This document shows, one piece after another, positions 1 through 64,000 of a DNA stretch of 64,000 nt (the first letter of the stretch is position 1; each line of letters opens with the position of its first letter). Made by a program: the position numbers and the translations under genes. Under the pieces are notes generated by a model, which saw nothing but the letters and a program-made list of their open reading frames with translations, was not told where the DNA came from and did not search any database. The stretch lies in the NCBI GenBank assembly GCA_964493435.1, contig CAZBMB010000005.1, positions 70,588-134,587 on the forward strand, in the 5' to 3' direction. The stretch comes from an uncultured Dehalococcoidaceae bacterium (lineage in GTDB: Bacteria > Chloroflexota > Dehalococcoidia > Dehalococcoidales > RBG-16-60-22).

Positions 1-1
1 C

Positions 2-2383
2 AACGCCGATGTCATAATGGCCATCGGCTCCAATCCAGCGGAAAACCACCCGGCTGCTTTCGGCCACATCACCATAGCCAAAGATAAGGGTGCCAAGCTA
101 ATCAGCGTTGACCCCAGGTTCACCAGGACCTCGGCTAAAGCTGATATCTACTCTCCGCTGCGTTCGGGCACTGACATCGCCTTCATCGACGGCATGATTA
201 AATACGTGCTCGATGACATTGACAGCAATCCCGGCAACTACAATATGACCTATATAAAGGAATACACCAATGCTCCCTACCTCATAAACCCCGACTTTAA
301 GGGACCCGCCGACCTTGACGGCCTATTCTCGGGCTATGCCGGCGGTCAGAATGAAACCGATGGCAATAAGAGAAAATACGATAAGTCCAGCTGGCAGTTC
401 CAGCTTGATGACAAAGGTATCCCCAAGAGAGACATGACCCTGAAGGACCCGAACTGCGTCTTCCAGCTCATGAAAAACCATTTTGCCCGCTACACCCCGG
501 AAAAGGTGAGCGAGATAACCGGCGCCCCCGTTGATACCTTCCTGCAGATTTGCCAGACCTTTGCCGCTTCCGGACAGGTGGGCAAGGCCGGCACCATCCT
601 GTACGCCATGGGCACCACCCAGCATACTTACGGCGCTCAGAATATCCGCTCTTACTGTGTCCTGCAGCTTCTGCTGGGCAACATCGGTATCGCTGGCGGT
701 GGCATCAATGCCATGAGAGGCGAGTCCAACGTACAGGGCTCCACCGACCACTGCCTTCTCTTCCACATCCTCCCCGGTTACCTGAAAGTACCGGATAACA
801 CTGATACAACCCTCGACCAGTATCTGAAGCGGACTACCCCCACCAGCAATGACCCCAAGAGCGCCAACTGGTGGCAGCACACCCCCAAGTACGTGGTCAG
901 CCTGCTGAAGGCATGGTACGGCGATGCCGCCAACAAAGACAACCAGTTTGGCTTCCACTATCTGCCAAAGATAGAGTCAGGGAAGAACTATTCCCATATC
1001 TCCCTGTTTGAAGCCATGTACTCCGGGGCAATCAAGGGCCTTATGGTCTGGGGGCAGAACCCGGCGGTGGGTGGCCCCAATGCCAACATGGAGCGGATGG
1101 CGATGGATAACCTGGACTGGATGGTGGTCGCCGATATCTGGCACACCGAGACGGCAAACTTCTGGCAGCGTCCTGGCGTTAACAAAGCCGATATCAAGAC
1201 CGAGGTCTTCCTCCTCCCCGCCCGCAACTCTTTTGAGAAAGAGGGCAGCGTCACCAACAGTGGCCGTTTGAGCCAGTGGCGTTACAAGGCGGCTGATGGC
1301 CCTGGAGTGGCCATGGACGACCTCTGGATGATGGACTGGCTGGCCCGAAAGCTCATGGAGATGTATGCCAACGAAGGAGGACCCAATGCCGAGGCTATCT
1401 CCAGCCTTAACTGGAACTACGGCCATGAGCACCCCGATGTGCACGCCGTGGCCAAGGAGATAAATGGCTACGACCTCACCACCGGTGAGCTGCTGTCCAG
1501 CTTCACCAAGCTGCTGGACGATGGCACCACCAGTTCCGGCAACTGGCTCTACTGCGCCAGCTACACCGAAGATGGCAATATGGCGGCTCGCCGCGATTTA
1601 ACCCCCGGCCCGTTCGACATCGGGCTTTATCCAAAATGGGCCTGGTGCTGGCCGGTTAACCGGCGGATTATCTACAACCGAGCTTCCGTTGACCTTTACG
1701 GCGAGCCGTGGGATAAAGAACATCCGGTCATCTGGTGGCAGGATGGTAAATGGGTAGGTGATGTACCTGATGGCGGCTGGGCACCAATGGCGGTTGACCC
1801 GGAAAAGACCAAGTACCCGTTCATCATGAAGCCAGAGGGACACGCCCGTTTCTTCGGTCCGGGAATGGCGGAAGGGCCACTGCCCGAACACTATGAGCCA
1901 TGGGAATCGCCGATACAGAACCCCATGTCAAAACAGCAGAGCAACCCGGCCTTCAAGATATGGCGGCCAGATGAGCAGGGAACCCCTGATAAATACCCCA
2001 TAGTGTGCAGCACCTACCGGGTATGCGAACACTGGCAGGGCGGGCAGATGACCCGGAACATGCCGTGGCTGATAGAAATGCAGCCTGAACCCTTCGTTGA
2101 GATGAGCGAAGAACTGGCGGAACAGCTAGGAATCGTCAATGGTGAGAAAGCTATCGTGGAATCAACCCGGGGCCAGGTCTATCTAACTGCCGTGGTGACC
2201 AAACGCTTCAAGCCTTTCCAGCTGAACGGGAAGAAGGTGCACCAGGTAGGCATACCCTGGCACTGGGGTTACACCGGACTTTCCACGGGGGCCAGCGCCA
2301 ACGAGCTCACCCCCCACGTGGGCGATGCCAATACGATGATACCGGAATATAAAGCCTTCCTGGTAAACATACGCAAGGCTTAG
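2..2383 (+). CDS. fdhA: Formate dehydrogenase catalytic (alpha) subunit, molybdopterin-oxidoreductase family; 5' partial (N-terminus upstream of window)
   Basis: Reading frame is open from base 2 (NADVIMAIGSNPAENHP...). Large Mo-bisPGD-type oxidoreductase sequence, followed directly by fdhB-, cytochrome b- and fdhE-type genes. Confidence 0.85.
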   Translation, partial: NADVIMAIGSNPAENHPAAFGHITIAKDKGAKLISVDPRFTRTSAKADIYSPLRSGTDIAFIDGMIKYVLDDIDSNPGNYNMTYIKEYTNAPYLINPDFKGPADLDGLFSGYAGGQNETDGNKRKYDKSSWQFQLDDKGIPKRDMTLKDPNCVFQLMKNHFARYTPEKVSEITGAPVDTFLQICQTFAASGQVGKAGTILYAMGTTQHTYGAQNIRSYCVLQLLLGNIGIAGGGINAMRGESNVQGSTDHCLLFHILPGYLKVPDNTDTTLDQYLKRTTPTSNDPKSANWWQHTPKYVVSLLKAWYGDAANKDNQFGFHYLPKIESGKNYSHISLFEAMYSGAIKGLMVWGQNPAVGGPNANMERMAMDNLDWMVVADIWHTETANFWQRPGVNKADIKTEVFLLPARNSFEKEGSVTNSGRLSQWRYKAADGPGVAMDDLWMMDWLARKLMEMYANEGGPNAEAISSLNWNYGHEHPDVHAVAKEINGYDLTTGELLSSFTKLLDDGTTSSGNWLYCASYTEDGNMAARRDLTPGPFDIGLYPKWAWCWPVNRRIIYNRASVDLYGEPWDKEHPVIWWQDGKWVGDVPDGGWAPMAVDPEKTKYPFIMKPEGHARFFGPGMAEGPLPEHYEPWESPIQNPMSKQQSNPAFKIWRPDEQGTPDKYPIVCSTYRVCEHWQGGQMTRNMPWLIEMQPEPFVEMSEELAEQLGIVNGEKAIVESTRGQVYLTAVVTKRFKPFQLNGKKVHQVGIPWHWGYTGLSTGASANELTPHVGDANTMIPEYKAFLVNIRKA

Positions 2384-2417
2384 GCGGTATTGAAGGAATA
2401 TTTACTGGGAGGAAATA

Positions 2418-3263
2418 ATGGCCGAAAAAGCAATCTTATATGACGCGACCAAGTGTACCGCCTGCCGCGGCTGCCAGGCCGCCTGCAAGCAGTGGAACGA
2501 AAACGATGAGTTCATTCCCATTGTAGAGAACGGGGTGAAGTCAACAAACCGGGGCAGCTACGAGAACCCCCCCGACCTTTCCCCCACGACATGGGTTAAG
2601 ATGGAGTTCCGTGAGATAGACCCGGGCGGAAAGGTAAGATGGCTGTTTACTCGCCGCGCCTGCATGCACTGCACTGAAGCGGGCTGTGTCAAAGTTTGCC
2701 CCAGTGGTGCTTTATACCACCATGAGCTCGGCTTTGTCGCTTACGACAAGGACATCTGCACCGGCTGCGGCTACTGCATAGATGCCTGTCCCTTCAGTGT
2801 GCCTCGCTCTGACCGCAACCTGTTATCCGGTATCGCCAAGATGGACAAGTGCACATTCTGCACCACGCCAGGCCTAGACCGCGTTGCCAGTGGCTGGGAA
2901 CCGGCCTGTGTCAAGACCTGCCCGCCCAACGCGCTGCAATACGGCGACCGTGACCAGCTTATCGCCGAGGGCAAAAAACGCGTCCAGTCCCTGATTGACA
3001 TGGGCTGGACCAACGCCAACCTGTACGGCGAAAAAGAGCTGGGTGGACTGCACGTGATGTACGTCTTGGATGACCATCCCGCAGTATATGGCCTGCCGGT
3101 GGACCCGCAGATTTCCGCCGCTACCGTCGCCTGGCAGGATGTAATACAACCGATTGGCTGGGCAGTGGGCGGTTTGACCATCCTGGGGTTGGGCTTAAAT
3201 TACCTTGTCGCCCGGGCCAGTGCAAACAAGGAAAAGGAGAAGGAAAATGCCGCAAGAAGTTGA
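2418..3263 (+). CDS. fdhB: Formate dehydrogenase iron-sulfur (beta) subunit with C-terminal membrane anchor
   Basis: Multiple ferredoxin-type Cys clusters (CTACRGCQAAC, CMHCTEAGCVKVCP, CTGCGYCIDACP, CVKTCP). Hydrophobic C-terminal helix. GGGAGG RBS upstream. Confidence 0.85.
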   Translation: MAEKAILYDATKCTACRGCQAACKQWNENDEFIPIVENGVKSTNRGSYENPPDLSPTTWVKMEFREIDPGGKVRWLFTRRACMHCTEAGCVKVCPSGALYHHELGFVAYDKDICTGCGYCIDACPFSVPRSDRNLLSGIAKMDKCTFCTTPGLDRVASGWEPACVKTCPPNALQYGDRDQLIAEGKKRVQSLIDMGWTNANLYGEKELGGLHVMYVLDDHPAVYGLPVDPQISAATVAWQDVIQPIGWAVGGLTILGLGLNYLVARASANKEKEKENAARS

Positions 3264-3897
3264 AAAGTACCGGAAGCCAACACGAATATTACACTGGGTG
3301 CATCTGGTCAGTTTCTGCCTCCTGTTTCTAACCGGCCTCGTTCTCTTCATACCTGGGCTTGGAGTTATCGCCCAGGATAGCTGGACAAGAGTGATACACC
3401 GCATTGCCGCGGCCGTCTTCATTATAGCGCCTCTCATCTATATCCCGATGAACCTGAAGGCGACCGGCAAGGGAATCAAAGAAGCCTTTACCTGGGGAGC
3501 CGATGACATCGGCTGGCTGAAAGCAGCCCCTGCCTACTATTTCGGTGGGGACGAAAGCAGTATGCCTCCACAGGGCGCCATGAATACCGGGCAGAAACTA
3601 TGGTGGCTTATCGTGCTTGTCTCCGGGGTGGTTTTTACCATCACCGGTCTCATTATGTGGTTTGCCAAGACGACGGCTCCACCAGCGCTCCTGCAATGGA
3701 TGGTATTCCTCCACGATATAGCCTTCATCGTCGCCGGCGCAATGCTACTTCTCCACATTTACCTTGGCCTCCTTCACCCCAAGATGACGGAAGCCTGGAA
3801 GGCAATATATAAGGGAACCGTTTCCGTGGACTATGCCAAGAAGCACCACGCCAAGTGGTATGAAGAGGTCGCCGGAGGGAAAGAGGTGAAAAGCTAG
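3247..3897 (+). CDS. fdhC: Cytochrome b-type membrane (gamma) subunit of formate dehydrogenase
   Basis: Multi-TM protein beginning ...RILHWVH, like FdnI/cytochrome b561-type subunits. The ATG at 3247 is preceded by AAGGAGAAGGAAA, whereas the 3205 start in the ORF track has no RBS. Confidence 0.7.
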   Translation: MPQEVEKYRKPTRILHWVHLVSFCLLFLTGLVLFIPGLGVIAQDSWTRVIHRIAAAVFIIAPLIYIPMNLKATGKGIKEAFTWGADDIGWLKAAPAYYFGGDESSMPPQGAMNTGQKLWWLIVLVSGVVFTITGLIMWFAKTTAPPALLQWMVFLHDIAFIVAGAMLLLHIYLGLLHPKMTEAWKAIYKGTVSVDYAKKHHAKWYEEVAGGKEVKS

Positions 3898-4740
3898 TTG
3901 CCTGTTGAAACCGACGATATTATCAGATTTTTAGAGGAAAAGGAGAAAAAAGAAGGAACCCTTCCTAAACTCTTAGAGTTCTACCAGCAATTGCTCCGCG
4001 TTCAATCTCAAGTTGAGAGAAAATTATCTTCGCGGCTCGAACCAGGTTTGAGTCGCGAAGTTGTTAATAAACGGGTTGAGAATGGGGTGCCTCTTATTTC
4101 CTTCGATGAACTGGCCCTTGACTGGCAGTTACTGACCACCACTTTTGATGAGATAAAGACTGTTTTTGCCGACTATGCAGAGTTATTCAATTCCAGCCGC
4201 GAGAGACTGGTAGAATTGAGCGCCGATACTCTCCTCGCCAGACAGACACTCAAACGGTGGTACGAAAAACAAATGCTGCCAGCGAAGATTCCGGTAAAAA
4301 ATGTGGATAGAAAACTTATTAATTCAATAATTCACGCCACTATTAAACCCTTCCTAACGAGCCACGCCCGAAAACTGAGAGAGTCCATTGACCAGGAACG
4401 ATGGCGCCGCAGCTATTGCCCGATTTGCGGCGGGAGCCCCGATTTTGCTTCGCTGGATACTGAACGCGGGTCACGGTGGCTATTATGCTCTCGCTGCGAT
4501 ACCGAGTGGGTCTTCCAGCGCCTTCAGTGCCCCTACTGCAATACCCAGGACCAGAATGACCTGTCCTACTTCACGGACGACTCCGGTCTATATCGGCTTT
4601 ATACCTGTGAACGATGCCAGCAATACCTGAAAACAGTCGACCGGCGACAAACCGAAGACCAGATTATTTTGCCCATTGAGCGCTTCCTCACCCTGGATAT
4701 GGACCGCCAGGCTGTTGAAATGGGATACAAGCCTCACTGA
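3898..4740 (+). CDS. fdhE: FdhE-like formate dehydrogenase accessory protein
   Basis: C-terminal series of CxxC pairs (CPICG, CSRCD, CPYC, CERC) arranged as in FdhE. TTG start abuts the fdhC stop. Confidence 0.75.
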   Translation: MPVETDDIIRFLEEKEKKEGTLPKLLEFYQQLLRVQSQVERKLSSRLEPGLSREVVNKRVENGVPLISFDELALDWQLLTTTFDEIKTVFADYAELFNSSRERLVELSADTLLARQTLKRWYEKQMLPAKIPVKNVDRKLINSIIHATIKPFLTSHARKLRESIDQERWRRSYCPICGGSPDFASLDTERGSRWLLCSRCDTEWVFQRLQCPYCNTQDQNDLSYFTDDSGLYRLYTCERCQQYLKTVDRRQTEDQIILPIERFLTLDMDRQAVEMGYKPH

Positions 4741-4833
4741 AAAACCGCTAAGCCATAACCTGCTTCTGCCTAGCCGTGCCAGCGCATACTGTGATAAAAT
4801 GTAAACGACAGAGCAAAACTCTACGGCGAGGTT

Positions 4834-7161
4834 ATGAGAGATTCCCCTCTAAAAGTCGCTAGCAGGGTCAGACTGCGCATTGAGGTAAAGGGTATAGTCC
4901 AGGGCGTCGGATTCCGTCCTTTTGTCTATAGACTGGCCAGGGACTGTCACCTCAGTGGTTGGGTGCGCAATACCTCGGGAAACGTCGTCATTGAGGTGGA
5001 GGGCCCTGAAGAAGATATCAGCCGGTTTCTAGCCCATTTGCCGGCGAAAGCTCCCCCCGCCGCCCGCCTCCAGGACATCGCCACCCGGAAAATGCCGGTT
5101 AAAGGTGATACTGATTTTGTCATCAGAAAAAGCCAGGCCGAGCCGGGCAAATACCAGCCGGTCTCGCCTGACCTGGCTGCCTGCTCGGAATGTCTGGAAG
5201 AGGTTTTTGAACCGGGAAATCGCCGCTACCAGTACCCTTTTACCAACTGTACCAACTGCGGCCCCCGCTTTACCATCATCCGGGATATTCCCTATGACCG
5301 CCCGATGACCACTATGAGCCGTTTCAGCATGTGTCCAGAGTGTCAGGCGGAATATGACGACCCGCTTGACCGCCGCTTTCATGCCCAGCCCAACGCCTGC
5401 CCAGAGTGCGGTCCCACCGTGCAACTGACGAACCGCGATGGCACTCCAGTAACTGGCGTGAACCCTCTGCGTGAAGCTGCCGATTTACTCCATAAGGGCT
5501 ATATCATCGCCGTCAAGGGGTTAGGCGGATTTCAGCTAGCCTGCGATGCTACGAATCATGAAGTAGTAGCACGCCTCAAGGAACGGAAAAGACGACCCGG
5601 CAAACCGTTTGCCCTCATGATGGCATCAATCGCGGAAAGCGAAAAACATTGTTACGTTTCACCTGAAGAAGCCGAATTGCTCACCTCGCCAAATGCGCCC
5701 ATCGTCCTGCTCCGGTGGCGAAAAGACGTCTCGAATGTAACGCCGCTGGTCGCCGAAAATAACAAATACCTCGGTGTTATGCTGCCCTACACACCTCTGC
5801 ACCATATCCTGATGCGCCATGCGGCACGGCCGCTGGTGATGACCAGCGGTAATATTAGCGAGGAACCAATCTGCCAGGATAACGACGAGGCCCTGCGCCG
5901 GCTTGGCGGCATCGCCGATTACTTTCTGCTGCATAATCGTGACATCCATGCCCGGTACGACGACAGCGTTTGTCTGGTGGAGAGAGGCACGGCACGCGCC
6001 ATCAGGCGTGCTCGCGGCTATGCGCCATCCCCTGTTTACCTGCCCTTTAAAGCCAAACAGGTGCTGGCCTGTGGCGCCGAGGAGAAAAACACCTTCTGCC
6101 TGACCAGGGATGAGTACGCCTTTCTCAGCCAGCACATTGGCGATATGGATAATGAAGAGACCGCAGAACATTTTGAAAATACCATTGACCTTTACCAGCG
6201 GCTGTTCCGCATACATCCCGAAATAACCGCCTATGACCTGCATCCCGAATATCTTTCCACCAAACACGCCCTGAAATACGCCGCGGATAAAAGACTGAGG
6301 GCAGTCGGCGTGCAGCACCATCACGCCCATATCGTCAGCTGCCTGGTGGAAAATGGCTTTAGGGAACCGGTCATCGGCGTCGCCTTTGACGGTGTTGGCT
6401 ACGGCACTGATGGCAACCTCTGGGGTGGTGAGTTCTTGACCTGCGACTGGGGCAGCTTTGAACGATTAGCCTACCTGCAATATGTACCGATGCCGGGCGG
6501 GGCGGCCGCCATTCGCAAGCCATATCGCATGGCGCTGGGCTATGTTTATTCACTGCTCGGTCCGGAAACGCCCTTTGATGACCACCCCATAATTGGCAAA
6601 ATAAAGCCCGAAGAAATAAAAATTATCGAAACACAGATAAAACAGAGGCTGAACTCGCCGCTTACCTCGGGGGCGGGGCGACTTTTCGACGCGGTATCGG
6701 CGCTGGCCGGTGTCCGGGGGCAGATTGACCACGAAGCCCAGGCGGCCATTGAGCTGGAAATGCTCGCCCCCGATGATGTGACCGATTTTGAACCATATCC
6801 ATTCGCCTTATCCAGGGACGAAAAACTCGCCGTAATTGAGCTGCGCGGACTCGTTTCTGCCGTGGTAGATGATGCACGAAGCGGAGTCAGGCCAGACGCT
6901 ATCTCCGCCAGATTTCATAAGACGATGGCCAGCATTATTCTGGATACCTGCCGGATGATTAGCCGTCAGACCGGCCTGAAAACGGCGGCTTTGAGCGGCG
7001 GTGTTTTTCAGAATCGACTGCTGTTTAATCTGGCGGTTGATGCACTGGAAAAGGAAGGGTTCCACGTGCTCACTCACCGGCTGGTGCCCTGTAATGACGG
7101 TGGCATCTCCCTGGGACAGGCGGTTATCGCCAATCATCAACCGAATGAAAGTAAGGAGTAA
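4834..7161 (+). CDS. hypF: [NiFe]-hydrogenase maturation carbamoyltransferase HypF
   Basis: 775 aa with an acylphosphatase-like N-terminus (VQGVGFRPFVYRLA), two paired CxxC zinc fingers (CSEC..CTNC, CPEC..CPEC), and YrdC-like and Kae1-like regions. Confidence 0.95.
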   Translation: MRDSPLKVASRVRLRIEVKGIVQGVGFRPFVYRLARDCHLSGWVRNTSGNVVIEVEGPEEDISRFLAHLPAKAPPAARLQDIATRKMPVKGDTDFVIRKSQAEPGKYQPVSPDLAACSECLEEVFEPGNRRYQYPFTNCTNCGPRFTIIRDIPYDRPMTTMSRFSMCPECQAEYDDPLDRRFHAQPNACPECGPTVQLTNRDGTPVTGVNPLREAADLLHKGYIIAVKGLGGFQLACDATNHEVVARLKERKRRPGKPFALMMASIAESEKHCYVSPEEAELLTSPNAPIVLLRWRKDVSNVTPLVAENNKYLGVMLPYTPLHHILMRHAARPLVMTSGNISEEPICQDNDEALRRLGGIADYFLLHNRDIHARYDDSVCLVERGTARAIRRARGYAPSPVYLPFKAKQVLACGAEEKNTFCLTRDEYAFLSQHIGDMDNEETAEHFENTIDLYQRLFRIHPEITAYDLHPEYLSTKHALKYAADKRLRAVGVQHHHAHIVSCLVENGFREPVIGVAFDGVGYGTDGNLWGGEFLTCDWGSFERLAYLQYVPMPGGAAAIRKPYRMALGYVYSLLGPETPFDDHPIIGKIKPEEIKIIETQIKQRLNSPLTSGAGRLFDAVSALAGVRGQIDHEAQAAIELEMLAPDDVTDFEPYPFALSRDEKLAVIELRGLVSAVVDDARSGVRPDAISARFHKTMASIILDTCRMISRQTGLKTAALSGGVFQNRLLFNLAVDALEKEGFHVLTHRLVPCNDGGISLGQAVIANHQPNESKE

Positions 7162-7166
7162 TTCAC

Positions 7167-7394
7167 GTGTGTCTGGCTATTCCGGTACGGGTTAAATCGA
7201 TAAACGGCACCGAAGCCGAGGTTGAAATCGGCGGCATCACGCGTAAAACGAGCCTGATGCTCACCCCGGAAGCCAAAGTTGGCGACTACGTGCTCCTCCA
7301 CGCCGGATATGCTATCAACATCCTGGACCGGGCGCAGGCGGAGGAGACACTGGCCATATTTGCCGAAATGAGCCGGATTCTGGAGAGCGAATGA
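7167..7394 (+). CDS. hypC: Hydrogenase maturation chaperone HypC
   Basis: 75 aa starting (GTG)M-CLAIP, the conserved N-terminal Cys of HypC/HupF. Lies between hypF and hypD. Confidence 0.9.
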   Translation: MCLAIPVRVKSINGTEAEVEIGGITRKTSLMLTPEAKVGDYVLLHAGYAINILDRAQAEETLAIFAEMSRILESE

Positions 7395-8485
7395 AGCTAG
7401 TCAGCGAGTTCCGCCAGTCTGAACTGGCCGATGGCCTAGTACGCAGCATCCGGCAACACGCCAGCCGGAAAGCGCGTTTCATGGAGTTCTGCGGCGGGCA
7501 TACCGTGTCCATCATGAAGTTCGGCCTCCGCCAGCTGCTGCCGCCGACGCTCACCCTTACCTCGGGGCCGGGCTGTCCGGTATGCGTTACCGACAACGCC
7601 GACCTTGATAAAGCCATTGCGCTCGCCCTGCTGCCCGATGTCATCGTGGCTTCATTTGGCGATATGGTAAGGGTGCCGGGAAGTCGTTCCAGCCTGCAAG
7701 AAGCCAAAGCCGCCGGGGGGGATGTGCGCGTTGTTTACTCCACTCTTGACGCCCTTTCATTGGCGAAGGAAAATCCGGAGAAAGCGGTAATATTCCTGGG
7801 CATCGGCTTTGAGACCACCGCTCCCACCGTCGCCGCCTCAGTCCTGCAGGCGGAGCAGGAGGGCCTGAAAAATTATTATGTGCTTTCCCTGCATAAACTC
7901 TGCCCGCCCATAATCAAAGCGCTGCTGGACTCGGGCGAGGTCAACCTTCAGGGCCTCATCTGTCCCGGCCATGTCAGCGCCGTCATCGGCTCAAGGCCGT
8001 GGCAGTTCATCGCGCGCGATTACTCTATACCCTGCGTTGTCTCCGGCTTTGAGCCGCTGGACATACTGCAGTGCATTGACATGCTGGCGCAGCAGGTGGA
8101 CGGTGGCGCAGCCAGGGTTGAAATCGCCTACCGGCGCGGGGTCAGCCGTGATGGCAACCAGACCGCCATCGGGATTATGGAAAAGGTATTTGAGCCCGCG
8201 CCAGCGCGCTGGCGCGGCTTCGGCGAGGTAACCGGGAGCGGCCTGAAGCTGCGGCCGGAATTCGCCCGGTTTGATGCTGCATTGAACTTTGATTTCGACC
8301 CCGGCCCCACAGTCACCCCCAGAGGCTGTTTATGCGGGGAAGTGCTGCGGGGAGTTAAATCACCCAGAGACTGTTCCCTTTTCTACTGCGTCTGCACACC
8401 AGAGAAGCCGGTTGGGCCGTGCATGGTCTCGGCGGAAGGGACCTGCGCTGCTTACTACCATTACGGTGAAGGTGATGTCCGATAG
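7391..8485 (+). CDS. hypD: Hydrogenase maturation protein HypD
   Basis: 364 aa with a GPGCPVCV motif and a C-terminal Cys cluster. Overlaps the hypC stop by 4 nt. Confidence 0.95.
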   Translation: MKLVSEFRQSELADGLVRSIRQHASRKARFMEFCGGHTVSIMKFGLRQLLPPTLTLTSGPGCPVCVTDNADLDKAIALALLPDVIVASFGDMVRVPGSRSSLQEAKAAGGDVRVVYSTLDALSLAKENPEKAVIFLGIGFETTAPTVAASVLQAEQEGLKNYYVLSLHKLCPPIIKALLDSGEVNLQGLICPGHVSAVIGSRPWQFIARDYSIPCVVSGFEPLDILQCIDMLAQQVDGGAARVEIAYRRGVSRDGNQTAIGIMEKVFEPAPARWRGFGEVTGSGLKLRPEFARFDAALNFDFDPGPTVTPRGCLCGEVLRGVKSPRDCSLFYCVCTPEKPVGPCMVSAEGTCAAYYHYGEGDVR

Positions 8486-9479
8486 AATATTGCTGGCGCA
8501 CGGCAGCGGCGGGAAGTTGGCCCACGATATTATCCGCAACCGCTTTTTGCCCGCGCTGGCAAATCCAGTTCTCAATACGCTTGACGATTCGGCAGTTATT
8601 GAGCCTGCCGGCAGGCTGGCCTTCACCACCGACAGCTACGTTGTTCAGCCCATCTTTTTCCCCGGCGGCGACATTGGCAGGCTCGCCGTCTGCGGCACGG
8701 TAAATGACCTGGCCATGGTGGGAGCAACGCCGCTTTATTTGAGCCTGGCTTTCATTATTGAAGAAGGCCTGCTGGTCAGTGACCTGGAAAAAGTGGCGGG
8801 TTCTATTAAAGAGGCCGCCACATCAGCCAATGTAGTCGTGGTCACCGGTGATACCAAGGTGGTCAATCGCGGCACCGCCGATAAGCTGTTCATCAATACC
8901 GCCGGCATCGGCACAATACCATCGGCAGTTAACATTTCCGGGCACAATGCCCGACCGGGGGATGTGCTGATACTGAACGGCACCATTGGCGACCACGGCA
9001 TCGCGGTGCTCAGCCAGCGCGAGGGTATTGACTTTTCTACAAAGTTGAAAAGCGACTGTGCGCCGCTGAATGGCCTGGTGACGGAGATGCTGGCCGTGAG
9101 CGATAATATTCACTGCCTGCGCGACCCTACCCGCGGCGGCCTGGCCACCACGCTCAATGAAATTGCCGAGCAGTCAGGCGTCAGCATCCGGATATACGAG
9201 GACAAAATACCGGTCCAGGAGGGGGTCTCCAGCGCCTGCGAGATGCTCGGGCTGGACCCGCTCTATGTCGCCAACGAAGGAAAGCTGGTGGCCGCGGTCA
9301 GCCCTGACGACGCCGAAAAAGTTCTGGCACGAATGAAAAAACACCAATACGGGCGAGACTCTGCAATCATCGGTGAGGTGAAGGAGGAGAACCCGGGACG
9401 GGTGGTCATGAAGACCGGGCTCGGGACCACACGCATTATTGACATGCTGGTCGGCGAGCCGCTGCCCCGGATATGCTAG
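8475..9479 (+). CDS. hypE: Hydrogenase maturation protein HypE
   Basis: Starts MSDRILLAHGSGG and ends with the C-terminal ...PRIC motif. The ATG at 8475 overlaps the hypD end. The track ORF start at 8289 is only an out-of-frame overlap with hypD. Confidence 0.93.
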   Translation: MSDRILLAHGSGGKLAHDIIRNRFLPALANPVLNTLDDSAVIEPAGRLAFTTDSYVVQPIFFPGGDIGRLAVCGTVNDLAMVGATPLYLSLAFIIEEGLLVSDLEKVAGSIKEAATSANVVVVTGDTKVVNRGTADKLFINTAGIGTIPSAVNISGHNARPGDVLILNGTIGDHGIAVLSQREGIDFSTKLKSDCAPLNGLVTEMLAVSDNIHCLRDPTRGGLATTLNEIAEQSGVSIRIYEDKIPVQEGVSSACEMLGLDPLYVANEGKLVAAVSPDDAEKVLARMKKHQYGRDSAIIGEVKEENPGRVVMKTGLGTTRIIDMLVGEPLPRIC

Positions 9480-9481
9480 TC

Positions 9482-9823
9482 ATGCACGAAATGTCGGTGA
9501 CCATGAGCCTTATGGACCTCGTTCTGGAAGAGGCCGCCAAAGCTGGCGCCGAAAAAATTGTCGGGGTGAATATCGTCATCGGCCAGATGACCGGTATAAT
9601 AGACCAATATGTCCAGGCGAATTTTGAGCTGCTCAGTCAAAACACGCCCGCCGAAGGCGCATCCCTTTCCTTCCGCAACATACCGCGGCAGGCACGCTGT
9701 CGCCACTGCGCTCATACCTTCCAGCCCTCCGACCTGGATTGGAAATGCCCGAAATGCCAGTCCGTGGAAATAGAGATAACCGGCGGCAGTGAACTATATG
9801 TAGAAAGTATTGAGGTGGAATAA
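9482..9823 (+). CDS. hypA: Hydrogenase nickel-insertion protein HypA
   Basis: Typical MHEMS start and CxxC...CxxC zinc site (CRHC, CPKC), about 113 aa. Confidence 0.9.
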   Translation: MHEMSVTMSLMDLVLEEAAKAGAEKIVGVNIVIGQMTGIIDQYVQANFELLSQNTPAEGASLSFRNIPRQARCRHCAHTFQPSDLDWKCPKCQSVEIEITGGSELYVESIEVE

Positions 9824-10494
9824 TGGAAATCAAAGTACTGAAAGACATTCTTGACGCCAATAACCAGATTGCGGTGCAAAACCGGCAGCTGCTGGTCAGC
9901 AAGCGCATCATGGCCATCAACCTTATGTCCTCACCCGGTTCCGGAAAAACGACTCTCATTTTACGGACGGTCGAGCAACTCAAAGACAAAGCCCGCATTG
10001 CCGTCATTGAGGGAGACGTCAGCTCCAGCATCGACGCCGAGAAGCTGAGCCAGGCCGGAATCGCCGCGATTCAGATAAACACCGGCGGTGGCTGCCATCT
10101 GGACGCAAACATGGTGAATTCGGCATTGCTCAATCTTCGCCTCGATGACATAGATATTTTATTCATTGAAAATGTGGGCAACCTCATCTGCCCCGGCGGC
10201 TTTGACCTCGGTGAGTACCTTAAAGTGGTTGTCCTCAGCACGCCCGAAGGAGATGATAAGCCACACAAGTACCCCCTGCTCTTTGCTCAGGCCAGAGCAC
10301 TGCTGGTGAACAAAATCGACCTACTGCCATATGTCGACTTTGATCTGCAGGCTTTCACCCGCACCTTCAAAGGCCTGAATCAGGAAGCCGCCCTTCTCAC
10401 CGTCTCCGGGCTCACCGGTGAAGGCATCGAGGATTGGGTGAAATGGGTCATGGACAACCTAAATAAGCTGCGCACCTCGAATCCGGCAAAATAG
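9823..10494 (+). CDS. hypB: Hydrogenase nickel-incorporation GTPase HypB
   Basis: P-loop SSPGSGKTTL, metal-binding GGGCHLD and NKIDL guanine-specificity motifs. Confidence 0.9.
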   Translation: MEIKVLKDILDANNQIAVQNRQLLVSKRIMAINLMSSPGSGKTTLILRTVEQLKDKARIAVIEGDVSSSIDAEKLSQAGIAAIQINTGGGCHLDANMVNSALLNLRLDDIDILFIENVGNLICPGGFDLGEYLKVVVLSTPEGDDKPHKYPLLFAQARALLVNKIDLLPYVDFDLQAFTRTFKGLNQEAALLTVSGLTGEGIEDWVKWVMDNLNKLRTSNPAK

Positions 10495-10511
10495 ACAGAC
10501 GGAGAAACGCA

Positions 10512-11297
10512 ATGATAGACAGGAAGATTGTAAACGTCGGCATTACCGGCGCTGCCGGGCATATCGGCGCCACTTTAACGGAAGGGTTGCCCAGCAGTTA
10601 CCATCTCACCCTGTTTTATAACAAACGAGAGATAAAGCCTGAATTTGCCGACAAGCACAAAACGGTAAAGATTAACTTCTCCAAAGCGGAACAGGTCCAG
10701 GGCGCGTTCGAGGGGCTGGACGCGGTGGTTCACCTTGCCGCCGAACCGAAGACCGAGGCCGGCTGGGAGAGCGTCCTGCCCAATAACATCATCGCCGTGT
10801 ACAACGTATTTGAGGAGGCGGTACGAGCCGGCGTTCTGAAAATAATCTTCGCCAGCACCAATCACACGCAGCACGACCACGCCGGCAAGACACCGATGAC
10901 GATAGACCGCTTCTTCATACCGACCGTGGGGAGTGTAAAGTTAAGCGACCCACCAGCGCCAGATTCGTACTATGGCATCTCCAAGCTATTCGGCGAAAAT
11001 ATGGGCTGGTACTATTCCCGAAGATGTGGCATTCAATTTATTTCCCTGCGCATCGGGTCGACATTCCCTCAAGACGACCCTTCAATCTGGAAAGGCACGG
11101 AAAGAGAGGACCACGCGCGGGCTATATTCCTAAGCAAGCGGGACTGCGTTGGGGCTTTTGCCAGAGCCCTCGCAGTCAACGCTGACTTTTTGCTTGCCTA
11201 CGCCATCAGCAATAATGACCGCCGCTGGTTTGACCTGACCGAAACGAAAGAAAAACTCGGTTTTTACCCCGAGGATAACGCCGAAGATTACTTCTAA
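10512..11297 (+). CDS. NAD(P)-dependent epimerase/dehydratase-like (extended SDR) protein
   Basis: N-terminal Rossmann motif GITGAAGHIG and a YxxxK-like 'YGISK'. Substrate unknown. Confidence 0.65.
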   Translation: MIDRKIVNVGITGAAGHIGATLTEGLPSSYHLTLFYNKREIKPEFADKHKTVKINFSKAEQVQGAFEGLDAVVHLAAEPKTEAGWESVLPNNIIAVYNVFEEAVRAGVLKIIFASTNHTQHDHAGKTPMTIDRFFIPTVGSVKLSDPPAPDSYYGISKLFGENMGWYYSRRCGIQFISLRIGSTFPQDDPSIWKGTEREDHARAIFLSKRDCVGAFARALAVNADFLLAYAISNNDRRWFDLTETKEKLGFYPEDNAEDYF

Positions 11298-11320
11298 ATA
11301 TAAGATAGAGACCTGAAAAA

Positions 11321-11365
11321 GGAGTCGCCCCGCTGGTAAGGCAGGGCGACTCCGCTTTTCTTTTC
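11321..11365. terminator. Bidirectional rho-independent terminator between convergent genes
   Basis: 10-bp GC-rich stem GGAGTCGCCC (11321-11330) / GGGCGACTCC (11344-11353). It is followed by GCTTTTCTTTTC on the + strand and preceded by an A-run that serves the - strand. Confidence 0.6.
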
Positions 11366-11395
11366 TCTTCCCTTCTTGCAACAGGGCGAATCGGG

Positions 11396-11503
11396 CTAAT
11401 CCTCCCACTCTCCAACTTTCCCGATTCTAGAGAAGCAAAAGCCCAGACCACCAAGTAATATCAGCCAGATAACAATGGTGGAGATAATAGCTCCGGTTGT
11501 CAT
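11396..11503 (-). CDS. 35-aa single-TM small protein, MetS-like small subunit candidate of the NSS transporter (not in ORF track)
   Basis: The ATG lies 3 nt after the transporter stop, with GGAGGGGGTGA inside the transporter 3' end acting as RBS. Translation is MTTGAIISTIVIWLILLGGLGFCFSRIGKVGEWED: one hydrophobic helix plus a charged tail. Confidence 0.5.
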   Translation of the reverse strand: MTTGAIISTIVIWLILLGGLGFCFSRIGKVGEWED

Positions 11504-11506
11504 TTT

Positions 11507-13027
11507 CTACTCACCCCCTCCGGCAGTCTTGGTCTTGATACATGACAGTAAAATGCTGAATATCAGGGTTACACCGAGTATTATCCATATGATATGTGAG
11601 CCACCAAGTGCTCCGACCTGATATCCCTCATACTGCTCTGGAACGTCCTTCATAAAGCCACCGACGATCACCACAAATATCAGCCCGGCCGGTACTATCA
11701 ACCTGATAAACCAGTCCCACCAGGCGCCGATTCCGATATCTGAAGTCTCGTTGTTGTGCTCCCGTAGCTTCCCGGGGCCGAAAAACCAGCCGACAACCAG
11801 ACAGGATAGGGCACCGGTTATCAGCAGGCCATAGAAGGACACGGCGCGGTCGACTATATCCAGCCAGTACAGGCCGCCCTGAGCGGAGAAGATGAAGCCG
11901 CCAATCAGGAAACAGATTATGGTGACTATCAGGGAGGCTTTTATCCGGCTCAGACCGAATTTATCCATGAGCGGTACGACAACGCCTCCATAGGCAAGGA
12001 AATATGCCGACGTCGTGCCCAAGAAGAACAAGCAGAGGAAGAAGAGTATGCCCACCAGCGCATTGGCACCGGGCATCATTGACACCGCCACCGGATAGGT
12101 GACAAAGGCCAGACCCAATCCCGCAGCACTGACTTCACCAATCGGTATGTTCATTGCCTGCATGATGAAGCCAACAGTGCTGAAGACGGCAAAGCCAGCG
12201 AAGAAAGCTGTAGCGGAGTCAGAGAAAGAGGTGATAATGGCACTGTTATTGACATCAGCTTTTCGAGCTATGAAGCTGCCATAGGCAATCATACCAGCCA
12301 TACCCAGAGACAGGGTAAAGGCAATCTGGCTGAAAGCGGCAAACCAGACCTCCATATCACCGAGGACAGCAAAGTCAGGCGACAGATAGAAGTTCAGCCC
12401 GTCTACGGCGCCAGGTAGAGTGATGCCGCGCACAAACAGGACAATTAATAACAGCCAGGGCAGGATTACTAGGACAACGGAGACTTTGCCGATTACCCGG
12501 GCACCCCGGAACATAATCAGGAATATGACGAGCCAGACAAATGCCAGCAAGCCAAAGATAAACCATACCGGCGGACCGAGAATGGTTGGTCCGTCTGATA
12601 ACTGCAGAACAGTGCCGAAAAAGAAACCGCCGGCACCCTCAGCACCAGCCTGTCCCATACCCCATTCTACGGTAGCGGAACTGATGGCATAACGCAGTGA
12701 CCAGGCGATAACCACCGTATAATAGCAAACAATCAGGAAGGCAACCCATACCGGCCACCAGCCCAGCCATTCCCACTTCTTGCCGATACCTTCAAATGCC
12801 CCCGGAGCACCTCTCTGGAAATAGCGACCCATGCCAAATTCCATCATCATCCACGGGATGCCCATAACGAGAAGGCCGATGACATACGGAATCAGGAAGG
12901 TGCCACCACCATACTCGTAGGTGATGTAAGGGAAGCGCCAGACGTTACCCAGACCGATTGCCGAGCCTATGGCGGCAAAGATAAACGGTGCTCGACTGGT
13001 CCATCTCTCCCTAGTTTCTTCAGCCAA
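11507..13027 (-). CDS. Sodium-dependent transporter, neurotransmitter:sodium symporter (NSS/SNF) family
   Basis: NSS signature AIGSAIGLGNVWRFPY near the N-terminus and about 12 TM segments. TTG start with an AGGAAAGGAGGT RBS. Confidence 0.9.
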   Translation of the reverse strand: MAEETRERWTSRAPFIFAAIGSAIGLGNVWRFPYITYEYGGGTFLIPYVIGLLVMGIPWMMMEFGMGRYFQRGAPGAFEGIGKKWEWLGWWPVWVAFLIVCYYTVVIAWSLRYAISSATVEWGMGQAGAEGAGGFFFGTVLQLSDGPTILGPPVWFIFGLLAFVWLVIFLIMFRGARVIGKVSVVLVILPWLLLIVLFVRGITLPGAVDGLNFYLSPDFAVLGDMEVWFAAFSQIAFTLSLGMAGMIAYGSFIARKADVNNSAIITSFSDSATAFFAGFAVFSTVGFIMQAMNIPIGEVSAAGLGLAFVTYPVAVSMMPGANALVGILFFLCLFFLGTTSAYFLAYGGVVVPLMDKFGLSRIKASLIVTIICFLIGGFIFSAQGGLYWLDIVDRAVSFYGLLITGALSCLVVGWFFGPGKLREHNNETSDIGIGAWWDWFIRLIVPAGLIFVVIVGGFMKDVPEQYEGYQVGALGGSHIIWIILGVTLIFSILLSCIKTKTAGGGE

Positions 13028-13171
13028 TTAAATGACCTCCTTTCCTGAAAATAGGTCTTGCGGAATTCTTAAAGTGTAACTGATTGGCACCTCCTTCATC
13101 ACGAGCACTCGTGATTTTATATTTCCGAAGGAGTGACAGCGGGTATACATAAAATCTCTTGTTAGCTGAAG

Positions 13172-13200
13172 ATTTTACACGGGAAAGCAAGCATTGTCAA
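13172..13200 (-). promoter_or_regulatory. Sigma70-type promoter for the NSS transporter
   Basis: On the minus strand: TTGACA (complement of 13195-13200), 17 nt, TAAAAT (complement of 13172-13177). Confidence 0.5.
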
Positions 13201-13219
13201 TAGGTATGTCGGAAATATA

Positions 13220-13248
13220 TTGACAATGCGAGGTAAAAATGATTAAAT
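13220..13248 (+). promoter_or_regulatory. Sigma70-type promoter driving the unassigned RNA
   Basis: TTGACA (13220-13225), 17 nt, TTAAAT (13243-13248), back-to-back with the minus-strand promoter. Confidence 0.45.
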
Positions 13249-13254
13249 ATTATA

Positions 13255-13514
13255 TAGAAGCTCGTGGCTCCCGAATCTGAATTTGGAGGAGGTGACGCTA
13301 TGAGGCTTCACGGGATACTAGGGGTATGGCAGGTGGACAGTTGAGGCCCTGCCTGGTTGCAGGGCGGATGGACCTCAAACCCGGCTTGAGTTAGTAATAC
13401 AGAGGTCAGTCTCGGATAAGAGAGACCACATCCGGTGATGTTAACCGGGAATAAGCTGGGTTGGAGATGAAAAGCAAGGGCTGGAGGGCATCTTCCGATG
13501 CCCTCCTTATTTAT
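13255..13514 (+). ncRNA. Unassigned structured RNA candidate (promoter-to-terminator unit, about 255 nt)
   Basis: Nested helices: GCCCTGC 13346-13352 / GCAGGGC 13359-13365; TTGAG / CTCAA enclosing that hairpin; ACCCGGCTT 13379-13387 / AAGCTGGGT 13453-13461. Ends in an intrinsic terminator GGAGGGCAT / ATGCCCTCC + TTATTTAT (13483-13514). I could not match it to a known family by eye. Confidence 0.35.
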
Positions 13515-13543
13515 GAACAATAACAACCGCCTCCCTGTTCTTC

Positions 13544-13573
13544 TTGACACTTTGTCCTGGTAAAACCTACAAT
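13544..13573 (+). promoter_or_regulatory. Candidate promoter of rpe
   Basis: TTGACA (13544-13549), 18 nt, TACAAT (13568-13573), about 30 nt upstream of the rpe start. Confidence 0.4.
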
Positions 13574-13608
13574 TACTGCGGTCAATTACCCTGTTAATCG
13601 GATTGCTA

Positions 13609-14256
13609 ATGAGCAGAAACATACGAGTTGTGCCGGCCATTCTTACCGAAGACCCCCTGGCCCTGGAGAAGATGCTCCATCAGGCAGCAAGTTTCACTGA
13701 CTATGTCCAGATTGATATTATGGATGGCAAGTTTGTCCCTTCGCAGAGCATTAACCGGAAACATATCGCCGGCCTGCCCGTCAAGCTGAAATGGGAAGCC
13801 CACCTGATGGTGTTGAACCCTGAAGAATACGCGGATGGTTTCAAGAAAGCCGGCGCCAGCAAGATTGTTTTTCACCACGAAGCCACCACCTCTCCGCAGC
13901 AGGTGATTTCCCGAATCAGAAAACTGGAGCTCAAGATCGGGCTGGCCATCAACCCCGAGACTCCCGTATCCGCCATCGCACCCTATATCGGTGAAATTGA
14001 CAGCGTTCTACTGCTTACCGTAACGCCGGGTTTCTATGGCAGCAAATTCATCCCTGAGGTAATGGACAAGGTGGCTGAACTGCGCAAAATTCGACCTGGT
14101 ATTGAAATCGGTGTTGACGGTGGCATTAAAGAAGGCAACATCAGGGAAGTGGCCAGCGCCGGTGTTGATTATGTCTGCGTGGGCAGCGCCGTTTTCCTGC
14201 AACCGGACCCGGCGGCAAGTTATCGCCATTTGCAGTCGCTGATTCAGCAGAACTGA
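13609..14256 (+). CDS. rpe: Ribulose-phosphate 3-epimerase
   Basis: Contains DYVQIDIMDGKFVPS and HLMV motifs with a TIM-barrel length. An alternative TTG start lies at 13603. Confidence 0.9.
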   Translation: MSRNIRVVPAILTEDPLALEKMLHQAASFTDYVQIDIMDGKFVPSQSINRKHIAGLPVKLKWEAHLMVLNPEEYADGFKKAGASKIVFHHEATTSPQQVISRIRKLELKIGLAINPETPVSAIAPYIGEIDSVLLLTVTPGFYGSKFIPEVMDKVAELRKIRPGIEIGVDGGIKEGNIREVASAGVDYVCVGSAVFLQPDPAASYRHLQSLIQQN

Positions 14257-14304
14257 CACTCCAACGGGGATTTTATTTTATTCCCCGCTTTCCGCACCCG
14301 CGAA

Positions 14305-15906
14305 CTACTTCAAATCAGCTACCATTTTTTCAAAGGCAGCCGTATCCCCCGCACCAAGTTGAACTCTGACCACGCGTCTCTCCAGCGACTTCAAGGTCTG
14401 CAGGTCGCCGAGGGCCTGCGCATCCGCCAGAATATCAAATGTATACGGGACCCCGGGAACCGGTATCTTATGCTGATGGGCCATGGTCACCTGAAGAAAA
14501 AGCCCTTTATTGGGGCCCCCTTTATGCAGCTGCCCGGTGGAATGCAGCAAACGCGGCCCGTAATTAGCCGTAGTGGCGATGCGCTGCTTCATCATCACCT
14601 TGCGGCGCAATTCGGCACATGCCTTTTCCAGTTCCGGCAGCCGTTTGGTATAGGCCATGATGGCCAGATAATCGCCCTGCCCGCCTTCTGCCAGCAATTC
14701 GGCAATTGAATCAGAAATTTCCAGAGATGGCAGGCGCTCTGTGTCCTGAAATTCCTGCAGGACTCGCCCGGTGGCATCTTTAGCCGCCTGCACATTTGGC
14801 TGGTCAAACGGATTTATGCCCAGCACCGCGCCGGAAATAGCCGTGGCGAACTCCCAGCGGAAGAACTCGGCACCGATATCAAACCTGTCTTTCAACTCCA
14901 GATTAACGACGGGCAGCCCTGAAGTTGTCAGGCGTTCTATGGCGCGGTCTGTATCGCCATTATCATCGTCCTTGAGTCGGAGGTAAACGAAGATGCGGTC
15001 ATCGCCATAGTGCTCGGCAGCCAGCAACGGCTCGCACATAACGGGAATGATTCCGGTTCCCTCTTTACCGGTGCTCTCGGCGATTAGCTGTTCCAGCCAC
15101 AGTCCGAAGCTGCTTATCGAAGGCGAAGTTACCAGCGTTAATTTATCTCTTCCCTGCCGGGCACAGGTGCTCATCAATGCGCCGAGCCAAGCACCAGGGT
15201 TTCCCTCAGGAGGCACATCAGCGTCGCACTGTCGTTTCATAGATTCGGCGCGCTTGATAATAGATATTATGTCAACTCCTGCCAGCGCCGCCGGCACCAG
15301 CCCGAAGTAAGACAGTACTGAATAGCGTCCCCCAACGTCCTCCGGGTTCAGAAAAGCACGGCGGAACCCTGTCTCTTCTGCAAGCCTGGCTAATGATGAG
15401 CCGGCGTCAGTGATGGCCACAAAGTTCTGCCCAGCCCTTTCCCTGCCCAACGACTGCTCCACCAGTCCACGGAAGTATTTATAAAATGTGCTCGTCTCAA
15501 TGGTCCCGCCTGATTTGGATGAGACCAGAAATATAGTATGCGCCGGGTCGATTGCTTCCGTTACCTCTGCCACCCAGCCAGGCACAGTGGAGTCCAGCAC
15601 CCTGAAATCGGGATATCCTTCGGCTTTATCAAGCGTGTCGTACAGCACTTCAGCGCCCAGGCTGGCGCCACCCATGCCTAAAAGCACCACGTGTTTGAAC
15701 CCGGCATCGCGCACTTCCTCGGCAAACGACTGTAATGCTGGCACTTTTTCTGGCATCGTTTCGGGAAGGTCCAGCCAACCGAGTCGATTGACAATTTCTT
15801 TCGGCTCCGGCTTCCAGACCGTGTGGTCCTTCCGCCAGAGACGTGTCACGATATCCTTCTGTTTGAAATCATTGAGCGTTTCGGCAACCGCCGGGAAATC
15901 CGTCAT
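14305..15906 (-). CDS. pgi: Glucose-6-phosphate isomerase
   Basis: 533 aa with an SIS-type LGMGGASLG motif. Located in the pentose-phosphate cluster. Confidence 0.8.
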   Translation of the reverse strand: MTDFPAVAETLNDFKQKDIVTRLWRKDHTVWKPEPKEIVNRLGWLDLPETMPEKVPALQSFAEEVRDAGFKHVVLLGMGGASLGAEVLYDTLDKAEGYPDFRVLDSTVPGWVAEVTEAIDPAHTIFLVSSKSGGTIETSTFYKYFRGLVEQSLGRERAGQNFVAITDAGSSLARLAEETGFRRAFLNPEDVGGRYSVLSYFGLVPAALAGVDIISIIKRAESMKRQCDADVPPEGNPGAWLGALMSTCARQGRDKLTLVTSPSISSFGLWLEQLIAESTGKEGTGIIPVMCEPLLAAEHYGDDRIFVYLRLKDDDNGDTDRAIERLTTSGLPVVNLELKDRFDIGAEFFRWEFATAISGAVLGINPFDQPNVQAAKDATGRVLQEFQDTERLPSLEISDSIAELLAEGGQGDYLAIMAYTKRLPELEKACAELRRKVMMKQRIATTANYGPRLLHSTGQLHKGGPNKGLFLQVTMAHQHKIPVPGVPYTFDILADAQALGDLQTLKSLERRVVRVQLGAGDTAAFEKMVADLK

Positions 15907-15917
15907 TGTAATCTCTC

Positions 15918-16394
15918 TTAGCCACCTTTCTTCTTGACCATGTTTCGCGATTCAATATCCAGCACTTTTTGCAGGCGTCGTTTGAAGCGCTCTTCACTTA
16001 AAAATTCGGCTTTCAGAAAAGCATCGACCACCTCTCTGGCCAGTGCTCCCCCCACCACCCTTGCCCCAAGGCAGAGAATATTCATATCATCGTGCTCAAC
16101 ACCTTGATGCGCTGAATAGGTATCATGGCAGGGGCAGGCACGTACTCCCGGTACTTTATTGGCCACAATGCAGGCGCCGATACCACTGCCGCAGATAATG
16201 ATACCGCGCGGCGCTTTCCCCGAAGCCACCGCCTCAGCAACGGCCAGCGCATAATCAGGATAGTCATCGGTCGGGACAAGTGTTTCGGCACCCAGGTCCA
16301 GCACGTCATACCCGTTTTCCCGCAGCCAGGGCACGAGCTCGGCTTTCAATGGAAAGCCACCATGGTCAGCCCCTATAGCAACTCGCAGCGTCAT
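15918..16394 (-). CDS. rpiB: Ribose-5-phosphate isomerase B
   Basis: Contains [11 protein letters not shown] and ICGSGIGA motifs, about 158 aa. Confidence 0.9.
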
Positions 16395-18409
16395 TTCTTA
16401 CCTCCTCGCAGCATTTTCTCAGCTTCATCAGCCACATGCTCGACGGTCAGGCCCAGTTTTTCGTAGATTACCTTGCCCGGAGCGGACGAGCCGAAATAAG
16501 GGATGCCGATAATAACCCCGCTATCGCCGACATATCTCTCCCATCCCAGCGGACTGCCCGCCTCAATTGATATGCGAGCTTTTACACCCTTGGGCAATAC
16601 TTTTTCACGATACTCCGCCGGCTGGGCATTAAATAACTCCCATGACGGTAACGACACGATGCGCGCTTTGATACCCTTTTCCTGCAATAATCTGCCGGCA
16701 TCCAGTGCGATATGCACTTCCGAACCGGTGCCCATGATAATCACTTCCGGATTCGCTGCTGCCTCCCACAATATGTAGCCTCCCCGCTGGACACCGCTGG
16801 CTTCAAATAAAGTTTTACGGTCAAGCAGCGGCAGGTTCTGGCGACTGAACACCAGCGCCGTCGGGCCGTCACGTCGTTGCAGGGCTATCTTCCACGCCTC
16901 TACGGTCTCATTGGCATCAGCGGGGCGGATGGTAACCAGATTAGGGACCGACCTCAGGCCGACGAGTTGTTCTATGGGCTGGTGGGTCGGCCCGTCCTCC
17001 CCGACCCCCACCGAGTCATGAGAGAAAACATAAATCACCCTGAGCCTCATCATGGCGGCAAGACGCACCGGCGGCCGCATATAGTCGTAAAAAACGAGAA
17101 ATGTACCGGTATACGGGATAACACCGCCGTGAAGAGCCATACCGCTGGCGACGGCGCCCATGGCGTGTTCCCTGACACCAAAATGCAGGTTGCGGCCACC
17201 GTAATCAGCCGGGCTGTAATCACCACCGTCTTTTAAACTCGTCTTCGTCGACGGGGCCAGGTCAGCCGAGCCACCGACCAGGGAACGTATTTTGGGAGCC
17301 AGGTCATTCAGCACCAGCCCCGAGGCCGACCGGGTGGCCATTGGCTTGGTTTCATCCTTGAATAAATTATCCAGGCCGGTATCCCAGCCTGCCGGAAGGT
17401 CGCCGCGCAGTTCTTCTTCCAGACATACTGCATCATCGGGATAAACCTCACCGTATGCCTCCAGCCTTTTCTGCCATTCAGTCTGCTGCTTTTTACCTCT
17501 CTCCTGCGCTTTTCTCAGGTGATTCAGCGCTTCTGAAGGCACGGTGAACGGCTCTGCGTATTCCCAGCCCAGCTGTTTTTTGGTCAGCGGCACCTCTTCC
17601 TCGCCAAGCGGCTCGCCGTGTGCTGACGCCTTACCGGCTTTATTCGGGCTGCCATAGCCGATAACGGTCCGACAGATAATCAGGCTGGGGTGTTCTTTGC
17701 CCGCCTGTGCCTCGCGTAGCGCATCTGCAACGCTGGCAATATCAAAACCATCAATCGGTCCGACAACCTGCCAGCCATAAGCCTGAAAACGCTGCGCAAC
17801 ATCCTCGGTGAAGGTAATATCGGTCTTGCCCTCAATTGAGATGCCGTTATCGTCGTAGAGATAGATGAGCTTGCCCAGACGCAGGTTCCCTGCCATGGAA
17901 GCCGCTTCCGAAGCAATGCCCTCCTCAAGGTCGCCATCAGAGACAATGGCATAGGTATAATGATTGATGATTTCATGGCCCGGCCGATTGTAGTTCGCTG
18001 CCAGCCAGCGCTCGGCTATGGCCATGCCCACACCATTGGCGAACCCCTGCCCAAGCGGGCCGGTGGTTACCTCAAGACCGGGAACTGTCCTGTACTCGGG
18101 GTGGCCGGGCGTCTTGCTGCCCCACTGGCGGAACTGCTTGAGGTCCTCCAGCGAAAGGCCATAACCGGTCAGGTGCAGCAGCGCGTAAAGCATCGCCGAG
18201 GCGTGGCCGCAGGAGAGGATGAAGCGGTCGCGGTCCGGCCACTTCGGGTCCTCCGGGTTATGTTTGAGAAATCGGTCCCACAGGACATAAGCCATTGGGG
18301 CTATGCCCAGGGGTGCTCCGGGATGGCCGGAATTGGCCTGCTGTACCGCATCAACTGCCAGAAACCGTATCGTGTTGATGCAGAGCTCGTCAAGCCTGGG
18401 ATTGCTCAC
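16391..18409 (-). CDS. tkt: Transketolase
   Basis: 672 aa with SGHPGAPLG and the thiamine-diphosphate motif [16 protein letters not shown] start with a GGAGGAATAAACC RBS. Confidence 0.95.
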
Positions 18410-18433
18410 GGTTTATTCCTCCAGCTCCCGGAA

Positions 18434-18463
18434 TGAAAAAATGGCAGGTGGTTTTCTGCCATT
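18434..18463 (-). terminator. Rho-independent terminator after the ccdA/resA/small-protein unit
   Basis: On the minus strand: AATGGCAG / CTGCCATT 8-bp stem with an 8-nt loop, followed by TTTTTT. Confidence 0.5.
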
Positions 18464-18538
18464 CTACACTGACAGACACCGTTTTTCAATCGGAAGAAAG
18501 ATGGAGGAACGCCAGGTGGTCAAATCGAGATAATGGGA

Positions 18539-18847
18539 CTAACTCTCTGCTTCGCCCCACTTCTGCATGATTTCTTTCAGGCGTTGCGCCAGCTTGGGGT
18601 TGTCACGCAGGCGGGCAATAAAAACGGGACAGCCTTCAAGCAAAGAGTTCTGCGCTGCCGTGGCCATACTGGATAAAAGGTTCTGCATGCCCAGGTCAGC
18701 CGGCTGGGAAACGTTTATCCCCGGCGCCGATTCCAGCTGCCGGCGTATATCTTCAGCGGTGAAACGCATTGGTGTGACGCAGGCCTTGTACCAGGGACAC
18801 TCCTTGCACTGGACTATACCGTAAGCCTCATCTATAACATCGTCCAT
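18539..18847 (-). CDS. Hypothetical small Cys-containing protein (102 aa)
   Basis: ATG at 18847 is preceded by GGAG with a 7-nt spacer. Contains a CKECPWYKAC motif plus one further Cys. I recognise no family. Confidence 0.5.
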   Translation of the reverse strand: MDDVIDEAYGIVQCKECPWYKACVTPMRFTAEDIRRQLESAPGINVSQPADLGMQNLLSSMATAAQNSLLEGCPVFIARLRDNPKLAQRLKEIMQKWGEAES

Positions 18848-18875
18848 CTTAAATCTCCGCTCTTCATTATAGCAA

Positions 18876-19400
18876 TTACGGCATGATTTTGGCCAGCTTC
18901 GACTCAATTTCCCCTGCCGTGAGAAAGGCGCCGATTTTAATATCGCGTATCACGCCATCGGCATCAATGAAGAACGTGGCCGGTATGCCGCGTACATTGT
19001 AGGCAAGAGGAGCTTCACTGCCCGGAGACAGCAATATCGGAAAGGTGTAACCGGCATCTGCAATGAATTCTTTCACCTTGGCCGGGTCTTCCTGGAGATT
19101 TACCGCTAAAAACACCAGCCCCTGACCGGTCCATTTTTCGTACATGTCCTGCAGCAATGGCATTTCTATACGACACGGACCGCACCAGGTGGCCCAGAAA
19201 TTGAGCAGGACCGGCTGGCCGCGAAAACCGCTGAGCGATACCTCCTGCCCATCCAGTCCGGTTAAAGTAAAGTCCGGCGCCAGCTTGCCCACCTCCGGCC
19301 CCTGATCCGTCGCCGAACCGGTACAGCCGGGCAATAACACGCCTGAGAATGCCAACACTGGAATCAGCGCCATCGCGATTATTTTTAAAACCTTATTCAC
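18876..19400 (-). CDS. TlpA/ResA-like thiol:disulfide oxidoreductase lipoprotein
   Basis: Thioredoxin motif WATWCGPC and a signal peptide with lipobox LLPGC. GTG at 19400 has the best spacing to the GGAGG RBS; the track start at 19445 is further upstream. Confidence 0.85.
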   Translation of the reverse strand: MNKVLKIIAMALIPVLAFSGVLLPGCTGSATDQGPEVGKLAPDFTLTGLDGQEVSLSGFRGQPVLLNFWATWCGPCRIEMPLLQDMYEKWTGQGLVFLAVNLQEDPAKVKEFIADAGYTFPILLSPGSEAPLAYNVRGIPATFFIDADGVIRDIKIGAFLTAGEIESKLAKIMP

Positions 19401-19420
19401 CATAACCTCCATGCCTGACA

Positions 19421-20116
19421 CTACGCCGCGAACGTGGAAAACCACTGTATTTTATTAATCAGCACTAAAGTCCCGATAACAATCAGCAGCAGGCCGCTTA
19501 CTATGTGAATTATCTTGGTGTAGCGCTGTATCCGCCGTAAGACCGGAATCAGCGAGTCGAAAGCCAGTCCTATAACCAGAAAGGGCAGTCCCAGACCCAC
19601 AGAGTAGATGGCCAGCAGATAGGCCCCATGCCAGGCGGTGGCCGTATTTAGAGCAATCGACAGGATAGCGCCGAGTATCGGGCCCACACAGGCTGTCCAG
19701 GCCAGCGAGAAGGAAGCCCCAACGAGAAAGGAGCGGAGGTAGCCTGTGGTGCTCCCCAGCGACGGGCTCAGGCGTTTTTCATAGTTTAACCAGGGCACTT
19801 TAAGAGCCGCCAGTAATAAAAGACCAAACGCTATCAGTAGGCTGCCCGAGATTTTATTGAGCACGGAGAGACTGGGGTTAATGGCAAATCCGGTCAGCCC
19901 GGCAATTGCCCCCATGGTGGTGAAAATCAGCGAGAAGCCGAGAACGAAGCTGAGCGAGTGTAAAAAGGTGGGCAAGCGCTGACCGGCGCCCTGTTCATCA
20001 AGCAGCTCCGGCCCGACCAGGCTGGCCAGATAGACCGGAACCAGCGGTAAAACGCAGGGCGATAAGAAGGAAAACAGCCCTGCCGTGAAGGCAATGACAA
20101 CCGAAACATCTCCCAC
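19421..20116 (-). CDS. ccdA: Cytochrome c biogenesis / thiol-disulfide electron transporter CcdA (DsbD family)
   Basis: Contains FLSPCVLPLVP and a second conserved Cys segment (WTACVGP). About 6 TM helices. Confidence 0.9.
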   Translation of the reverse strand: MGDVSVVIAFTAGLFSFLSPCVLPLVPVYLASLVGPELLDEQGAGQRLPTFLHSLSFVLGFSLIFTTMGAIAGLTGFAINPSLSVLNKISGSLLIAFGLLLLAALKVPWLNYEKRLSPSLGSTTGYLRSFLVGASFSLAWTACVGPILGAILSIALNTATAWHGAYLLAIYSVGLGLPFLVIGLAFDSLIPVLRRIQRYTKIIHIVSGLLLIVIGTLVLINKIQWFSTFAA

Positions 20117-20177
20117 AGTAAGATTCTACAATGGACATGAAAGTATGTCTAACGACATAAGTCACATTTTGAACACA

Positions 20178-20206
20178 TAGACAAGCGTCTGTTTCAGCCT
20201 TATAAT
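20178..20206 (+). promoter_or_regulatory. Candidate promoter of the nuclease gene
   Basis: TAGACA (20178-20183), 17 nt, TATAAT (20201-20206). Confidence 0.4.
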
Positions 20207-20251
20207 TTTTATAGAGCCCCTGTGTGATGGGCGCAGCGAAGGAGAAAAGAT

Positions 20252-21406
20252 ATTAAACCGCTTAGCTTTACGCAGATTTCAATGTATCAAACCTGCCCGC
20301 TCCAGTATAAACTGCAGTACATCGACGGCCTGAAACCGAAGGACAAGTGGTACTTCAGCTTCGGCTCGACCATGCACCTCTGCGCCGAGTATTTTTTCCA
20401 CGTAAAAGTACCACCACCGCCCACGCTGGAAGAACTGCTGCAGTTCTATGAACAGAGCTGGCGTCCTGAAGGCTATGAGTCCGCCGAGGAAGAAGCTAAA
20501 TACAAGGATTATGGACGGGAGATACTGACGGCGTTCTATGAAATCCAAAATCGTGATTTTCACATGCCTCTGGCCGTGGAGAAGCTATTCTACATTGATA
20601 TCGGCGGCATTAAACTGAGAGGGTACATCGACCGGGTGGACAAGCTGGAAAGCGGGGGGCTTGCCATCGTCGACTATAAGACAAACAAGGAGTTGTTCAC
20701 CACGGACTACCTTGAGCAAGACCTCCAGCTAACCCTGTACCAAGTCGCTGCCGAGCAGCTGTGGCAGCTTCCGGTGGAGAAATTGACACTTTACCATATG
20801 AGGTCTAATACGCCGGTCAGCTGTTCTGGTCGCGGCCCAGCACAGCTCAACGACGCCAAGCAGCTCGTTCTGGATGTCGCTGACAGCATCAACCGCCAGA
20901 TTTTCCCGGCCACCGAGAACGATTACTGTCCCTGCGATTTCCCCGAGTACTGCCCCTACTACCGCCATCAATATATTAACGAAGCGGCAGAAGCAGCCAG
21001 CGCAGAAGAAACGCCTGCCGTAATCACCGGTGATAAGGTAGAACGCTACGCATCGCTTCAGGCACAAATCAAAGCTCTCCAGCAGGACCTGAATGAATTA
21101 CGGCAGGAAATAATCGAGTACTGCGAAGCTAAAGAGCTTAACCGTGTCTTTGGGCCGGAGAACGAGATTACCTACCAGCTTGTGGAGATAACGGGCTTTG
21201 ATGAAGATGAGGTCAGAACCCTGCTTGAGCCGGAGGGATTATGGCAGAGGGTAATCGGCCTGGACCAGTCCAGACTGAAACAGCTACTTGACGACGAGTC
21301 CGTAGCCGAGGAAATCAAAGGCAGGATTAAATCCCTCAGGCAGGCGATATCCTCTCAGCAGCGCCTGCTGGTCAAGAAACGCCAGAACGAAGACAAAAAT
21401 ACGTAG
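20252..21406 (+). CDS. Cas4/AddB-like PD-(D/E)XK nuclease with Fe-S Cys cluster and a C-terminal coiled-coil extension; probable ATT start
   Basis: Contains YQTCPLQYK, GYIDRVD...IVDYKT (D..D/ExK), QLTLYQ and a C-terminal CPCDFPEYCPYY. The frame is open from 20228. AAGGAG at 20239-20244 lies 7 nt before an in-frame ATT at 20252. The first ATG (20282) would remove the conserved LSFTQIS segment. Confidence 0.7.
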   Translation: MKPLSFTQISMYQTCPLQYKLQYIDGLKPKDKWYFSFGSTMHLCAEYFFHVKVPPPPTLEELLQFYEQSWRPEGYESAEEEAKYKDYGREILTAFYEIQNRDFHMPLAVEKLFYIDIGGIKLRGYIDRVDKLESGGLAIVDYKTNKELFTTDYLEQDLQLTLYQVAAEQLWQLPVEKLTLYHMRSNTPVSCSGRGPAQLNDAKQLVLDVADSINRQIFPATENDYCPCDFPEYCPYYRHQYINEAAEAASAEETPAVITGDKVERYASLQAQIKALQQDLNELRQEIIEYCEAKELNRVFGPENEITYQLVEITGFDEDEVRTLLEPEGLWQRVIGLDQSRLKQLLDDESVAEEIKGRIKSLRQAISSQQRLLVKKRQNEDKNT

Positions 21407-21428
21407 GCGTTATTCTATTTTCTCAACT

Positions 21429-22844
21429 TTAAGCGAACTGCTTTTCCACCGCGGCGACCGCTTTATCCACGGCATTCACAATCATGCTCAGCTCGTCATT
21501 GGTCATGGTCAGCGATACCATCATCCAGATAATATCACCGTACCACGTCGAGCAGGCAAACAGAACCCCGTTTTCCCGACCCACCTTACCTACCACACCC
21601 GCCACAGCGGCGCGGTCAGCAAACAGTTCCTTTGTTTTCTTGTCTTTGACCAGTTCAACCGCGATCAAGCCAGCATTAGAGCGGACATCGCCCACCACGG
21701 CTGACTTGTCCTTGATGGCACCCAGCTTTTTGGCCATGATGTCGCCGATTTCCTTTGCCCGTGCCAGCAGGTTGTGTTCCTCCACGTACTCGATGCCAGC
21801 CACGCCAGCCGCGGCGAGGTAACCCGTGCCGCCGAACGTATAGCCATGCTGGAAAGTATTCTTACCCGTGAAGGTCTCGGCAATCTCGCTTTTCACATGC
21901 GTGCCTGCCAGCGCACCGCAGCCCCAGGACAGGTTCTTACCCAGCGCCAGCATATCGGGCACGATGCCGTGCTTTTCGCACTCAAACCAGAAGCCGCTGC
22001 GGCCAAAACCAGTAATTACCTCATCACAGATGAGCAGGATTTCATACTGGTCACAGATTTCTCTTATTCTCTTCATATACCCCGGAGGCGGTGGAATGAT
22101 GCCCAGGCCGGTGTTGGTGGATTCAGTGATGAAGCAGGCTACTGTTGACGGGTCTTCAAACTCAATGACCTTGCGCAGCTCCTCGGCACACAGCAGATCG
22201 CACTCCGGACAGGTCAGGTTATAAGGACAACGGTAGCAGTTAGGGGCATGAATGGCCACGAAGCCAGCCATTAGCGGCTCAAACGGCGTGCGTCGGAAGA
22301 TGTGGCCGCTGGCGCTGGCGGTGCTCATGCTCATGCCATGGTAGTCACCGGGGTAGCGATGGATGACCTTGTACTTGGTTCCCTTGCCCAATATCTTCCA
22401 GTAGTGTCGGGCGACCTTCAAGGCTGTCTCGTTGGCATCACTGCCGTTGCTGCTGTAAATGGTATATTTCAAACTGCCCGGCGATATTTGAGCCAGCTTC
22501 TCAGAAAGCCAAACCACCGGCTCGGTGGGCGCAAATAGGTTGGGCGTGGTAACGACTATCTTATCCATCTGCTCTTTCATCACTGCCATCAGCGCTGGGG
22601 GATTGAAGCCGAGAGAAGCGGCGGCGCCACAAGAGTTCGTCTCCAGCAAGCGGTTGCCGAAGCTATCAATAACGTAGTTTCCCTCCCCGGCGCTGATGAG
22701 CGACATCGGGAGGTCAAAAAAGGTGGAGTCTCTCCCGAAAGCCGGCCATACGTATTCCTTGGCCTTGGCAATCAATTTGTCCAGGCCAGCCGTGGCGCGA
22801 TTCGCGGTTGATTGTCTCATTTCATCTGCCTCCTGCTTGAGCAT
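21429..22844 (-). CDS. Class-III (omega-type) pyridoxal-phosphate aminotransferase
   Basis: 471 aa with the LICDEVITGFGRSG motif typical of class-III aminotransferases. Confidence 0.85.
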   Translation of the reverse strand: MLKQEADEMRQSTANRATAGLDKLIAKAKEYVWPAFGRDSTFFDLPMSLISAGEGNYVIDSFGNRLLETNSCGAAASLGFNPPALMAVMKEQMDKIVVTTPNLFAPTEPVVWLSEKLAQISPGSLKYTIYSSNGSDANETALKVARHYWKILGKGTKYKVIHRYPGDYHGMSMSTASASGHIFRRTPFEPLMAGFVAIHAPNCYRCPYNLTCPECDLLCAEELRKVIEFEDPSTVACFITESTNTGLGIIPPPPGYMKRIREICDQYEILLICDEVITGFGRSGFWFECEKHGIVPDMLALGKNLSWGCGALAGTHVKSEIAETFTGKNTFQHGYTFGGTGYLAAAGVAGIEYVEEHNLLARAKEIGDIMAKKLGAIKDKSAVVGDVRSNAGLIAVELVKDKKTKELFADRAAVAGVVGKVGRENGVLFACSTWYGDIIWMMVSLTMTNDELSMIVNAVDKAVAAVEKQFA

Positions 22845-22921
22845 TTCTTTCTATGGTGATAGTTTATCAAGTTTAATATATAAAGTGGTAAATTTACAAA
22901 TACATCACCGCATATCCGCCA

Positions 22922-24502
22922 CTACTTGTTCAGCTTTACGATGAGCACCTTGTACATGTCCGGAATGGACCGCAACTGCTTATAGCACTCTTCAGTTATC
23001 GGGTCGTCCAGGCACAGCACCATCATCGCACCCCCGCCGCGATGCGCTTCCCGGCTGACCTGCATCTGGCTGATATTGATATCCGCATTGCCAATGATTG
23101 TGCCCACCTCTCCAATCACCCCGGGACGGTCCATGTGCTCGGTGAATAACATATAGCTGCCCACCGGCTCTATCTCCAGCCAGTAGTCGCCCATCCGCGT
23201 CAGGTGAGTCCGCCCCCGGAGCGATGCCCCGCTTACCAGTGTCTTGCCGGCGGTGGTGTTTACCTCCACCGTCAACATATTGGCATAATTTTCACAGGTG
23301 GGCTCTTTTTGCTCGGTAACACTCAGTCCCCGACTATCGGCGATGATATCGGCATTGACCATATTCACACGCTCTTCCGTAAGACTGTCCAGCAGACCGG
23401 CCAGCACGGCTACCTTTATAGGGTTGGTATCTTCTCTGGCTATATCACCCTGGTAGCGTATGGCCAGCGAGTTCGGATGCCCTCCCAGCAACTGAACAGC
23501 AATTCTGCCGATGGTTGTCCCGACCCGCATATACGGTCCCAGTGTCGATATGGCTTCTGCGGGAATCATCGGCGCGTTTACTGGGGACCTGGGGGGATAG
23601 CCTCTGAGAACGGCCACCACCTGTTCCGCAATGTCAATGCTGGCGCTTGCCTCTGCCTCCAGTGTTGAGGCGGCGAGGTGAGGGGTGGTGATTACTCTGT
23701 CGCTCTTAAGCAATACGTTTTCCTGGGCCGGCTCCTTGCTGAAGACATCAATGGCCGCCCCGGCCAGTTTGCCCTTATTCAGCGCGTTATAGAGTGCCTT
23801 CTCATCCACAACGCCGCCTCGCGCGCAGTTGATGAGCATGGCGGCAGGTTTTACCAGCTTGAGTTCGTTGCGGCCAATTAAACCCCTGGTGCTGGCGTTC
23901 AATGGTACGTGCAGGGTGATGAAATCAGCCGTTTGCAGCAGCGTCTCCATTTCAACAAGTTTGACGCCCAATCTTTCTGCCCGACTTTCCGAGACCATCG
24001 GGTCATAGGCGATAACCTCCATGTGCAGTCCTTTGGCTATTTCCGCTACTGCGGTGCCCACGCGACCTAGGCCAATGATGCCCAGTATCTTATTTCGTAT
24101 TTCAACCCCTTTGAACTCCCGGCTCCACGTTCCGGTATGGAGAAGGCCATGTGCCTGCGGGATACGGCGCGCCAGAGCCAGAATCATAGCAATGGTATGT
24201 TCGGCGGTGGAGACAATATTGCCTTCGGGAGAATTGAGCACAATGATACCGCGGCGGGTAGCGGCCTCCACGTCAATGTTGTCCACCCCGACCCCTGCCC
24301 GGCCGATTACTTGCAGCCTGTCCGCAGCTTCGATAATATCGGCGGTGACCTTTGTCTGGCTGCGCACCACCAGGGCATCATAGCCCCCGATTACTGACCG
24401 CAATCCCTGCGCAGTAATTCCCTTCTTGATGTCAACCTCGGCATGCTGTCGCAGGATATCAATACCCTGTGTTACTAGTGAATCGGTAACGAGAACTCTC
24501 AT
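22922..24502 (-). CDS. serA: D-3-phosphoglycerate dehydrogenase (long form with ACT domain)
   Basis: 526 aa with NAD motif GIIGLGRVG, a 2-hydroxyacid dehydrogenase core and a C-terminal regulatory domain. Confidence 0.9.
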   Translation of the reverse strand: MRVLVTDSLVTQGIDILRQHAEVDIKKGITAQGLRSVIGGYDALVVRSQTKVTADIIEAADRLQVIGRAGVGVDNIDVEAATRRGIIVLNSPEGNIVSTAEHTIAMILALARRIPQAHGLLHTGTWSREFKGVEIRNKILGIIGLGRVGTAVAEIAKGLHMEVIAYDPMVSESRAERLGVKLVEMETLLQTADFITLHVPLNASTRGLIGRNELKLVKPAAMLINCARGGVVDEKALYNALNKGKLAGAAIDVFSKEPAQENVLLKSDRVITTPHLAASTLEAEASASIDIAEQVVAVLRGYPPRSPVNAPMIPAEAISTLGPYMRVGTTIGRIAVQLLGGHPNSLAIRYQGDIAREDTNPIKVAVLAGLLDSLTEERVNMVNADIIADSRGLSVTEQKEPTCENYANMLTVEVNTTAGKTLVSGASLRGRTHLTRMGDYWLEIEPVGSYMLFTEHMDRPGVIGEVGTIIGNADINISQMQVSREAHRGGGAMMVLCLDDPITEECYKQLRSIPDMYKVLIVKLNK

Positions 24503-24619
24503 AAGCTGCCTCTTTCTGGCGATTCCAGCGGAACCTCAGTCCGTCCGTAAACATAATGCTACACGAATCCTATCTTTATGTCAAAAGCATTCCTTCGCCA
24601 CTTTCTGCCCCCCTTAACC

Positions 24620-24648
24620 TTGACAGTGCCGACGACCTATGTTAATCT
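24620..24648 (+). promoter_or_regulatory. Promoter of the glycine riboswitch / gcv operon
   Basis: TTGACA (24620-24625), 17 nt, TAATCT (24643-24648). Confidence 0.5.
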
Positions 24649-24654
24649 GCCTCA

Positions 24655-24836
24655 TATAGCAGCAGGAGATACCCGATAAGGGAGCCGAAGGGGAAAGTGG
24701 CCAGGAGTTACGACTCAAGGCCGCGAAACTCTCAGGCAAAAGGACTGCGGTAAATAACACCTCTGGAGAGACCCTTTCAGGGGCACCGAAGGGGCAGCCC
24801 GCCATAAACGGGTGATCTCTCAGGTGAAAGGACAGA
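24655..24836 (+). promoter_or_regulatory. Tandem glycine riboswitch (two aptamers)
   Basis: Aptamer 1: GGAGA...GCCGAAGGGG...CTCTCAGGCAAAAGGAC. Aptamer 2: CTCTGGAGAG...CACCGAAGGGGCA...CTCTCAGGTGAAAGGACAGAG. Located directly upstream of gcvH. Confidence 0.85.
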
Positions 24837-24870
24837 GGGGCTGATCTAGAAAGTAGATTGGCCCCTTTTT
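24837..24870 (+). terminator. Riboswitch expression-platform terminator
   Basis: GGGGCTGATCTA / TAGATTGGCCCC hairpin followed by TTTTT, 33 nt before the gcvH ATG. Confidence 0.6.
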
Positions 24871-24902
24871 ATATTAAATAAAATCGGAGTCGTGGAACAG
24901 AA

Positions 24903-25304
24903 ATGAATCCAAAAGAGTACCGGTATTCACAGGAGCATGAGTGGCTCTGCCCCGAGCCTCAGGGCAAGGCAAAAATAGGCATCACCCATTATGCCCAGTC
25001 CCAGCTTGGCGACATTGTTTTTATAGATTTGCCCAAGGCCGGCACCCGGGTAACGCAGTTTGAGAAAATGGGTGAGATAGAAACGGTTAAGGCCGTATCC
25101 GACCTTTTCGCACCGGCCAGCGGGAAAGTGCTGGAAAAGAACCAGGCTGTGCTCGATGACCCGGCAATTGTGAATACAGACCCTTTCGGGAACGGCTGGC
25201 TGATAAGAATTGAACTAAGCCAGCCCGCCGAGCTGGAGGCACTGATGAGCAGTGAGCAATACGGAAAATACGTCGCCGGGTTGTCTCAAGAAACATCAGA
25301 ATAA
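24903..25304 (+). CDS. gcvH: Glycine cleavage system H protein
   Basis: 133 aa with the lipoyl-lysine motif EIETVKAVSDL. Confidence 0.95.
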   Translation: MNPKEYRYSQEHEWLCPEPQGKAKIGITHYAQSQLGDIVFIDLPKAGTRVTQFEKMGEIETVKAVSDLFAPASGKVLEKNQAVLDDPAIVNTDPFGNGWLIRIELSQPAELEALMSSEQYGKYVAGLSQETSE

Positions 25305-25324
25305 ACGAGAGGTTATGCGCTTTG

Positions 25325-26629
25325 ATGCATTCACCATATATCCCGAACACAGACCATGACCGCGCCGCCATGCTGCACGACATCGGCGCCGGCTCGGTTG
25401 AGGAGCTTTTCCAGGATGTTCCGGCGGAGTTTCGGAATGTCCGGTTCGACCTGCCGCCGCCACTGACCGAACTGGAGCTTGGCCAGGAATTACGCAGGCT
25501 ATCACGCTTGAATGCCAGCATGGATGAATACGCCTGCTTTCTGGGCGCCGGCTACTACTACCACTTCATTCCCGGCCTTGTCGGTCACATCACCGGGCGC
25601 AGCGAGTTCTACACCGCCTATACTCCCTACCAGGCAGAAGTCAGCCAGGGAATCCTGCAGGCGATATACGAATATCAGTCGCTGGCCTGTCAGCTAACCG
25701 CTATGGACATCAGCAACGCTGGCATGTACGACGGTGCCTCGGCAGCCGCCGAGGCGGCCCTCATGGCCGGACGCATCGCCAGCGGGAAAGAGGTAGCCGT
25801 ACTATCAACGGTTAACCCCGGGTACCGCGAAGTCATCAGCACCTATGTCAGCGGTCAGGATATAACCGTCAATGAGCTGGGGCCAGGTTTCAAAGAAATG
25901 CCCGATAATTGCGTCTGCCTTATCGTACAGCAGCCTAACTTTTTCGGCCATTTTGAAGACGTGGCGGGCTACGCCAGGCTCGCACATGACGCGGGCGCGC
26001 TGTTCGTCGTCATTTTTGACCCGATTTCTCTTGGCCTTTTGCAGCCTCCGGGAAACTATGGCGCGGACATTGCCGTGGCCGAAGGACAGCCACTGGGCAG
26101 CCCGTTGCAATTCGGCGGGCCAGGGCTGGGTATCTTCACCTGCCGCCAGGAACACCTCCGCCAGATGCCGGGCAGGATTGTTGGTCGCACCACCGACGTT
26201 GACGGTCGAACCGGCTACGTGCTCACCATGGCGACACGGGAGCAGCATATACGCCGGGAGCGGGCGACCTCCAACATCTGCACCAACGAAGCCCTGGTGG
26301 CACTCGCCGCCACGGTATATCTGGCGGCCATGGGCGAAAGCGGGGTGCACCGGGTAGCCGAGCTCTGTTACCACAAGGCCCACTATGCGGCCGAAGCGAT
26401 AAAAAAACTGAAAGGCTATTCCCTTGCCTTCAAGCAACCGTTCTTCAAGGAGTTTGTTATCCGCTGTCCCGTGCCGCCCGAAAAAATAAACCGGATACTG
26501 CTTAAGGAAAATATTATCGGCGGTCTTGATGTGAGCCATCTGGTGGGCAATGGCATGCTGCTCTGCGTCACCGAAATGAATTCAAAACAGGAAATAGACC
26601 GCCTCGTTTCCGTTCTGAAAGCGCTATGA
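25325..26629 (+). CDS. gcvPA: Glycine dehydrogenase (decarboxylating) subunit 1
   Basis: About 434 aa, starts [10 protein letters not shown]-protein N-terminal half. An alternative TTG start lies at 25322. Confidence 0.95.
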
Positions 26630-28068
26630 AAAAGGATAAACACCATTTGCTGACGGACCTCAGCCAGACAGGCAAGGTCGGGTGCCGTCTTCCTGGACTT
26701 GATGTGCCTGCCGCCGAACTGCCTCCTCAGGGATTCACGCGCCAGGAAATCCCGCTCCCTGAGGTCAGCGAACCCGAACTGGTGAGATACTTCACCTCCC
26801 TCAGCCAGCGTAATTACGGCGTGGATACCGGATTTTATCCTCTTGGCAGCTGTACCATGAAGTACAACCCGAAATGGCATGAGGATATCGCCCGCCTTGC
26901 CGGATTTCAATCGATTCACCCCTGCCAGTCAATTGATTCGGTACCTGGGGCGTTGCAACTCATGTATGAACTGCAGGGTATGCTGGCCGAAATCACTGGC
27001 ATGGATGCCACCGGTCTGGCACCAATGGCCGGCGCTCAGGGTGAACTGGCCGGCCTGCTGATGGTCAGGGCCTATCATCAGTCGCGCGGTGAAAACCGGC
27101 GACGCAAAATACTGGTGCCGGACTCGGCCCATGGCACCAACCCGGCCACGGCGTCCATGTGTGGCTTTACCGTAGAAACGTTACCGTCCAACGGCAAAGG
27201 CAACCTTGGCTTAGCATCCCTGGAAAATAAGATGAATGAAGAAGTCGCCGCGCTGACGTTGACCATGCCTACCACCCTCGGCCTGTTCGACCCCCATATT
27301 GCCGACATAAGCAACATTATCCATGAAAGAGGTGGACTGCTCATCGGCGATGGCGCCAACCTGAACTCTCTACTGGGCAAGGTGAAGTTCGGCGACCTCG
27401 GTTTCGACTGCGTCCAGTTGAACCTGCACAAGACGTTCAGCACGCCACATGGCGGCGGCGGCCCCGGTTCAGGCCCGGTCTGCGTGAAATCAAACCTGGC
27501 CGATTTCCTGCCAACACCTATTATCACTGATAATAGAAAAGGCCACCGGTTTGCCACTCCTCCGAAGTCAATCGGCCGTCTGGGCGCCGCTTACGGGAAC
27601 TTCGGCGTTATGGTCAAGGCATACGCTTACATACGCTCGCTCGGCACCGAAGGCTTAAAGGAGGTCAGCGAAAACGCGGTGCTCAACGCCAACTACTTGA
27701 AAGAAAAATTGAAGCCGTACTACCACCTGCCCTATGACCGTACCTGCATGCACGAGGTGGTCTTTTCGGGCGTGAAGCAGAAGACTAAAGGAGTTAGTAC
27801 TCTGGACATCGCCAAACGCCTACTAGACTACGGCTTTCACCCACCCACCATCTACTTTCCCCAAGTGGTTGAGGAGGCCATCATGATTGAGCCCACGGAA
27901 ACGGAGAGCAAGGAGACACTTGATGCTTTCATCAAAGCCATGGCCGAAATCGCTACTGAAGTTGAAAAAAGTCCGGAATTATTACACACAGCGCCGCACA
28001 GCACTCCCGTCATAAGGCTGGACGAGGTCAGCGCCGCCCGAAAACCGGACCTGCGATGGAAAATGTGA
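26626..28068 (+). CDS. gcvPB: Glycine dehydrogenase (decarboxylating) subunit 2
   Basis: 480 aa with the PLP-lysine region [16 protein letters not shown]. Overlaps the gcvPA stop by 4 nt. Confidence 0.95.
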
Positions 28069-28772
28069 TGACAGAGCCACCAGGTATTTCCCCGCCTAAT
28101 TATAAGACTTTCCTTGTAGACTATCTTGGCATGGTGCCGTATGAGGTTGCCCTGAAGAAGCAGGATAGGTTGAGGCAACTAAGGGCGGAGGACAGAATTC
28201 CCGATGCCGTCCTGCTGCTGCAGCACCCGCATGTCTATACCATGGGTCGTTTCCATGGCGAAGAGGATATCATTGCCCTGACCAAAGAGATTCCTGTCTA
28301 CCACACCAACCGCGGCGGCAGCATAACCTATCACGGGCCGGGGCAGCTTATCGGTTATCCCATTCTTCACCTCAAAGCGAACGGCCTCGGTGTCCGCGAA
28401 TATATCTGGAAGCTGGAGGAGGTCATCATCAGGCTCCTGGGCGATTTCCACATAGAGGCACAGCGCCATAACAAATATCCGGGAGGCGTCTGGGCGAGCG
28501 GTGGTAAAATCTGCTCCGTAGGCATTAACGTCAGCCGTCATATCACCACGCACGGGTTTGCCCTCAACGTTAACAATGACTTAAAGTATTTTGTGAATAT
28601 CAGGCCCTGCGGCCTGCGGGACACAGCGATGACTTCAATGGCGGAACTTCTGGGCCATATATTACCGTTTGATATGGTAGTAAGTGAATGGATAAACTGG
28701 TTCTCGGCCATTTTCGCCATGAAGCCGGAAACCAGCCGCCCGCTCCCGGTTGAGGTGGACACAATTGCCTAG
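28056..28772 (+). CDS. lipB: Octanoyltransferase (lipoyl(octanoyl) transferase)
   Basis: Contains the [19 protein letters not shown] motif and the catalytic KICSVG region. Confidence 0.9.
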
Positions 28773-28779
28773 AGTGCTT

Positions 28780-29370
28780 ATGGCGAGGCACGGTAATACC
28801 ACCGGCAACAGCGCGATGAGGTTCTGGGGCCAGACCGACGTTGAACTGAGCGCCAACGGTAAATCGCAGGCCAAGCGACTTGCCGACCGCCTTGCCGGGG
28901 AGAAAATCGACGCCGTTTACTCCAGCCAGCTGCGACGGGCTGCAGCCACTGCCGAAATTATCGCCGCCCGTCACCAGATAGAGGTCATCGCCTGTCCCGA
29001 ACTTCTGGAGATAAATTTCGGCAAGGTGGAGGGACTGAGCTTTGACGAAATCGGGCAACGCTATCCAGAAATGGTCAGCACCTGGTCAACCCGCGACCCT
29101 TCGTTCCGCTTTCCGGAAGGTGAAAGCATCAAGGACCTGGACCAGCGGGTCAGCAAATTTCCCGGCCGATTGGAAGCGCATGATATTAAGGATACGGTTC
29201 TGGTGGTCGCCCACAGCGGAGTGCTGCGCCTTCTTATCTGCCACTTCTTGAATATAGACATATGGCACTGGCGACAGTTCCGCACCGATTTAGCCTCACT
29301 CAGTATCGTTGAGACCCACTCGCAGGGAGCTACACTCCATTTATTGAATGATATCTCTCATTTACGCTAA
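28780..29370 (+). CDS. Histidine phosphatase family protein (phosphoglycerate mutase / alpha-ribazole phosphatase-like)
   Basis: RHG motif (MARHGNT) and a second His (VAHSGV). GTG 28774 and TTG 28750 are alternative starts. Confidence 0.75.
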   Translation: MARHGNTTGNSAMRFWGQTDVELSANGKSQAKRLADRLAGEKIDAVYSSQLRRAAATAEIIAARHQIEVIACPELLEINFGKVEGLSFDEIGQRYPEMVSTWSTRDPSFRFPEGESIKDLDQRVSKFPGRLEAHDIKDTVLVVAHSGVLRLLICHFLNIDIWHWRQFRTDLASLSIVETHSQGATLHLLNDISHLR

Positions 29371-29426
29371 GTCCAGTCTTCTTTTTGCCTTTTAACGTAG
29401 CTTCGACTGTGATATACTTTATTTAA

Positions 29427-31499
<2,073 letters not shown>

Positions 31500-31500
31500 A

Positions 31501-32082
31501 ATGAGACTGATTGTTGGCCTGGGCAACCCCGGATTGTTATACTCCCGCAATCGCCATAACATCGGCTTCATGTGCCTCAACCGCTTCGCCCGCAAGCACG
31601 GCATACGCTTTACCCGCAAACAGAGCCAGGCACGGATTGGCGAAGGTGAAGTTGCCGGTACGAAACTCATACTGGCCCGACCGCAGACCATGATGAACCT
31701 GAGCGGCAACTCGGTAGGACGGCTGGCGAAAAGATATAAAATCGACCCTGAAGATTTGATTGTCATCCATGATGACCTTGACCTGCCGCTGGGCAAAATC
31801 CGCGTCCGCCAGGGAGGCCGGTCCGCCGGGCATAAGGGCATTGAGTCGATAATAGCCTGCCTGGAAAACAACGATTTTATACGCATCAGGGTGGGCATTG
31901 GCCGGCCGGATGATATGAAGAGTGAGGTTGCGGACAGAGATGCCGGGGTCATCGACCACGTGCTCAGCGATTTTGACACCGCAGAGAACAGAACCGTCGC
32001 CGAAGCCATAAATAAAGTTTGCGAAGCCCTAACCTGTCTCCTCAGCGAAGGCCTGACCGCGGCGATGAACGAGTACAACTAG
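31501..32082 (+). CDS. pth: Peptidyl-tRNA hydrolase
   Basis: Starts MRLIVGLGNPG and contains SRNRHNIGF. Confidence 0.95.
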   Translation: MRLIVGLGNPGLLYSRNRHNIGFMCLNRFARKHGIRFTRKQSQARIGEGEVAGTKLILARPQTMMNLSGNSVGRLAKRYKIDPEDLIVIHDDLDLPLGKIRVRQGGRSAGHKGIESIIACLENNDFIRIRVGIGRPDDMKSEVADRDAGVIDHVLSDFDTAENRTVAEAINKVCEALTCLLSEGLTAAMNEYN

Positions 32083-32163
32083 AAGACGCTAATGCATCGC
32101 AGCTTCATACGCATTGCTAACACTCAGGCTAAATGCTATAATTGTAGGACTGTATTCCCAGAG

Positions 32164-32652
32164 ATGGTAGAGCGAAAGCGGTTTATCGCCGTTATCGGTG
32201 GCAGCGACTGTACCCCAGAAGAAGCCAGGCTGGCGGAGGAGGTGGGGCGAGAAATCGCCAGAAGTGGTGCGGTACTGGTCTGCGGGGGATTGGGCGGTAT
32301 CATGACTGCCGCCTGCAAAGGCGCCAGCGCTGACGGTGGATTGACCATCGGCGTACTCCCAGGCAGTAGCAGACAGACGGCCAACCGGTATGTGCAGATA
32401 CCAATCGTGACCAACCTGGGCGAAGCGAGGAATGTTATCGTAGTCAAGAGTGCTGAGGCAGTCATAGCTATCGGCGGCGGTTATGGCACTCTATCCGAAA
32501 TTGGCCACGCGCTGCGCAATGACATCCCGGTCATCGGCCTGAATACCTGGTCGCTGTCACGGAATGCCCGGCCGGATAACTCCATCGCCCCTGCTCAGAA
32601 CCCACAGGAGGCGGTGGAAAAAGCGCTCAATATGATAAATGACCGTAGTTAA
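32164..32652 (+). CDS. TIGR00725/LOG-like Rossmann-fold nucleotide-binding protein
   Basis: Contains IAVIGGSDCTPEE...LVCGGLGGIM...AIGGGYGTLSE. ATG at 32164; the track ORF start at 32092 adds an unconserved leader. Confidence 0.65.
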   Translation: MVERKRFIAVIGGSDCTPEEARLAEEVGREIARSGAVLVCGGLGGIMTAACKGASADGGLTIGVLPGSSRQTANRYVQIPIVTNLGEARNVIVVKSAEAVIAIGGGYGTLSEIGHALRNDIPVIGLNTWSLSRNARPDNSIAPAQNPQEAVEKALNMINDRS

Positions 32653-35013
<2,361 letters not shown>

Positions 35014-35132
35014 TGGCACTGGAAATAACGAAAAGAGGGTTACTTTTGAGGGAGGGACTTTTTTCTATACTGACCGCGTACCAGTACCGCACACAACACG
35101 CCTCATCTTCACATCTTGAAAAAAGTAAATCA

Positions 35133-35162
35133 TTGACATTGACGGGGAATAATGTCTAAAAT
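35133..35162 (+). promoter_or_regulatory. Promoter of tubulin-like gene 1
   Basis: ATTGACATT (-35 TTGACA at 35133-35138), 18 nt, TAAAATAAC (-10 at 35157-35162). The same extended boxes occur in front of paralog 2. Confidence 0.5.
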
Positions 35163-35190
35163 AACACAAGTCACAAAATAAGGTATAAAG

Positions 35191-36366
35191 TTGAAATTAA
35201 TTATAGTTGGTTTTGGACAGTGTGGCGGCCGAATTGCTGACGAATTTGCCCGACTGAACCGCAGGGCACATGTTCAACGCGGTATCGATATTGTTGCCAA
35301 CGTCTTCGCCGTCAACACCGATGTTGCCGACCTCAGCGGCCTGACCGGCATCAGAGCCGATTATCACCATCGCATCCTCATTGGTGGCCGTAAGACTGGT
35401 GGCCACGGCGTGGGTAAAATCAACGAGCTGGGCGCGGAGATCGCCAAAGAGGATGGCGATAAGATAATTGAAACGATAAGAACCAGCAAGCGTTTCACGG
35501 AAGCGGATGCGTTCCTGCTCATCGCGGGCGCGGCCGGCGGTACCGGTTCCGGCGCACTTCCCGTAATAACGCAACTGATTAAAGAGCGCTATGTGGATAA
35601 GCCAGTATATAACCTCGTTGTCCTGCCCTTTGAGCATGAAGAAGCCACCGAGGAAAGAACCATATACAATGCAGCTACTTGTCTGAAATCAGCCTATCTG
35701 GTGGCGGACGCCATCTTCCTGGTTGATAACCAGAGATACGTAATGAAAGATGCGTCAATTAGAAGCAACCTAGCCAAAATTAATGCCCTGATTGCTGACC
35801 CATTCTACAATCTGCTCTGCGCCGGCGAGGAAAAAAAGCACCAGTACATCGGGGCGAAGATACTTGATGCCGGAGATATCATACAGACGCTGACCGGGTG
35901 GACAGCCATTGGTTACGGGCGGTCCGAAATCTCATTAGCCAAGAAAATAATGGCCCGTACGCGCGATTTCAGAAACAAGGCCACGGAAGCCCAGAAGGGA
36001 TCCCAGGCCATGGATGAAGCCATCAGTGGACTTTCAATGAAGGTAAATCCGATAGATTCAAAGAGAGCGCTCTATCTGGTTTCTGCCCCGCCCAAAGAAA
36101 TGAATGTCGATCTCATCAAGGAACTCGGCACGTATCTCAAGAGCCTCGCTCCCGAGGCAGTCATAAGAAGCGGTGATTATCCCAGGGAGAAGGGGCTGCT
36201 AGACATCACCGTCATCCTGTCGGAACTCAGTGATGTGGAGAAGGTGAGGAACTACTTTACCAAGACAATCAGCCTCATTACCGCTCTGAAGAAGAGACAG
36301 GAAGGCATTGAAGACAAGTACCGGGGTATAGAGGTCACCCTCAAAGATATACCATCCTTAATTTAA
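35191..36366 (+). CDS. Tubulin/FtsZ-superfamily GTPase, CetZ-like, paralog 1
   Basis: MKLIIVGFGQCGGRIADEF (tubulin/CetZ-type GQxG T1 loop), AGAAGGTGSG (tubulin-signature-like T4 loop), FLVDNQR, LDAGDIIQTL (T7-like), and a C-terminal ...KDIPSLI. TTG start. Confidence 0.8.
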   Translation: MKLIIVGFGQCGGRIADEFARLNRRAHVQRGIDIVANVFAVNTDVADLSGLTGIRADYHHRILIGGRKTGGHGVGKINELGAEIAKEDGDKIIETIRTSKRFTEADAFLLIAGAAGGTGSGALPVITQLIKERYVDKPVYNLVVLPFEHEEATEERTIYNAATCLKSAYLVADAIFLVDNQRYVMKDASIRSNLAKINALIADPFYNLLCAGEEKKHQYIGAKILDAGDIIQTLTGWTAIGYGRSEISLAKKIMARTRDFRNKATEAQKGSQAMDEAISGLSMKVNPIDSKRALYLVSAPPKEMNVDLIKELGTYLKSLAPEAVIRSGDYPREKGLLDITVILSELSDVEKVRNYFTKTISLITALKKRQEGIEDKYRGIEVTLKDIPSLI

Positions 36367-36374
36367 TCCGCAAC

Positions 36375-36418
36375 AACCAATCACGCACAAGTGTATCAGT
36401 CAAGTCAGGAAGTACTCC
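36375..36418 (+). repeat. Left arm of the inverted repeat flanking the small coiled-coil gene
   Basis: AACCAATCAC-5nt-AGTGTATCAGT-6nt-AGGAAGTACTCC. This is the reverse complement of 36962-37010 except for the variable spacers and 1 mismatch in the last block. Confidence 0.75.
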
Positions 36419-36436
36419 GTCGGCTTTCCACCTCAC

Positions 36437-36961
36437 CTATCGAGAAAGCTTGGCGTATATACTCCAAGCCTGAACTACGGTTTCTTCGCGGAGTTGCCAG
36501 GCCCCAGCAAGCGCCTCTTCCCTCCTCTTCTTAGCCTCCTCTATCCGCTCCTCGCACCTCCTCTCCGCCTGTTCTTTTTCCTTCTTGAACGCTCTTTCTG
36601 CCTGCGAAACGGCATCATCACGCGCTTTAAGTGCCGAGGCTAACATCTCATCGCGTGCTTGCATAGCCTCTTTTACCGCTTCATCATGGGCTTTCTCCGC
36701 CTGCTGCTCGGCACGCTTGTAGGCTTTGGCAATTTGTTGCTCATTGGCCCGATAGGCACTGGCCACCTGCCGCTGCGCTTCCATGAAAGCAGCGTAAGCT
36801 CTTTCTGCCTGTCCCAATACCTCCTCAAGCGGCGTAGACGGTTGCGCTTCTACTTCGGCGCTGACCTCTTCCACTTCTTCAGGAACGGCTTCAGCCGCTT
36901 CCTCAACTACTTCTTCGGCTTCCTCATTAACCTTTTTGGCCTGTTCCTTTGGGTTCGCCAT
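36437..36961 (-). CDS. Ala/Glu/Lys-rich coiled-coil protein (174 aa), acidic N-terminus
   Basis: Strong AGGAGGT RBS. Composition-biased helical sequence (AERAYAAFMEAQRQVASAYRANEQQIAKAYKRAEQQAEKAHDEAVKEA...). I recognise no enzymatic motif. Confidence 0.7.
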   Translation of the reverse strand: MANPKEQAKKVNEEAEEVVEEAAEAVPEEVEEVSAEVEAQPSTPLEEVLGQAERAYAAFMEAQRQVASAYRANEQQIAKAYKRAEQQAEKAHDEAVKEAMQARDEMLASALKARDDAVSQAERAFKKEKEQAERRCEERIEEAKKRREEALAGAWQLREETVVQAWSIYAKLSR

Positions 36962-37010
36962 GGAGTACCTCCTGCGTTAATATTACTGATACACTGATTT
37001 GTGATTGGTT
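36962..37010 (-). repeat. Right arm of the inverted repeat (5' leader / RBS of the small coiled-coil gene)
   Basis: On the minus strand: AACCAATCAC-AAATC-AGTGTATCAGT-AATATTAACGC-AGGAGGTACTCC, then ATG. Confidence 0.75.
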
Positions 37011-37023
37011 TTTATATAATCTT

Positions 37024-39195
37024 TTATTCCTCAGTATCTTCATCCTCCTCCTCTACATTATCTTCACCGGCCGGTTCGTCTTTCTTATCCTCATACATCC
37101 GTGCCAGAAAGTTCAAACGTGCTTCTATCTTTTCTTTTCCCTTACCACGAGGCGCCTTTGATTTACCCTTTACATTTGATTCCTTGGCCCTGCCAATTGC
37201 CTGAGCAAAGGCTTTGAGTGTTGCTTCAGCAGTCTCTTCATCAGTTGTTCCAGCTACCTCAGCAACCGGCTCTTCCTCGCGAGATTCCTCTGCCTCACCA
37301 ATAGATTTTTCAAAAGCTTTTAACGATGCGTCAGCTGCTTCCCTCGCCTCATTTCCTTCTGCCTCAACGCGCAGAATGGCCCGCTCAAACGCTCCCATGG
37401 CCGCTTCTGCTGCCTCTTTGGCAACCCGCGTAGTCTCAGCGGTTGCCTCCTTGGCAGCCCGCACCGTGGCTTCAGCAGCCTGTTTAGCTGCCTTCGCAGA
37501 TTCCTTGGTGGTCTTTTTTGTCTCCTGACTTATTGACTCGACCCGACTTATCGCTTCTTCAAAGGCCTTCACCGAGGTTTCGGCAGCCTCTCTGGCAGCT
37601 CTGGTAGCCAGCTTGGTAGCTTCTTTGACCGCTTTAATTGATTCATCAGCCGTATCTTTGGTTTCCTTGCCAATTGCCTCTGCCTTGCTTATTACCTCCT
37701 GGGAGGCTGTGGTCGCCGCCTCGGCGGCTTCTTTGGCAATACGCGTCGCTTCTTCAATCGCTTCCTGAGATGCCTGCGTTGCGGCCTCGTTTGTTTCCCT
37801 GGCTTCTCGTCCAATTTCCTCAGCTCGACTTATTGCCTCCTGAGAGGTACTGGTTGATGCTTCGGCGGCTTCCTGGGCAGTTTTAATCGCTGTTTCCGCG
37901 GCTTCCTGGGTTGCCTGGGCCGAAGTATCAGCGATCTCTTTGGCCTCCTGACTGACCTGTTCAATCTGCGCTATCGCCTCCTCCGAGGCACGGGCCGATG
38001 CTTCAGCCCTCTCCTGCGTAGTCGTAACCGCGTCCTCTGCCCGCCTCAACGTCTCCACGCTCATCTTATCAACCCGCTCCAGCGCTGTCTCAAAGGTCCT
38101 GACCAGTTTATCATGCGCGGCTTGTATCTCATCTCTTACCGCTTCGGCACGACTGATTGCTTCCTGAGACTCTCTTGACGATGCGTCAGCGGCTTCTTTG
38201 GAGGCAGCGATTGCCGCGTCAACAGCCTCCCTGGTAGCCATGGTAGCTTCCTCTATCGCTGCCCTGTTTTCCAGGCTTATTGCCTCAGCTCTATTTATAG
38301 CTTCCTTTGAAGCCTTGGCGGAATTCGCGGCCGCCAGCTTGGTATCCTTGCTAATCGCCTCGGCACGAACCATTGCTTCCTGCGATGTTCTCAATGAGGT
38401 CTCGGCAAGCCCCTTGGCATCGGTGCTGATTTTATCCGCCCGGAACGCCACTTCCTTAGCCGCTTTTGACGCTGCCTCGGACATTTCCTTTGTTGTCTGG
38501 CTGGCTCTCTCCGCCCTGATGGCAGCCGCTCTGGCTTCCCTTAGCGATGCTCCTGTAGCTATTTGGGCATCATGGCTCACCTTCTCTGCCTTGCCGGAAG
38601 CTTCCTTGGCAGCCTTAATGGATTCCTCAGCCGCTTCTTTGGCAAGCCGACCAGCTTCTTCAGCCTTGTCAAGTTCCTCTTTAGCTGCTTTAGCCGCAGA
38701 CCCAGCAACCTCCCTAGCCTCAGCAGTTATTTCAGTGACCCGAGTCAGCCCTTCTTCTGAAGCAACGTATGCCGCCTCCGCCGCTTCCATGGCCTCTTTG
38801 CTTATCTCCTCGGCACGATTTATGGCTTCCTGAAAACGCTTGGTGATTGCTTTGGCGGCTTCTTTTGGAGTACGCGCTGTTTCCTCAGCCCGTCTTATCG
38901 CCTCTTCAGCGGCAGCAATAGCAGCATCCGCGCTTTCCCGCACCTCCCGGTTGACCTCATCCGCACGCTTTATCGCCTCTTCGGCAGCTTTTCTGGCGGC
39001 GTCGGCAGCTTCTTTTGCCTCCAGGCTGATCTGCTCGGCACGCTTTATCGCTTTCTGAGCAGCAACGGTGGTCGACCCAGCCGCCTCCATAGCGGCACGA
39101 CTCAGCTGTTCCGCCCGGGCAACAGCCTTCTCAAAGGCGCCGATTTCTTGCTCAGCGCTATCCAGTACTTCACGCGATGGTGCTTCTCTCGCCAT
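37024..39195 (-). CDS. Large Ala/Glu-rich repeat coiled-coil protein (about 723 aa) with a basic patch and an acidic C-terminal tail
   Basis: More than 20 recurrences of an (E/K)A(I/L)x(R/K)(A/V)(E/D)x(I/V)(S/G) unit. C-terminus reads KGKSKAPRGKGKEKIEARLNFLARMYEDKK...EDNVEEEDEDTEE. ATG at 39195 (GAGG upstream), with an alternative GTG at 39204. Confidence 0.8.
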   Translation of the reverse strand: MAREAPSREVLDSAEQEIGAFEKAVARAEQLSRAAMEAAGSTTVAAQKAIKRAEQISLEAKEAADAARKAAEEAIKRADEVNREVRESADAAIAAAEEAIRRAEETARTPKEAAKAITKRFQEAINRAEEISKEAMEAAEAAYVASEEGLTRVTEITAEAREVAGSAAKAAKEELDKAEEAGRLAKEAAEESIKAAKEASGKAEKVSHDAQIATGASLREARAAAIRAERASQTTKEMSEAASKAAKEVAFRADKISTDAKGLAETSLRTSQEAMVRAEAISKDTKLAAANSAKASKEAINRAEAISLENRAAIEEATMATREAVDAAIAASKEAADASSRESQEAISRAEAVRDEIQAAHDKLVRTFETALERVDKMSVETLRRAEDAVTTTQERAEASARASEEAIAQIEQVSQEAKEIADTSAQATQEAAETAIKTAQEAAEASTSTSQEAISRAEEIGREARETNEAATQASQEAIEEATRIAKEAAEAATTASQEVISKAEAIGKETKDTADESIKAVKEATKLATRAAREAAETSVKAFEEAISRVESISQETKKTTKESAKAAKQAAEATVRAAKEATAETTRVAKEAAEAAMGAFERAILRVEAEGNEAREAADASLKAFEKSIGEAEESREEEPVAEVAGTTDEETAEATLKAFAQAIGRAKESNVKGKSKAPRGKGKEKIEARLNFLARMYEDKKDEPAGEDNVEEEDEDTEE

Positions 39196-39393
39196 CAACC
39201 TCACACCAAATTGTTTTACACAATTCTAATATACGTTTACTATATTTTCAACATTTTTTATTAAGTCAAGAATTCTTCCAGATAATATTTGGGCAATCAT
39301 TGACTTCACCACAGTCTTATTTTTACTCTCCCCCGACGTTATTACCAGATACTTTATTACTACGTTTATCAGTACCTCCCTAAAGCGCAGAGA

Positions 39394-39423
39394 TTGACAT
39401 TATACTACAAGTGTGTTTAAAAT
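39394..39423 (+). promoter_or_regulatory. Promoter of tubulin-like gene 2
   Basis: ATTGACATT (-35 at 39394-39399), 18 nt, TAAAATAAC (-10 at 39418-39423), within an AT-rich 250-bp divergent intergenic region. Confidence 0.5.
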
Positions 39424-39457
39424 AACTAAACTCTATAATTTTCATCAGAGGTGGGCT

Positions 39458-40636
39458 ATGAAACTAGTAGTCGTAGGTTTCGGACAGTGTGGTGGTCGAA
39501 TTGCTGACGAGTTTGCCCGTTTGAACAAGAAAGCTAAAAGCCAGCGTGGCATTGAGATAGTCACCGGTTGCTACGCGGTCAATGCCGATGCGGCTGACCT
39601 GAGCGGTCTCACCAGCATCAAAAAGGATTACCAGCATAGGATCCTCATCGGTAGTCGCAAGACAGGCGGCCACGGCGTGGGTAAGATAAACGAACTCGGC
39701 GCTGAGATCGCCCGAGAGGATGGCGATAAGGTAATCGACGCGATAAGAACCACAAAACGTTTCTTTGAGACAGATGCCTTCCTGTTTATTGCCAGTGCCG
39801 CCGGTGGCACCGGTTCCGGGTCAGTCTCAGTGATGACGCAGCACATAAAAGAAAGATATGTCGATAAGCCTATTTACAATCTCATCGTCCTTCCCTTTGA
39901 ACATGAGGAAACCACCGAGGACCGAACCATGTATAATACCGCCACCTGTTTAAAGTCCTCATACTCCGTGGCTGACGCCGTATTTCTGGTGGACAACCAG
40001 AGATTCGTACGCAAGGATTCTTCTATCAAAGGTAATATTTCCAAAATCAACGCCATGATTGCGGAGCCGTTCTACAACATGCTGTGTGCCGGCGAGGAAA
40101 AGAAAGCCAAGTACATTGCCTCAAAGGTGCTTGATGCCGGCGATATTATCCAGACGCTGGTTGGCTGGACGGTAATCGGCTACGGTAAGTCGGATATCCC
40201 TCTAATCAGGTTCCGTCGCGAATCAAGGCGTGATTTCAGGGCTAAAGGAGATGAGACCTTAAAGGGCATCCAGGCCATGGATGAAGCCATAAGCGAGCTG
40301 TCACTGAAATGCAATCCTGTTGATTCCAAGAGATCTCTTTACCTCATCTCGGCGCCGGGCAAAGAGATGAACATGGACATGGTTAAAGCTCTCGGGGATT
40401 ATATGAGGGATATTGCACCGGAAGCCCTTATCAGAAACGGCGATTATCCACGTGAAAGAGGCGTGCTTGATGTTACCGTAATCCTGTCCGAACTCAGTGA
40501 TGTGGAAAAGGTGCGAACTTACTATACCCAGTCCACCCAGCTTATCCCCGAGTTCAAGAAGCGACAGGAAGAAACCGAAGTCAAACTGAGAGCCATAGAA
40601 GACGCCTCCAAAGACATCCCGTCCCTGCTCTCTTAA
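39458..40636 (+). CDS. Tubulin/FtsZ-superfamily GTPase, CetZ-like, paralog 2
   Basis: MKLVVVGFGQCGGRIADEF, ASAAGGTGSG, FLVDNQR, LDAGDIIQTL, and a C-terminal ...KDIPSLLS. About two-thirds identical to paralog 1 by eye. The ATG at 39458 has a GAGGTG RBS; the track start at 39413 adds 15 unconserved residues. Confidence 0.8.
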   Translation: MKLVVVGFGQCGGRIADEFARLNKKAKSQRGIEIVTGCYAVNADAADLSGLTSIKKDYQHRILIGSRKTGGHGVGKINELGAEIAREDGDKVIDAIRTTKRFFETDAFLFIASAAGGTGSGSVSVMTQHIKERYVDKPIYNLIVLPFEHEETTEDRTMYNTATCLKSSYSVADAVFLVDNQRFVRKDSSIKGNISKINAMIAEPFYNMLCAGEEKKAKYIASKVLDAGDIIQTLVGWTVIGYGKSDIPLIRFRRESRRDFRAKGDETLKGIQAMDEAISELSLKCNPVDSKRSLYLISAPGKEMNMDMVKALGDYMRDIAPEALIRNGDYPRERGVLDVTVILSELSDVEKVRTYYTQSTQLIPEFKKRQEETEVKLRAIEDASKDIPSLLS

Positions 40637-40653
40637 AGCGCTATAGACCTGGC

Positions 40654-40711
40654 AAGCCAGCTTTGCGGCGGAAGAAAAAAATTCGGCTGAGCAAAGCTGG
40701 CTTTTTATTTT
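40654..40711 (+). terminator. Rho-independent terminator after tubulin-like gene 2
   Basis: 13-bp stem AAGCCAGCTTTGC (40654-40666) / GCAAAGCTGGCTT (40691-40703) running into TTTTTATTTT. Confidence 0.7.
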
Positions 40712-40829
40712 AAAGCGGCACAGGGTATTAAAAAACAATAAAAGACCTGTACACAATGTATTGAACCTGACTTCATAACGGCTGACAACCGCCTAGAAAC
40801 ACCACCCCATATGGGTTATAATAAGTAAA

Positions 40830-42494
40830 ATGGCTTCTCAGGTCTTTTACCGCCGGTGGCGACCACAGACCCTTGCCGAAGTGGTCGGTCAGGAACAAGT
40901 AACCAAGACACTGCACAATGCCCTGACTGGCGGTCACGTATCTCATGCCTACCTTTTTTGTGGTCCACGCGGTACCGGCAAGACCAGTACGGGACGCATT
41001 CTCGCCAAGGCGGTTAACTGCCTTACCAACGAAGGTAAGGGTGAACCATGCAACTCCTGCGACATGTGTCAGGCAATCACCGAAGGCAGAGCTCTGGATG
41101 TCATCGAAATCGACGCCGCCAGCAATACCGGCGTGGATAATATCCGCGACCTCAGGGAAAAGGTCAATTACTCGCCAAATGAAGCGCGGTACAAGGTATA
41201 TATCATAGATGAAGTACACATGCTGAGCACCAGTGCTTCCAATGCGCTGCTTAAAACGCTTGAAGAGCCACCCCCACACGTCATCTTTGTTCTGGCCACC
41301 ACCGAGGTGCATAAAGTGCTGCCCACCATCATGTCGCGCTGCCAGCGCTTTGATTTCAGGCGGATTTCACAGGCCGACGTGGTGACCAAGTTGACTCAAA
41401 TCAGTAAAAAGGAGACCATTAAAATCGAGCCGGAAGCGCTGAAACTCATCGCCCGGGCCGCCACCGGCAGTCTGCGAGATGCCGAGAATCTTCTGGAACA
41501 GCTGACGACGTACTACGACAAGAAAGTCACTCTGCCGCAGGTTCAGACAATCTTGGGTATTACCGGTGACTCGCGAGCTAAAGAGATAATAAAACATATT
41601 GTTAATAACGATGTCACCGCGGGCATATCGGCCATAAACGGTATCAATAGTGATGGACTGGACCTTCGTCAGTTCAATCGGGAACTGGTACTATACCTAA
41701 GGGCACTGCTGCTGGTGAAAACAGGCTCTGGTGAATCAATAGACCTGCCCACCGAGGACATTGCCGAATTGAAAGAACTGGCCAGCAAGATTTCACTGGC
41801 GCAGATACTGAAAGCGGTAAAACTCTTCGGGCAGCTTGACCTCAGCCTCGACAACTACTCTACACTACCGATGGAGTTGGCGTTGGTGGATGCAACACTG
41901 CCTTCCGGTAAAGAGCCGCCAGCGGTAAAAGTGGAACCAGAGGTACGGCAACCTGCCAAGCCAGCGGCTCCAGAGGTGCCATTGACGAAGTCAGAAAAGG
42001 CACCCGTTGAAAAAGAGGGACGTGCCCGTCCAGCAGATGAACAGAAGCTTGAACCGGCACCGGTAACAGCCCCAGCCCAAGCAGAGGAAAAAAGCCCGCC
42101 AGAACCAGAACCGGAACCCGCACTAGTTCCGACAGAAGCTGCCCCCGCCGTACCCATTGGGGGCGGTGGTGAGGAAATTGAGTATCTGCAATCGAACTGG
42201 CTCAAGTTCATCCGGGACGCCCCTTCCAGCATGAGCCGAACTCCAGCGGCGGCTCTGCTCAGGAGCGCCAAGCCGAAGGCCATTGAAAAAAATACCGTCA
42301 CCCTGTCTTTCAAGTTCCCACTGCATAAGGAAAGCATGGAAAAAACGGATAATCTGCAGATAGCCGAGCAAATTATCAGCAACTTTCTGGGTCGTGCCTG
42401 CCGCGTCCACTGTGTTTCCGAGCCAGAAGCAAACCACCTGATTGAGGAAGCCCTGAAAATAGGCGCTCAGATTATTGAATCGGAGGAAAAATGA
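40830..42494 (+). CDS. dnaX: DNA polymerase III subunit gamma/tau
   Basis: Walker A GPRGTGKTS, a zinc module CNSCDMC, DEVHMLS, and a Pro/Ala/Glu-rich linker. Confidence 0.95.
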   Translation: MASQVFYRRWRPQTLAEVVGQEQVTKTLHNALTGGHVSHAYLFCGPRGTGKTSTGRILAKAVNCLTNEGKGEPCNSCDMCQAITEGRALDVIEIDAASNTGVDNIRDLREKVNYSPNEARYKVYIIDEVHMLSTSASNALLKTLEEPPPHVIFVLATTEVHKVLPTIMSRCQRFDFRRISQADVVTKLTQISKKETIKIEPEALKLIARAATGSLRDAENLLEQLTTYYDKKVTLPQVQTILGITGDSRAKEIIKHIVNNDVTAGISAINGINSDGLDLRQFNRELVLYLRALLLVKTGSGESIDLPTEDIAELKELASKISLAQILKAVKLFGQLDLSLDNYSTLPMELALVDATLPSGKEPPAVKVEPEVRQPAKPAAPEVPLTKSEKAPVEKEGRARPADEQKLEPAPVTAPAQAEEKSPPEPEPEPALVPTEAAPAVPIGGGGEEIEYLQSNWLKFIRDAPSSMSRTPAAALLRSAKPKAIEKNTVTLSFKFPLHKESMEKTDNLQIAEQIISNFLGRACRVHCVSEPEANHLIEEALKIGAQIIESEEK

Positions 42495-42796
42495 ACAGGT
42501 TCATGTTACAGCAGGCCCAGAAACTCCAGGCACAGCTGGCTAAAGCCCAGGAAGAATTGAGCGAGCTTACCGTTGAGGGCAGCTCTGGAGGCGGCGCGGT
42601 CAAGGTGGTCATGAACGGGCAGCAGAAAATACAATCGGTAACAATATCACCCGAGGTGGTCAACCCGGAAGACGTTGAGCTGTTGCAGGACCTGGTGCTG
42701 ACCGCCGTCAGCGAAGCCCTCACCAAGTCCCAGGAAGCAGCCGCCAAGCACCTCGGCGGTCTTACCGGCGGTCTTAAAATTCCCGGACTAACCTGA
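42491..42796 (+). CDS. ybaB: Nucleoid-associated protein YbaB/EbfC
   Basis: 101 aa in the classic dnaX-ybaB-recR arrangement. Confidence 0.9.
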   Translation: MNRFMLQQAQKLQAQLAKAQEELSELTVEGSSGGGAVKVVMNGQQKIQSVTISPEVVNPEDVELLQDLVLTAVSEALTKSQEAAAKHLGGLTGGLKIPGLT

Positions 42797-42817
42797 TTGA
42801 AAGAAGGAGAAACAGCA

Positions 42818-43429
42818 TTGGAACAGGACGCCCTGCCCAACACCGACGTGCTCAATAACCTTATCCAAGAGTTCAACAAACTACCCGGCATCGGGCCGAA
42901 GAGCGCCCAGCGCATCGTCTTCCACCTGTTGCGCGCCGGTGACGAGCAGAGCAAGCTTCTGGCCGAAGCCATTCTTTCGCTGAAACGGAAGATAACCCTG
43001 TGCTCAACCTGCTGCAATGTCACCGAGGCCGACCCCTGCACCATATGCCGCAACGACCAGCGCGACCGCAGCCAGATATGCATCGTGGAGCAGCCTCAGG
43101 ACATCCTGGCTCTGGAGCATACCGGCATTTATCATGGCATGTACCACGTCCTGCACGGTGCTATTTCCCCCGCCGAAGGCGTCGGCACCGATGATATCAG
43201 GCTGAGAGAATTGATGGACAGATTGAAAGATGGCTCGGTCAGCGAAATTATTCTGGCCACCAATCCCAATCTTGAAGGAGAACAGACCGCCATGTACTTA
43301 AGTCGCCTGATAACACCGCTGGGCATCAGGGTCACCCGCCTCGCCCGCGGCCTGCCCTTCGGCACCGAACTGGAATACGCCGACGACGTAACGCTCACCC
43401 GCGCCATTGAAGGCAGGCAGGAATTTTAA
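42818..43429 (+). CDS. recR: Recombination protein RecR
   Basis: Contains [13 protein letters not shown] (HhH), a Cys4 zinc finger [16 protein letters not shown], and a Toprim domain. The TTG at 42818 follows AAGGAGA; the track start at 42797 is an alternative. Confidence 0.9.
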
Positions 43430-43535
43430 AATTTGATCATCAAACGTACTTGGCTTCCAGAAATAAACTTTCCTCTGATAATTTCCCATGCTACCGTTAA
43501 AAATATTCGGCGTCGGCAAGCCACCGGACTCAGTT

Positions 43536-44171
43536 ATGGACAATAAAACTTACTGGAATAAGCGGTTTCGGAACGAGGGGCACGTGTGGGGGACGGGACC
43601 GAGCCCGACTGTCCAATTCGCAATCGGAGTCTTCCGCCAGAACGGGGTACAGAAAATCCTGGTCCCTGGCTCCGGCTATGGGCGGAATACAAAACCCTTC
43701 CGTGAAGCGGGCTTTGATGTCACCGGAATAGAAATATCAGACACTGCCTGTGAAATGGCCGAAACATTCGACCCTCAGACCAAGACATATAACGGCTCCG
43801 TCCTGGATATGTCCATTATTCCCGGGAGATACGATGCCCTGTACTGCTACAACGTCCTGCACCTTTTCCGCGAAAAAGAGAGATTTTTATGTTTGCAGGA
43901 ATGCAATGATAAAGCAAAAAACAACGGGCTGCTGTATTTCACCGTTTTTTCGGATAAAGAAGCCAGCTTTGGCAAAGGCCAGGAAGTGGAAAAGAACACT
44001 TTTGAGAGTCGACCGGGCAGGCCAGTGCATTACTTCACCGAGGTGGAGCTGCGCCATTATTTCAAGGATTTTGAAGTCATTGAGTCGGGCATCACCGAGG
44101 ACCAGGAGAACCACGGTGAAGGCCCGCACACGCATACCCTACTGTATATTCTGGCACGGAAGCCGAAGTAG
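43536..44171 (+). CDS. Class-I SAM-dependent methyltransferase
   Basis: Motif I-like ILVPGSGYGRN, about 211 aa. Substrate unknown. An alternative upstream start lies at 43488. Confidence 0.7.
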   Translation: MDNKTYWNKRFRNEGHVWGTGPSPTVQFAIGVFRQNGVQKILVPGSGYGRNTKPFREAGFDVTGIEISDTACEMAETFDPQTKTYNGSVLDMSIIPGRYDALYCYNVLHLFREKERFLCLQECNDKAKNNGLLYFTVFSDKEASFGKGQEVEKNTFESRPGRPVHYFTEVELRHYFKDFEVIESGITEDQENHGEGPHTHTLLYILARKPK

Positions 44172-44180
44172 AGTAACGAA

Positions 44181-44975
44181 ATGCCCAAGCCACGCACCTA
44201 TCAGACGGAAGCCGTCATTATCAAGAAGACCAAACTGAGAGAGGCTGACGTCATATTCACTCTCTACACGCCGCACCTCGGCAAGATTCAGGCCTTTGCC
44301 AAAAGCGTCCGCAAAACGAAAAGCAAGATGGCCGGGCACCTGGAGCTCCTCACCCACAGCCAGGTCTCGCTGGCCAGAGGACGCAACCTGGACACCATCA
44401 TCGGCAGCCAGACGATAAGCGGCTTCCTGCCCCTGAAAAGCGACCTCTGGCTCACCTCCTGCGGACTGTATATCCTGGAACTGGTCAACCAGTTCACCGC
44501 TGACAACGTGGAAAATATATCTCTCTTCGGGCTGCTGCTGGCGACAATGGAACAGTTGGGTAAAACCAGTAACAGAGACCTGACACTGCGCTATTTTGAA
44601 CTGCACCTCCTTGACGAGTCCGGCTACCGGCCGCAGTTGCACCAGTGCGTCTCCTGCCAGAAATCGCTGGAGCCGGTGAACAACTCGTTCAGCCCGAATG
44701 CTGGCGGCATGCTGTGCCCGGACTGCTCGGCCAGCCACCCTTCAAGCCACCCGCTCTCGGTCAATGCCCTGAAAGTGCTGCGCCTGCTGCAGGACAGCGA
44801 TTATGGCACCGTCGACCGACTGAAAATAGACGAGGGACTGGCCCGGGAGCTGGAGAGGGTGCTGGGCGGCTACCTCAAACACCTCCTGGAACGGGAGGTT
44901 AAGTCGGCCGCCTGGCTTGATACGCTGCGGGAGCAGACAAAGCCATCATTGCCGACAAACGACACTTTACGCTAA
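44181..44975 (+). CDS. recO: DNA repair protein RecO
   Basis: N-terminal OB-fold region and a zinc motif CVSC...CPDC. Confidence 0.9.
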   Translation: MPKPRTYQTEAVIIKKTKLREADVIFTLYTPHLGKIQAFAKSVRKTKSKMAGHLELLTHSQVSLARGRNLDTIIGSQTISGFLPLKSDLWLTSCGLYILELVNQFTADNVENISLFGLLLATMEQLGKTSNRDLTLRYFELHLLDESGYRPQLHQCVSCQKSLEPVNNSFSPNAGGMLCPDCSASHPSSHPLSVNALKVLRLLQDSDYGTVDRLKIDEGLARELERVLGGYLKHLLEREVKSAAWLDTLREQTKPSLPTNDTLR

Positions 44976-45050
44976 TTCTGAAATAGCCTATAATAAAACG
45001 GACTGGGGGTCTGGAACTCTCAGTCTTTTTGCTATATTATAGGTGCAGAA

Positions 45051-46544
45051 ATGACGAGCCGACTGGACCGCATAACACAGCAGCGCCGCGAAAAGATGGA
45101 GCGACTTCGCTCTCAGGGCATAGAACCGTACCCGCATCGCTATGAGCGCAGCCATACTGCCCAGGAAGCCGCCGAACTGCTTGAGCGGGTGGAGGCGGGG
45201 CAGACCGAAGAGAAGCAGGTCAGGGCCGCCGGGCGCATTATGGCCGTCAGGCGGATGGGGAAAGGCGCATTTGCTGACATCCGCGACGGCTCGGGTAAAA
45301 TCCAGCTTCTTTTCCAGGACGTTGACAAACTGGCGGGAAAACAAGGCCCGCTTTTTAAGGAATTAGATATCGGTGACTTCATCGGCGTAGAAGGCTCCGT
45401 GCTGCGTACCAGAACCGGTGAACCCACCGTCGCTGTGAAGCATTTCGTGCTGCTGTCCAAGTCTTTGCAGCCTCTGCCGGAAAAATGGCACGGCCTCAGC
45501 GATGTTGACACTAGGTACCGGCAGCGCTATCTCGACCTGATAAGCAATCCGGAGACAAAGTTAACCTTCAAAATTCGCAGCCAGGTCATCAACGCCATAC
45601 GGCAGTATCTCAACGAGCGCGATTTCATTGAGGTGGAGACGCCGGTGCTTCAGCCGTCGCCGGGAGGTGCTCTGGCCCGACCTTTCGTTACCCACCACCA
45701 CGCCCTTGACCAGAACTTTTACCTGCGCATCGCCCCGGAACTTCACCTCAAGCGTCTGATTGTCGGCGGCATGGACCGGGTCTATGAGCTGGGACGCATT
45801 TTCCGCAATGAAGGCGTCTCCACCAAACATAACCCGGAGTTCACCATGCTGGAGAGCTACCAGGCTTACGCCGATTATAACGACGTTATGGACATGCTCG
45901 AGGAGATGGTCGCCTGGGCCAGCAAAAAGGTGATGGGCACCACCAAGATAAAGTTCGGCGACTACACCATCAACTTCAAGCCCCCCTGGCCGCGTCTCAC
46001 CCTGCGCGAAGCCGTTGAGACAGGCAGTGGCCTTGATTTCACCAAGTATCCCACCGCCGATGGACTCAGAGAACGGATGAGACCCAAGATGAAGGCGCTG
46101 GGGCTGGAGGTTGACCCGGATAAGAACTGGGCGAAACTGGTGGATGACCTCGTCTCCACCTTTGTCGAGCCCAGACTCATCCAGCCAACATTCGTTAAAG
46201 ACTATCCGGTGTCAATGTCGCCTCTGGCCAAGACCAAGCCCGGCGAGAAACGAGTGGTGGAGCGCTTTGAGGCGTTTGCCGGCGGCATGGAGATCGCCAA
46301 CGCCTTTTCCGAACTCAATGACCCGGACGAGCAGCGGCAGCGCTTCGTCCAGCAGCAGAAAGAGAGACCCGGGAAGGATGAGGAAAGCTGGACCATTGAC
46401 GATGACTACCTGCTGGCACTGGAATACGGTATGCCGCCGACTGGCGGGCTGGGGGTGGGCATAGACCGGCTGGTGATGTTGCTCACCAACCAGTCGTCAA
46501 TTCGCGAGGTTATACTTTTCCCGCAGCTGCGAGAGAAGCCATAA
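45051..46544 (+). CDS. lysS: Lysyl-tRNA synthetase (class II)
   Basis: 497 aa with an OB anticodon-binding domain and class-II motifs (ELGRIFRNEG, GGLGVGIDRLVM). Confidence 0.97.
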   Translation: MTSRLDRITQQRREKMERLRSQGIEPYPHRYERSHTAQEAAELLERVEAGQTEEKQVRAAGRIMAVRRMGKGAFADIRDGSGKIQLLFQDVDKLAGKQGPLFKELDIGDFIGVEGSVLRTRTGEPTVAVKHFVLLSKSLQPLPEKWHGLSDVDTRYRQRYLDLISNPETKLTFKIRSQVINAIRQYLNERDFIEVETPVLQPSPGGALARPFVTHHHALDQNFYLRIAPELHLKRLIVGGMDRVYELGRIFRNEGVSTKHNPEFTMLESYQAYADYNDVMDMLEEMVAWASKKVMGTTKIKFGDYTINFKPPWPRLTLREAVETGSGLDFTKYPTADGLRERMRPKMKALGLEVDPDKNWAKLVDDLVSTFVEPRLIQPTFVKDYPVSMSPLAKTKPGEKRVVERFEAFAGGMEIANAFSELNDPDEQRQRFVQQQKERPGKDEESWTIDDDYLLALEYGMPPTGGLGVGIDRLVMLLTNQSSIREVILFPQLREKP

Positions 46545-46562
46545 AAATTAAAGAGGGAATCC

Positions 46563-47810
46563 ATGCTTGACCTGAAATTCATTCGTGAGAACAGCAAAGT
46601 GGTCGAGAAGGCGCTGAAAAACCGGCAGGACAGCGCCCCGATTGACGATATACTGCGGCTTGACGCCGAGCGCCGGCTGAAACTCCTTGAACTGGAGAGC
46701 CTCCGGCACACCCGCAAGGAGGCTGCCAAAGAAAGAAAGGTGGATAAGACATCAGCGGAGGAGGCACGCGACCTGCGCGCCATGATACGCGACTTTGAGG
46801 AAGAGGTGAAGAGCATAGATGCCCAGCTTGAGGAACTTCTCCTGCAGGTGCCCAATGTCCCCCACCCATCTGTCCCGGTTGGCAAGAGCGAAGAGGACAA
46901 CGTGGTAGTTCGGACGTGGGGCGAGCCGAAAAAATTCAGCTTCACCCCTGCCCCCCACTGGAAGCTCGGTGAGGCACTGGATATCATCGACTTTGAGCGT
47001 GGCGTCAAGTTATCGGGGACGAGGTTCTACGTCTTGAAAGGACTGGGCGCCCGTTTGCAGCGCGCCCTCATCTGGTTCATGGTCGACCTCCACACCGGCA
47101 AGCACGGCTACCGCGAGGTCTATCCGCCCTTCATGGTCAGGCGCGAGTGCATGGTTGGCTCCAGCAATTTGCCCAAGTTCGCCGATAATCTCTACCACGA
47201 CCCCGATGACGATTTCTGGTTCGTGCCCACGGCGGAGGTGCCTCTGACCAATCTTCACCGCGACGAAATCATCCCGGCAGGCGCGCTGCCCTTCAACTAC
47301 GTTGCCTACACCGCCTGCTTCCGCCGCGAAAAGATGTCGGCGGGGAAGGACACACGCGGTATCAAGCGCGGCCACCAGTTCGACAAGGTAGAGCTTTATA
47401 AATTCACCGAGCCGGAAAAGTCTTATGACGAGCTGGAGAAGATGGTCAGCGATGCCGAGACGGTCTGCCAGCAGCTTGGACTGCCCTATCGCATCGCCAT
47501 GCTCAATACCTCCGAGCTCGGCTTCGCCTCGGCCAAGTCCTATGACATTGAGGTCTGGGCGCCCGGCTGCGGGGAATGGCTTGAGGTCAGCTCCTGCTCA
47601 AACTGCACCGACTTTCAGGCCAGAAGGGCCAATATCCGCTACCGCCCCACCCCCGACTCCAAACCACAGTTCGTCCACACATTGAACGGCTCCGGCCTGG
47701 CTTTGCCCAGGATAATGATTGCCGTCATGGAAAACTACCAGCAGAAAGACGGCAGCATAGCCGTTCCAGAGGTGCTGCAGCTTATGGTGGGAGAGAAGGT
47801 GATATGTTAA
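46563..47810 (+). CDS. serS: Seryl-tRNA synthetase
   Basis: MLDLKFIREN start, an N-terminal coiled-coil arm and class-II core motifs. Confidence 0.97.
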   Translation: MLDLKFIRENSKVVEKALKNRQDSAPIDDILRLDAERRLKLLELESLRHTRKEAAKERKVDKTSAEEARDLRAMIRDFEEEVKSIDAQLEELLLQVPNVPHPSVPVGKSEEDNVVVRTWGEPKKFSFTPAPHWKLGEALDIIDFERGVKLSGTRFYVLKGLGARLQRALIWFMVDLHTGKHGYREVYPPFMVRRECMVGSSNLPKFADNLYHDPDDDFWFVPTAEVPLTNLHRDEIIPAGALPFNYVAYTACFRREKMSAGKDTRGIKRGHQFDKVELYKFTEPEKSYDELEKMVSDAETVCQQLGLPYRIAMLNTSELGFASAKSYDIEVWAPGCGEWLEVSSCSNCTDFQARRANIRYRPTPDSKPQFVHTLNGSGLALPRIMIAVMENYQQKDGSIAVPEVLQLMVGEKVIC

Positions 47811-48871
47811 TGCGCAGGTTTACTATTAAAAGGTCTAAAAAAGCGGGGCTTCCCCCGGGCACCCTTGTCCATATCGGCGAGCGGAAAGCGGAGAAGGTGC
47901 GTATCACCATCATTGATTATGATGAAAAGCAATTTAAAGAGATGGAAGCGGAGACCATTGAGGTTTGTTTCCCTTTCAAGAGCGAACCAACGGTTACCTG
48001 GATAAATATAGATGGGCTTCATCAGGTGGATATCATAGAAAAGCTGGGCAGTTGCTATAATCTGCATCCACTCCTGCTGGAGGATATTTTAAATACCGAG
48101 CAGCGCCCCAAGATGGAGGACTTCGGAGACCATCTTTTCTTTGTCCTTAAAATGCTGGACCTCGGGGAGAACAGTGTTATAGAGACAGAACAGATAAGCC
48201 TGGTGCTCGGCTCAAACTACGTGATTTCCTTTCAGGAACATGAAGGAGATGTTTTTAACGCCGTCAGAGAAAGAATCAGAAAGAACAAAGGCCGCATCCG
48301 GAAATCAGGCGCTGATTACCTTGCCTATACCTTAATGGATTCCATTGTTGATAACTATTTCCTGATTCTGGAAAATATCGGGGAGAGAATAGAGGCTACC
48401 GAACAAGAGTTAACCGTAAACCCTACTCCAGAAACCTTACATTCTATCCGTGACTTAAAGAGGGAAATGATTTTTCTGCGCAGGTCCGTCTGGCCGTTAA
48501 GAGAGGTAATCAACAACCTGGAACGGGGCGAGTCGCCGTTGATTCATAAGTCTTTAAACGCCTATCTCCGTGATGTTTACGACCATACCATCCAGATTAT
48601 TGATACCGTGGAGAGCCTGAGAGACATGATATCCGGCCTGCTTGATGTTTATCTTTCCACCATAAGCAACAGGATGAATGAGGTTATGAAAGTTCTGACC
48701 ATCTTTGCTTCGATATTTATACCGCTTACTTTTATCGCCGGTATTTATGGGATGAACTTCAAATTCATGCCGGAACTGGAATGGGGCTGGGGTTATTTTG
48801 CCTCCCTATGCGTAATGGCCCTGGTGGCCGGTGCCTTGCTGGTCTATTTTAAACGAAAAAAGTGGCTATAA
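47804..48871 (+). CDS. corA: Magnesium/cobalt transporter CorA
   Basis: C-terminal two TM helices with the YGMNF signature. Overlaps the serS stop. Confidence 0.9.
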   Translation: MLMRRFTIKRSKKAGLPPGTLVHIGERKAEKVRITIIDYDEKQFKEMEAETIEVCFPFKSEPTVTWINIDGLHQVDIIEKLGSCYNLHPLLLEDILNTEQRPKMEDFGDHLFFVLKMLDLGENSVIETEQISLVLGSNYVISFQEHEGDVFNAVRERIRKNKGRIRKSGADYLAYTLMDSIVDNYFLILENIGERIEATEQELTVNPTPETLHSIRDLKREMIFLRRSVWPLREVINNLERGESPLIHKSLNAYLRDVYDHTIQIIDTVESLRDMISGLLDVYLSTISNRMNEVMKVLTIFASIFIPLTFIAGIYGMNFKFMPELEWGWGYFASLCVMALVAGALLVYFKRKKWL

Positions 48872-48898
48872 GGGCATGCTTGTGATATTATCGCTCGG

Positions 48899-48988
48899 GG
48901 AGGGGTGTCCGAGTGGCCTATGGTGACGGTCTTGAAAACCGTTGTTCTCGCAAGAGGACCGTGGGTTCGAATCCCACCCCCTCCGCCA
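48899..48988 (+). tRNA. tRNA-Ser (anticodon UGA), CCA encoded
   Basis: Acceptor stem GGAGGGG / CCCCTCC, anticodon loop CTTGAAA, long variable arm, T-arm GTGGG-TTCGAAT-CCCAC, discriminator G plus CCA. Confidence 0.9.
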
Positions 48989-49010
48989 TATTTCCCCCGA
49001 ATATCTAAAA

Positions 49011-49736
49011 ATGAAACCTGAACCCCTGCTCAAAGCCCTCACCGGTGCCGGCCTCGGCTCACGCCGCAGGATGGCCGACGCCATAAAATACGAGCGCGTC
49101 ACCGTCAACGGCGCGGTGGTGACCAACTTCCGCCACCCGGTGAACCTGGCGGAGGACGTAATCACTCTCGACGGCAGGAAGCTAGACCTCAAGCCCGCAC
49201 CGACGGTAACCCTGATGCTGCACAAGCCGGCGGGGTACATCTCCACCCTCAGCGATGAGCGTGGTCGGAGGAAAGTCACCGATTTACTCCCGGATAAATA
49301 CCGCCATTTACGGCTCTACCCGGTGGGGCGGCTGGACAAAGACAGCACCGGCCTGCTGCTCCTCACCAACGACGGCGACCTCGCCTACCGCCTGACCCAC
49401 CCCCGCTACGAGCATGAGAAGGAATATTTTGTCCAGATTCAGGGAAAGCTAAGCAGGGAGGAAATGAGAAAGCTGGAGCAGGGCATCGAGCTTGAGGAGG
49501 GCAAGACCGCTCCCGCCAGGGTGGAAGAAGTATCTGCGGAACCCTTCAACCACAGCCTCACCATCCACGAGGGCCGGAAACGACAGGTGCGCCGCATGTT
49601 CAGTCACCTGGGGCGCAGGGTTACGGCGCTCAAGAGAATCAGATTCGGAACGCTGGCGCTGGGCAACCTGCCAGAAGGAAAAACGCGGGAGCTCGGCGCT
49701 CAGGAGATAGCTCTACTGCTCACTCGCGCTCGATAG
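49011..49736 (+). CDS. Pseudouridine synthase, RsuA/RluB family
   Basis: N-terminal S4 domain and the catalytic GRLDKDSTGLLLLTNDG motif. ATG at 49011; the track start at 48942 would lie inside the tRNA. Confidence 0.85.
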   Translation: MKPEPLLKALTGAGLGSRRRMADAIKYERVTVNGAVVTNFRHPVNLAEDVITLDGRKLDLKPAPTVTLMLHKPAGYISTLSDERGRRKVTDLLPDKYRHLRLYPVGRLDKDSTGLLLLTNDGDLAYRLTHPRYEHEKEYFVQIQGKLSREEMRKLEQGIELEEGKTAPARVEEVSAEPFNHSLTIHEGRKRQVRRMFSHLGRRVTALKRIRFGTLALGNLPEGKTRELGAQEIALLLTRAR

Positions 49737-51297
49737 ATACCTTGTTCAGGTTAGCGTAACCCATTGGTGTAAGCTCGTAGCCGCTGACATAGGGTTTGAC
49801 CAGATGGTAGTTCTTGCTGAACCAGAGCGGAATACAGGCGGCGTCCTCGACCAGCATCTGCTCGGCTTCCTGATAGAGCGCCAGGCTGGCATCATAGTCA
49901 AGTTCCACCCCCGCCTGCTCCAGAATATCGTCCACCTCGGGGTTGCTGTACTCGCCGGCGTTATTCTCCTCGCCGGTGCGGAAAAGTATTTCAAGGAAGT
50001 CCTGAGGGTGGGGATAGTCAGCCACCCAGCCCAAGAGGTACATCTCGTCCTTCTCTTCCTTCAGGTTGTAGAGAAACCACTCCGGCTCCAACTGCCTGAC
50101 CGTGACCTCCACGCCGAGGTTCTGCCGCCACTCGTGGATTACGGCCTCAAGACCGCTTGAAATAAGTCCCCCCCAGCCCATGGTCGTCACCGTAATCGGC
50201 GGCAGGTTCTCCACACTCCCATAACTGGAACTGGCAATAAGCTCCTTCGCCTTTTCAATATCAAACCCCAGGCCCTCCAGGTTCTCGTTGAAGCCGGGAA
50301 TGCCCGGCGGCAGAATGCCATCAGCCCGTTCCATCATATCTTTAAAGACCAGCGAGACCAGCCTGTCCTTGTCCAGGGCCATGCTGAAGGCACGCCTCAG
50401 ATTGGCATCGTCGAATGGAGGCCGGGTGTGATTGAAGCCGATATAACTAAAGCTCAGTTCGGGCACAATCTGCAGTTCCTTATAAAAGTTGCCCGCCGGA
50501 TCGGTTACCTTATCCACGTAATTGATATCAACGTCGGTGGCATCAATTTCCCCGGTCTCATACAGATTCATCGGCACGCCTCCCCAGAGCTGAAAAACCA
50601 CCGTGCCAACCTTGGCTTTTTCTCCGTGGTAATAGTCGTTCTTTTCCAGAACCAGCAGATTCTCCGCCTCCCATTTTTTCAGCCGAAATGGGCCGGTGCC
50701 GTTGGGCTCAAGCCACCACTGACCACCCATTTCCGCCTCGTTTCTGTCCACCACGAACGCCACGGGGTAGGTCATCTTGGACAGGAAATAGGACTTCGGG
50801 GTATCAATGGTTATCTGGAGTGTATAGTCATCAATAACCTGCACCCCGCTTATTTCCCGCGCCTTCCCGGCCAGCACATCTGCAACGCCAACGATGTCTC
50901 CCAGATAGGTGGCCGCGGTCATCGACCCCGTAGACGGAAGGCAGGCGCGCTCCAGCGAATACTTGCAATCATGGGCGGTGACCTGCCGACCGTCCTGGAA
51001 CTTGACATCCCGTCGCAGATAAAAAGTGTAGGTGCGACCGTCAGTGCTGATGTCCCAGCGCTCGGCGATGTCCGGAGCCGGTTCCAGATTCTCATCAAGG
51101 CGCACCAGTCCACTATAAATCTGCTGGATATATTCATGGGAAATCATCTCCCCGGATACTGCCGGGTCAAGGGTAATCGGGTCGATGCCGTAGAGGTTCA
51201 GCGCCGTTTCCTGCCCGCGCTGACAGCCGACCAGCACCAGGCCACACAGTATTAATACGGCGAAAATGCTATAAATGACGCGTTTCATCTCCGGCAC
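49720..51297 (-). CDS. ABC transporter solute-binding lipoprotein, family 5 (peptide/nickel type)
   Basis: Signal peptide with lipobox LVGC, 525 aa, family-5 SBP-like sequence. No permease or ATPase genes adjacent. Confidence 0.8.
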   Translation of the reverse strand: MPEMKRVIYSIFAVLILCGLVLVGCQRGQETALNLYGIDPITLDPAVSGEMISHEYIQQIYSGLVRLDENLEPAPDIAERWDISTDGRTYTFYLRRDVKFQDGRQVTAHDCKYSLERACLPSTGSMTAATYLGDIVGVADVLAGKAREISGVQVIDDYTLQITIDTPKSYFLSKMTYPVAFVVDRNEAEMGGQWWLEPNGTGPFRLKKWEAENLLVLEKNDYYHGEKAKVGTVVFQLWGGVPMNLYETGEIDATDVDINYVDKVTDPAGNFYKELQIVPELSFSYIGFNHTRPPFDDANLRRAFSMALDKDRLVSLVFKDMMERADGILPPGIPGFNENLEGLGFDIEKAKELIASSSYGSVENLPPITVTTMGWGGLISSGLEAVIHEWRQNLGVEVTVRQLEPEWFLYNLKEEKDEMYLLGWVADYPHPQDFLEILFRTGEENNAGEYSNPEVDDILEQAGVELDYDASLALYQEAEQMLVEDAACIPLWFSKNYHLVKPYVSGYELTPMGYANLNKVSIERE

Positions 51298-51311
51298 CTA
51301 TTCATACCTAG

Positions 51312-52373
51312 TTACAGATTGGCCTCGACTGCCTTGCAGAACTCGGCCGTGGTGGCGCTTCCTCCCTGGTCGCGGGTGAGATGTTTCCCGTCCTGATATA
51401 CTTTGTATATCGCTGCCTCCAGCTTTGCCGCTTCTTTCTCATAGCCTAGATGTTCCAGAAGCATACCGCCGGCCAGGAGCATGGCGGTGGGATTTATGAT
51501 ATTTTTCCCGGCGATATCGGGCGCCGTGCCGTGTACCGATCCGAAGTAAGCAAATTCCTTGCCGACGCAGGTATTTGGCGCCAGCCCCAGCCCACCGATA
51601 AGCGCCGCGGCTTCGTCCGCCAGAATATCGCCATGCTGATTGCCCATAATTAACACATCGAACTGCTGCGGGTTGATGACCAGTTGCTGGGCACAGTTAT
51701 CAACTATCAACTGATTGAACGTAAGTTCGGGGTACTGCTTGACCGTCTCCTCAGCGATGCGACGGAACATCTCATCCACCTGCGTCAGCAAATTGTACTT
51801 GCTGGACACGGTAACCAGTCCTTTACCACCCCTGGCTTTTCGCCGCATGGCTATTTCGCAGGCCATGCGGCAGATATCCTTCGTTATCGCTTCCGTGTTT
51901 ACTTTAACGGCAAACTTACCCTTCATCGTGGTGTCCAGCGTCATATTGAGCATGTCATTCTTCAATTTCAATGGTTTTAACTGCTCAATATCACCTTCCC
52001 AACCGGGATAAAGCCCTTCGATATTCTCCCGCATGATAACAAAATCAATACCTTCAGGGTTCTTCAGCGGACTCCTCAGGCCCTGAACATATTTTACCGG
52101 GCGGATGTTAGCAAAACACTTTTTCCCCCACCGCAGGTAGCCATGTACGCCCCTGATGTTACGGGTTGAGCCCATAATGGCGCAGTCTGACTCATCAAGC
52201 ATCTTTTTTGCTGATTCGGGAAAGCCGGTGCCATACTTGGCGACGGCCTCATCGCCAGTCTCGGTCCGGATAAATTCAATATCCAGGTTCATTTTCTCCA
52301 AAATCTGAACCGTAGGCACCACTACCTCCGGTGCCGCGTCATCTCCCGGCACCACGCATACTCGTCTGGTCAT
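51312..52373 (-). CDS. Isocitrate/isopropylmalate dehydrogenase family oxidative decarboxylase
   Basis: 353 aa with an N-terminal VPGDDAAPEV and NQHGDILADEAAALIGGLGLAP motifs. Substrate not resolvable by eye. Confidence 0.8.
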   Translation of the reverse strand: MTRRVCVVPGDDAAPEVVVPTVQILEKMNLDIEFIRTETGDEAVAKYGTGFPESAKKMLDESDCAIMGSTRNIRGVHGYLRWGKKCFANIRPVKYVQGLRSPLKNPEGIDFVIMRENIEGLYPGWEGDIEQLKPLKLKNDMLNMTLDTTMKGKFAVKVNTEAITKDICRMACEIAMRRKARGGKGLVTVSSKYNLLTQVDEMFRRIAEETVKQYPELTFNQLIVDNCAQQLVINPQQFDVLIMGNQHGDILADEAAALIGGLGLAPNTCVGKEFAYFGSVHGTAPDIAGKNIINPTAMLLAGGMLLEHLGYEKEAAKLEAAIYKVYQDGKHLTRDQGGSATTAEFCKAVEANL

Positions 52374-52558
52374 TCATACCTCCTGCTCAATACACTATTA
52401 ATCAACTTTATGGCTAAACACAACTAACTAGTGTAGCACATTAGCCTCGCCCCTGCCTACTTGATTTTCCCGACTGAGTGATTGTTCGGTGACCAGCAGG
52501 TATACAGAAGCAGGCATAAGGTATTATAATCTAGGCTAAAGTACAATGGCATAGAAAA

Positions 52559-53068
52559 ATGCACTTTGACTTCTGGGATTCGTTACGACGCAGACTGCAC
52601 CGCATACGCCGCGGTTTCAGCCGACTGTGGCTCAATTACATCTATCAGAGCCTTCTGGCCACGGCGGTCATCTTTATTATCCTTCTTTTATTGAACCTGG
52701 AACACGTAGTGGTAATTGCCTCCATCGGTGCCACCGCTTTTATTGTTTTCACCATGCCCCGCAATGTCACCGCGACGCCCAGGCGGGTAATCGGCGGGCA
52801 TATCACCGGCCTTATCTGTGGCTCAGCCTTCGCCTTTATCCCCCACGCCACCACCTTCACCGCCATTCTCGTCTATTCGCTGGCCGTAGGCACGGCTATC
52901 TTCCTCATGGTAGCATTGGATGTGGAACATCCCCCTGCCGGCGGCACAGCGCTGGGAGTGGCTATCACCGGCTTTTCCATCAGCGTCATGCTGGCGGTGC
53001 TGACTAGCAGCATCATACTCTCGCTCGCCCACCGTTTCTGCAAAAGATACCTGAAAGACCTGACCTGA
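52559..53068 (+). CDS. HPP-family integral membrane protein
   Basis: Four hydrophobic segments and an EHPPAGGTAL motif. Confidence 0.6.
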   Translation: MHFDFWDSLRRRLHRIRRGFSRLWLNYIYQSLLATAVIFIILLLLNLEHVVVIASIGATAFIVFTMPRNVTATPRRVIGGHITGLICGSAFAFIPHATTFTAILVYSLAVGTAIFLMVALDVEHPPAGGTALGVAITGFSISVMLAVLTSSIILSLAHRFCKRYLKDLT

Positions 53069-53101
53069 CCGCAGCCTGCCGCAAAGAACTTCAAGCTGTC
53101 T

Positions 53102-54247
53102 TTACTCACCAAATATTTGAACTGCCCGGTTCATATTGGTGACCACGTCAACGCCAAAGGGGCAGCGTTCCATACACGCTCCGCACTCGGTACACGCCGA
53201 TGCCTTTACCTCCATAGCCTCATATTCAGCCGCAACAGCATCGCTCATGGCAAAGTCGGCGGTATCAGTTATCTTGGTCAGGGCACCTATGTCAATGCTG
53301 ACCGGACAGGGCAAACAATGATTGCAGTACATACAGTTGCCCTGCACCTTCCACATGGGATTACTGTGAATAGCGCTGAAGTCCTTCTCCTCATCGGTGG
53401 CATCCAGATAGGCCAGGGCATCCCGCATCTCGGCAACCGTCTTACACCCCGGCACCGCAGTGTAGACCGACGGCTGGGAAAGGACGTAGCTCAGGCACTG
53501 GACAGGCGTCAATATAATTGAACTCGGATTATCCCGGAACAGCACCCCAGCAGCATATGGCTTCATCGCCACAACCGCAACATCCTGCACCGCACAGGCA
53601 TGGTACAGAGCCTGGCGCGCGGTGAAGGTTTTAGCTACTGCTTCTGGTGACTGGTGATACAGGATTTCTTTCTTTGATATCTCCGTGGGCATTTCCCCGG
53701 GAAGCATATCAAAGGCCGGATTGATGGAAAACATGAGTACATCAACATGGCCGCTGTCCACCGCTCGCAGGGAGGTCGGCACATTGTGGCTGCTCATCCC
53801 GATGAACCGGGCTTTTCCCTCCTGTTTCAACTTCAATGCCACCCCCAGCAAGCCCTCAGCGTCAAAGACCCGCTCATAATCGTCCTGCTTGTCCACATAA
53901 TGCAGCATCAGCACATCTATGTAGTCGGTTCTCAGTCTGGTGAGCAGGTCATCAAAGTAGGTTAGGGACTCTTCATTGTCTCTTGACCGCTTGTATTGTC
54001 CGCCGCGCATAACTGCTCCCAGGTGACCGGCAATCATCACTTTTTGCCTCTTATTTATTAAGGCTTTGCCAATATTGTCGCGCACCCCGGGCGACGCCAG
54101 GAACAGGTCAATATAGTTCACGCCGTTGTCGACTGCCTCATGCACCACGGAAACGACCGTCTTTTCCGGTTCATGCTCAAGGTATTCCGCCCCCAGCCCT
54201 ATAACCCCAACGTCAGCGCCCGTTCTGCCCAGCTTCCGGTAAATCAT
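53102..54247 (-). CDS. Aldo/keto reductase fused to a C-terminal 4Fe-4S ferredoxin-like domain
   Basis: N-terminal AKR fold (MIYRKLGRTGADVGVIGLG) with C-terminal CMYCNHCLPCP and CTECGACMERCP. Confidence 0.85.
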   Translation of the reverse strand: MIYRKLGRTGADVGVIGLGAEYLEHEPEKTVVSVVHEAVDNGVNYIDLFLASPGVRDNIGKALINKRQKVMIAGHLGAVMRGGQYKRSRDNEESLTYFDDLLTRLRTDYIDVLMLHYVDKQDDYERVFDAEGLLGVALKLKQEGKARFIGMSSHNVPTSLRAVDSGHVDVLMFSINPAFDMLPGEMPTEISKKEILYHQSPEAVAKTFTARQALYHACAVQDVAVVAMKPYAAGVLFRDNPSSIILTPVQCLSYVLSQPSVYTAVPGCKTVAEMRDALAYLDATDEEKDFSAIHSNPMWKVQGNCMYCNHCLPCPVSIDIGALTKITDTADFAMSDAVAAEYEAMEVKASACTECGACMERCPFGVDVVTNMNRAVQIFGE

Positions 54248-54279
54248 GCGCCCTCCTCGACCGTTAATTTTCAGCTCTT

Positions 54280-55098
54280 TTATTTCTCTCCCTTTAGACC
54301 ACTTGCGAACTGGTCTACCGCTTTCATAAACGGCTCCGGCGCCTCATCAAAGGTCCAGTGGCTTTTAGCCGGAATGACGGCGAGTTTCGCTTTTGGTATA
54401 TGTGCCGCCATGAAACGGGAGCACTCCACCACCGGCGCATCGCCCTCGCTCATTACCACCAGCGTTTTCACCGGCAGTCTTTCCAATCTGGGCGCTAGGT
54501 CAAAGATGCTGGGACGCTTCTGCTGTACGCCACGGATGACTCCGGCCAGCGCCTTCGGTGAGTTCTTTAGCACGGCCTCGGTTATCTGTTTCCCCATCTT
54601 GGGGTTGGCAAAGGCGACACCCCACGCCGGCAATTTTTTCATTTCCTCAAGAAAAGCCGCCATCCCTTCCTGGTCAGCGATGTCCGCCAGTTTCCCCCAC
54701 CATTCCCGCCACCACTCCCGGTCTGACGAGCCGGAGCCGATGCCAACGGGGATAAGACCAATACACCTTTCCGGATATTTCAGGGCCAAATTCAAGGCCA
54801 CATTCGCTCCCATGGAATGCCCACCGGCAATGGCTTTTTTTATGTCAAGCGCATCCATTAAGCCGCGCATATCCTCCACCATGATGTCCTGCGAGTATGC
54901 CTCTGGCCTATCGGGCTTTCCCGAGCCACCATGTCCCCTGGCATCGTAGGCAATAACCCGATAGCGGCCCTTGAAGAAATCCATCACATTTCCCCAAGCC
55001 TGCCAGGTTCCGCCCAGCCCGTGCGCCCATAACATGGCCATCCCGGAACCTCGTTCTTCATAATGAATTCTGACGCCATTCACCGTTATATCCGGCAT
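54280..55098 (-). CDS. Alpha/beta-fold hydrolase
   Basis: Nucleophile elbow GGHSMGA and an HG oxyanion motif (AHGLGG). Confidence 0.8.
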   Translation of the reverse strand: MPDITVNGVRIHYEERGSGMAMLWAHGLGGTWQAWGNVMDFFKGRYRVIAYDARGHGGSGKPDRPEAYSQDIMVEDMRGLMDALDIKKAIAGGHSMGANVALNLALKYPERCIGLIPVGIGSGSSDREWWREWWGKLADIADQEGMAAFLEEMKKLPAWGVAFANPKMGKQITEAVLKNSPKALAGVIRGVQQKRPSIFDLAPRLERLPVKTLVVMSEGDAPVVECSRFMAAHIPKAKLAVIPAKSHWTFDEAPEPFMKAVDQFASGLKGEK

Positions 55099-55241
55099 CG
55101 CTTAGACCTCCTTTACGATATCGGTGTATTATAACACGCTTTGTTGTGGGTAATTCAATGAATGTGTAAAATTGACGGAAATGCTATAATTACTTGATTT
55201 TAGACAGGCAAGGGTAATTCTAATCTTTGGGAGGTAAAACC

Positions 55242-56135
55242 ATGAGCGACAAGGTAAAAATGGAAGGGGTTATCCCGGCGATGCTGACCCCCTTCACCAA
55301 AAGCGGAGATTTAGACCTTGATGGCCTGAAGAAGAATGTGGACTTTTTAATTGAAAACGGCGTGAGCCAGATAATGTGTCTGGGCAGTACCGGTGAAGCC
55401 GCCACCCTGACGCGACAGGAGAGCGTGAAGGTGACCGAGGCAACGGTAAAAGCCGCCAATGGCAGGGTTCCCGTCATGTCCGGGACCGGCGCCACCAGCA
55501 CCCGCGAGGTTATAGAACGTTCCAGGGAAGCCAAGGGTGCCGGGGCCGATTCGGTTATGATTGTGACCCCGTTTTACGAGATACCCAATCAGGACGGCCT
55601 GCTCAAACACTATGCTTCCATCGCGGAAGCAGTGGACATCCCCATCTGCCTGTATAACATCCCGCCGCATACCCAGGTGGAAATCGCGCCCGAGACACTG
55701 GAGAAGCTGGCCGAAATCGATAACATCGTGGCGTTGAAGGACAGCAGCGGCAACTTGAGCTATTTTGCCGAGGTTATGCGACGGGTCGGTGACAAAATGT
55801 CCATTCTGACCGGCGGCGATGACATCACCCTGCCCTGCTTCGCCCTCGGCTGCCACGGCGCCATCCTAGCGCTGGCCAACATTGCCCCGCGAATGATTGT
55901 CGACCTCTTCCAGGCAGTGCAGCAGAAGGAGAGGGAGAAATCGCTGGACATCTTTTTCAAACTGCTGCCCATTGCCCGAGCCATAAGCGTGCCCCAGAAT
56001 TTCCCGGCTCCAGTAAAGGAGGCCGTCAACATGCTGGGCAGGCCAGCGGGACCGGCACGCAGCCCTATACTGCCGGTAGGCGCCGCCGAAAAAGCCGATA
56101 TTAAAAAAACGCTCCAATATGCCGGACTGATGTAG
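55242..56135 (+). CDS. DapA/DHDPS-family class-I aldolase or dehydratase (probably not a true dihydrodipicolinate synthase)
   Basis: Contains GSTGE, TPFY and a Schiff-base Lys in VALKDSSG. The position of the DHDPS aspartate-semialdehyde-binding Arg (YNxPxRT) reads YNIPPHT. GGGAGG RBS before the ATG at 55242. Confidence 0.8.
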   Translation: MSDKVKMEGVIPAMLTPFTKSGDLDLDGLKKNVDFLIENGVSQIMCLGSTGEAATLTRQESVKVTEATVKAANGRVPVMSGTGATSTREVIERSREAKGAGADSVMIVTPFYEIPNQDGLLKHYASIAEAVDIPICLYNIPPHTQVEIAPETLEKLAEIDNIVALKDSSGNLSYFAEVMRRVGDKMSILTGGDDITLPCFALGCHGAILALANIAPRMIVDLFQAVQQKEREKSLDIFFKLLPIARAISVPQNFPAPVKEAVNMLGRPAGPARSPILPVGAAEKADIKKTLQYAGLM

Positions 56136-56154
56136 AAAAGGAACCATAAATACC

Positions 56155-57273
56155 ATGAAAATTACTGGTGTTGAGGCTATTGAACTGCGTCTCCCCGAGT
56201 CATATGCCGGGCCGCGCCTGATTGTCCGCCAGACACTGGTTATAAAAGTCCATACCGATGAGGGCATTGTCGGCATCGGTGAGGTAGATTCCTCTCCTTC
56301 GGTGGTCAGGGCCACCGTCGATGCCCCACTTCGCGCCAGCCCCATCTCTGGACTCGGCCAGGTCATTATGGGGCAGAACCCGCTGGAGATTCGCCAGCTC
56401 AACGACCTGATGTATCAGTCCACTTTTGACTACGGGCGAGGCGGCGTTGTCCTGCACGCTATCGGGGGCATTGACATCGCCCTCTGGGATATCGCCGGTA
56501 AATATTATGGCCAGCCGGTATACCGACTTCTCGGCGGTCCTTTCCAGACCAGGATACCCGCCTATGCCAGCACCTTGTTCGGCGGCAACGGCAAGGAGAC
56601 TGCGGAAGAAGGTAAAAAATGGCCTGCCCGGGGTTTCACTTCGGTTAAATTCGGCTGGCACCCGATGGGGCAGAGCGAAAAGCTTGACCTTGAGCTGGTC
56701 GAGGGGGCGAGGCGGGGAGTCGGCGATAACTGTAACCTGATGATTGATGCGGGCTGCTGCTGGGACACGGCCACCGCCATCAAACGCGCCCAGCAGTTTG
56801 AGGACTACAATATCTACTGGCTGGAGGAACCACTTGCCCGTGACAATATCGATGGCTACCGGCAACTGACCAATGTCTCCCGCATTCCTATCGCGGCTGG
56901 TGAGGGAGAAGCCGGTCGGTATGCTTTCAGAGACCTGACTGAGCGCGGCGGCATTCACATTGCTCAGGTCGAGCTCGTCCGCAATGGTATCACCGAGTCG
57001 ATGAGAATTGCCGACATGGCCGAAGACAGAGGGCTGAAGGTGGTCAATCACCACTGGGCCTCTGATATTAACCTCGCCGCCAGCCTCCACTTCCTGGCCG
57101 CGCGTAAAAGCACCTTTATTCTGGAGTACTGCGTGGCGGAAAGTCCACTCCGGTGGGAAGTAACCAGGGAAAAGATGGAGATTGACGCCGGGGGCTGCGT
57201 CTCTGTACCGGATGGCCCAGGCCTGGGTATTGAACTGAATGAAGAGACGGTAGAACGCTACCGCGTAGACTAA
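56155..57273 (+). CDS. Enolase-superfamily enzyme (mandelate racemase / muconate lactonizing / acid-sugar dehydratase type)
   Basis: Metal-ligand segments NLMIDAG, IYWLEEP and IPIAAGE. 372 aa. Confidence 0.85.
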   Translation: MKITGVEAIELRLPESYAGPRLIVRQTLVIKVHTDEGIVGIGEVDSSPSVVRATVDAPLRASPISGLGQVIMGQNPLEIRQLNDLMYQSTFDYGRGGVVLHAIGGIDIALWDIAGKYYGQPVYRLLGGPFQTRIPAYASTLFGGNGKETAEEGKKWPARGFTSVKFGWHPMGQSEKLDLELVEGARRGVGDNCNLMIDAGCCWDTATAIKRAQQFEDYNIYWLEEPLARDNIDGYRQLTNVSRIPIAAGEGEAGRYAFRDLTERGGIHIAQVELVRNGITESMRIADMAEDRGLKVVNHHWASDINLAASLHFLAARKSTFILEYCVAESPLRWEVTREKMEIDAGGCVSVPDGPGLGIELNEETVERYRVD

Positions 57274-57289
57274 TTAAGAAGGAGGCATA

Positions 57290-58357
57290 ATGGATAAAAA
57301 GCTGACCGGGAAAGTGCAGACGGTGCTAGGGCTGATAGATGGTGATGAGCTGGGGTTAACCACACCTCACGAGCACATTCTTCTTGACCTGACCGTGCGC
57401 TTCAAACTTGCCGAGGAGAGCGTTACCGCCAAGACCATGGCCGAAAAACCAATGACGCCGGATATGGCGGGCTGGATACGCTTTCACCTCTTTGAGAACC
57501 GGGACAATTTGCTGCTCAACGACGAAACGCTGGCAATCAAAGAAATCATGCGTTTCAAGCTCGCCGGGGGAAAGAGCGTGGTGGATGTTACCAACTGGGG
57601 CATAGGACAGGACCCGTACGCCATGGCCCGTATTGCCCGCGCCACCGGCCTCAATATCATCATGGGTACTGGCTACTACACCATGGATTCAGGCTGCGCC
57701 GAGGTGCTGGCCAGGAAATCTGAAGAGGAGATATACCAAGACATCATCAATGATGTTACGGTCGGAACCGATGGTATCTGCGCTGGCATCATCGGTGAGA
57801 TAGGGGCTGACTCGTGGCCGCTTCACGAGATTGAAATAAAGTCGCTGCGGGCGGCGGTCCGGGCACAGTTAGCCACCGGGGCCGGCCTGACCATCCACCC
57901 CGGCCGATTTGACGAATCACCGCTCCAGATTGTTGATACTATCCAGAAAGCTGGCGCCGATATGAGCCGGGTGGTTATTGAGCACATTGACCGCACTGCC
58001 TACTCCTTTGATACTATGACGAAAATCGCCAAAGCCGGATGCTACCTTGAGTTCGACTGCTTCTCCATGGAAGGCTACTATCCGAAGCGCTACGGCGTGT
58101 TTGATATCCCGAATGACGCCCAGCGCGTCAATTACATTATCCGGCTTATGGAACTGGGCCACCTGAACCAGATACTCATCGCCACGGACACGGCCATGAA
58201 ATCAAGGCTGACGGCCTATGGTGGCCCCGGCTACGCCCATATTCCGGAAAACGTCATCCCCTGGATGCGCGCCAAGGGCATGTCCGAAGAAGTCATCAAC
58301 ACCATTACCGTGGAGAACCCGAGGCGGATGCTGACCTTCGTGGCGCCGTCAAAATAA
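57290..58357 (+). CDS. Phosphotriesterase-family (PTE/PHP) amidohydrolase, lactonase-like
   Basis: N-terminal HxH metal motif TTPHEHILLD. 355 aa TIM-barrel hydrolase pattern. Confidence 0.8.
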   Translation: MDKKLTGKVQTVLGLIDGDELGLTTPHEHILLDLTVRFKLAEESVTAKTMAEKPMTPDMAGWIRFHLFENRDNLLLNDETLAIKEIMRFKLAGGKSVVDVTNWGIGQDPYAMARIARATGLNIIMGTGYYTMDSGCAEVLARKSEEEIYQDIINDVTVGTDGICAGIIGEIGADSWPLHEIEIKSLRAAVRAQLATGAGLTIHPGRFDESPLQIVDTIQKAGADMSRVVIEHIDRTAYSFDTMTKIAKAGCYLEFDCFSMEGYYPKRYGVFDIPNDAQRVNYIIRLMELGHLNQILIATDTAMKSRLTAYGGPGYAHIPENVIPWMRAKGMSEEVINTITVENPRRMLTFVAPSK

Positions 58358-58373
58358 TCTGTTCTGGCTAATT

Positions 58374-59759
58374 CTACAGGTAAGGCGAGGTAAGTGGCAG
58401 TTTTAAACCAAATTGCCTGGTGAACTGCTGCCTCATCTTCCGGTAGAACTCGATGCACTCCTTATTCGGCGTTCCGGCAGCGATATCAAAATAGTCCGGC
58501 AGCTTTTTACCCAGCGGCGGGTCTTTCAGCTTGTCCTCGTAATAGCCCAGCAGAGTCGCCACCATTTTGTTGGCTTCTTTCCGGCTCATACCGGCTGACG
58601 CGTGAGCGACGGCATTGCTGAAAATATTCTCAATCGGGTCGCTGTAATCCTCCATAACGCCTCTTGCCGGAGGGCCCACCTCCACAGAACCACCGGATAC
58701 CACCGTCGCCATCACCCAGGCAGCAAATTCGTAGTAACACATTTCGGTCATAGGGCCGGCCGAGGTATAGCCGGGAGCAACAATGGGCAACGGGCTGTGA
58801 CGCGTCGCTGCCTGAATACCCAGGCACCGGGACCAGATGGCTCCCCTTATGGATGTCGTGCCACCTTCAACGGGCACCACCAGCGGGTGCTGAGCCACAC
58901 CGCGTATGACCAGCAGGGCCAGGGGATGGTATGCCGCACAGACTACCGCTACCCCCGCCGGGCCACCGGCAAAACCCCCCAGAATCAGGCCATTCTCGGC
59001 AAAAGTCCGGTTTCCCACCGCCTGACAGTAGGCCACCTTGTTCAGGGCATCAAAGTCAATCTTCAGCTCATGAATGGTGCCGATTTCCAGAGCATCGGTT
59101 CTGGGGTCGCCGAAGGTATGGCCGGTAATATGCTCCGTCGCCCTCACTGCCGAGGCCACTTCATTTACCACCGGCATTCCCGGACGCCCGGCGCGGCGCA
59201 GCGCTTCCCGTACCAGAAGCACCGTCCTGATGGCGCCTTCCACACCCCGTGGACTGCCGGCGACCAGGTCCCGGCCGTCAAGGTTGGTCAGGCATGGTGC
59301 CGTAATACCATCGGACAGCGGGTCCTCGGCATAAGCCTTGACGACATTTATCAGGTTCCACTCCGTAGATACCGGGCCTGCTCCGCAGCCGGAGCACCAG
59401 GGAGGTGTTTCATCTTCGGGGGTACGTCTCGGCATCAACCTTGAATCTTTGCCGTACCCGTACACCACATTACGTGGCGCTGACTCCAGCGCACCCTCTA
59501 TCTCTTCTCTGGAAAACAGCATGCGCCTCTCCGTATCGACGCAGTAGACACCGGTCTCCACCAGAAACTCCATGCCCGCTTCCCAGACACGGTCGGCAAG
59601 GTCGTCATCGGCGGGCACCGGGTTCTGAGGGTCATATTTGATACCGTACTTCTCAATTACCTTACGCAGGTTGGGCACGAAAATATCCAGGTCAAAATCC
59701 CGCTCCGTGCATATCGGCCCGCTAAGTGCTCTCTCCACTACTTGATCAAAACTGAGCAT
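58374..59759 (-). CDS. MtmB-like (monomethylamine methyltransferase family) protein without pyrrolysine, copy 1
   Basis: 461 aa uninterrupted ORF. Colinear from memory with methanogen MtmB (AGMEFLVETGVYCVDTERR; AGRPGMPVVNE, where MtmB has GRPGMGV-Pyl-GPE). Confidence 0.75.
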   Translation of the reverse strand: MLSFDQVVERALSGPICTERDFDLDIFVPNLRKVIEKYGIKYDPQNPVPADDDLADRVWEAGMEFLVETGVYCVDTERRMLFSREEIEGALESAPRNVVYGYGKDSRLMPRRTPEDETPPWCSGCGAGPVSTEWNLINVVKAYAEDPLSDGITAPCLTNLDGRDLVAGSPRGVEGAIRTVLLVREALRRAGRPGMPVVNEVASAVRATEHITGHTFGDPRTDALEIGTIHELKIDFDALNKVAYCQAVGNRTFAENGLILGGFAGGPAGVAVVCAAYHPLALLVIRGVAQHPLVVPVEGGTTSIRGAIWSRCLGIQAATRHSPLPIVAPGYTSAGPMTEMCYYEFAAWVMATVVSGGSVEVGPPARGVMEDYSDPIENIFSNAVAHASAGMSRKEANKMVATLLGYYEDKLKDPPLGKKLPDYFDIAAGTPNKECIEFYRKMRQQFTRQFGLKLPLTSPYL

Positions 59760-59817
59760 TATTATTCTCCGCCATATTATTTATGTATCTCACCCTGGCT
59801 CCTTTCCTTTATGTCAA

Positions 59818-61203
59818 TCACACGTATGGCGAGGTGAGCGGCATTTTAAGCCCGAACTTATCCATCATCTCGCTTCTCATTTTTCGGTAGAGCTCAAGGC
59901 ATTCCTTTTTAGGTGTTCCAGAAACGATGTCAAAGTAATCCTGGAATTTGGTGCCAGCTGGCGAGTTGTTCAGCTTGTCCTCATAGCTGTCAAGGAGTGC
60001 TGAGACAATCCTGTTGGCTTCTTTCCGGCTCATACCAGCGACGGCGTGCGCCACCGCATTGCCGAAGATTTCCTCTATGGGGCCACTATGGTCAACAACA
60101 ACACCCCGGGACGGAGGAGCGATCTCAATGGAACCGCCGGGAACCACGGAAGCGATTATCCCCGCCGCATACTCGTAGTAGCACATCTCAGTCATCGGCC
60201 CGGCCACCGTATATACCGGAGTCACCATCGGCAGAGGGCTGTTGCGGGCCGTCGCCTGATTGGCCACGCTTCTGGCCCAGATTGTTTCCCGGTTAGAAGT
60301 CGTACCACGTTCAATAGGTACCGCGAAGGGATGTTGAGCCACCCCACGTATGACCAGCAGGTCCACCGGATTATAGGCGGCGCTGACCACGGCAACACCA
60401 GCGGGGCCACCGGCAAAGCCTCCCAGAATCACGCCGTTTTCGGCGAAAGTCAGGTTTCCCACAGCCTGGCAATACGCCACCTTGTTCAGGGCATCAAAAT
60501 CGACCTTAAGCTCATGCATGGTACCGATTTCCAGGAAATCTGTGCTCGGATTCCCGAAGCTGTGCCCGGCTATATGTTCTGTGGCCCGTATTGCTGAAGC
60601 TACCTCGTTGACCACCGGCATCCCCGGACGCCCGGCGCGGCGCAGCGCTTCCCGTACCAGAAGCACCGTCCTGATGGCGCCTTCAACCCCTCGCGGGCTG
60701 CCGGCGACCAAGTCCCGGCCGTCCAGATTGGTCAGGCACGGCGCTGTAATACCATCGGACAGCGGGTCTTCAGCGTAGGTCTTGACGATATTGATGAGGT
60801 TCCACTCTGTAGACACCGGCCCTGCCCCCGAACCCGAGCACCAGGGTGGCGTCGCGTCTTCAGGCAGACGCCGTGGCATCTCTCGGGCGTCTTTCCCTTC
60901 ACCGAATATCACTTTGCGGGGGCAGGACTCCAGCGCCCCCTCTATTTCCTCGCGGGAGAATAGGATTCGTCGCTCGGTATCAAGGCAGTAGACTCCGGTC
61001 TCCACCAGGAATTCCATGCCCGCTTCCCAGACCCTGTCCGCCAGGTCGTCATCGGCGGGCACCGGGTTCTGGGGGTCATACTTGATATCATATTTTTCAA
61101 TCGCTCTGCGCAAATTGGGCACTAAAATACCCAGGTCAAAGTCACGTTCCGTGCATATCGGCCCGCTAAGTGCTCTCTCTACTACTTCATCAAAGCTGAG
61201 CAT
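59818..61203 (-). CDS. MtmB-like protein without pyrrolysine, copy 2
   Basis: 461 aa, very similar to copy 1 and sharing a 62-nt identical DNA run (60623-60684 versus 59179-59240). Confidence 0.75.
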   Translation of the reverse strand: MLSFDEVVERALSGPICTERDFDLGILVPNLRRAIEKYDIKYDPQNPVPADDDLADRVWEAGMEFLVETGVYCLDTERRILFSREEIEGALESCPRKVIFGEGKDAREMPRRLPEDATPPWCSGSGAGPVSTEWNLINIVKTYAEDPLSDGITAPCLTNLDGRDLVAGSPRGVEGAIRTVLLVREALRRAGRPGMPVVNEVASAIRATEHIAGHSFGNPSTDFLEIGTMHELKVDFDALNKVAYCQAVGNLTFAENGVILGGFAGGPAGVAVVSAAYNPVDLLVIRGVAQHPFAVPIERGTTSNRETIWARSVANQATARNSPLPMVTPVYTVAGPMTEMCYYEYAAGIIASVVPGGSIEIAPPSRGVVVDHSGPIEEIFGNAVAHAVAGMSRKEANRIVSALLDSYEDKLNNSPAGTKFQDYFDIVSGTPKKECLELYRKMRSEMMDKFGLKMPLTSPYV

Positions 61204-61220
61204 GATTCTTCTCCGGTATT

Positions 61221-62609
61221 CTATAGATAAGGCGAAGCGCTGGTGAACTTAATGCCGAACTGGTCAGTTATCTCCCGTCTGATTTCAAGATACAGCTTCA
61301 GAAATTCTTGGTTCGGCTGGCCGGTTACCGGGTCGCAGCATTCCTGGTATTTCTGCCCAATCGGAGGTTCACGAAGCTGCGATTCATATTTCTCCAGCAG
61401 CGCCTTCAGGATATCATTGGCTTCTTTGCGGCCCATGCCGACCACAGCGTGTGCCACCTCGCTGGCCAGGAGAGGCTCCACCGGGCTGGTGTAGTCAAGG
61501 GCAGTACCTCTTGCCGAGGCTCCAACTTCAACTGAGCCGCCGGAGACCACCGAGGCGATAACCCAGGCGCAGTGCTCATAGAAAAGCATCTTGGTCATCG
61601 GGCCGGCGGCCGAATAGCCGACGTTAACCACCGGCAGGGTGCTGTTCCGCGTGACCGCCTGGTTGGACACGCTACGCGCCCAGACGGTGTCCCGTGCTGA
61701 GGTAACGCCAAGATCGAAATGGGTTGGGAAGGGGTGTTGCACGGCACCGCGCAGGATCAGCAGGTCCACCGGATTGTAGGCCGCCGTCACCACCGCCACG
61801 CCAGCCGGTCCGCCAGCCAGCCCGCCCAGAATGACCCCGTTCTCGGCAAAAATCAGGTTGCCAGCGGCCTGCGAAAAGGCTACCTTGTTCATGGTGTCAA
61901 AATCGACCTTCATCTCATGTATGGTACCGATTTCCAGCGCATCCGACCTGCGGATGCCAAAATAATGGGCGGCGATGTGCTCCTGAGCCCTGGCGGCGGT
62001 GGTAACACCGTTGACGATGGGCATCCCCGGACGGCCAGCACGGCGCATACCCTCACGAGTTAGCAATACCGCTCTGATGGCGCCCTCTATCCCCAGCGGG
62101 CTGCCACCCACTATCGGCTGCCCATTCACCTGAGTTAAACAGGGTATGGTGATGCCGTCCCCCAGTGGATTTTCGGCATGTGCTTTGACCAGGTTTACGT
62201 AGTGCAACTCCGAGGAAAGCGGTGAGGAGGTGGGGCCAACCGAACACCACGGCGGCAGGGTGTCTTCCGGAAAACGCCGTGGCATGACCCGGGTATCCTT
62301 GCCCTCACCAAAGACACGACCACACGGACCCGACGCCAGCGCGCCGTCTATCTCCTCGCGGCTGAAGAGAATCCGCCGCTCGGTATCAACGCAGTAGACA
62401 CCGGTCTCCCCCAGGAATTCCAGGCCCGCTTCCCAGACCCTGTCCGCCAGGTCATCGTCGGCGGGCACGGGATTTTCAGAGTCATATTTAATACCGTACT
62501 TCTCAATTACTTTACGCAAATTGGGCACTAAAATACCCAGGTCAAAATCTCGTTCCGTGCATATCGGGCCGCTTAGTGCCCTCTCCACAACCGTCCAGAA
62601 ACTTAACAT
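61221..62609 (-). CDS. MtmB-like protein without pyrrolysine, copy 3 (most diverged)
   Basis: 462 aa with the same N-terminal MLSF..VVERALSGPICTERDFDL, AGRPGMPIVNG, and a C-terminal ...SPYL. Confidence 0.75.
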   Translation of the reverse strand: MLSFWTVVERALSGPICTERDFDLGILVPNLRKVIEKYGIKYDSENPVPADDDLADRVWEAGLEFLGETGVYCVDTERRILFSREEIDGALASGPCGRVFGEGKDTRVMPRRFPEDTLPPWCSVGPTSSPLSSELHYVNLVKAHAENPLGDGITIPCLTQVNGQPIVGGSPLGIEGAIRAVLLTREGMRRAGRPGMPIVNGVTTAARAQEHIAAHYFGIRRSDALEIGTIHEMKVDFDTMNKVAFSQAAGNLIFAENGVILGGLAGGPAGVAVVTAAYNPVDLLILRGAVQHPFPTHFDLGVTSARDTVWARSVSNQAVTRNSTLPVVNVGYSAAGPMTKMLFYEHCAWVIASVVSGGSVEVGASARGTALDYTSPVEPLLASEVAHAVVGMGRKEANDILKALLEKYESQLREPPIGQKYQECCDPVTGQPNQEFLKLYLEIRREITDQFGIKFTSASPYL

Positions 62610-62623
62610 GCGCTGGCTCCTTC

Positions 62624-63277
62624 CTACTTCTGCGATATCGCCTTCATTGCCAGAGCGGCGGCGTCACCAGCCGTCCTGCCATAACCATCGGCGCCGATGC
62701 TGTCGGCCCACTCCTGGGTTGTCGAGCCGCCACCGACCAGGACACGGTACTTAGCACGCGCTCCGCGCGCCTCAAGGTGCTCGATGATGCTCTTTTGCTG
62801 CGGGATGGTGGTGCTCATCAGCGCCGAAGCAGCGATGATATCGGCGCCGACCTCCTCCGCTTTGGTAACAAAGGTGGAAGCGGTTACATCAACACCAAGG
62901 TCGAAAACCTCAAAGCCGTTCATCTTCAGCATCGCCCCGACGATGTTTTTCCCGATGGAATGGATATCTCCCTTCACCGTGCCGATAACCACCCGCCCCA
63001 CTTTCTTCCGCTCAATCCCTGACTCCAGCAGCTTTGGCTCCAGAATCTTCATCGCGCCTTCCCATGCCTCCGCTGCCATCATCATCTCCGGCAGGTAGAT
63101 TTCATACCGGGCGAAACGTTCGCCAACCTCTTTCATGCCCGGAGACATCCCCTTCTCAATGATATCCGACGGCGGGGTACCGCCTTTCAGGGCATCGGCC
63201 ACCACCTGCTCCAGGCCACTGCGGTCGCCGGCGATGATGGCATTGTACAATTGTTCAAAAATGGGCTTGTCTGGCAT
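62624..63277 (-). CDS. Cobalamin-binding corrinoid protein (MtmC/MtbC-like)
   Basis: 217 aa with a helical cap domain plus a B12-binding Rossmann domain. Contains GDIHSIGKN (DxHxxG), SALMSTT and VLVGGG. Confidence 0.9.
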   Translation of the reverse strand: MPDKPIFEQLYNAIIAGDRSGLEQVVADALKGGTPPSDIIEKGMSPGMKEVGERFARYEIYLPEMMMAAEAWEGAMKILEPKLLESGIERKKVGRVVIGTVKGDIHSIGKNIVGAMLKMNGFEVFDLGVDVTASTFVTKAEEVGADIIAASALMSTTIPQQKSIIEHLEARGARAKYRVLVGGGSTTQEWADSIGADGYGRTAGDAAALAMKAISQK

Positions 63278-63304
63278 TATTGACTCCTTTCCTGTTTGTA
63301 AATA

Positions 63305-64000
63305 TCAGAATAGACCTTCCCTCTTCAGACTCAGGTATTTCTGGTCCCCGATGATAACATGGTCCAAGACATCTATTCCCATAATCTCGCCCGCTTCGGC
63401 GAGTCGCTTGGTCAGCCCTATATCATCCTCGGAGGCTTCCGGGTCGCCGGAGGGGTGATTATGAACGAAGATAACCGAAGCGGCACTGGCGGAAACGGCC
63501 TCTTTGAATACCTCCCTGGGATGGACAATGCTGCTGTCCAAGCTGCCGATGGATATCTCGGCCGCCCGGATAAGCTGATTCCTGGTATCCAGGAGCAGGG
63601 CCATGAAGTATTCCTTCTTCTTGTCTTTTAGTCGGCCGCGCAGCAGCGAAACGACATCTTCAGGGGTTTTCACCACCTCCCTTTTCCCACTATCCTGGTA
63701 GCTTTCCAGCCGACTGGTCAGTTCAAAAGCAGCTTTTATCTGCGCCGCCTTGGCCAGACCGATTCCCCTGACTTTGGACAGCTCCTCAAGCGAGGCACCG
63801 GCAATTCCCTTGAGGCTGCCGAACTGGCTCAGAAGCCTCTGAGTGGTTACCATCACCGACTCGCCGGCGATGCCCCGGCCCAGAATAAGAGCCAGTATTT
63901 CCTGAGCCGAAAGCGCCTCGGCACCGAACTTCTGCAATCGCTCTCTCGGCCGCTCAGATACCGGCAAATCGTGGACGGTAAATGACTTTTTTACTTTATT
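63305..64000 (-). CDS. radC: RadC-family JAMM/MPN protein; 5' end probably just beyond window
   Basis: Contains SERPRERL, HhH-like GIGLAKA and JAMM motif HNHPSGDPEASEDD. The frame stays open to base 64000 (..KSFTVHDLPVSERP) with no start codon inside. Confidence 0.85.
   Translation of the reverse strand, partial: NKVKKSFTVHDLPVSERPRERLQKFGAEALSAQEILALILGRGIAGESVMVTTQRLLSQFGSLKGIAGASLEELSKVRGIGLAKAAQIKAAFELTSRLESYQDSGKREVVKTPEDVVSLLRGRLKDKKKEYFMALLLDTRNQLIRAAEISIGSLDSSIVHPREVFKEAVSASAASVIFVHNHPSGDPEASEDDIGLTKRLAEAGEIMGIDVLDHVIIGDQKYLSLKREGLF

What the first reader, a model, noticed from the sequence alone, without database searches (positions are those of the whole stretch)
35133..40711. Chromosomal four-gene module: two CetZ-like tubulin-superfamily GTPases bracketing two coiled-coil repeat proteins (candidate undescribed bacterial cytoskeletal system)
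Seen: two ORFs (35191-36366 and 39458-40636) are about two-thirds identical to each other. Both carry MKL(I/V)(I/V)VGFGQCGGRIADEF, which is a tubulin/CetZ-style GQxG T1 loop and not the FtsZ GGGGxN. Both also carry AAGGTGSG (tubulin-signature-like T4 loop), FLVDNQR and LDAGDIIQTL (T7-like). Between them, on the opposite strand, lie a 174-aa and a ~723-aa Ala/Glu/Lys-rich helical protein. Each GTPase gene has its own near-identical promoter, and the unit ends in a strong terminator. Established: these motifs define the tubulin/FtsZ superfamily. From memory the overall pattern (GFGQ.GG, AVNT..ADL, GHGVG...ELGAEIA.ED, DAF..., GGTGSG, VLP, V.DN) matches archaeal CetZ cell-shape proteins much better than FtsZ. 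Non-FtsZ tubulin homologs in bacteria (BtubAB, TubZ/PhuZ) are rare and mostly on mobile elements. The flanking genes here (gap, eno, ligA, dnaX-ybaB-recR, recO) are bacterial housekeeping genes, and no mobile-element genes are nearby. Inference: a chromosomally fixed filament system in which the coiled-coil proteins act as scaffolds, membrane tethers or regulators of a heteromeric or alternating GTPase polymer, possibly tied to cell shape or division.
Basis: partly seen in the sequence, partly recalled or inferred. Interest (0 to 1): 0.9.

Follow-up and report, generated by a model that had tools for sequence, protein, structure and literature searches.

The report
Bacterial CetZ-like cytoskeleton gene module
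A wall-less sediment bacterium (Dehalococcoidales) carries two strongly conserved copies of CetZ, a tubulin-like filament protein usually described as archaea-only, flanking two long coiled-coil proteins, which makes this a likely but uncharacterised bacterial cytoskeletal system.

Summary
Two paralogous GTPases (391 and 392 aa, 71% identical) flank two acidic helical proteins (174 and about 723 aa) on the opposite strand.

Both GTPases pass Pfam cut-offs for Tubulin (PF00091) and CetZ_C (PF21011), and both fail the FtsZ equivalog (65 and 48 bits against a cut-off of 295). Their best PDB relatives are Haloferax CetZ1 and CetZ2, by sequence (E = 1.7e-40) and by predicted fold (pLDDT 91.9, TM 0.93).

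The window comes from a Dehalococcoidales bacterium. The order gap–A–ccS–ccL–B–dnaX is kept in about 45 species-level genomes. The GTPases are under stronger purifying selection (dN/dS 0.02) than GAPDH, and ccS and ccL are also constrained (0.11 and 0.14).

Lineages with one CetZ-like gene (D. mccartyi, Dehalogenimonas and others) lack the coiled-coil genes. Duplication and partners therefore go together.

Prior knowledge is thin: one sentence in Santana-Molina 2023, and UniRef already labels the D. mccartyi ortholog "Tubulin-like protein CetZ". The module itself appears undescribed.

The most likely function is a GTP-dependent filament system with dedicated coiled-coil partners that shapes or organises peptidoglycan-free cells. 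That function is inferred, not shown.

Verdict: a new variant of a known kind, interest about 0.6.

The parts
35133..35162 (+). Promoter-like site of the GtpA gene (TTGACA, 18-nt spacer, TAAAAT)
   Evidence: It matches 11 of 12 consensus positions. The same core and flanks occur upstream of GtpB, and the site is conserved 25-35 nt upstream of A orthologs in 53 of 60 loci.
35191..36366 (+). CetZ-like tubulin-superfamily GTPase, paralog A (391 aa, TTG start). This is the derived, faster-evolving copy.
   Evidence: Pfam Tubulin scores 118 bits and CetZ_C 64 bits, both above their cut-offs. The best PDB sequence match is HvCetZ1 at E = 1.7e-40. The AF2 model has pLDDT 91.9, and its Foldseek match to 4b46 has TM 0.93. 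dN/dS is 0.021. The A clade is monophyletic in 42 of 50 bootstraps.
36437..36961 (-). ccS: an acidic 174-aa protein predicted to form one long helix, with conserved AY and AW motifs
   Evidence: Orthologs of 159-189 aa occur in 55 loci, with 16 invariant residues. dN/dS is 0.114. The single-sequence AF2 model has a continuous helix over residues 45-173, pLDDT 91. Hydrophobic periodicity is 3.65 residues and pI is 4.84. No Pfam, NCBIfam or PDB relatives were found.
37024..39195 (-). ccL: an acidic coiled-coil protein of about 723 aa built from degenerate 25-residue repeats, with a conserved N-terminal segment and a conserved C-terminal helix. The mechanical ORF extends to a GTG at 39204.
   Evidence: Residues 15-339 form 13 phase-coherent 25-residue repeats with core spacing 3-4-3-4-3-4-4. 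Periodicity is 3.6 residues, there is no TM segment, and pI is 4.86. The conserved ends are FEKAVARAEqLSRaA and RLe.LarMYE.Kk. dN/dS is 0.140. Ortholog lengths range from 520 to 823 aa.
39223..39251 (-). Promoter-like site for the ccL-ccS transcription unit, divergent from the GtpB promoter
   Evidence: TTGAAA, 17-nt spacer, TAGAAT; 10 of 12 matches. This is a consensus match only.
39394..39423 (+). Promoter-like site of the GtpB gene (TTGACA, 18-nt spacer, TAAAAT)
   Evidence: It matches 11 of 12 positions and shares its core with the GtpA promoter. It is conserved in other genomes.
39458..40636 (+). CetZ-like tubulin-superfamily GTPase, paralog B (392 aa). This is the ancestral-type copy, closest to the single-copy genes of Dehalogenimonas and other single-copy lineages.
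   Evidence: Pfam Tubulin scores 113 bits and CetZ_C 56 bits. It is 71% identical to A. dN/dS is 0.021. B is not separable from the single-copy genes in bootstraps.
40654..40711 (+). Intrinsic terminator that closes the module
   Evidence: A perfect 13-bp stem followed by a T-run. Folding energy is -29.4 kcal/mol, z = -3.83.

Best explanation
This is a chromosomal CetZ-type cytoskeletal module in a Dehalococcoidales bacterium.

Shown:
- Both GTPases are full-length CetZ-family proteins. Each has a Tubulin GTPase domain, a CetZ_C domain, an H11 helix and a hydrophobic C-terminal tail.
- Both have intact GTP-binding loops and an intact T7 catalytic loop.
- All four genes are under purifying selection and are kept together across the lineage.

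Inferred:
- A and B each polymerise head-to-tail in a GTP-dependent way. They are co-expressed from matching promoters.
- They differ mainly on the M-loop and the H11 outer surface. In tubulin and in CetZ1 these surfaces mediate lateral contacts and partner binding. The two paralogs therefore either co-assemble or build distinct filaments with different partners.
- The two acidic rod-like coiled-coil proteins are transcribed divergently from the GtpB promoter region. They probably act as dedicated filament-associated partners (bundlers, spacers or scaffolds) of the basic GTPases.
- The invariant C-terminal peptide KDIPSLL is the counterpart of the LESLF tail that CetZ1 needs for function. It is the likely docking or assembly element.
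- The cellular role is most likely control of cell shape or envelope organisation. These cells have no peptidoglycan and are bounded by a membrane and an S-layer, much like the archaea in which CetZ1 drives the disc-to-rod transition.
For: Family assignment:
- Pfam Tubulin and CetZ_C both score above their cut-offs.
- The FtsZ equivalog TIGR00065 scores only 65 and 48 bits against a cut-off of 295.
- PDB phmmer gives CetZ1 1.7e-40, CetZ2 8.6e-31 and M. thermophila CetZ 1.4e-14. The best FtsZ is 6e-12 and tubulins are about 1e-5.
- The AF2 model has pLDDT 91.9, and the top three Foldseek hits are the three CetZ structures.

Catalytic competence:
- LDAGDIIQT (T7) and GGTGSG (T4) are invariant in both clades.
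- The CetZ1 T7-loop residue E218 aligns with D229.

Tail:
- KDIPSLL is invariant in the A clade, the B clade and the single-copy genes.
- Mutating the CetZ1 tail LESLF to AESGG abolishes rod formation (bioRxiv 10.1101/2024.04.08.588506).

Functional unit:
- The synteny holds in about 45 genomes.
- From the ccS side, 58 of 64 testable loci have the convergent GTPase and 47 of 52 have ccL.
- Lineages with one GTPase lack ccS and ccL: D. mccartyi, Dehalogenimonas, L061 and P0134.

Selection: dN/dS is 0.021 for each GTPase, 0.114 for ccS and 0.140 for ccL, against 0.078 for gap.

Charge complementarity: pI is 8.7 and 8.1 for the GTPases, against 4.84 and 4.86 for ccS and ccL.

A-B divergence is concentrated in the M-loop (52% identity) and H11 (56%), against 77% in the GTPase domain.

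Shape link:
- Dehalococcoidales lost peptidoglycan, and D. mccartyi cells are irregular discs with an S-layer (PMC10284905).
- In D. mccartyi the tubulin-like protein and a neighbouring hypothetical protein drop in abundance when cells adopt an aberrant barrel shape. A separate FtsZ exists in that organism (PMC8163811).
Against: - There is no experimental evidence for polymerisation, for a GTPase-coiled-coil interaction or for a shape phenotype in any bacterium.
- The D. mccartyi proteomic correlation also involves FtsZ. It comes from a lineage that lacks ccS and ccL.
- Gene adjacency and co-origin suggest, but do not prove, physical partnership.
- A subclade (L049, L055, L056) has ccL but no detectable ccS, so ccS is dispensable. 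A few ccS-like genes live elsewhere.
- The 25-residue ccL repeat (about 3.7 nm) does not match the 4.2-nm CetZ subunit repeat, so a simple one-repeat-per-subunit ruler model does not fit.
Confidence: 0.6

Rival explanations
1. The pair acts as a division-related second FtsZ-type system. The CetZ-like GTPases would take part in cytokinesis alongside canonical FtsZ. The precedent is wall-less archaea that need two FtsZ paralogs for ring assembly and constriction. The coiled-coil proteins would then be Zap- or EzrA-like ring organisers.
For: - Public sources overwhelmingly annotate the family as 'cell division protein FtsZ'.
- In D. mccartyi the tubulin-like protein and FtsZ fall together when cells divide abnormally (PMC8163811).
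- Peptidoglycan-free cells cannot use septal wall synthesis for constriction (PMC10284905).
- Many known FtsZ regulators are coiled-coil proteins (established knowledge).
Against: - Sequence, domain architecture and fold are CetZ-like, not FtsZ-like.
- The characterised archaeal CetZ proteins act in shape and motility (abstracts listed: PMC13556191, PMC11621097).
- The genes sit between gap and dnaX, not with division genes.
- The 'FtsZ' labels are automatic annotations.
Confidence: 0.2
2. The GTPases are a CetZ-like cytoskeleton, but ccS and ccL are functionally unrelated neighbours. They could be a stress-protective or storage-type helical protein operon, or an independent intermediate-filament-like scaffold, that happened to insert between the two copies and was then inherited as a block.
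For: - ccS and ccL are on the opposite strand with their own promoter-like site.
- They evolve much faster than the GTPases.
- ccS is missing in one subclade, and ccS-like paralogs occur elsewhere next to regulator-like genes.
- Ala/Glu/Lys-rich amphipathic repeats also occur in LEA- and apolipoprotein-like proteins (from my own knowledge, not tested).
Against: - The arrangement has survived with synonymous divergence near saturation (dS about 1-3) in about 45 genomes, in a lineage where the flanks do rearrange (for example L057, L048, L050).
- ccL is found only where two GTPases are present, and it is absent from all four single-copy contexts examined.
- In the one rearranged locus (L050) the four genes still stay together.
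Confidence: 0.13
3. The module is a TubZ/PhuZ-like DNA-segregation or mobile-element partition system that became fixed in the chromosome.
For: - Most non-FtsZ bacterial tubulin homologs are on plasmids or phages (established knowledge).
- Pfam Tubulin_2, the TubZ-type model, gives a weak sub-threshold hit of 19.9 bits against a cut-off of 27.
- A distant bacterial CetZ-like gene (the P0147 group) sits among IS elements.
Against: - The same housekeeping slot (gap | dnaX) is occupied in D. mccartyi, Dehalogenimonas (gap side only in L060) and the window lineage, which indicates vertical inheritance.
- The window has no integrase, transposase, TubR-like or centromere features.
- There are no close relatives on viral contigs and no defence-system match.
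- G+C content is unremarkable.
Confidence: 0.03

Closest known systems
Archaeal CetZ (Haloferax volcanii CetZ1 and CetZ2, PDB 4B46 and 4B45; Methanosaeta thermophila CetZ, PDB 3ZID)
   Same: - The domain architecture is the same: Tubulin GTPase domain plus CetZ_C.
- They are the best sequence and fold matches, at 28-29% identity and TM 0.91-0.93.
- The T1 loop is of the GQxGG type.
- A T7 acidic residue aligns with CetZ1 E218.
- There is a long C-terminal H11 helix.
- A short hydrophobic C-terminal tail is present (IPSLL here, LESLF in CetZ1).
- Multiple paralogs occur per genome.
- The host cells lack peptidoglycan and are S-layer-bounded.
   Different: - The host is bacterial, whereas CetZ is described as archaea-specific (PMC9856176, PMC11621097).
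- The proteins form a clade separate from archaeal CetZ (91 of 100 NJ bootstraps).
- The proteins are basic rather than acidic.
- The M-loop is short, without the CetZ1 LLSRL protrusion.
- The neighbourhood holds dedicated coiled-coil genes. Archaeal cetZ genes instead lie near pili, F420 or sugar-epimerase genes (PMC9856176).
Single-copy CetZ-like genes of Dehalococcoides mccartyi and Dehalogenimonas
   Same: These are orthologs at 60-66% identity. D. mccartyi holds its gene in the same gap | dnaX chromosomal slot, and Dehalogenimonas places it directly after gap. They share the KDIPSLL-type tail. The D. mccartyi protein is expressed and abundant (PMC8163811).
   Different: There is only one gene and no ccS or ccL. 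D. mccartyi instead has a DUF2089 / small ORF / SHOCT-like trio downstream. Dehalogenimonas has a two-component system there.
Bacterial FtsZ with its coiled-coil regulators (ZapA, ZapB, EzrA, SepF)
   Same: It belongs to the same superfamily fold (TM about 0.82). It forms GTP-dependent protofilaments. A conserved C-terminal peptide docks partner proteins, and coiled-coil proteins organise the polymer (established knowledge).
   Different: The window proteins fail the FtsZ equivalog model. They have GQCGG instead of a GGGGxN T1 loop, a CetZ_C domain instead of an FtsZ_C domain, and no link to the division gene cluster.
BtubA/BtubB with BtubC of Prosthecobacter, and eukaryotic alpha/beta-tubulin with MAPs
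   Same: Two adjacent paralogous tubulin-superfamily genes are accompanied by a non-GTPase partner gene. The concept of a polymer plus associated proteins is the same.
   Different: Sequence similarity is far lower (E about 1e-5) and there is no Tubulin_C domain. Here both paralogs keep the catalytic T7 residues, unlike beta-tubulin. No evidence exists for an obligate heterodimer.
Coiled-coil-rich cytoskeletal proteins (crescentin, FilP and Scy of Streptomyces)
   Same: These are long Ala/Glu-rich rods with a non-heptad periodicity. ccL has 25/7 and ccS about 11/3. Scy is known for a 51-residue repeat (from my own knowledge).
   Different: There is no detectable homology. The only match is ccS to NCBIfam Scy at 16.6 bits against a cut-off of 1040, which is compositional.

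Membership tests
CetZ (tubulin-superfamily, Pfam PF00091 + PF21011) | Tubulin/FtsZ GTPase domain with a GGTGSG signature (T4 loop) | tested here: met
   PF00091 scores 118 and 113 bits against a cut-off of 33. GGTGSG is invariant in both clades.
CetZ (tubulin-superfamily, Pfam PF00091 + PF21011) | CetZ-specific C-terminal domain (CetZ_C) | tested here: met
   PF21011 scores 63.7 and 56.5 bits against a cut-off of 21.6, covering 175 of 180 profile positions. It is found in 58 of 59 relatives.
CetZ (tubulin-superfamily, Pfam PF00091 + PF21011) | Solved CetZ structures are the closest relatives, by sequence and by fold | tested here: met
   By phmmer, 4b46, 4b45 and 3zid rank 1 to 3. By Foldseek, the same three rank 1 to 4 with TM 0.81-0.93, ahead of every FtsZ.
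CetZ (tubulin-superfamily, Pfam PF00091 + PF21011) | T7-loop acidic residue for GTP hydrolysis in the polymer (CetZ1 E218) | tested here: met
   D229 aligns with E218, and LDAGDIIQT is invariant in A and B. Catalysis itself was not tested.
CetZ (tubulin-superfamily, Pfam PF00091 + PF21011) | Conserved short hydrophobic C-terminal tail required for function | tested here: met
   KDIPSLL is invariant, and similar tails occur across distant relatives. The CetZ1 LESLF tail is required for rod formation. The functional requirement in this system was not tested.
CetZ (tubulin-superfamily, Pfam PF00091 + PF21011) | Placement inside the archaeal CetZ clade, and archaeal host ('archaea-specific') | tested here: not met
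   The host is a Dehalococcoidales bacterium. In an NJ tree the bacterial-type clade separates from the clade holding HvCetZ1, HvCetZ2 and the Nitrososphaerales sequences in 91 of 100 bootstraps. It is therefore best called CetZ-like, or a bacterial sister subfamily. The method was NJ only and the rooting is weak.
CetZ (tubulin-superfamily, Pfam PF00091 + PF21011) | Role in cell-shape control or motility | not testable with these tools
   Only a proteomic correlation in D. mccartyi is available (PMC8163811).
Canonical FtsZ | Passes the FtsZ equivalog model (TIGR00065), with a GGGGxN T1 loop and an FtsZ_C domain | tested here: not met
   The scores are 65.1 and 48.3 bits against a cut-off of 295.2. 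The T1 loop is GQCGG. The C-terminal half matches CetZ_C, and no FtsZ_C hit was reported.
Canonical FtsZ | Located in the division / cell-wall gene cluster | tested here: not met
   The genes lie between gap and dnaX-ybaB-recR.
TubZ / PhuZ (plasmid and phage tubulins) | Passes Pfam Tubulin_2, in a mobile-element context with a DNA-binding adaptor | tested here: not met
   PF13809 scores 19.9 and 16.5 bits against a cut-off of 27. There are no mobile-element genes in the flanks and no relatives on viral contigs.
Tubulin / BtubAB | Tubulin_C domain and close similarity to alpha/beta-tubulin | tested here: not met
   No Tubulin_C hit was reported. BtubB and tubulins match at E about 5e-5, and only over the GTPase domain.
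Coiled-coil-rich cytoskeletal proteins (ccS and ccL considered as members) | Long uninterrupted helical rod with coiled-coil periodicity | tested here: met
   The ccS model is a continuous helix over residues 45-173 (single sequence). ccL has 13 in-phase 25-residue repeats with 3-4 core spacing and a 3.6-residue periodicity.
Coiled-coil-rich cytoskeletal proteins (ccS and ccL considered as members) | Homology to a named family (crescentin, FilP/Scy, DivIVA and others), or nucleotide-independent self-assembly | tested here: not met
   Only sub-threshold compositional hits were found in Pfam and NCBIfam, and nothing in PDB. Self-assembly cannot be tested here.

The most novel reading that the evidence does not exclude
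A and B form an obligate mixed polymer, either alternating subunits or paired A and B protofilaments. Its outer surface (M-loop and H11) is decorated by the acidic coiled-coil proteins ccS and ccL. This would be a bacterial counterpart of an alpha/beta-tubulin lattice with MAP-like partners. It would have arisen by duplication after Dehalococcoidales lost peptidoglycan, and it would serve as the main internal shape-determining skeleton of these S-layer-bounded cells.
Probability: 0.2. Interest if true: 0.85.

Novelty: new variant of a known kind. Interest (0 to 1): 0.62.

Why it matters
CetZ is treated in the field as an archaea-specific third branch of the tubulin superfamily. Here it is a vertically inherited, very strongly constrained family in bacteria. 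The bacterial family is also abundant: the homolog search returned more than 6,000 hits at E <= 1e-5 among the 8,000 candidates it scored.

The bacterial lineage involved has converged on an archaeal-style envelope, with no peptidoglycan and an S-layer. That gives a natural test of the idea that CetZ-type filaments are a solution for shaping wall-less, S-layer-bounded cells.

No dedicated partner proteins of archaeal CetZ turned up in the papers I read, so the co-inherited coiled-coil pair offers concrete candidates for CetZ-binding partners.

The module also gives a second, independent case of a duplicated tubulin-family pair whose divergence lies on lateral and outer surfaces. That is relevant to how alpha/beta-type specialisation begins.

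On the practical side, thousands of database entries labelled 'cell division protein FtsZ' in Dehalococcoidia are mis-named.

Tried and rejected
- Searching ccS against the 5.8-billion-protein collection returned nothing, probably because of its composition. I replaced it with tblastn on the fetched loci and with a DNA-pattern scan of metagenomes.
- The ccS profile against PDB sequences gave only chance-level hits.
Only a single-sequence model was obtained, so it should be read cautiously.
- A membrane-targeting helix at the ccL C-terminus was considered. The hydrophobic moment is low (0.15-0.24) and there is no TM segment, so the idea is not supported.
- A one-repeat-per-subunit ruler was considered. 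Twenty-five residues span about 3.7 nm, against a 4.2-nm CetZ1 longitudinal repeat, so there is no match.
- ccS and ccL are not detectably related to each other.
- No DNA-level tandem repeats underlie the ccL repeats.
- No anti-phage defence model matches. The viral-contig scan failed with the alignment as query, and a second scan with the single GtpB protein found no relatives.
- The first bootstrap run was invalid because of NaN distances. It was redone.
- The taxonomy of two intermediate CetZ-like groups (P0137-P0142 and P0147-P0174) could not be established.
- No supplementary tables are held for the D. mccartyi proteomics paper. The identity of btf_0548 as the SHOCT-like gene is therefore my inference from gene order.

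Full report
**1. The observation**

- GtpA: 35191-36366 (+), 391 aa.
- GtpB: 39458-40636 (+), 392 aa.
- ccS: 36437-36961 (-), 174 aa.
- ccL: 37024-39204 (-), 726 aa from a GTG. The likely start is the ATG at 39195, giving 723 aa, as called on the identical public contig L001.

The two GTPases are 71% identical over their full length without gaps, and both carry all the quoted motifs.

Each GTPase gene is preceded by the same promoter-like core: TTGACA, an 18-nt spacer, then TAAAAT, matching 11 of 12 positions. The flanks ATTGACATT and TGTyTAAAATAAC are also shared. The design recurs upstream of the orthologs in many other genomes.

A perfect 13-bp hairpin plus T-run follows GtpB. Its folding energy is -29.4 kcal/mol, z = -3.8.

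The flanks are housekeeping genes: glycine cleavage P-protein subunit genes (gcvP-type), a lipoate ligase, ligA, pth, a LOG-like gene, eno and gap on one side, and dnaX, ybaB, recR, recO, lysyl- or aspartyl-type and seryl-tRNA synthetases and corA on the other. No mobile-element genes are present. G+C content is unremarkable.

**2. What the GTPases are**

Both pass the curated Pfam thresholds for the Tubulin/FtsZ GTPase domain (118 and 113 bits) and for the CetZ C-terminal domain PF21011 (64 and 56 bits). Both fail the NCBIfam FtsZ equivalog by a wide margin, at 65 and 48 bits against a cut-off of 295.

Against all PDB sequences, the three best hits are the three solved CetZ structures:
- H. 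volcanii CetZ1, 4B46: E = 1.7e-40, full length.
- H. volcanii CetZ2, 4B45: E = 8.6e-31.
- M. thermophila CetZ, 3ZID: E = 1.4e-14.

The best FtsZ scores 6e-12, and tubulins, BtubB and TubZ score about 1e-5.

An AlphaFold2 model built from a 59-sequence alignment is confident (pLDDT 91.9, pTM 0.89). Foldseek again ranks CetZ1 first (TM 0.93, rmsd 1.9 A), then CetZ2 and M. thermophila CetZ, ahead of every FtsZ (TM about 0.82).

Both were tested, and neither holds.

**3. The organism and how widespread this is**

The closest homologs (up to 98% identity) come from Dehalococcoidia and Dehalococcoidales metagenome-assembled genomes. They are mostly annotated 'cell division protein FtsZ' or 'tubulin/FtsZ family protein'.

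An exhaustive HMMER scan of 1.84 billion cluster representatives found 77 representatives below 1e-30. Representatives at 43-53% identity that carry a source name are still Dehalococcoidia; most carry none. At about 33% identity, the named hits are archaeal (Nitrososphaerales, Bathyarchaeia).

In a neighbour-joining tree, the Dehalococcoidia sequences and two taxonomically unassigned groups separate from the clade holding HvCetZ1, HvCetZ2 and the Nitrososphaerales sequences in 91 of 100 bootstraps. This was NJ only with a distant FtsZ root, so 'sister to archaeal CetZ' and 'nested within it' remain open.

**4. The four-gene module is a conserved unit**

Sixty-six loci were fetched from species-representative genomes. 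Essentially every contig long enough shows gap - A(+) - ccS(-) - ccL(-) - B(+) - dnaX - ybaB - recR, down to A orthologs at about 66-72% identity.

The reverse test started from ccS in metagenomes. There, 58 of 64 testable loci have the convergent GTPase and 47 of 52 have ccL upstream.

A and B orthologs fall into two groups in the NJ tree. The A clade is monophyletic in 42 of 50 bootstraps. B cannot be separated from the single-copy genes of Dehalogenimonas and L061 (1 of 50). B is therefore the ancestral-type copy and A the derived one.

The chromosomal slot is older than the module. D. mccartyi has ligA-pth-LOG-eno-gap | one CetZ-like gene | DUF2089, a small ORF and a SHOCT-like gene | dnaX-ybaB-recR. 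Dehalogenimonas has gap | one CetZ-like gene | a two-component system. Two deeper Dehalococcoidia lineages have a lone gene beside the nuo operon. None of these single-copy contexts has ccS or ccL.

The duplication and the coiled-coil genes therefore appear together. That is the strongest comparative argument that they work together.

Variants exist:
- One subclade has ccL but no detectable ccS (L049, L055, L056).
- One genome has B-like and A-like genes in tandem followed by ccS and ccL (L050).
- Six ccS-like paralogs sit elsewhere, most of them next to a response-regulator-like gene and all but one near an HTH-like gene.

**5. Selection**

Values are for the window against L004, where dS is about 1.0-1.3.

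| Gene | dN/dS |
|---|---|
| GtpA | 0.021 |
| GtpB | 0.021 |
| gap | 0.078 |
| dnaX | 0.103 |
| ccS | 0.114 |
| ccL | 0.140 |

All four module genes are real coding genes. The GTPases are more constrained than a glycolytic enzyme, as expected for a polymer whose surfaces are nearly all interfaces.

**6. Anatomy relevant to mechanism**

About half of all alignment columns (193) are invariant in both paralog clades, including GGTGSG and the T7 segment LDAGDIIQT. In the alignment, the CetZ1 T7-loop residue E218 corresponds to D229. Both paralogs are therefore predicted to be catalytically complete. This differs from the alpha/beta-tubulin asymmetry.

Divergence between A and B is concentrated in the M-loop region (52% identity) and the H11 helix (56%). 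The GTPase domain is at 77% and the tail at 86%. Only ten positions are fixed differently in the two clades, and most lie in the C-terminal domain and H11. In tubulin and in CetZ1, these surfaces mediate lateral association and partner binding.

The last seven residues, KDIPSLL, are invariant in the A clade, the B clade and the single-copy genes. Many distant relatives end in similar peptides. H. volcanii CetZ1 ends in LESLF, and changing it to AESGG abolishes rod development (bioRxiv 10.1101/2024.04.08.588506).

**7. The coiled-coil proteins**

ccS has an acidic N-terminal segment followed by one predicted uninterrupted helix, residues 45-173, about 19 nm long. This is a single-sequence model with pLDDT 91. 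Its hydrophobic periodicity is 3.65 residues, and it has 16 invariant residues, including recurring AY and AW pairs.

ccL begins with 13 in-phase 25-residue repeats, consensus EAAeaa.kAA.EAi.RAEeiS.eAk. The core spacing is 3-4-3-4-3-4-4, which is three heptads plus a stutter. More degenerate repeats follow. The N-terminal segment and the C-terminal helix are conserved, while length varies from 520 to 823 aa.

Neither protein has a TM segment or any family or PDB match. They are not related to each other. Both are acidic (pI about 4.85), whereas the GTPases are basic (pI 8.1-8.7).

**8. Most likely function**

Shown: a CetZ-family pair and two rod-like proteins are inherited and constrained as a unit.

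Inferred: GTP-dependent filaments with dedicated coiled-coil partners.

The cellular role I consider most likely is control of shape or envelope organisation. Three lines point that way:
- Dehalococcoidales lost peptidoglycan. Cultivated members are irregular discs or cocci with S-layers (PMC10284905). This is the envelope type in which CetZ1 drives the disc-to-rod transition in Haloferax.
- D. mccartyi has a separate canonical FtsZ (btf_0595) alongside the tubulin-like protein (btf_0551).
- That tubulin-like protein and a neighbouring hypothetical protein are abundant in normal disc-shaped cells and reduced in aberrant barrel-shaped cells (PMC8163811).

A division-related role is the main rival. 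The same proteomic data also show a drop in FtsZ.

**9. Prior knowledge and novelty**

Reviews call CetZ archaea-specific (PMC9856176, PMC11621097).

Santana-Molina et al. [quoted passage not shown] UniRef labels the D. mccartyi protein 'Tubulin-like protein CetZ'. The CetZ-likeness of these bacterial proteins is therefore already on record.

Five full-text searches found no description of the retained paralog pair, the coiled-coil partners, the conserved slot or any functional work.

I rate this a new variant of a known kind, with interest about 0.6. It is a clear lead for cytoskeleton evolution and for finding CetZ partners, but it is neither categorically new nor functionally demonstrated.

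Noticed in passing
window 58374-62609 (-): Three tandem paralogs of 461-462 aa all match Pfam MtmB (monomethylamine methyltransferase) at 270-301 bits over the full length, and each is an uninterrupted ORF. From my own knowledge, methanogen mtmB carries an in-frame amber codon for pyrrolysine, so these look like non-pyrrolysine MtmB homologs in a Dehalococcoidales bacterium.
   Followed up: partly
window 24653-24840 (+): A tandem pair of glycine riboswitch aptamers (55.6 and 52.9 bits) lies upstream of the glycine-cleavage P-protein genes at 25322-26629 and 26626-28068. This is an ordinary arrangement.
   Followed up: partly
L122 4048-4566, L124 2350-2871, L134 4063-4584, L142 11-412, L143 3694-4203, L145 1697-2215: ccS-like genes (49-66% identity over the best segment) occur outside any CetZ module. 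Most sit next to a CheY-like response-regulator ORF, and all but L145 lie near an HTH-like ORF; small membrane-protein ORFs flank some of them. The neighbour assignments are by eye from the translations. ccS therefore has paralogs with a possibly different role.
   Followed up: partly
L068 8001-10305 and L069 8001-10305: A distant bacterial-type CetZ-like gene (418 aa, about 38% identity; cluster of 65 members) is paired with a downstream 327-aa protein that has an N-terminal TM segment and no Pfam match. The same gene pair appears in two different IS-, resolvase- and OrfB_IS605-rich surroundings, so it may be mobile there. The host taxon is unknown.
   Followed up: partly
L152/L153 9384-10480: In D. 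mccartyi the position taken by ccS, ccL and GtpB in the window is occupied by three small genes: a DUF2089 gene, an 89-94-aa ORF and a SHOCT-like DUF2089-C gene. By gene order, one of them is probably the abundant 'hypothetical protein btf_0548' reported to fall together with the tubulin-like protein.
   Followed up: no
upstream of GtpA orthologs in many of loci L024-L066, e.g. L033, L041, L063: In the more distant subclade, the spacer between the -35 and -10 hexamers of the A-gene promoter is itself conserved (ATTGCGGAATTGCGTAAAAT). The window's subclade has a different conserved spacer (GGAAATAATGYC). Conserved spacers suggest a regulator binding site that overlaps the promoter.
   Followed up: no
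L154 6001-11312: Another divergent CetZ-like gene (P0142, 403 aa, ending in GLPSLLETEED) is followed directly by two tandem FtsH-type AAA + peptidase M41 genes.
   Followed up: no
window 35191: GtpA starts with TTG in the window and in three other loci. Most A orthologs (54 of 60) start with ATG at the same position. This may lower translation of A relative to B in this lineage.
   Followed up: no

Follow-up and report, generated by a model that had tools for sequence, protein, structure and literature searches.

A long repeat protein with a predicted helical rod, encoded beside a TubA-type CetZ-like tubulin in Dehalococcoidia

Introduction

Several polymers of the tubulin family have non-GTPase helical proteins that are encoded beside them or act on them: TubY for TubZ, BtubC for BtubAB, and ZapB, EzrA and SepF for FtsZ. 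TubY, which belongs to type III plasmid partition, combines a coiled coil with a lysine-rich tail capable of binding both membranes and DNA (PMC7762940). FilP, Scy and crescentin, which have a cytoskeletal role, are made of long unbroken helices with a non-heptad periodicity, in which heptads and hendecads are combined, and short non-helical ends. Scy and FilP carry a 51-residue repeat. In magnetotactic bacteria, the acidic, repetitive and Ala/Glu-rich MamJ, whose gene adjoins that of the filament protein MamK, is thought to couple the MamK filament to another structure. In haloarchaea, cell shape is under the control of CetZ-type tubulins, for which no described partner is known to us. For Dehalococcoidia, the only record of such tubulins is a phylogeny (PMC9871819).

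Here, we analyse a gene in a 64,000-nucleotide stretch of DNA (the window) from an uncultured Dehalococcoidaceae bacterium (NCBI GenBank assembly GCA_964493435.1, contig CAZBMB010000005.1, positions 70,588–134,587). The gene lies between two CetZ-like tubulin genes, and no description of its product, called the rod protein below, was found in the literature. We propose for this protein a cytoskeletal role, as FilP, Scy and crescentin have; probably it serves a tubulin-type cytoskeleton of bacteria as a partner that has so far gone undescribed.

The rod gene and its product

The rod-protein gene (37024–39195, minus strand) encodes 723 residues from an ATG at 39195, with the stop codon at 37024–37026, and thus bears out the 723-residue frame reported in a sequence-only reading of this DNA. 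The longest open reading frame (37024–39204, minus strand, 726 residues) opens at a GTG at 39204; we favour the ATG because of the N-termini of the orthologues and a GTGAGG Shine-Dalgarno box. The gene is real and constrained by purifying selection (dN/dS of 0.13–0.17 against genus-level orthologues). Upstream of it, a promoter-like site, TTGAAA-17-TAGAAT (39223–39251, minus strand), which is no more than a consensus match (10 of 12 positions), falls within a 262-bp divergent region that also holds a promoter-like site of the TubB-type gene (39394–39423). The long Ala/Ser-rich antisense frame mentioned in the same reading is present (38198–38833, plus strand, 211 residues, Ala/Ser/Leu-rich). 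It is most likely not a gene, as purifying selection acts on the frame opposite to it, and we read it as a by-product of GCN/GAR-rich codons.

The protein is composed of 25.8% Ala, 17.9% Glu, 8.1% Lys and 7.4% Arg, contains neither Cys nor Trp and has a net charge of −43. No transmembrane segment or signal peptide was found, in agreement with the earlier description: the highest Kyte-Doolittle mean over 19 residues is 0.51. A secreted or S-layer protein is rejected on these grounds.

Linkage to a TubA-type tubulin gene

The rod gene has three close neighbours. A TubA-type CetZ-like tubulin GTPase of 391 residues, which ends in ...TLKDIPSLI, is encoded at 35191–36366 (plus strand) and belongs to the clade whose genes neighbour the rod gene. 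A TubB-type CetZ-like GTPase is encoded at 39458–40636 (plus strand; 392 residues from an ATG at 39458, in a frame that opens at a GTG at 39413); only in the family of the window genome are this gene and the rod gene in divergent orientation. The two tubulins match PF00091 with 118 and 113 bits and CetZ_C (PF21011) with 63.7 and 56.4 bits against a cut-off of 21.6. The third neighbour, downstream of the rod gene on the same strand (36437–36961, minus strand) and probably co-transcribed with it, encodes a protein of 174 residues. Its residues 1–43 are disordered and acidic, and residues 44–173 are predicted to form a single helix (pLDDT 83) built of repeats of 11 residues in which an A-[Y/F/W] position is conserved. 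This gene has a dN/dS of 0.11–0.18. A profile-profile comparison of the small protein with the rod protein gave no relationship (probability 9%), and a search for a fusion of the two in D. mccartyi was negative.

A search for related loci yielded 109 stretches with a confirmed relative, from which 79 loci were kept, nearly all from Dehalococcoidia or Chloroflexota. Of the kept loci with sufficient flanking sequence, nearly all have the rod gene next to tubulin genes. The rod gene is convergent with a gene of the TubA-type clade in 79 of 83 cases, and all 79 of these convergent tubulin genes sit in a single clade with 83 members (support 0.999). Of the four remaining cases, three are due to limits of detection or assembly and one to a decayed remnant. 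The arrangement spans two orders of Dehalococcoidia and includes D. mccartyi. TubB-type and other tubulin paralogues are found without the rod gene in several families. For the TubA-type GTPase, absence or unlinking of the rod gene occurs only once, in genome G042, and even there the kept TubA-type gene has a rod-gene remnant beside it. The tie to the adjacent GTPases that had been suggested for this protein therefore stands for the TubA-type paralogue (79 of 79 in one clade), and not for the GTPase pair.

The FtsA–FtsZ operon is separate, on contig C1 of the same genome, which yielded no SepF and no full-length MreB. The best reading is that the rod–TubA system is separate from FtsA–FtsZ division.

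The 25-residue repeat and the predicted rod

The BLOSUM62 autocorrelation of the rod protein has its top peak at a lag of 25 residues (z=16.6 against 300 shuffles) and further peaks at lags of 47, 50, 75 and 100. The degenerate Ala/Glu-rich repeat seen from sequence alone is thus real and more regular than it had been described. Twelve 25-residue units follow each other in perfect register at residues 23–322 (38230–39129, minus strand; residues 26–325 of the 726-residue frame), each reading as 7+7+11, and a hidden Markov model built from them matches 21 stretches of the protein at E≤0.005. The consensus of 792 units from 89 orthologues is EAISRAEEISKEAKEAAEASAKAAQ. In these orthologues the units are spaced by 25 + n×11 residues (25, 36, 11, 47, 22 and 33). 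Indels in the rod follow the same rule: 386 of 586 between orthologues are multiples of 11, so that in two thirds of them the helical phase is kept. As an observation in its own right, the rod is a clean natural case of a helix with a 25/7 period that has changed in length by hendecad quanta during evolution.

Sequence identity is 78% between orthologous units and 36% between paralogous ones. Tandem Repeats Finder detected no array at the DNA level; hence the repeat is old and exists at the protein level only, and a recently expanded DNA repeat is rejected. Of the recurring DNA blocks that had been noticed in this gene, the enrichment holds, as GCTTCCTGAGA occurs in eight copies in the window with at most one mismatch (1.3 expected), five of them within the rod gene; the copies are the antisense of recurring SQEA codons, and the periodicity itself belongs to the protein.

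The N-terminal segment (residues 1–22; 39130–39195, minus strand) is variable and acidic, with a net charge of −4. The best-conserved stretch of the rod is formed by residues 20–150 (38746–39138, minus strand), which cover units 1–5 and include the invariant P110, F121, I125 and R127; one of two automatically chosen search patterns, RAE[EKA]I[SG]xEAM, falls within it. This stretch may be a binding site. The second half of the rod (residues 323–632; 37300–38229, minus strand) is less uniform, with unit spacings of 22, 25, 36 and 47.

AlphaFold2 predicts helices at residues 8–454 and 464–632, that is, one near-continuous helix from residue 8 to 632, in a model of low confidence (mean pLDDT 55, pTM 0.19). 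If continuous, the predicted helix of 625 residues would be ~94 nm long (625 × 0.15 nm). An apolar stripe of Ala and Ile runs along it at unit positions 2, 3, 6, 9, 13, 16, 17, 20, 23 and 24, with a period of 3.565 in the first half of the rod and 3.61 in the second. Opposite charges are paired at i/i+4 far more often than expected (88 pairs against 38, z=9.3), and the consensus unit contains a salt-bridge ladder, E1–R5, E7–K11–E15 and K14–E18–K22–E1′. Together, the model, the stripe and the salt-bridge excess uphold the extended helical scaffold that had been proposed for this protein. Ala predominates in the seam, where each 25 residues include only two large hydrophobic ones (only 15% large hydrophobic residues in the core); by the standards of a classical coiled coil, such a core is weak.

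The lone helix of the model resembles ER/K single α-helix domains and rigid (EAAAK)n helices, which share with the rod an excess of i/i+4 pairs and a high content of Ala and Glu/Lys/Arg, and a monomeric single α-helix is a possible alternative form of the protein. The rod has the dense i/i+4 Glu–Lys/Arg network of ER/K domains, but not their very high charge without an apolar face: charged residues make up 36% of the protein, and the Ala/Ile stripe is present. Typical ER/K domains have a charge content well above 36%. A free single helix, moreover, would not need the conserved stripe.

An intermediate-filament-like protein of the FilP, Scy and crescentin kind, which polymerises by itself and is only positioned or regulated by the tubulin paralogue, is an unlikely identity that still deserves to be weighed. 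The rod shares with these proteins a long unbroken predicted helix, a non-heptad periodicity and short non-helical ends, and its small neighbour matches the NCBIfam Scy model (NF041483), though weakly and far below the cut-off (16.6 bits against 1040, E=0.0011). The rod protein itself does not match this model and has no sequence relationship to any such family; its unit is 25 residues long, and its core is mostly Ala and poor in large hydrophobic residues. Unlike the genes for FilP, Scy and crescentin, the rod gene is tied to a tubulin-family gene, and its near-strict pairing with one tubulin clade suggests dependence on tubulin.

The rod might instead run along the length of CetZ-like protofilaments, with its stripe facing the filament, and have a stabilising or sequestering effect comparable to that of stathmin, tropomyosin or the filamentous inner proteins of axonemal microtubules. 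The stripe runs nearly straight because its period differs little from that of an undistorted helix, indels preserve its phase, and the highly acidic, salt-bridged protein is modelled as a single helix when monomeric. Tubulin-family filaments have a subunit repeat of roughly 4.0–4.4 nm. The 25-residue unit would measure ~3.75 nm and be incommensurate with it, which makes binding of one unit per subunit unlikely, and the varying unit lengths (25, 36, 47, 22 and 33) also speak against lattice matching. We regard this arrangement as improbable.

The C-terminal region

Beyond the rod lie a disordered linker of acidic character, a short helix (residues 654–668) and a Gly/Lys-rich basic patch (residues 669–686, net charge +6), which together span residues 633–686 (37138–37299, minus strand). 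The next element is a conserved helix at residues 687–705 (37081–37137, minus strand) with the motif IEARLNFLARMYE at residues 690–702, and the protein ends in an acidic disordered tail (residues 706–723; 37027–37080, minus strand; net charge −12). All three elements described earlier for this end, the basic KGKSKAPRGKGKEK, IEARLNFLARMYE and the acidic tail, are present. The family consensus of the conserved helix is RLxxLxxM(Y/F), with R, L, L, M, Y and E invariant, and AlphaFold2 assigns a mean pLDDT of 77 to the 10-residue block 691–700. The acidic tail is conserved throughout the family (median net charge −4), and the basic patch is lineage-specific.

This layout invites comparison with TubY, whose coiled coil likewise leads into a basic tail plus an amphipathic helix (PMC7762940). 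A tether of that kind would anchor filaments to the membrane or DNA through its lysine cluster and amphipathic helix, for which TubY sets a precedent (PMC7762940) and the +6 Lys/Gly patch and following amphipathic helix of the window protein supply the parts. In the orthologues, the 25 residues preceding the C-terminal motif have a median net charge of only +2 (range −5 to +6), with negative values in D. mccartyi and others. The helix has an unremarkable hydrophobic moment and invariant residues atypical of lipid-binding helices, the acidic tail comes after it, and the protein has no HTH domain. Since the orthologues do not conserve the basic patch, the membrane binding suggested earlier for this end finds no support, and a tether of the TubY kind is very improbable. 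The invariant R, L, L, M, Y and E look like a protein-docking face, and we regard the segment as a putative docking helix.

Family searches

In scans of Pfam and NCBIfam, no curated family claims the rod protein, whose repeat family the sequence-only reading could not name either. This includes the domains of EzrA, ZapA/B, SepF, DivIVA and TubY. Compared with TubY, BtubC, ZapB, EzrA and SepF, the protein is far longer and purely repetitive, and it lacks HTH, TPR and transmembrane segments as well as Pfam or NCBIfam homology to them. MamJ has no homology to it either and is not a continuous helical rod, and MamK is actin-like, not tubulin-like. PHROGs gave nothing. A PDB sequence search matched only de novo designed helical bundles, i.e. 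idealised A/E/K/R helices, and these matches were rejected. A profile search of 1.84 billion proteins returned 274 matches at E≤1e-3, mostly short fragments of the N- or C-terminal part; five long matches scanned against Pfam were rejected as unrelated or without a family (VgrG, ankyrin, histidine kinase and others). With the chosen start codons, none of 13 rod proteins (that of the window and 12 orthologues) was found by exact look-up in the protein collection, which returned just a D. mccartyi relative called "hypothetical protein" and a fragment called "ATPase, partial".

Phasin_2 (PF09361) does not match the window protein, but scores above its gathering cut-off of 24.9 in 5 of 18 orthologues (28–55 bits). 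These matches lie at differing, non-orthologous positions (103–205, 457–552 and 495–588), add up from weak stretches, of which in most cases none is significant by itself, and were rejected as compositional. Orthologues above the threshold risk being mis-annotated as phasins. ApoLp-III reaches at best 18–22 bits against a cut-off of 36.3, in distant orthologues only, and Apolipoprotein matches are weak. A phasin-, apolipoprotein- or LEA-like coat or protectant, for which the tubulin adjacency would be functionally meaningless, can hardly be credited: these matches and the Ala-rich amphipathic helices with 11/22-residue periodicity that the rod shares with Phasin_2, ApoLp-III and apolipoproteins A1, A4 and E are outweighed by the lack of a match in the window protein, its strongly acidic character, the failure to find the PHA synthase domain PhaC_N (PF07167) in the 93.6%-complete genome and the TubA synteny conserved over two orders.

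Discussion

The sequences show the architecture of the protein and its linkage to the TubA-type gene. On balance, we lean towards a rod-shaped scaffold or spacer of the CetZ-like cytoskeleton, which would associate with itself, dock onto partners and organise filaments. The rod protein and the 174-residue single-helix protein would form the non-GTPase part of a Dehalococcoidia-specific module around the TubA-type CetZ-like tubulin. Rods would associate along the Ala/Ile seam into a nearly unsupercoiled rope of two or more strands, and would use their conserved ends to dock either onto filaments of TubA (and perhaps TubB) or onto the 174-residue protein. The rod would organise the filaments by spacing them, cross-linking them or serving as a ruler, perhaps for cell shape, in cells that probably have no wall. 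The protein ranges from 441 to 852 residues, which would correspond to roughly 60–120 nm, with length changes in phase-preserving steps of 11 residues. D. mccartyi is disc-shaped and wall-less. More speculatively, and with little confidence on our part, Dehalococcoidia may run a second cytoskeleton of the archaeal CetZ type beside FtsA–FtsZ, in which the rod, as a ruler, and its short helix partner space or bundle the filaments and help to set cell shape.

Across two orders, one bacterial CetZ-like paralogue is accompanied by two conserved non-GTPase proteins, and one of the lineages that carry the rod module includes Dehalococcoides mccartyi, a cultured organism used in bioremediation. The rod and its small neighbour thereby provide concrete candidates and motifs for the organisation of a tubulin-like cytoskeleton in bacteria without MreB and probably without a cell wall.

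The rod protein and its gene

The repeat protein of the sequence-only reading is confirmed as an open reading frame at 37024..39204 on the reverse strand. Its orthologues begin with MAREAPS, MMAREI or MVREVS, and a GTGAGG box lies upstream of the ATG at 39195, so the likely product, here called the rod, is 723 residues long (37024-39195), as first proposed, rather than the 726 residues read from the GTG at 39204. It consists of 25.8% Ala, 17.9% Glu, 8.1% Lys and 7.4% Arg, contains neither Cys nor Trp and has a net charge of -43. The proposed absence of a signal peptide or transmembrane segment is borne out by the 19-residue hydropathy mean, which peaks at 0.51. The gene is real, conserved and constrained: its dN/dS against four genus-level orthologues is 0.13-0.17, with 0.11-0.18 for the neighbouring small protein and 0.02-0.04 for the tubulins.

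The small protein (174 aa, 36437..36961, reverse strand) is encoded downstream of the rod. With high confidence (pLDDT 83), its acidic N-terminus is predicted to be disordered and residues 44-173 to form a single helix. This helix consists of 11-residue repeats that share a conserved A-[Y/F/W] position, and its indels measure 11 or 22 residues. Elsewhere in the window, a 186-aa frame between pth and eno (32092-32652) carries a Gly-rich ...GGGYGTLSEIGHAL... motif.

A 25-residue repeat

The residue-similarity autocorrelation of the rod peaks mainly at lag 25 (z=16.6, 300 shuffles), with additional peaks at lags 47, 50, 75 and 100 and helical fine structure at 3-4, 7, 11 and 18. Twelve units (EAIxRAExISxEAKEAAxxAxKAAx) align in rows of 25 over residues 26-325 of the 726-aa frame. 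An HMM made from them matches 21 stretches of the protein at E<=0.005, which in the second half form super-units of 25+22 = 47 residues. The consensus of 792 ungapped units from 89 orthologues is E-A-I-S-R-A-E-E-I-S-K-E-A-K-E-A-A-E-A-S-A-K-A-A-Q. In these proteins, the commonest spacing between units is 25 residues (1145 times), followed by 36, 11, 47, 22 and 33 (25 + n×11). Multiples of 11 also account for 386 of the 586 rod indels between orthologues (11 residues long in 192 cases and 22 in 122), a pattern rather than a statistical test given that the sequence pairs are phylogenetically non-independent; the remaining indels are mainly 25, 4, 7 or 18 residues long. Eleven residues make three helical turns, and the rod can therefore change its length without turning the faces of its helix. 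Orthologous units are 78% identical, compared with 36% among the units of one protein, so the repeats are old, and each is conserved individually rather than homogenised.

In the DNA, where a periodicity had also been read, the word GCTTCCTGAGA is enriched (8 matches versus 1.3 expected, 5 of them inside the rod gene). This simply reflects recurring SQEA codons read in antisense, and Tandem Repeats Finder detects no DNA array. The long antisense frame exists (211 aa) and is taken as a composition artefact.

Predicted architecture

The stripe of Ala plus hydrophobic residues recurs every 3.565 residues in the first half of the rod (25/7 = 3.571) and every 3.61 in the second (47/13 = 3.615). Large hydrophobics make up just 15% of rod residues, and i/i+4 pairs of opposite charge are in excess (88 observed, 38 expected, z=9.3). 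AlphaFold2, run on a monomer with 18 orthologues in the input, predicts helix at residues 8-454 and 464-632, a disordered acidic linker (633-653), a short helix (654-668), a disordered basic stretch (669-686), a C-terminal helix (687-705; mean pLDDT 77 in the 10-residue block covering 691-700) and a disordered acidic tail (706-723). The model as a whole has low confidence (mean pLDDT 55, pTM 0.19), which is to be expected when a fibrous protein is folded as a single chain. If continuous, the predicted 625-residue helix would be ~94 nm long (0.15 nm per residue).

Conservation peaks in units 1-5 (residues 20-150; P110, F121, I125 and R127 are invariant), drops in the middle of the rod and rises again at residues 575-625 and in a C-terminal motif, RL[DEN]x[LM]xxM[YF], found in 95 of 97 proteins examined. 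The motif is followed by ~20 residues of acidic tail (median net charge -4). The basic patch that precedes it is not conserved (median net charge +2, range -5 to +6) and is negative in Dehalococcoides mccartyi.

Linkage to a CetZ-like tubulin

All genera sampled from the window's family share one gene order, in which a tubulin-like gene is followed by the genes for an Ala/Glu-rich protein of 160-180 aa and an Ala/Glu-repeat protein of 649-823 aa, and then by a second tubulin-like gene. In the window these tubulins are TubA-type (35191..36366, forward strand, convergent with the rod gene) and TubB-type (39458..40636, forward strand, divergent from it), and in both the Tubulin and CetZ_C domains score above cut-off. 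In species-representative genomes, 109 stretches were confirmed by a scan to encode a relative, and 79 loci were kept, almost all from metagenome-assembled genomes (MAGs) labelled Dehalococcoidales, Dehalococcoidia or Chloroflexota; nearly all with sufficient flank have tubulin genes on either side of the rod gene.

A tree was built from 173 distinct CetZ-like proteins encoded at the fetched loci, with the FtsZ of the window genome as root. It places each of the 79 tubulin genes that are convergent with a rod gene in a single clade of 83, the TubA type (support 0.999). Of the four remaining members, one belongs to a locus broken by an assembly gap (L038), one accompanies a divergent rod protein missed by the search pattern (L146), one lies at a contig end (L158) and one comes from genome G042, which retains only a ~100-codon remnant matching the rod N-terminus, with an internal TAA (L131:1517-1923, G042:C170). 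In this MAG, the TubA-type and TubB-type genes stand in tandem, and the remnant occupies the expected rod-gene site, apparently the trace of a lost or pseudogenised gene, or else a fault of assembly. TubB-type genes are divergent neighbours of the rod gene in the window's family and few others; in the rest they occupy a separate locus, also in genomes that lack the rod gene. Genomically, the rod is tied to the TubA type, which is near-always paired with it and keeps this pairing in D. mccartyi and in a second order of the class, and not to the two GTPases as a pair.

The D. mccartyi homologue (L120:2281-3606; genome G045, recognised as this species by the accessions of its tubulin) ends ...NRLEYLAKMYAANKARRQNDPGAKDTEDDD and is convergent with a gene annotated "Tubulin-like protein CetZ". 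At 441 aa, or 487 aa in a related strain, it is far shorter and far less Ala-rich, with an aromatic-rich N-terminal part and repeats barely detected by the 25-residue HMM, and the small-protein gene is absent between it and the TubA-type gene.

Of 251 Dehalococcoidia genomes sampled evenly, 47 were found to carry CetZ-like genes. A deep-branching third clade (L038:342-1520 and loci L132, L133 and L155) starts GxGQCGCN... and ends ...KNLP(S/D/R)L..; its genes are often in tandem pairs and never adjacent to a rod gene. Additional paralogue types end ...DVPTLL. The longest TubB frame opens at a GTG at 39413, whereas every orthologue starts at MKLVVVGFGQCGG, which corresponds to the ATG at 39458, and a promoter-like site at 39394-39423 would run into the longer frame. 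The annotation therefore probably opens this gene 15 codons too soon (39413-39457). A published phylogeny noted CetZ-like sequences in Chloroflexota-Dehalococcoidia, with no partners (PMC9871819), and we found no paper describing the rod protein or its pairing.

Possible mode of action

With architecture, constraint and linkage established, we favour a rod that self-associates and docks by its ends. The conserved Ala/Ile face, 140 degrees wide, argues for helix-helix or helix-surface packing rather than a free single helix, the near-3.6 stripe period implies an almost unsupercoiled assembly, and the phase-preserving indels imply that one continuous face is needed along the entire rod. On the C-terminal helix, the R, L, L, M, Y and E that never vary share one side and resemble a protein-docking peptide. 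With its ends the rod would bind TubA (and perhaps TubB) filaments or else the small helix protein, acting as their spacer or cross-linker.

A rival reading is an autonomous filament of the intermediate-filament kind, against which the near-strict tubulin pairing speaks. Another sets a stathmin- or tropomyosin-like protein lengthwise on the tubulin filament; a match between rod units and the filament lattice is unlikely, because 25 residues span ~3.75 nm and unit lengths vary. A third rival, a TubY-like tether to membrane or DNA, would rely on the basic patch, which is not conserved.

An external lead, albeit a weak one, comes from D. mccartyi BTF08: in pure cultures, the tubulin homologue btf_0551 and the nearby hypothetical protein btf_0548, a candidate rod homologue, were abundant, and in co-cultures, where cells were barrel-shaped and not disc-shaped, they were reduced or not quantified (PMC8163811).

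Family membership

The last rival, an unrelated phasin- or LEA-like protein, draws on five of 18 rod orthologues (L024, L025, L026, L027 and L028) that pass the Phasin_2 cut-off at 28-55 bits; this is treated as a compositional resemblance, as the matches lie at non-orthologous positions, the scores are mostly sums of weak stretches, the window protein is unmatched and no PhaC was found in its genome. PHA production is not known for the genomes of these five, and automatic pipelines may label them phasins because they exceed the gathering threshold.

The window protein has no match above cut-off in Pfam or NCBIfam and none in PHROGs, and a profile search of PDB sequences returned only de novo designed helical bundles. 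An exhaustive profile search of 1.84 billion representative proteins gave 274 matches at E<=1e-3, most of them short fragments that match the N- or C-terminal part. Five long matches scanned against Pfam proved unrelated or family-less (VgrG, ankyrin, histidine kinase, others). A JGI metagenomic protein of 499 aa (P0001) joins ~150 N-terminal residues of the same 25-residue repeat to a globular, enzyme-like C-terminal part and could have arisen through chimeric gene calling or faulty assembly. The D. mccartyi relatives are named "hypothetical protein" and "ATPase, partial".

Relation to the division machinery

The genome's own FtsZ (L160) has the C-terminal motif ...ELDVPSFLRRP, and both CetZ-like paralogues end KDIPSL(I/L) (36337-36366 and 40607-40636). 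A D-[IV]-P-S-[FL]-L peptide is common to all three, which might compete for one anchor; FtsA is present, and neither SepF nor a full-length MreB was found in the genome. Since a separate canonical ftsA-ftsZ pair lies on contig C1 of the same genome, the tubulin/rod module is additional to the division machinery.

Follow-up and report, generated by a model that had tools for sequence, protein, structure and literature searches.

The window analysed here is a 64,000-nucleotide stretch of DNA from an uncultured Dehalococcoidaceae bacterium, on the minus strand of which a gene for a corrinoid protein is followed by three intact genes of the MtmB family, B1, B2 and B3 [Table 1]. The coordinates, strand and lengths of these four open reading frames (ORFs) were exactly those given in the initial annotation, as were the spacers of 14, 17 and 58 nt separating the corrinoid gene from B1, B1 from B2 and B2 from B3, and the motifs that it had quoted, GDIHSIGKN, VWEAGMEFLVETGVYCVDTERR and RRAGRPGMPVVNE, were all present. 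The corrinoid gene is itself preceded by radC, at a distance of 27 nt. The neighboring PTE, MR_MLE and DHDPS-family genes are convergent to the array and have the appearance of a sugar-acid or DapA set unrelated to it; no transporter or aminotransferase gene adjoins the window's own array.

Table 1 Features of the window discussed in the text
Feature	Coordinates	Strand	Basis or remark
Corrinoid (B12) carrier protein, cognate-type, 217 aa	62624-63277	-	Pfam, TIGR02370, motifs, PDB relatives
B1, non-Pyl MtmB-family methyltransferase, 462 aa	61221-62609	-	Core "NG" class, orthogroup T1
B2, non-Pyl MtmB-family methyltransferase, 461 aa	59818-61203	-	"NE" class, orthogroup T2; the genome's extra copy
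B3, non-Pyl MtmB-family methyltransferase, 461 aa	58374-59759	-	"NE" class, orthogroup T2
B2-B3 spacer, 58 nt	59760-59817	-	Near-copy of the ribosome-binding/start context (sequence read directly)
Omega-type class-III aminotransferase	21429-22844	-	Pfam Aminotran_3; candidate downstream partner

No internal stop was found in B1, B2 or B3, and dN/dS ratios ranged from 0.05 to 0.14 over all copies (0.055-0.094 for B1, 0.097 for B2 versus B3 and 0.060 for B3). Given these ratios and the absence of internal stops, B1-B3 are, as judged from their sequences, functional genes. The sequence of the B2-B3 spacer, GGAAAGGAGCCAGGGTG, has its counterparts before B1 (GAAGGAGCCAGCGC) and before the corrinoid gene (GGAAAGGAGTCAATA), and the spacer reads as the relic of a duplication junction.

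The corrinoid protein harbors the B12-binding_2 (PF02607) and B12-binding (PF02310) domains of Pfam and passes the cutoff of TIGR02370, 'methyltransferase cognate corrinoid protein' (217.5 bits versus 215.3). The DxHxxG..SxL..GG motif set of His-on proteins is found as DIHSIG at residue 104, SAL at residue 151 and GG at residue 182. The MtgC model gave the protein its top score, 222 bits, yet this score falls under the cutoff of that model, as does the score of 194 bits obtained with the MtbC model. The nearest solved structures are those of MttC (7xcn_M; E = 1e-52), a Moorella protein (1y80; 2e-46) and MtmC (3ezx; 4.5e-40). Pfam, TIGR02370 and the PDB relatives thus agree in pointing to one cognate corrinoid protein common to the tandem methyltransferases, as had been proposed.

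Pyrrolysine-free members of the MtmB family

B1, B2 and B3 all yielded full-length matches to the MtmB profile of Pfam, PF05369 (301.4, 292.5 and 270.5 bits, respectively; cutoff, 25), covering 441-445 of the 450 profile positions (about 4-447), and no match to the MttB-family profile PF06253. Colinearity with Methanosarcina MtmB, which the initial annotation had noted, was borne out by a phmmer search of the PDB in which residues 8-449 of B1 aligned to residues 13-453 of the monomethylamine methyltransferase MtmB1 of M. barkeri (1nth/1l2q; about 445 colinear residues) with an E-value of 4e-57 and 30% identity. An AF2 model of B1 (pLDDT, 94.8; pTM, 0.93) was matched by Foldseek to the MtmB structures 1nth/1l2q/1tv2 with a TMq of 0.94 and an rmsd of 1.6 Å over 453 columns, the next matches being MttB/MtgB structures at a TM of about 0.5 and 12% identity. 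B1 is thus predicted to adopt the TIM-barrel fold of MtmB, and the assignment of the genes to the MtmB rather than the MttB family stands.

The column of Pyl202 in M. barkeri MtmB is occupied in B1-B3 by Val or the adjacent Asn, varying with the aligner; this ambiguity of one residue arises because the clade carries a one-residue insertion at that place. No in-frame UAG was found in B1-B3, at the Pyl202 position or elsewhere, confirming the absence of pyrrolysine, the hallmark of a bona fide Pyl-dependent MtmB. TAG serves as an ordinary stop in the window, where it ends 16 of 52 genes (31%), B1 and B3 among them; neither a tRNA-Pyl nor pyl genes were seen in the window. Glu205 and Gln333 of the M. 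barkeri enzyme are not conserved. The AGRPGM motif preceding the Pyl site is, in contrast, retained, as are acidic residues at positions 229 and 259 and a cognate corrinoid partner related to MtmC. We counted 1,056 clusters at 50% identity in the family, and every full-length representative examined was Pyl-free.

Two enzyme classes in one array

In all syntenic arrays, the leading gene is orthologous to B1 (79-89% identity), which displays the motif PGMPIVNGVTTA together with His300, Asn332, Val333 and Lys343, where B2 displays PGMPVVNEVASA and Pro300, Thr332, Pro333 and Glu343. The NG and NE classes differ at pocket-equivalent positions, namely the residue after Asn, 300, 332 and 333. B2 and B3 share 79% amino acid identity and fall into a single orthogroup; B3, the ortholog of the second gene in two-gene arrays, is 88% identical to such a relative (L002_b), to which B2 is 81% identical, its identity to B1 being 65%. 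Their pockets differ at one of 18 pocket-equivalent positions, 332, which is Ala in B3 and Thr in B2. B1 represents a different and older class, the conserved core, and B2 and B3 are recent duplicates of an accessory class. The initial annotation had envisaged three substrate-specific enzymes; since B2 and B3 are near-identical in the pocket and B1 belongs to a separate class, two specificities are more probable.

Across related loci, T1 co-occurs with T2 in nine and with two copies of T2 in two, T3/T4 combinations are found in five, and the NG class stands by itself in 30. The pocket-equivalent set of the window clade includes Glu229, Glu259, Arg290 and Asn203. An acidic pair at positions 229 and 259, which we take to have a role in MtmB, is common almost only to this clade and to Pyl-MtmB.

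Related loci across Dehalococcoidia

The clade to which B1-B3 belong is specific to Dehalococcoidia, and its identity to the other full-length clusters seen in the family does not exceed 44%; in a phylogeny of MtmB homologs, it was distant from the M. barkeri enzyme, the two being placed on opposite sides of the tree. Arrays of a corrinoid gene with one to four MtmB genes were found at about 85 loci. Where an upstream gene was visible (n = 52), the corrinoid gene came first in 35 arrays and was internal in five. The array is thus a conserved module, and the window holds a clean and intact example of this distinct and abundant clade.

Neighbors were counted at the 41 loci outside the window's synteny type that had at least three visible neighbors each. 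DctP/Q/M TRAP transporter genes were present in 15 of these and class-III aminotransferase genes in 14, one or the other occurring in 21. The array-linked TRAP binding protein is nearest to binders of keto acids and lactate. An aminotransferase gene is adjacent even to single-MtmB loci (L074, L094, L099 and L100), and in L009 and L073 lies directly upstream of the corrinoid gene. The window encodes an ortholog of this array-adjacent enzyme about 36 kb from its own array [Table 1], 69-75% identical to those of L009, L073, L070 and L076; its solved relatives are transaminases of the omega, beta-alanine, GABA, taurine and putrescine types. One related locus adjoins genes for sulfatases, ATP sulfurylase and PAPS reductase.

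A search of the window for a second methyltransferase (MT2) or a RamA-type activator covered 48 ORFs by Pfam and the four ORFs at 48942-53068 by synteny. Four further small ORFs (7315-7707, 13308-13640, 18539-18907 and 42491-42796), at 101-130 residues, are too short to encode either protein. No MT2 of the URO-D/MtaA or pterin-binding MtgA/MtrH type was found among the ORFs covered, in keeping with the initial annotation, and no family match to a RamA/RACo-type activator either there or in the related loci. Neither function adjoined the about 85 related loci, as judged from recurrent neighbor clusters and 20 further adjacent ORFs, nor was either seen beyond radC in syntenic contigs, which carry Peptidase_MA_2, RF2, endonuclease V, S16 and ATP synthase genes there. 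Completion of the pathway is therefore assumed, not seen.

Discussion

We propose, with moderate confidence, that B1-B3 and their carrier are MT1/corrinoid modules demethylating imported, N-methylated, amino-acid-like compounds, and that they are completed by genes located elsewhere. The four genes would then account for that half of a corrinoid-dependent system of methyl transfer in which the substrate is activated: each MT1 would take an N-methylated substrate into the funnel of its TIM barrel, from where the methyl group would go to the common corrinoid protein in its Co(I) state. A methyltransferase using methyl-corrinoid and THF (or another acceptor) would complete the cycle and an ATP-dependent reductive activator would maintain it, both presumably encoded elsewhere in the genome. 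The substrates of the NG enzyme and of the NE duplicates would most likely bear a carboxylate or similar anionic group, and the primary amine of the fully demethylated product might be removed by the omega-transaminase. What we infer is the direction of methyl flow, the class of substrate, and which genes encode MT2 and the activator and where these genes lie. The TRAP and aminotransferase link was seen in related loci, which are 63-85% identical, and need not hold for the window genome. Removal of the amine also calls for a primary amine, and hence for the demethylation of tertiary and secondary amines, a step that is chemically harder and, for the MtmB family, unproven.

The logic is that of the MttB-family systems, the Pyl-free majority of which acts on other N-methyl compounds (MtgB on glycine betaine, MtpB on proline betaine, MtcB on carnitine and MtyB on gamma-butyrobetaine), with a small corrinoid protein encoded next door and an expansion of paralogs giving different substrates. 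Those enzymes, however, belong to an unrelated family. To our knowledge, the characterised non-Pyl corrinoid MT1 enzymes all act on quaternary amines.

The initial annotation knew of no characterised non-Pyl MtmB homolog, a statement since overtaken by MtqB of Methanococcoides methylutens Q3c, reported in March 2026, which demethylates tetramethylammonium and choline and for which N-methyl compounds thus serve as methyl donors to cob(I)alamin (PMC13044021). In this large family, it is the one Pyl-free member with an assigned substrate. MtqB is an MT1 enzyme of about 460 residues, encoded directly downstream of an MtbC-like corrinoid protein of roughly 216 residues, and this mtqCB layout is that of the window, where the corrinoid gene precedes B1. 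B1-B3 might thus be MtqB-like enzymes for choline, tetramethylammonium or choline derivatives, the paralogs tuning affinity or dosage only. The common layout and the quaternary-amine habit of characterised relatives speak for such a role, which would also suit the sulfatase locus as a source of choline from choline sulfate. We nevertheless regard it as unlikely. MtqB branches near the Pyl-MtmBs in the published tree (PMC13044021), whereas the window clade lies opposite M. barkeri MtmB in ours, an indirect comparison across two separate trees. The pocket of MtqB is described as a Met/Cys/aromatic set, in contrast to the two acidic residues and Arg290 of the window clade, and the TRAP transporters that recur beside the arrays suggest that the substrates are anionic or zwitterionic. 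MtqB is an archaeal, single-gene enzyme that feeds CoM via MtbA with RamA in the genome, whereas the window genes are bacterial (Dehalococcoidia-type) and the clade forms tandem arrays of one to four.

A sequential scheme, in which the NG and NE enzymes act in succession on one compound (dimethyl to monomethyl to free amine) independently of Pyl and feed the omega-transaminase, draws on the repeated co-occurrence of both classes behind a single corrinoid gene, on the 14 loci with adjacent aminotransferases, which require a primary amine and are found at single-MtmB loci too, and on the acidic pair otherwise almost confined to Pyl-MtmB, an enzyme for a protonatable amine. MtqB is, moreover, slightly active on monomethylamine (PMC13044021). 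On the other hand, no member of the family is known from biochemical work to demethylate secondary or tertiary amines efficiently without Pyl, the NG class occurs alone in 30 loci and the aminotransferase may serve something unrelated, making this scheme distinctly improbable. In its boldest form, to which we give equally little credence, the clade would, independently of Pyl, demethylate N-methyl amino or sulfonic acids in which the amine is secondary or tertiary. Its NG and NE paralogs would use Glu229 and Glu259 to remove one methyl group after another from a compound imported by TRAP transporters, with a single corrinoid protein as the acceptor, and the linked transaminase would receive the resulting primary omega-amine.

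That B1-B3 are not catabolic MT1 enzymes, and instead work in reverse (from methyl-corrinoid to an amine or other nucleophile) or supply methyl groups to methionine/THF pools, would fit the lack of a linked MT2 or RamA in any locus, the housekeeping surroundings of the window locus and the many lone corrinoid-MtmB pairs without transporter, but is very improbable given that methyl transfer runs from substrate to corrinoid in the characterised relatives MtmB and MtqB, as it does in the analogous systems of the MttB family, that TRAP importers and catabolic enzymes recur beside the arrays and that up to four paralogs are typical of substrate-diversified catabolic MT1 sets.

If the proposed demethylation of imported amino-acid-like compounds holds true, abundant subsurface and sediment Chloroflexota would have a new route for harvesting methyl groups from methylated nitrogen compounds, and the substrate range of the MtmB family would extend past simple quaternary amines. 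The comparison of loci yields a shortlist of candidate substrates, namely N-methyl compounds that bear a carboxylate, enter through TRAP transporters and give an omega-amine on demethylation. A bacterial, non-Pyl protein of the MtmB superfamily, for which a role other than in the use of monomethylamine was proposed, has also been described in 'Ca. Formimonas warabiya' DCMF, where Ga0180325_111810 was the most induced protein on dichloromethane (PMC9768040); compared by description, it differs from the window enzymes in its Firmicute host and gene context.

An intact corrinoid protein and MtmB-family gene set

The four back-to-back minus-strand open reading frames described in the initial annotation were found at the same coordinates (58374-63277 overall), with the peptide motifs present: a gene for a corrinoid carrier followed by three MtmB-family genes, referred to as B1, B2 and B3 [Table]. 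The spacers within the set measure 14, 17 and 58 nt, and a RadC gene lies on the same strand 27 nt upstream of the corrinoid gene. None of the four genes contains an internal stop; B1 and B3 terminate with TAG and B2 with TGA. The 58-nt spacer between B2 and B3 (59760-59817) holds GGAAAGGAGCCAGGGTG, a near-copy of the ribosome-binding/start context preceding the corrinoid gene and B1, and apparently the relic of a tandem duplication junction. Promoter and terminator scans of 57800-64000 yielded matches at chance level and were uninformative on operon limits.

Features of the window, with coordinates on the 64,000-nt stretch
Feature	Coordinates	Strand	Remarks
Corrinoid carrier, 217 aa	62624-63277	minus	B12-binding_2 cap and B12-binding domain (Pfam)
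B1, 462 aa, MtmB family	61221-62609	minus	PF05369
B2, 461 aa, MtmB family	59818-61203	minus	PF05369
B3, 461 aa, MtmB family	58374-59759	minus	PF05369
Omega-type class-III aminotransferase	21429-22844	minus	69-75% identical to array-linked ones in relatives
Molybdopterin oxidoreductase set	17-4740		oxidoreductase cut by window start; Fer4_11, cytochrome b561-type and FdhE-like genes
Hydrogenase maturation genes	4834-10494		HypF, HypE-like, HypA, HypB
Glycine cleavage genes	24903-28772		GcvH, GcvPA, GcvPB and LplA/B-type lipoate ligase
Tubulin/FtsZ-family gene	35191-36366	plus	archaeal-type CetZ C-terminal domain
174-aa ORF	36437-36961	minus	no Pfam match
726-aa ORF	37024-39204	minus	no Pfam match
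Tubulin/FtsZ-family gene	39413-40636	plus	archaeal-type CetZ C-terminal domain

The corrinoid protein scored 217.5 against TIGR02370 ('methyltransferase cognate corrinoid protein'), above the cutoff of 215.3, and carries the motifs DIHSIG at residue 104, SAL at 151 and GG at 182. Its nearest solved structures are MttC (7xcn, 1e-52), a Moorella cobalamin-binding protein (1y80) and MtmC (3ezx).

Membership of B1-B3 in the MtmB family, as proposed from the sequence alone, is now established at the level of both sequence and fold. PF05369 (MtmB) matched all three proteins across nearly the entire profile with 270-301 bits (cutoff 25), and B1 retrieved from the PDB sequences only M. barkeri MtmB1 (1l2q/1nth/1tv2; E 4e-57), with which it is colinear over residues 8-449 (13-453 of MtmB1); NCBIfam offered no model for B1-B3. 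An AlphaFold2 model of B1, built from an 87-sequence alignment (pLDDT 94.8, pTM 0.93), superimposed on 1nth with a TM-score of 0.94 and an rmsd of 1.6 A at 30% identity, compared with TM-scores of about 0.5 at most for the unrelated MttB/MtgB structures.

The claim that these enzymes lack pyrrolysine (Pyl) likewise held. At the Pyl site the window's clade carries a one-residue insertion (RPGMP-I/V-V-N-x), which leaves an uncertainty of one residue in assigning that site: HMMER places Asn in the column of Pyl202 of M. barkeri MtmB, and MAFFT the preceding Val. Under neither alignment do the window's MtmB genes show a stop codon there. Of the 52 genes called in the window, 16 end in TAG; tRNA-Ser is the only tRNA there, and no pyl-type gene was seen. 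Judging from these sequence features, B1-B3 are Pyl-free and the host uses TAG as an ordinary stop.

Place of the clade within the MtmB family

The nearest homologs (87-92% identity) are metagenomic or belong to MAGs carrying the name Dehalococcoidia, Dehalococcoidales or Chloroflexota. When 1.84 billion cluster representatives were searched exhaustively, 1,056 MtmB-family clusters at 50% identity were recovered with E <= 1e-3, 212 of them with E <= 1e-30; all 126 full-length family representatives aligned are Pyl-free. Outside the window's clade, the closest full-length representatives (a metagenome cluster, a Thermoleophilia MAG and a Bathyarchaeota cluster) are only 43-44% identical. In a neighbour-joining tree, the clade forms a tight cluster within a larger group sharing an 'x-Asn' motif at the Pyl site, and M. 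barkeri MtmB lies far from it, grouped with Methanomassiliicoccales proteins.

Look-ups of cluster names across the family gave Thermoleophilia, Bathyarchaeota, Anaerolineales and Methanohalobium entries. A profile made from the non-Pyl representatives nearest to Pyl-MtmB matched Methanomassiliicoccales, Asgard and Methanohalobium proteins and none from Methanococcoides; one GTDB genome scan with a narrow pattern returned only Methanomassiliicoccales and Methanohalobium loci, and searching with a 459-aa Asgard protein gave only Asgard and Bathyarchaeia homologs. Among representatives considered as candidates for MtqB (see below), P0187 has an adjacent corrinoid gene; P0363 and P0374 have none.

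A large conserved Asgard/Bathyarchaeia clade consists of 459-aa non-Pyl MtmBs with the motif GFHNLL. In an Asgard MAG (GCA_016840285.1; L012:6001-10997), two MtmB-family genes that lack an accompanying corrinoid gene adjoin PEMT, Ada and O6-methylguanine-DNA methyltransferase-type genes. The methylotrophic methanogen Methanohalobium evestigatum Z-7303 (CP002069.1; L011:6001-7368) encodes an uninterrupted 455-aa MtmB-family protein, WP_013194885.1, whose gene has no adjacent corrinoid gene and adjoins a Peripla_BP_2/FecCD/ABC importer of the B12/siderophore type.

The earlier statement that no characterised non-Pyl MtmB homolog was known is outdated. MtqB of Methanococcoides methylutens Q3c, whose gene immediately follows one for an MtbC-like corrinoid protein, is such a homolog; tetramethylammonium and choline serve it as methyl donors for cob(I)alamin, and it is slightly active on monomethylamine (Kashyap et al., Front Microbiol, March 2026; PMC13044021). 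In 'Ca. Formimonas warabiya' grown on dichloromethane, the protein with the strongest induction is reported to be a non-Pyl member of the MtmB superfamily (PMC9768040). Beyond these two accounts, our literature search found no further discussion of non-Pyl MtmB proteins, and nothing on MtmB-family functions in Dehalococcoidia/Chloroflexi. The family is now recognised as including Pyl-free enzymes with defined substrates, MtqB being the one Pyl-free member characterised to date. By sequence, and with MtqB compared by description only, the window's MtmB genes belong to a distinct Dehalococcoidia clade of predicted non-Pyl MtmB-family substrate:corrinoid methyltransferases (MT1), here accompanied by a cognate corrinoid protein.

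Two classes among the paralogs

B2 and B3 share 79% identity with each other and 63-65% with B1. In every syntenic locus the first MtmB gene is orthologous to B1 (79-89%), and in two-gene arrays the second is orthologous to B3 (88%); B2 is an extra copy of the B3 type. All comparisons of the window's MtmB copies gave dN/dS values of 0.05-0.14; B1, B2 and B3 are therefore all maintained by selection. The system is genuine, intact and well conserved.

Across about 85 loci, 99 full-length copies obtained by HMM-anchored gene calling fell, under average-linkage clustering, into five orthogroups (T1-T5) in two classes. The 'NG' class (T1, T3 and T5) has the motif PGMPIVN-G/A with His300 and Asn332 (M. 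barkeri numbering); the 'NE' class (T2 and T4) has VVN-E, with Pro at position 300 and a small residue at position 332. Arrays consisted of T1 alone at 30 loci, T1+T2 at nine, T1+T2+T2 at two (the window and L052) and T3/T4 combinations at five. Given this clustering and the single difference between B2 and B3 over 18 pocket-equivalent positions, the window's array is read as encoding two putative specificities with the accessory one doubled, rather than the three substrate-specific enzymes first proposed.

The columns of Glu229 and Glu259, which we take to line the Pyl site in MtmB crystal structures and, with Gln333 and Tyr335, to have a catalytic role in MtmB, are mostly hydrophobic or Gly across the family. 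Among 144 full-length sequences, both are acidic only in the window's clade, its nearest neighbour P0122, M. barkeri MtmB and one Methanomassiliicoccales cluster. Met199, Asn203, Phe257, Asn260, Arg290, Gln294 and Tyr335 are near-invariant in the window's clade.

Gene neighbourhoods of the window and related arrays

Close relatives are syntenic with the window, having ATP synthase, S16, endonuclease V, RF2, Peptidase_MA_2 and RadC upstream, followed by the corrinoid gene and one, two or three MtmB genes. From this synteny upstream of RadC, nothing relevant is expected just past window position 64000, one of the two places suggested earlier for the missing components. Downstream stands a convergent trio of PTE, MR_MLE and DHDPS-family genes, and beyond it a hydrolase, an AKR, an HPP-family gene, an isocitrate/isopropylmalate dehydrogenase and SBP_bac_5. 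The trio was considered as a hydroxyproline- or proline-betaine pathway (HpbD-type epimerase, Pyr4H2C deaminase), a candidate rejected by the nearest structures: those of the MR_MLE protein are sugar-acid dehydratases and lactone cycloisomerases, and that of the DHDPS-family protein is true DapA. From these matches the trio looks unrelated to the array. Four loci of the window's synteny type (L066, L068, L125 and L126) carry, between the MtmB and PTE genes, a split TPP-dependent decarboxylase (about 165 aa of TPP_enzyme_N and about 190 aa of TPP_enzyme_C), as in sulfopyruvate/phosphonopyruvate decarboxylases.

A metagenome scan with the clade profile added 80 further loci at 51-91% identity. 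Where the upstream gene was visible, the corrinoid gene stood first in 35 of 52 arrays, internally in five and was absent from 12; fully visible arrays, written with C for the corrinoid and B for an MtmB gene, were CB (16), B (11), CBB (9), BCBB (2) and CBBB (2), and four MtmB genes occurred at a single locus, L009. This largest array seen (JGI 3300041084 Ga0452213_000990; L009:9341-18922) has one corrinoid gene ahead of the four paralogs and a DctP/Q/M TRAP transporter, amid aminotransferases, ornithine cyclodeaminase, DAO, ETF, SDRs and arginase.

In 41 loci not of the window's synteny type and with at least three visible neighbours, a DctP/Q/M TRAP transporter was found in 15, often immediately 3' of the array, and a class-III aminotransferase in 14, often directly adjoining; 21 had one or the other. 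Other recurring neighbours were enolase with MOFRL glycerate kinase, LarA-type racemase, Amdase-family and PALP enzymes, split TPP decarboxylase, OCD/mu-crystallin and Ldh_2. The binding protein of the array-linked TRAP transporters (examples are in L083 and at L009:15835-16941) most closely resembles keto-acid and lactate binders. Neither an MT2 (methyl-corrinoid:acceptor methyltransferase; URO-D, pterin-binding or MtrH) nor a RamA/RACo reductive activator appeared among the recurrent neighbour clusters and 20 additional adjacent ORFs of the related loci.

An ortholog of the window's aminotransferase lies directly upstream of the corrinoid gene in two related loci (L009 and L073), with relatives in L070 and L076; no NCBIfam model scored above cutoff for the window's protein. 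By this linkage elsewhere, it is likely a functional partner of the array, unlinked in this genome.

Proposed function

The facts fit the initial reading of MT1 enzymes sharing one corrinoid carrier, in which the gene set would form the substrate-activating half of a corrinoid-dependent methyl-transfer system. By analogy with the MtmB, MtqB and MttB-family systems, each MtmB-type enzyme would methylate the Co(I) carrier, and an MT2 and an ATP-dependent activator, presumably encoded elsewhere, would complete and maintain the cycle. Judging by the TRAP/aminotransferase context of the related loci, the clade may act on imported N-methyl compounds, anionic or zwitterionic, that yield an omega-amine on demethylation; confidence is modest for the window's genome, where the array stands among housekeeping genes.

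With MtqB as precedent, B1-B3 could instead be MtqB-like and use choline or tetramethylammonium, which we consider unlikely; the neighbours of the related loci point to the anionic or zwitterionic compounds. Still less probable is that the NG and NE classes, found side by side in the T1+T2 arrays and distinct at positions 300 and 332, demethylate one compound sequentially, which without Pyl would be mechanistically novel, if true. A non-catabolic or reverse role for the window's enzymes is very improbable. Read as the activating half of an N-methyl-compound demethylation system, the window's genes are unsurprising in kind, yet a better-specified target for substrate discovery.

Elsewhere in the window, the hydrogenase maturation genes follow the molybdopterin oxidoreductase set, and GcvT was not seen within the window alongside the other glycine cleavage genes. 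The two CetZ-type genes flank the 726-aa and 174-aa ORFs, and the 36-40 kb stretch is lower in GC (0.52), with both GC skew and AT skew strongly negative; finding CetZ-like tubulins in a bacterium is unusual.
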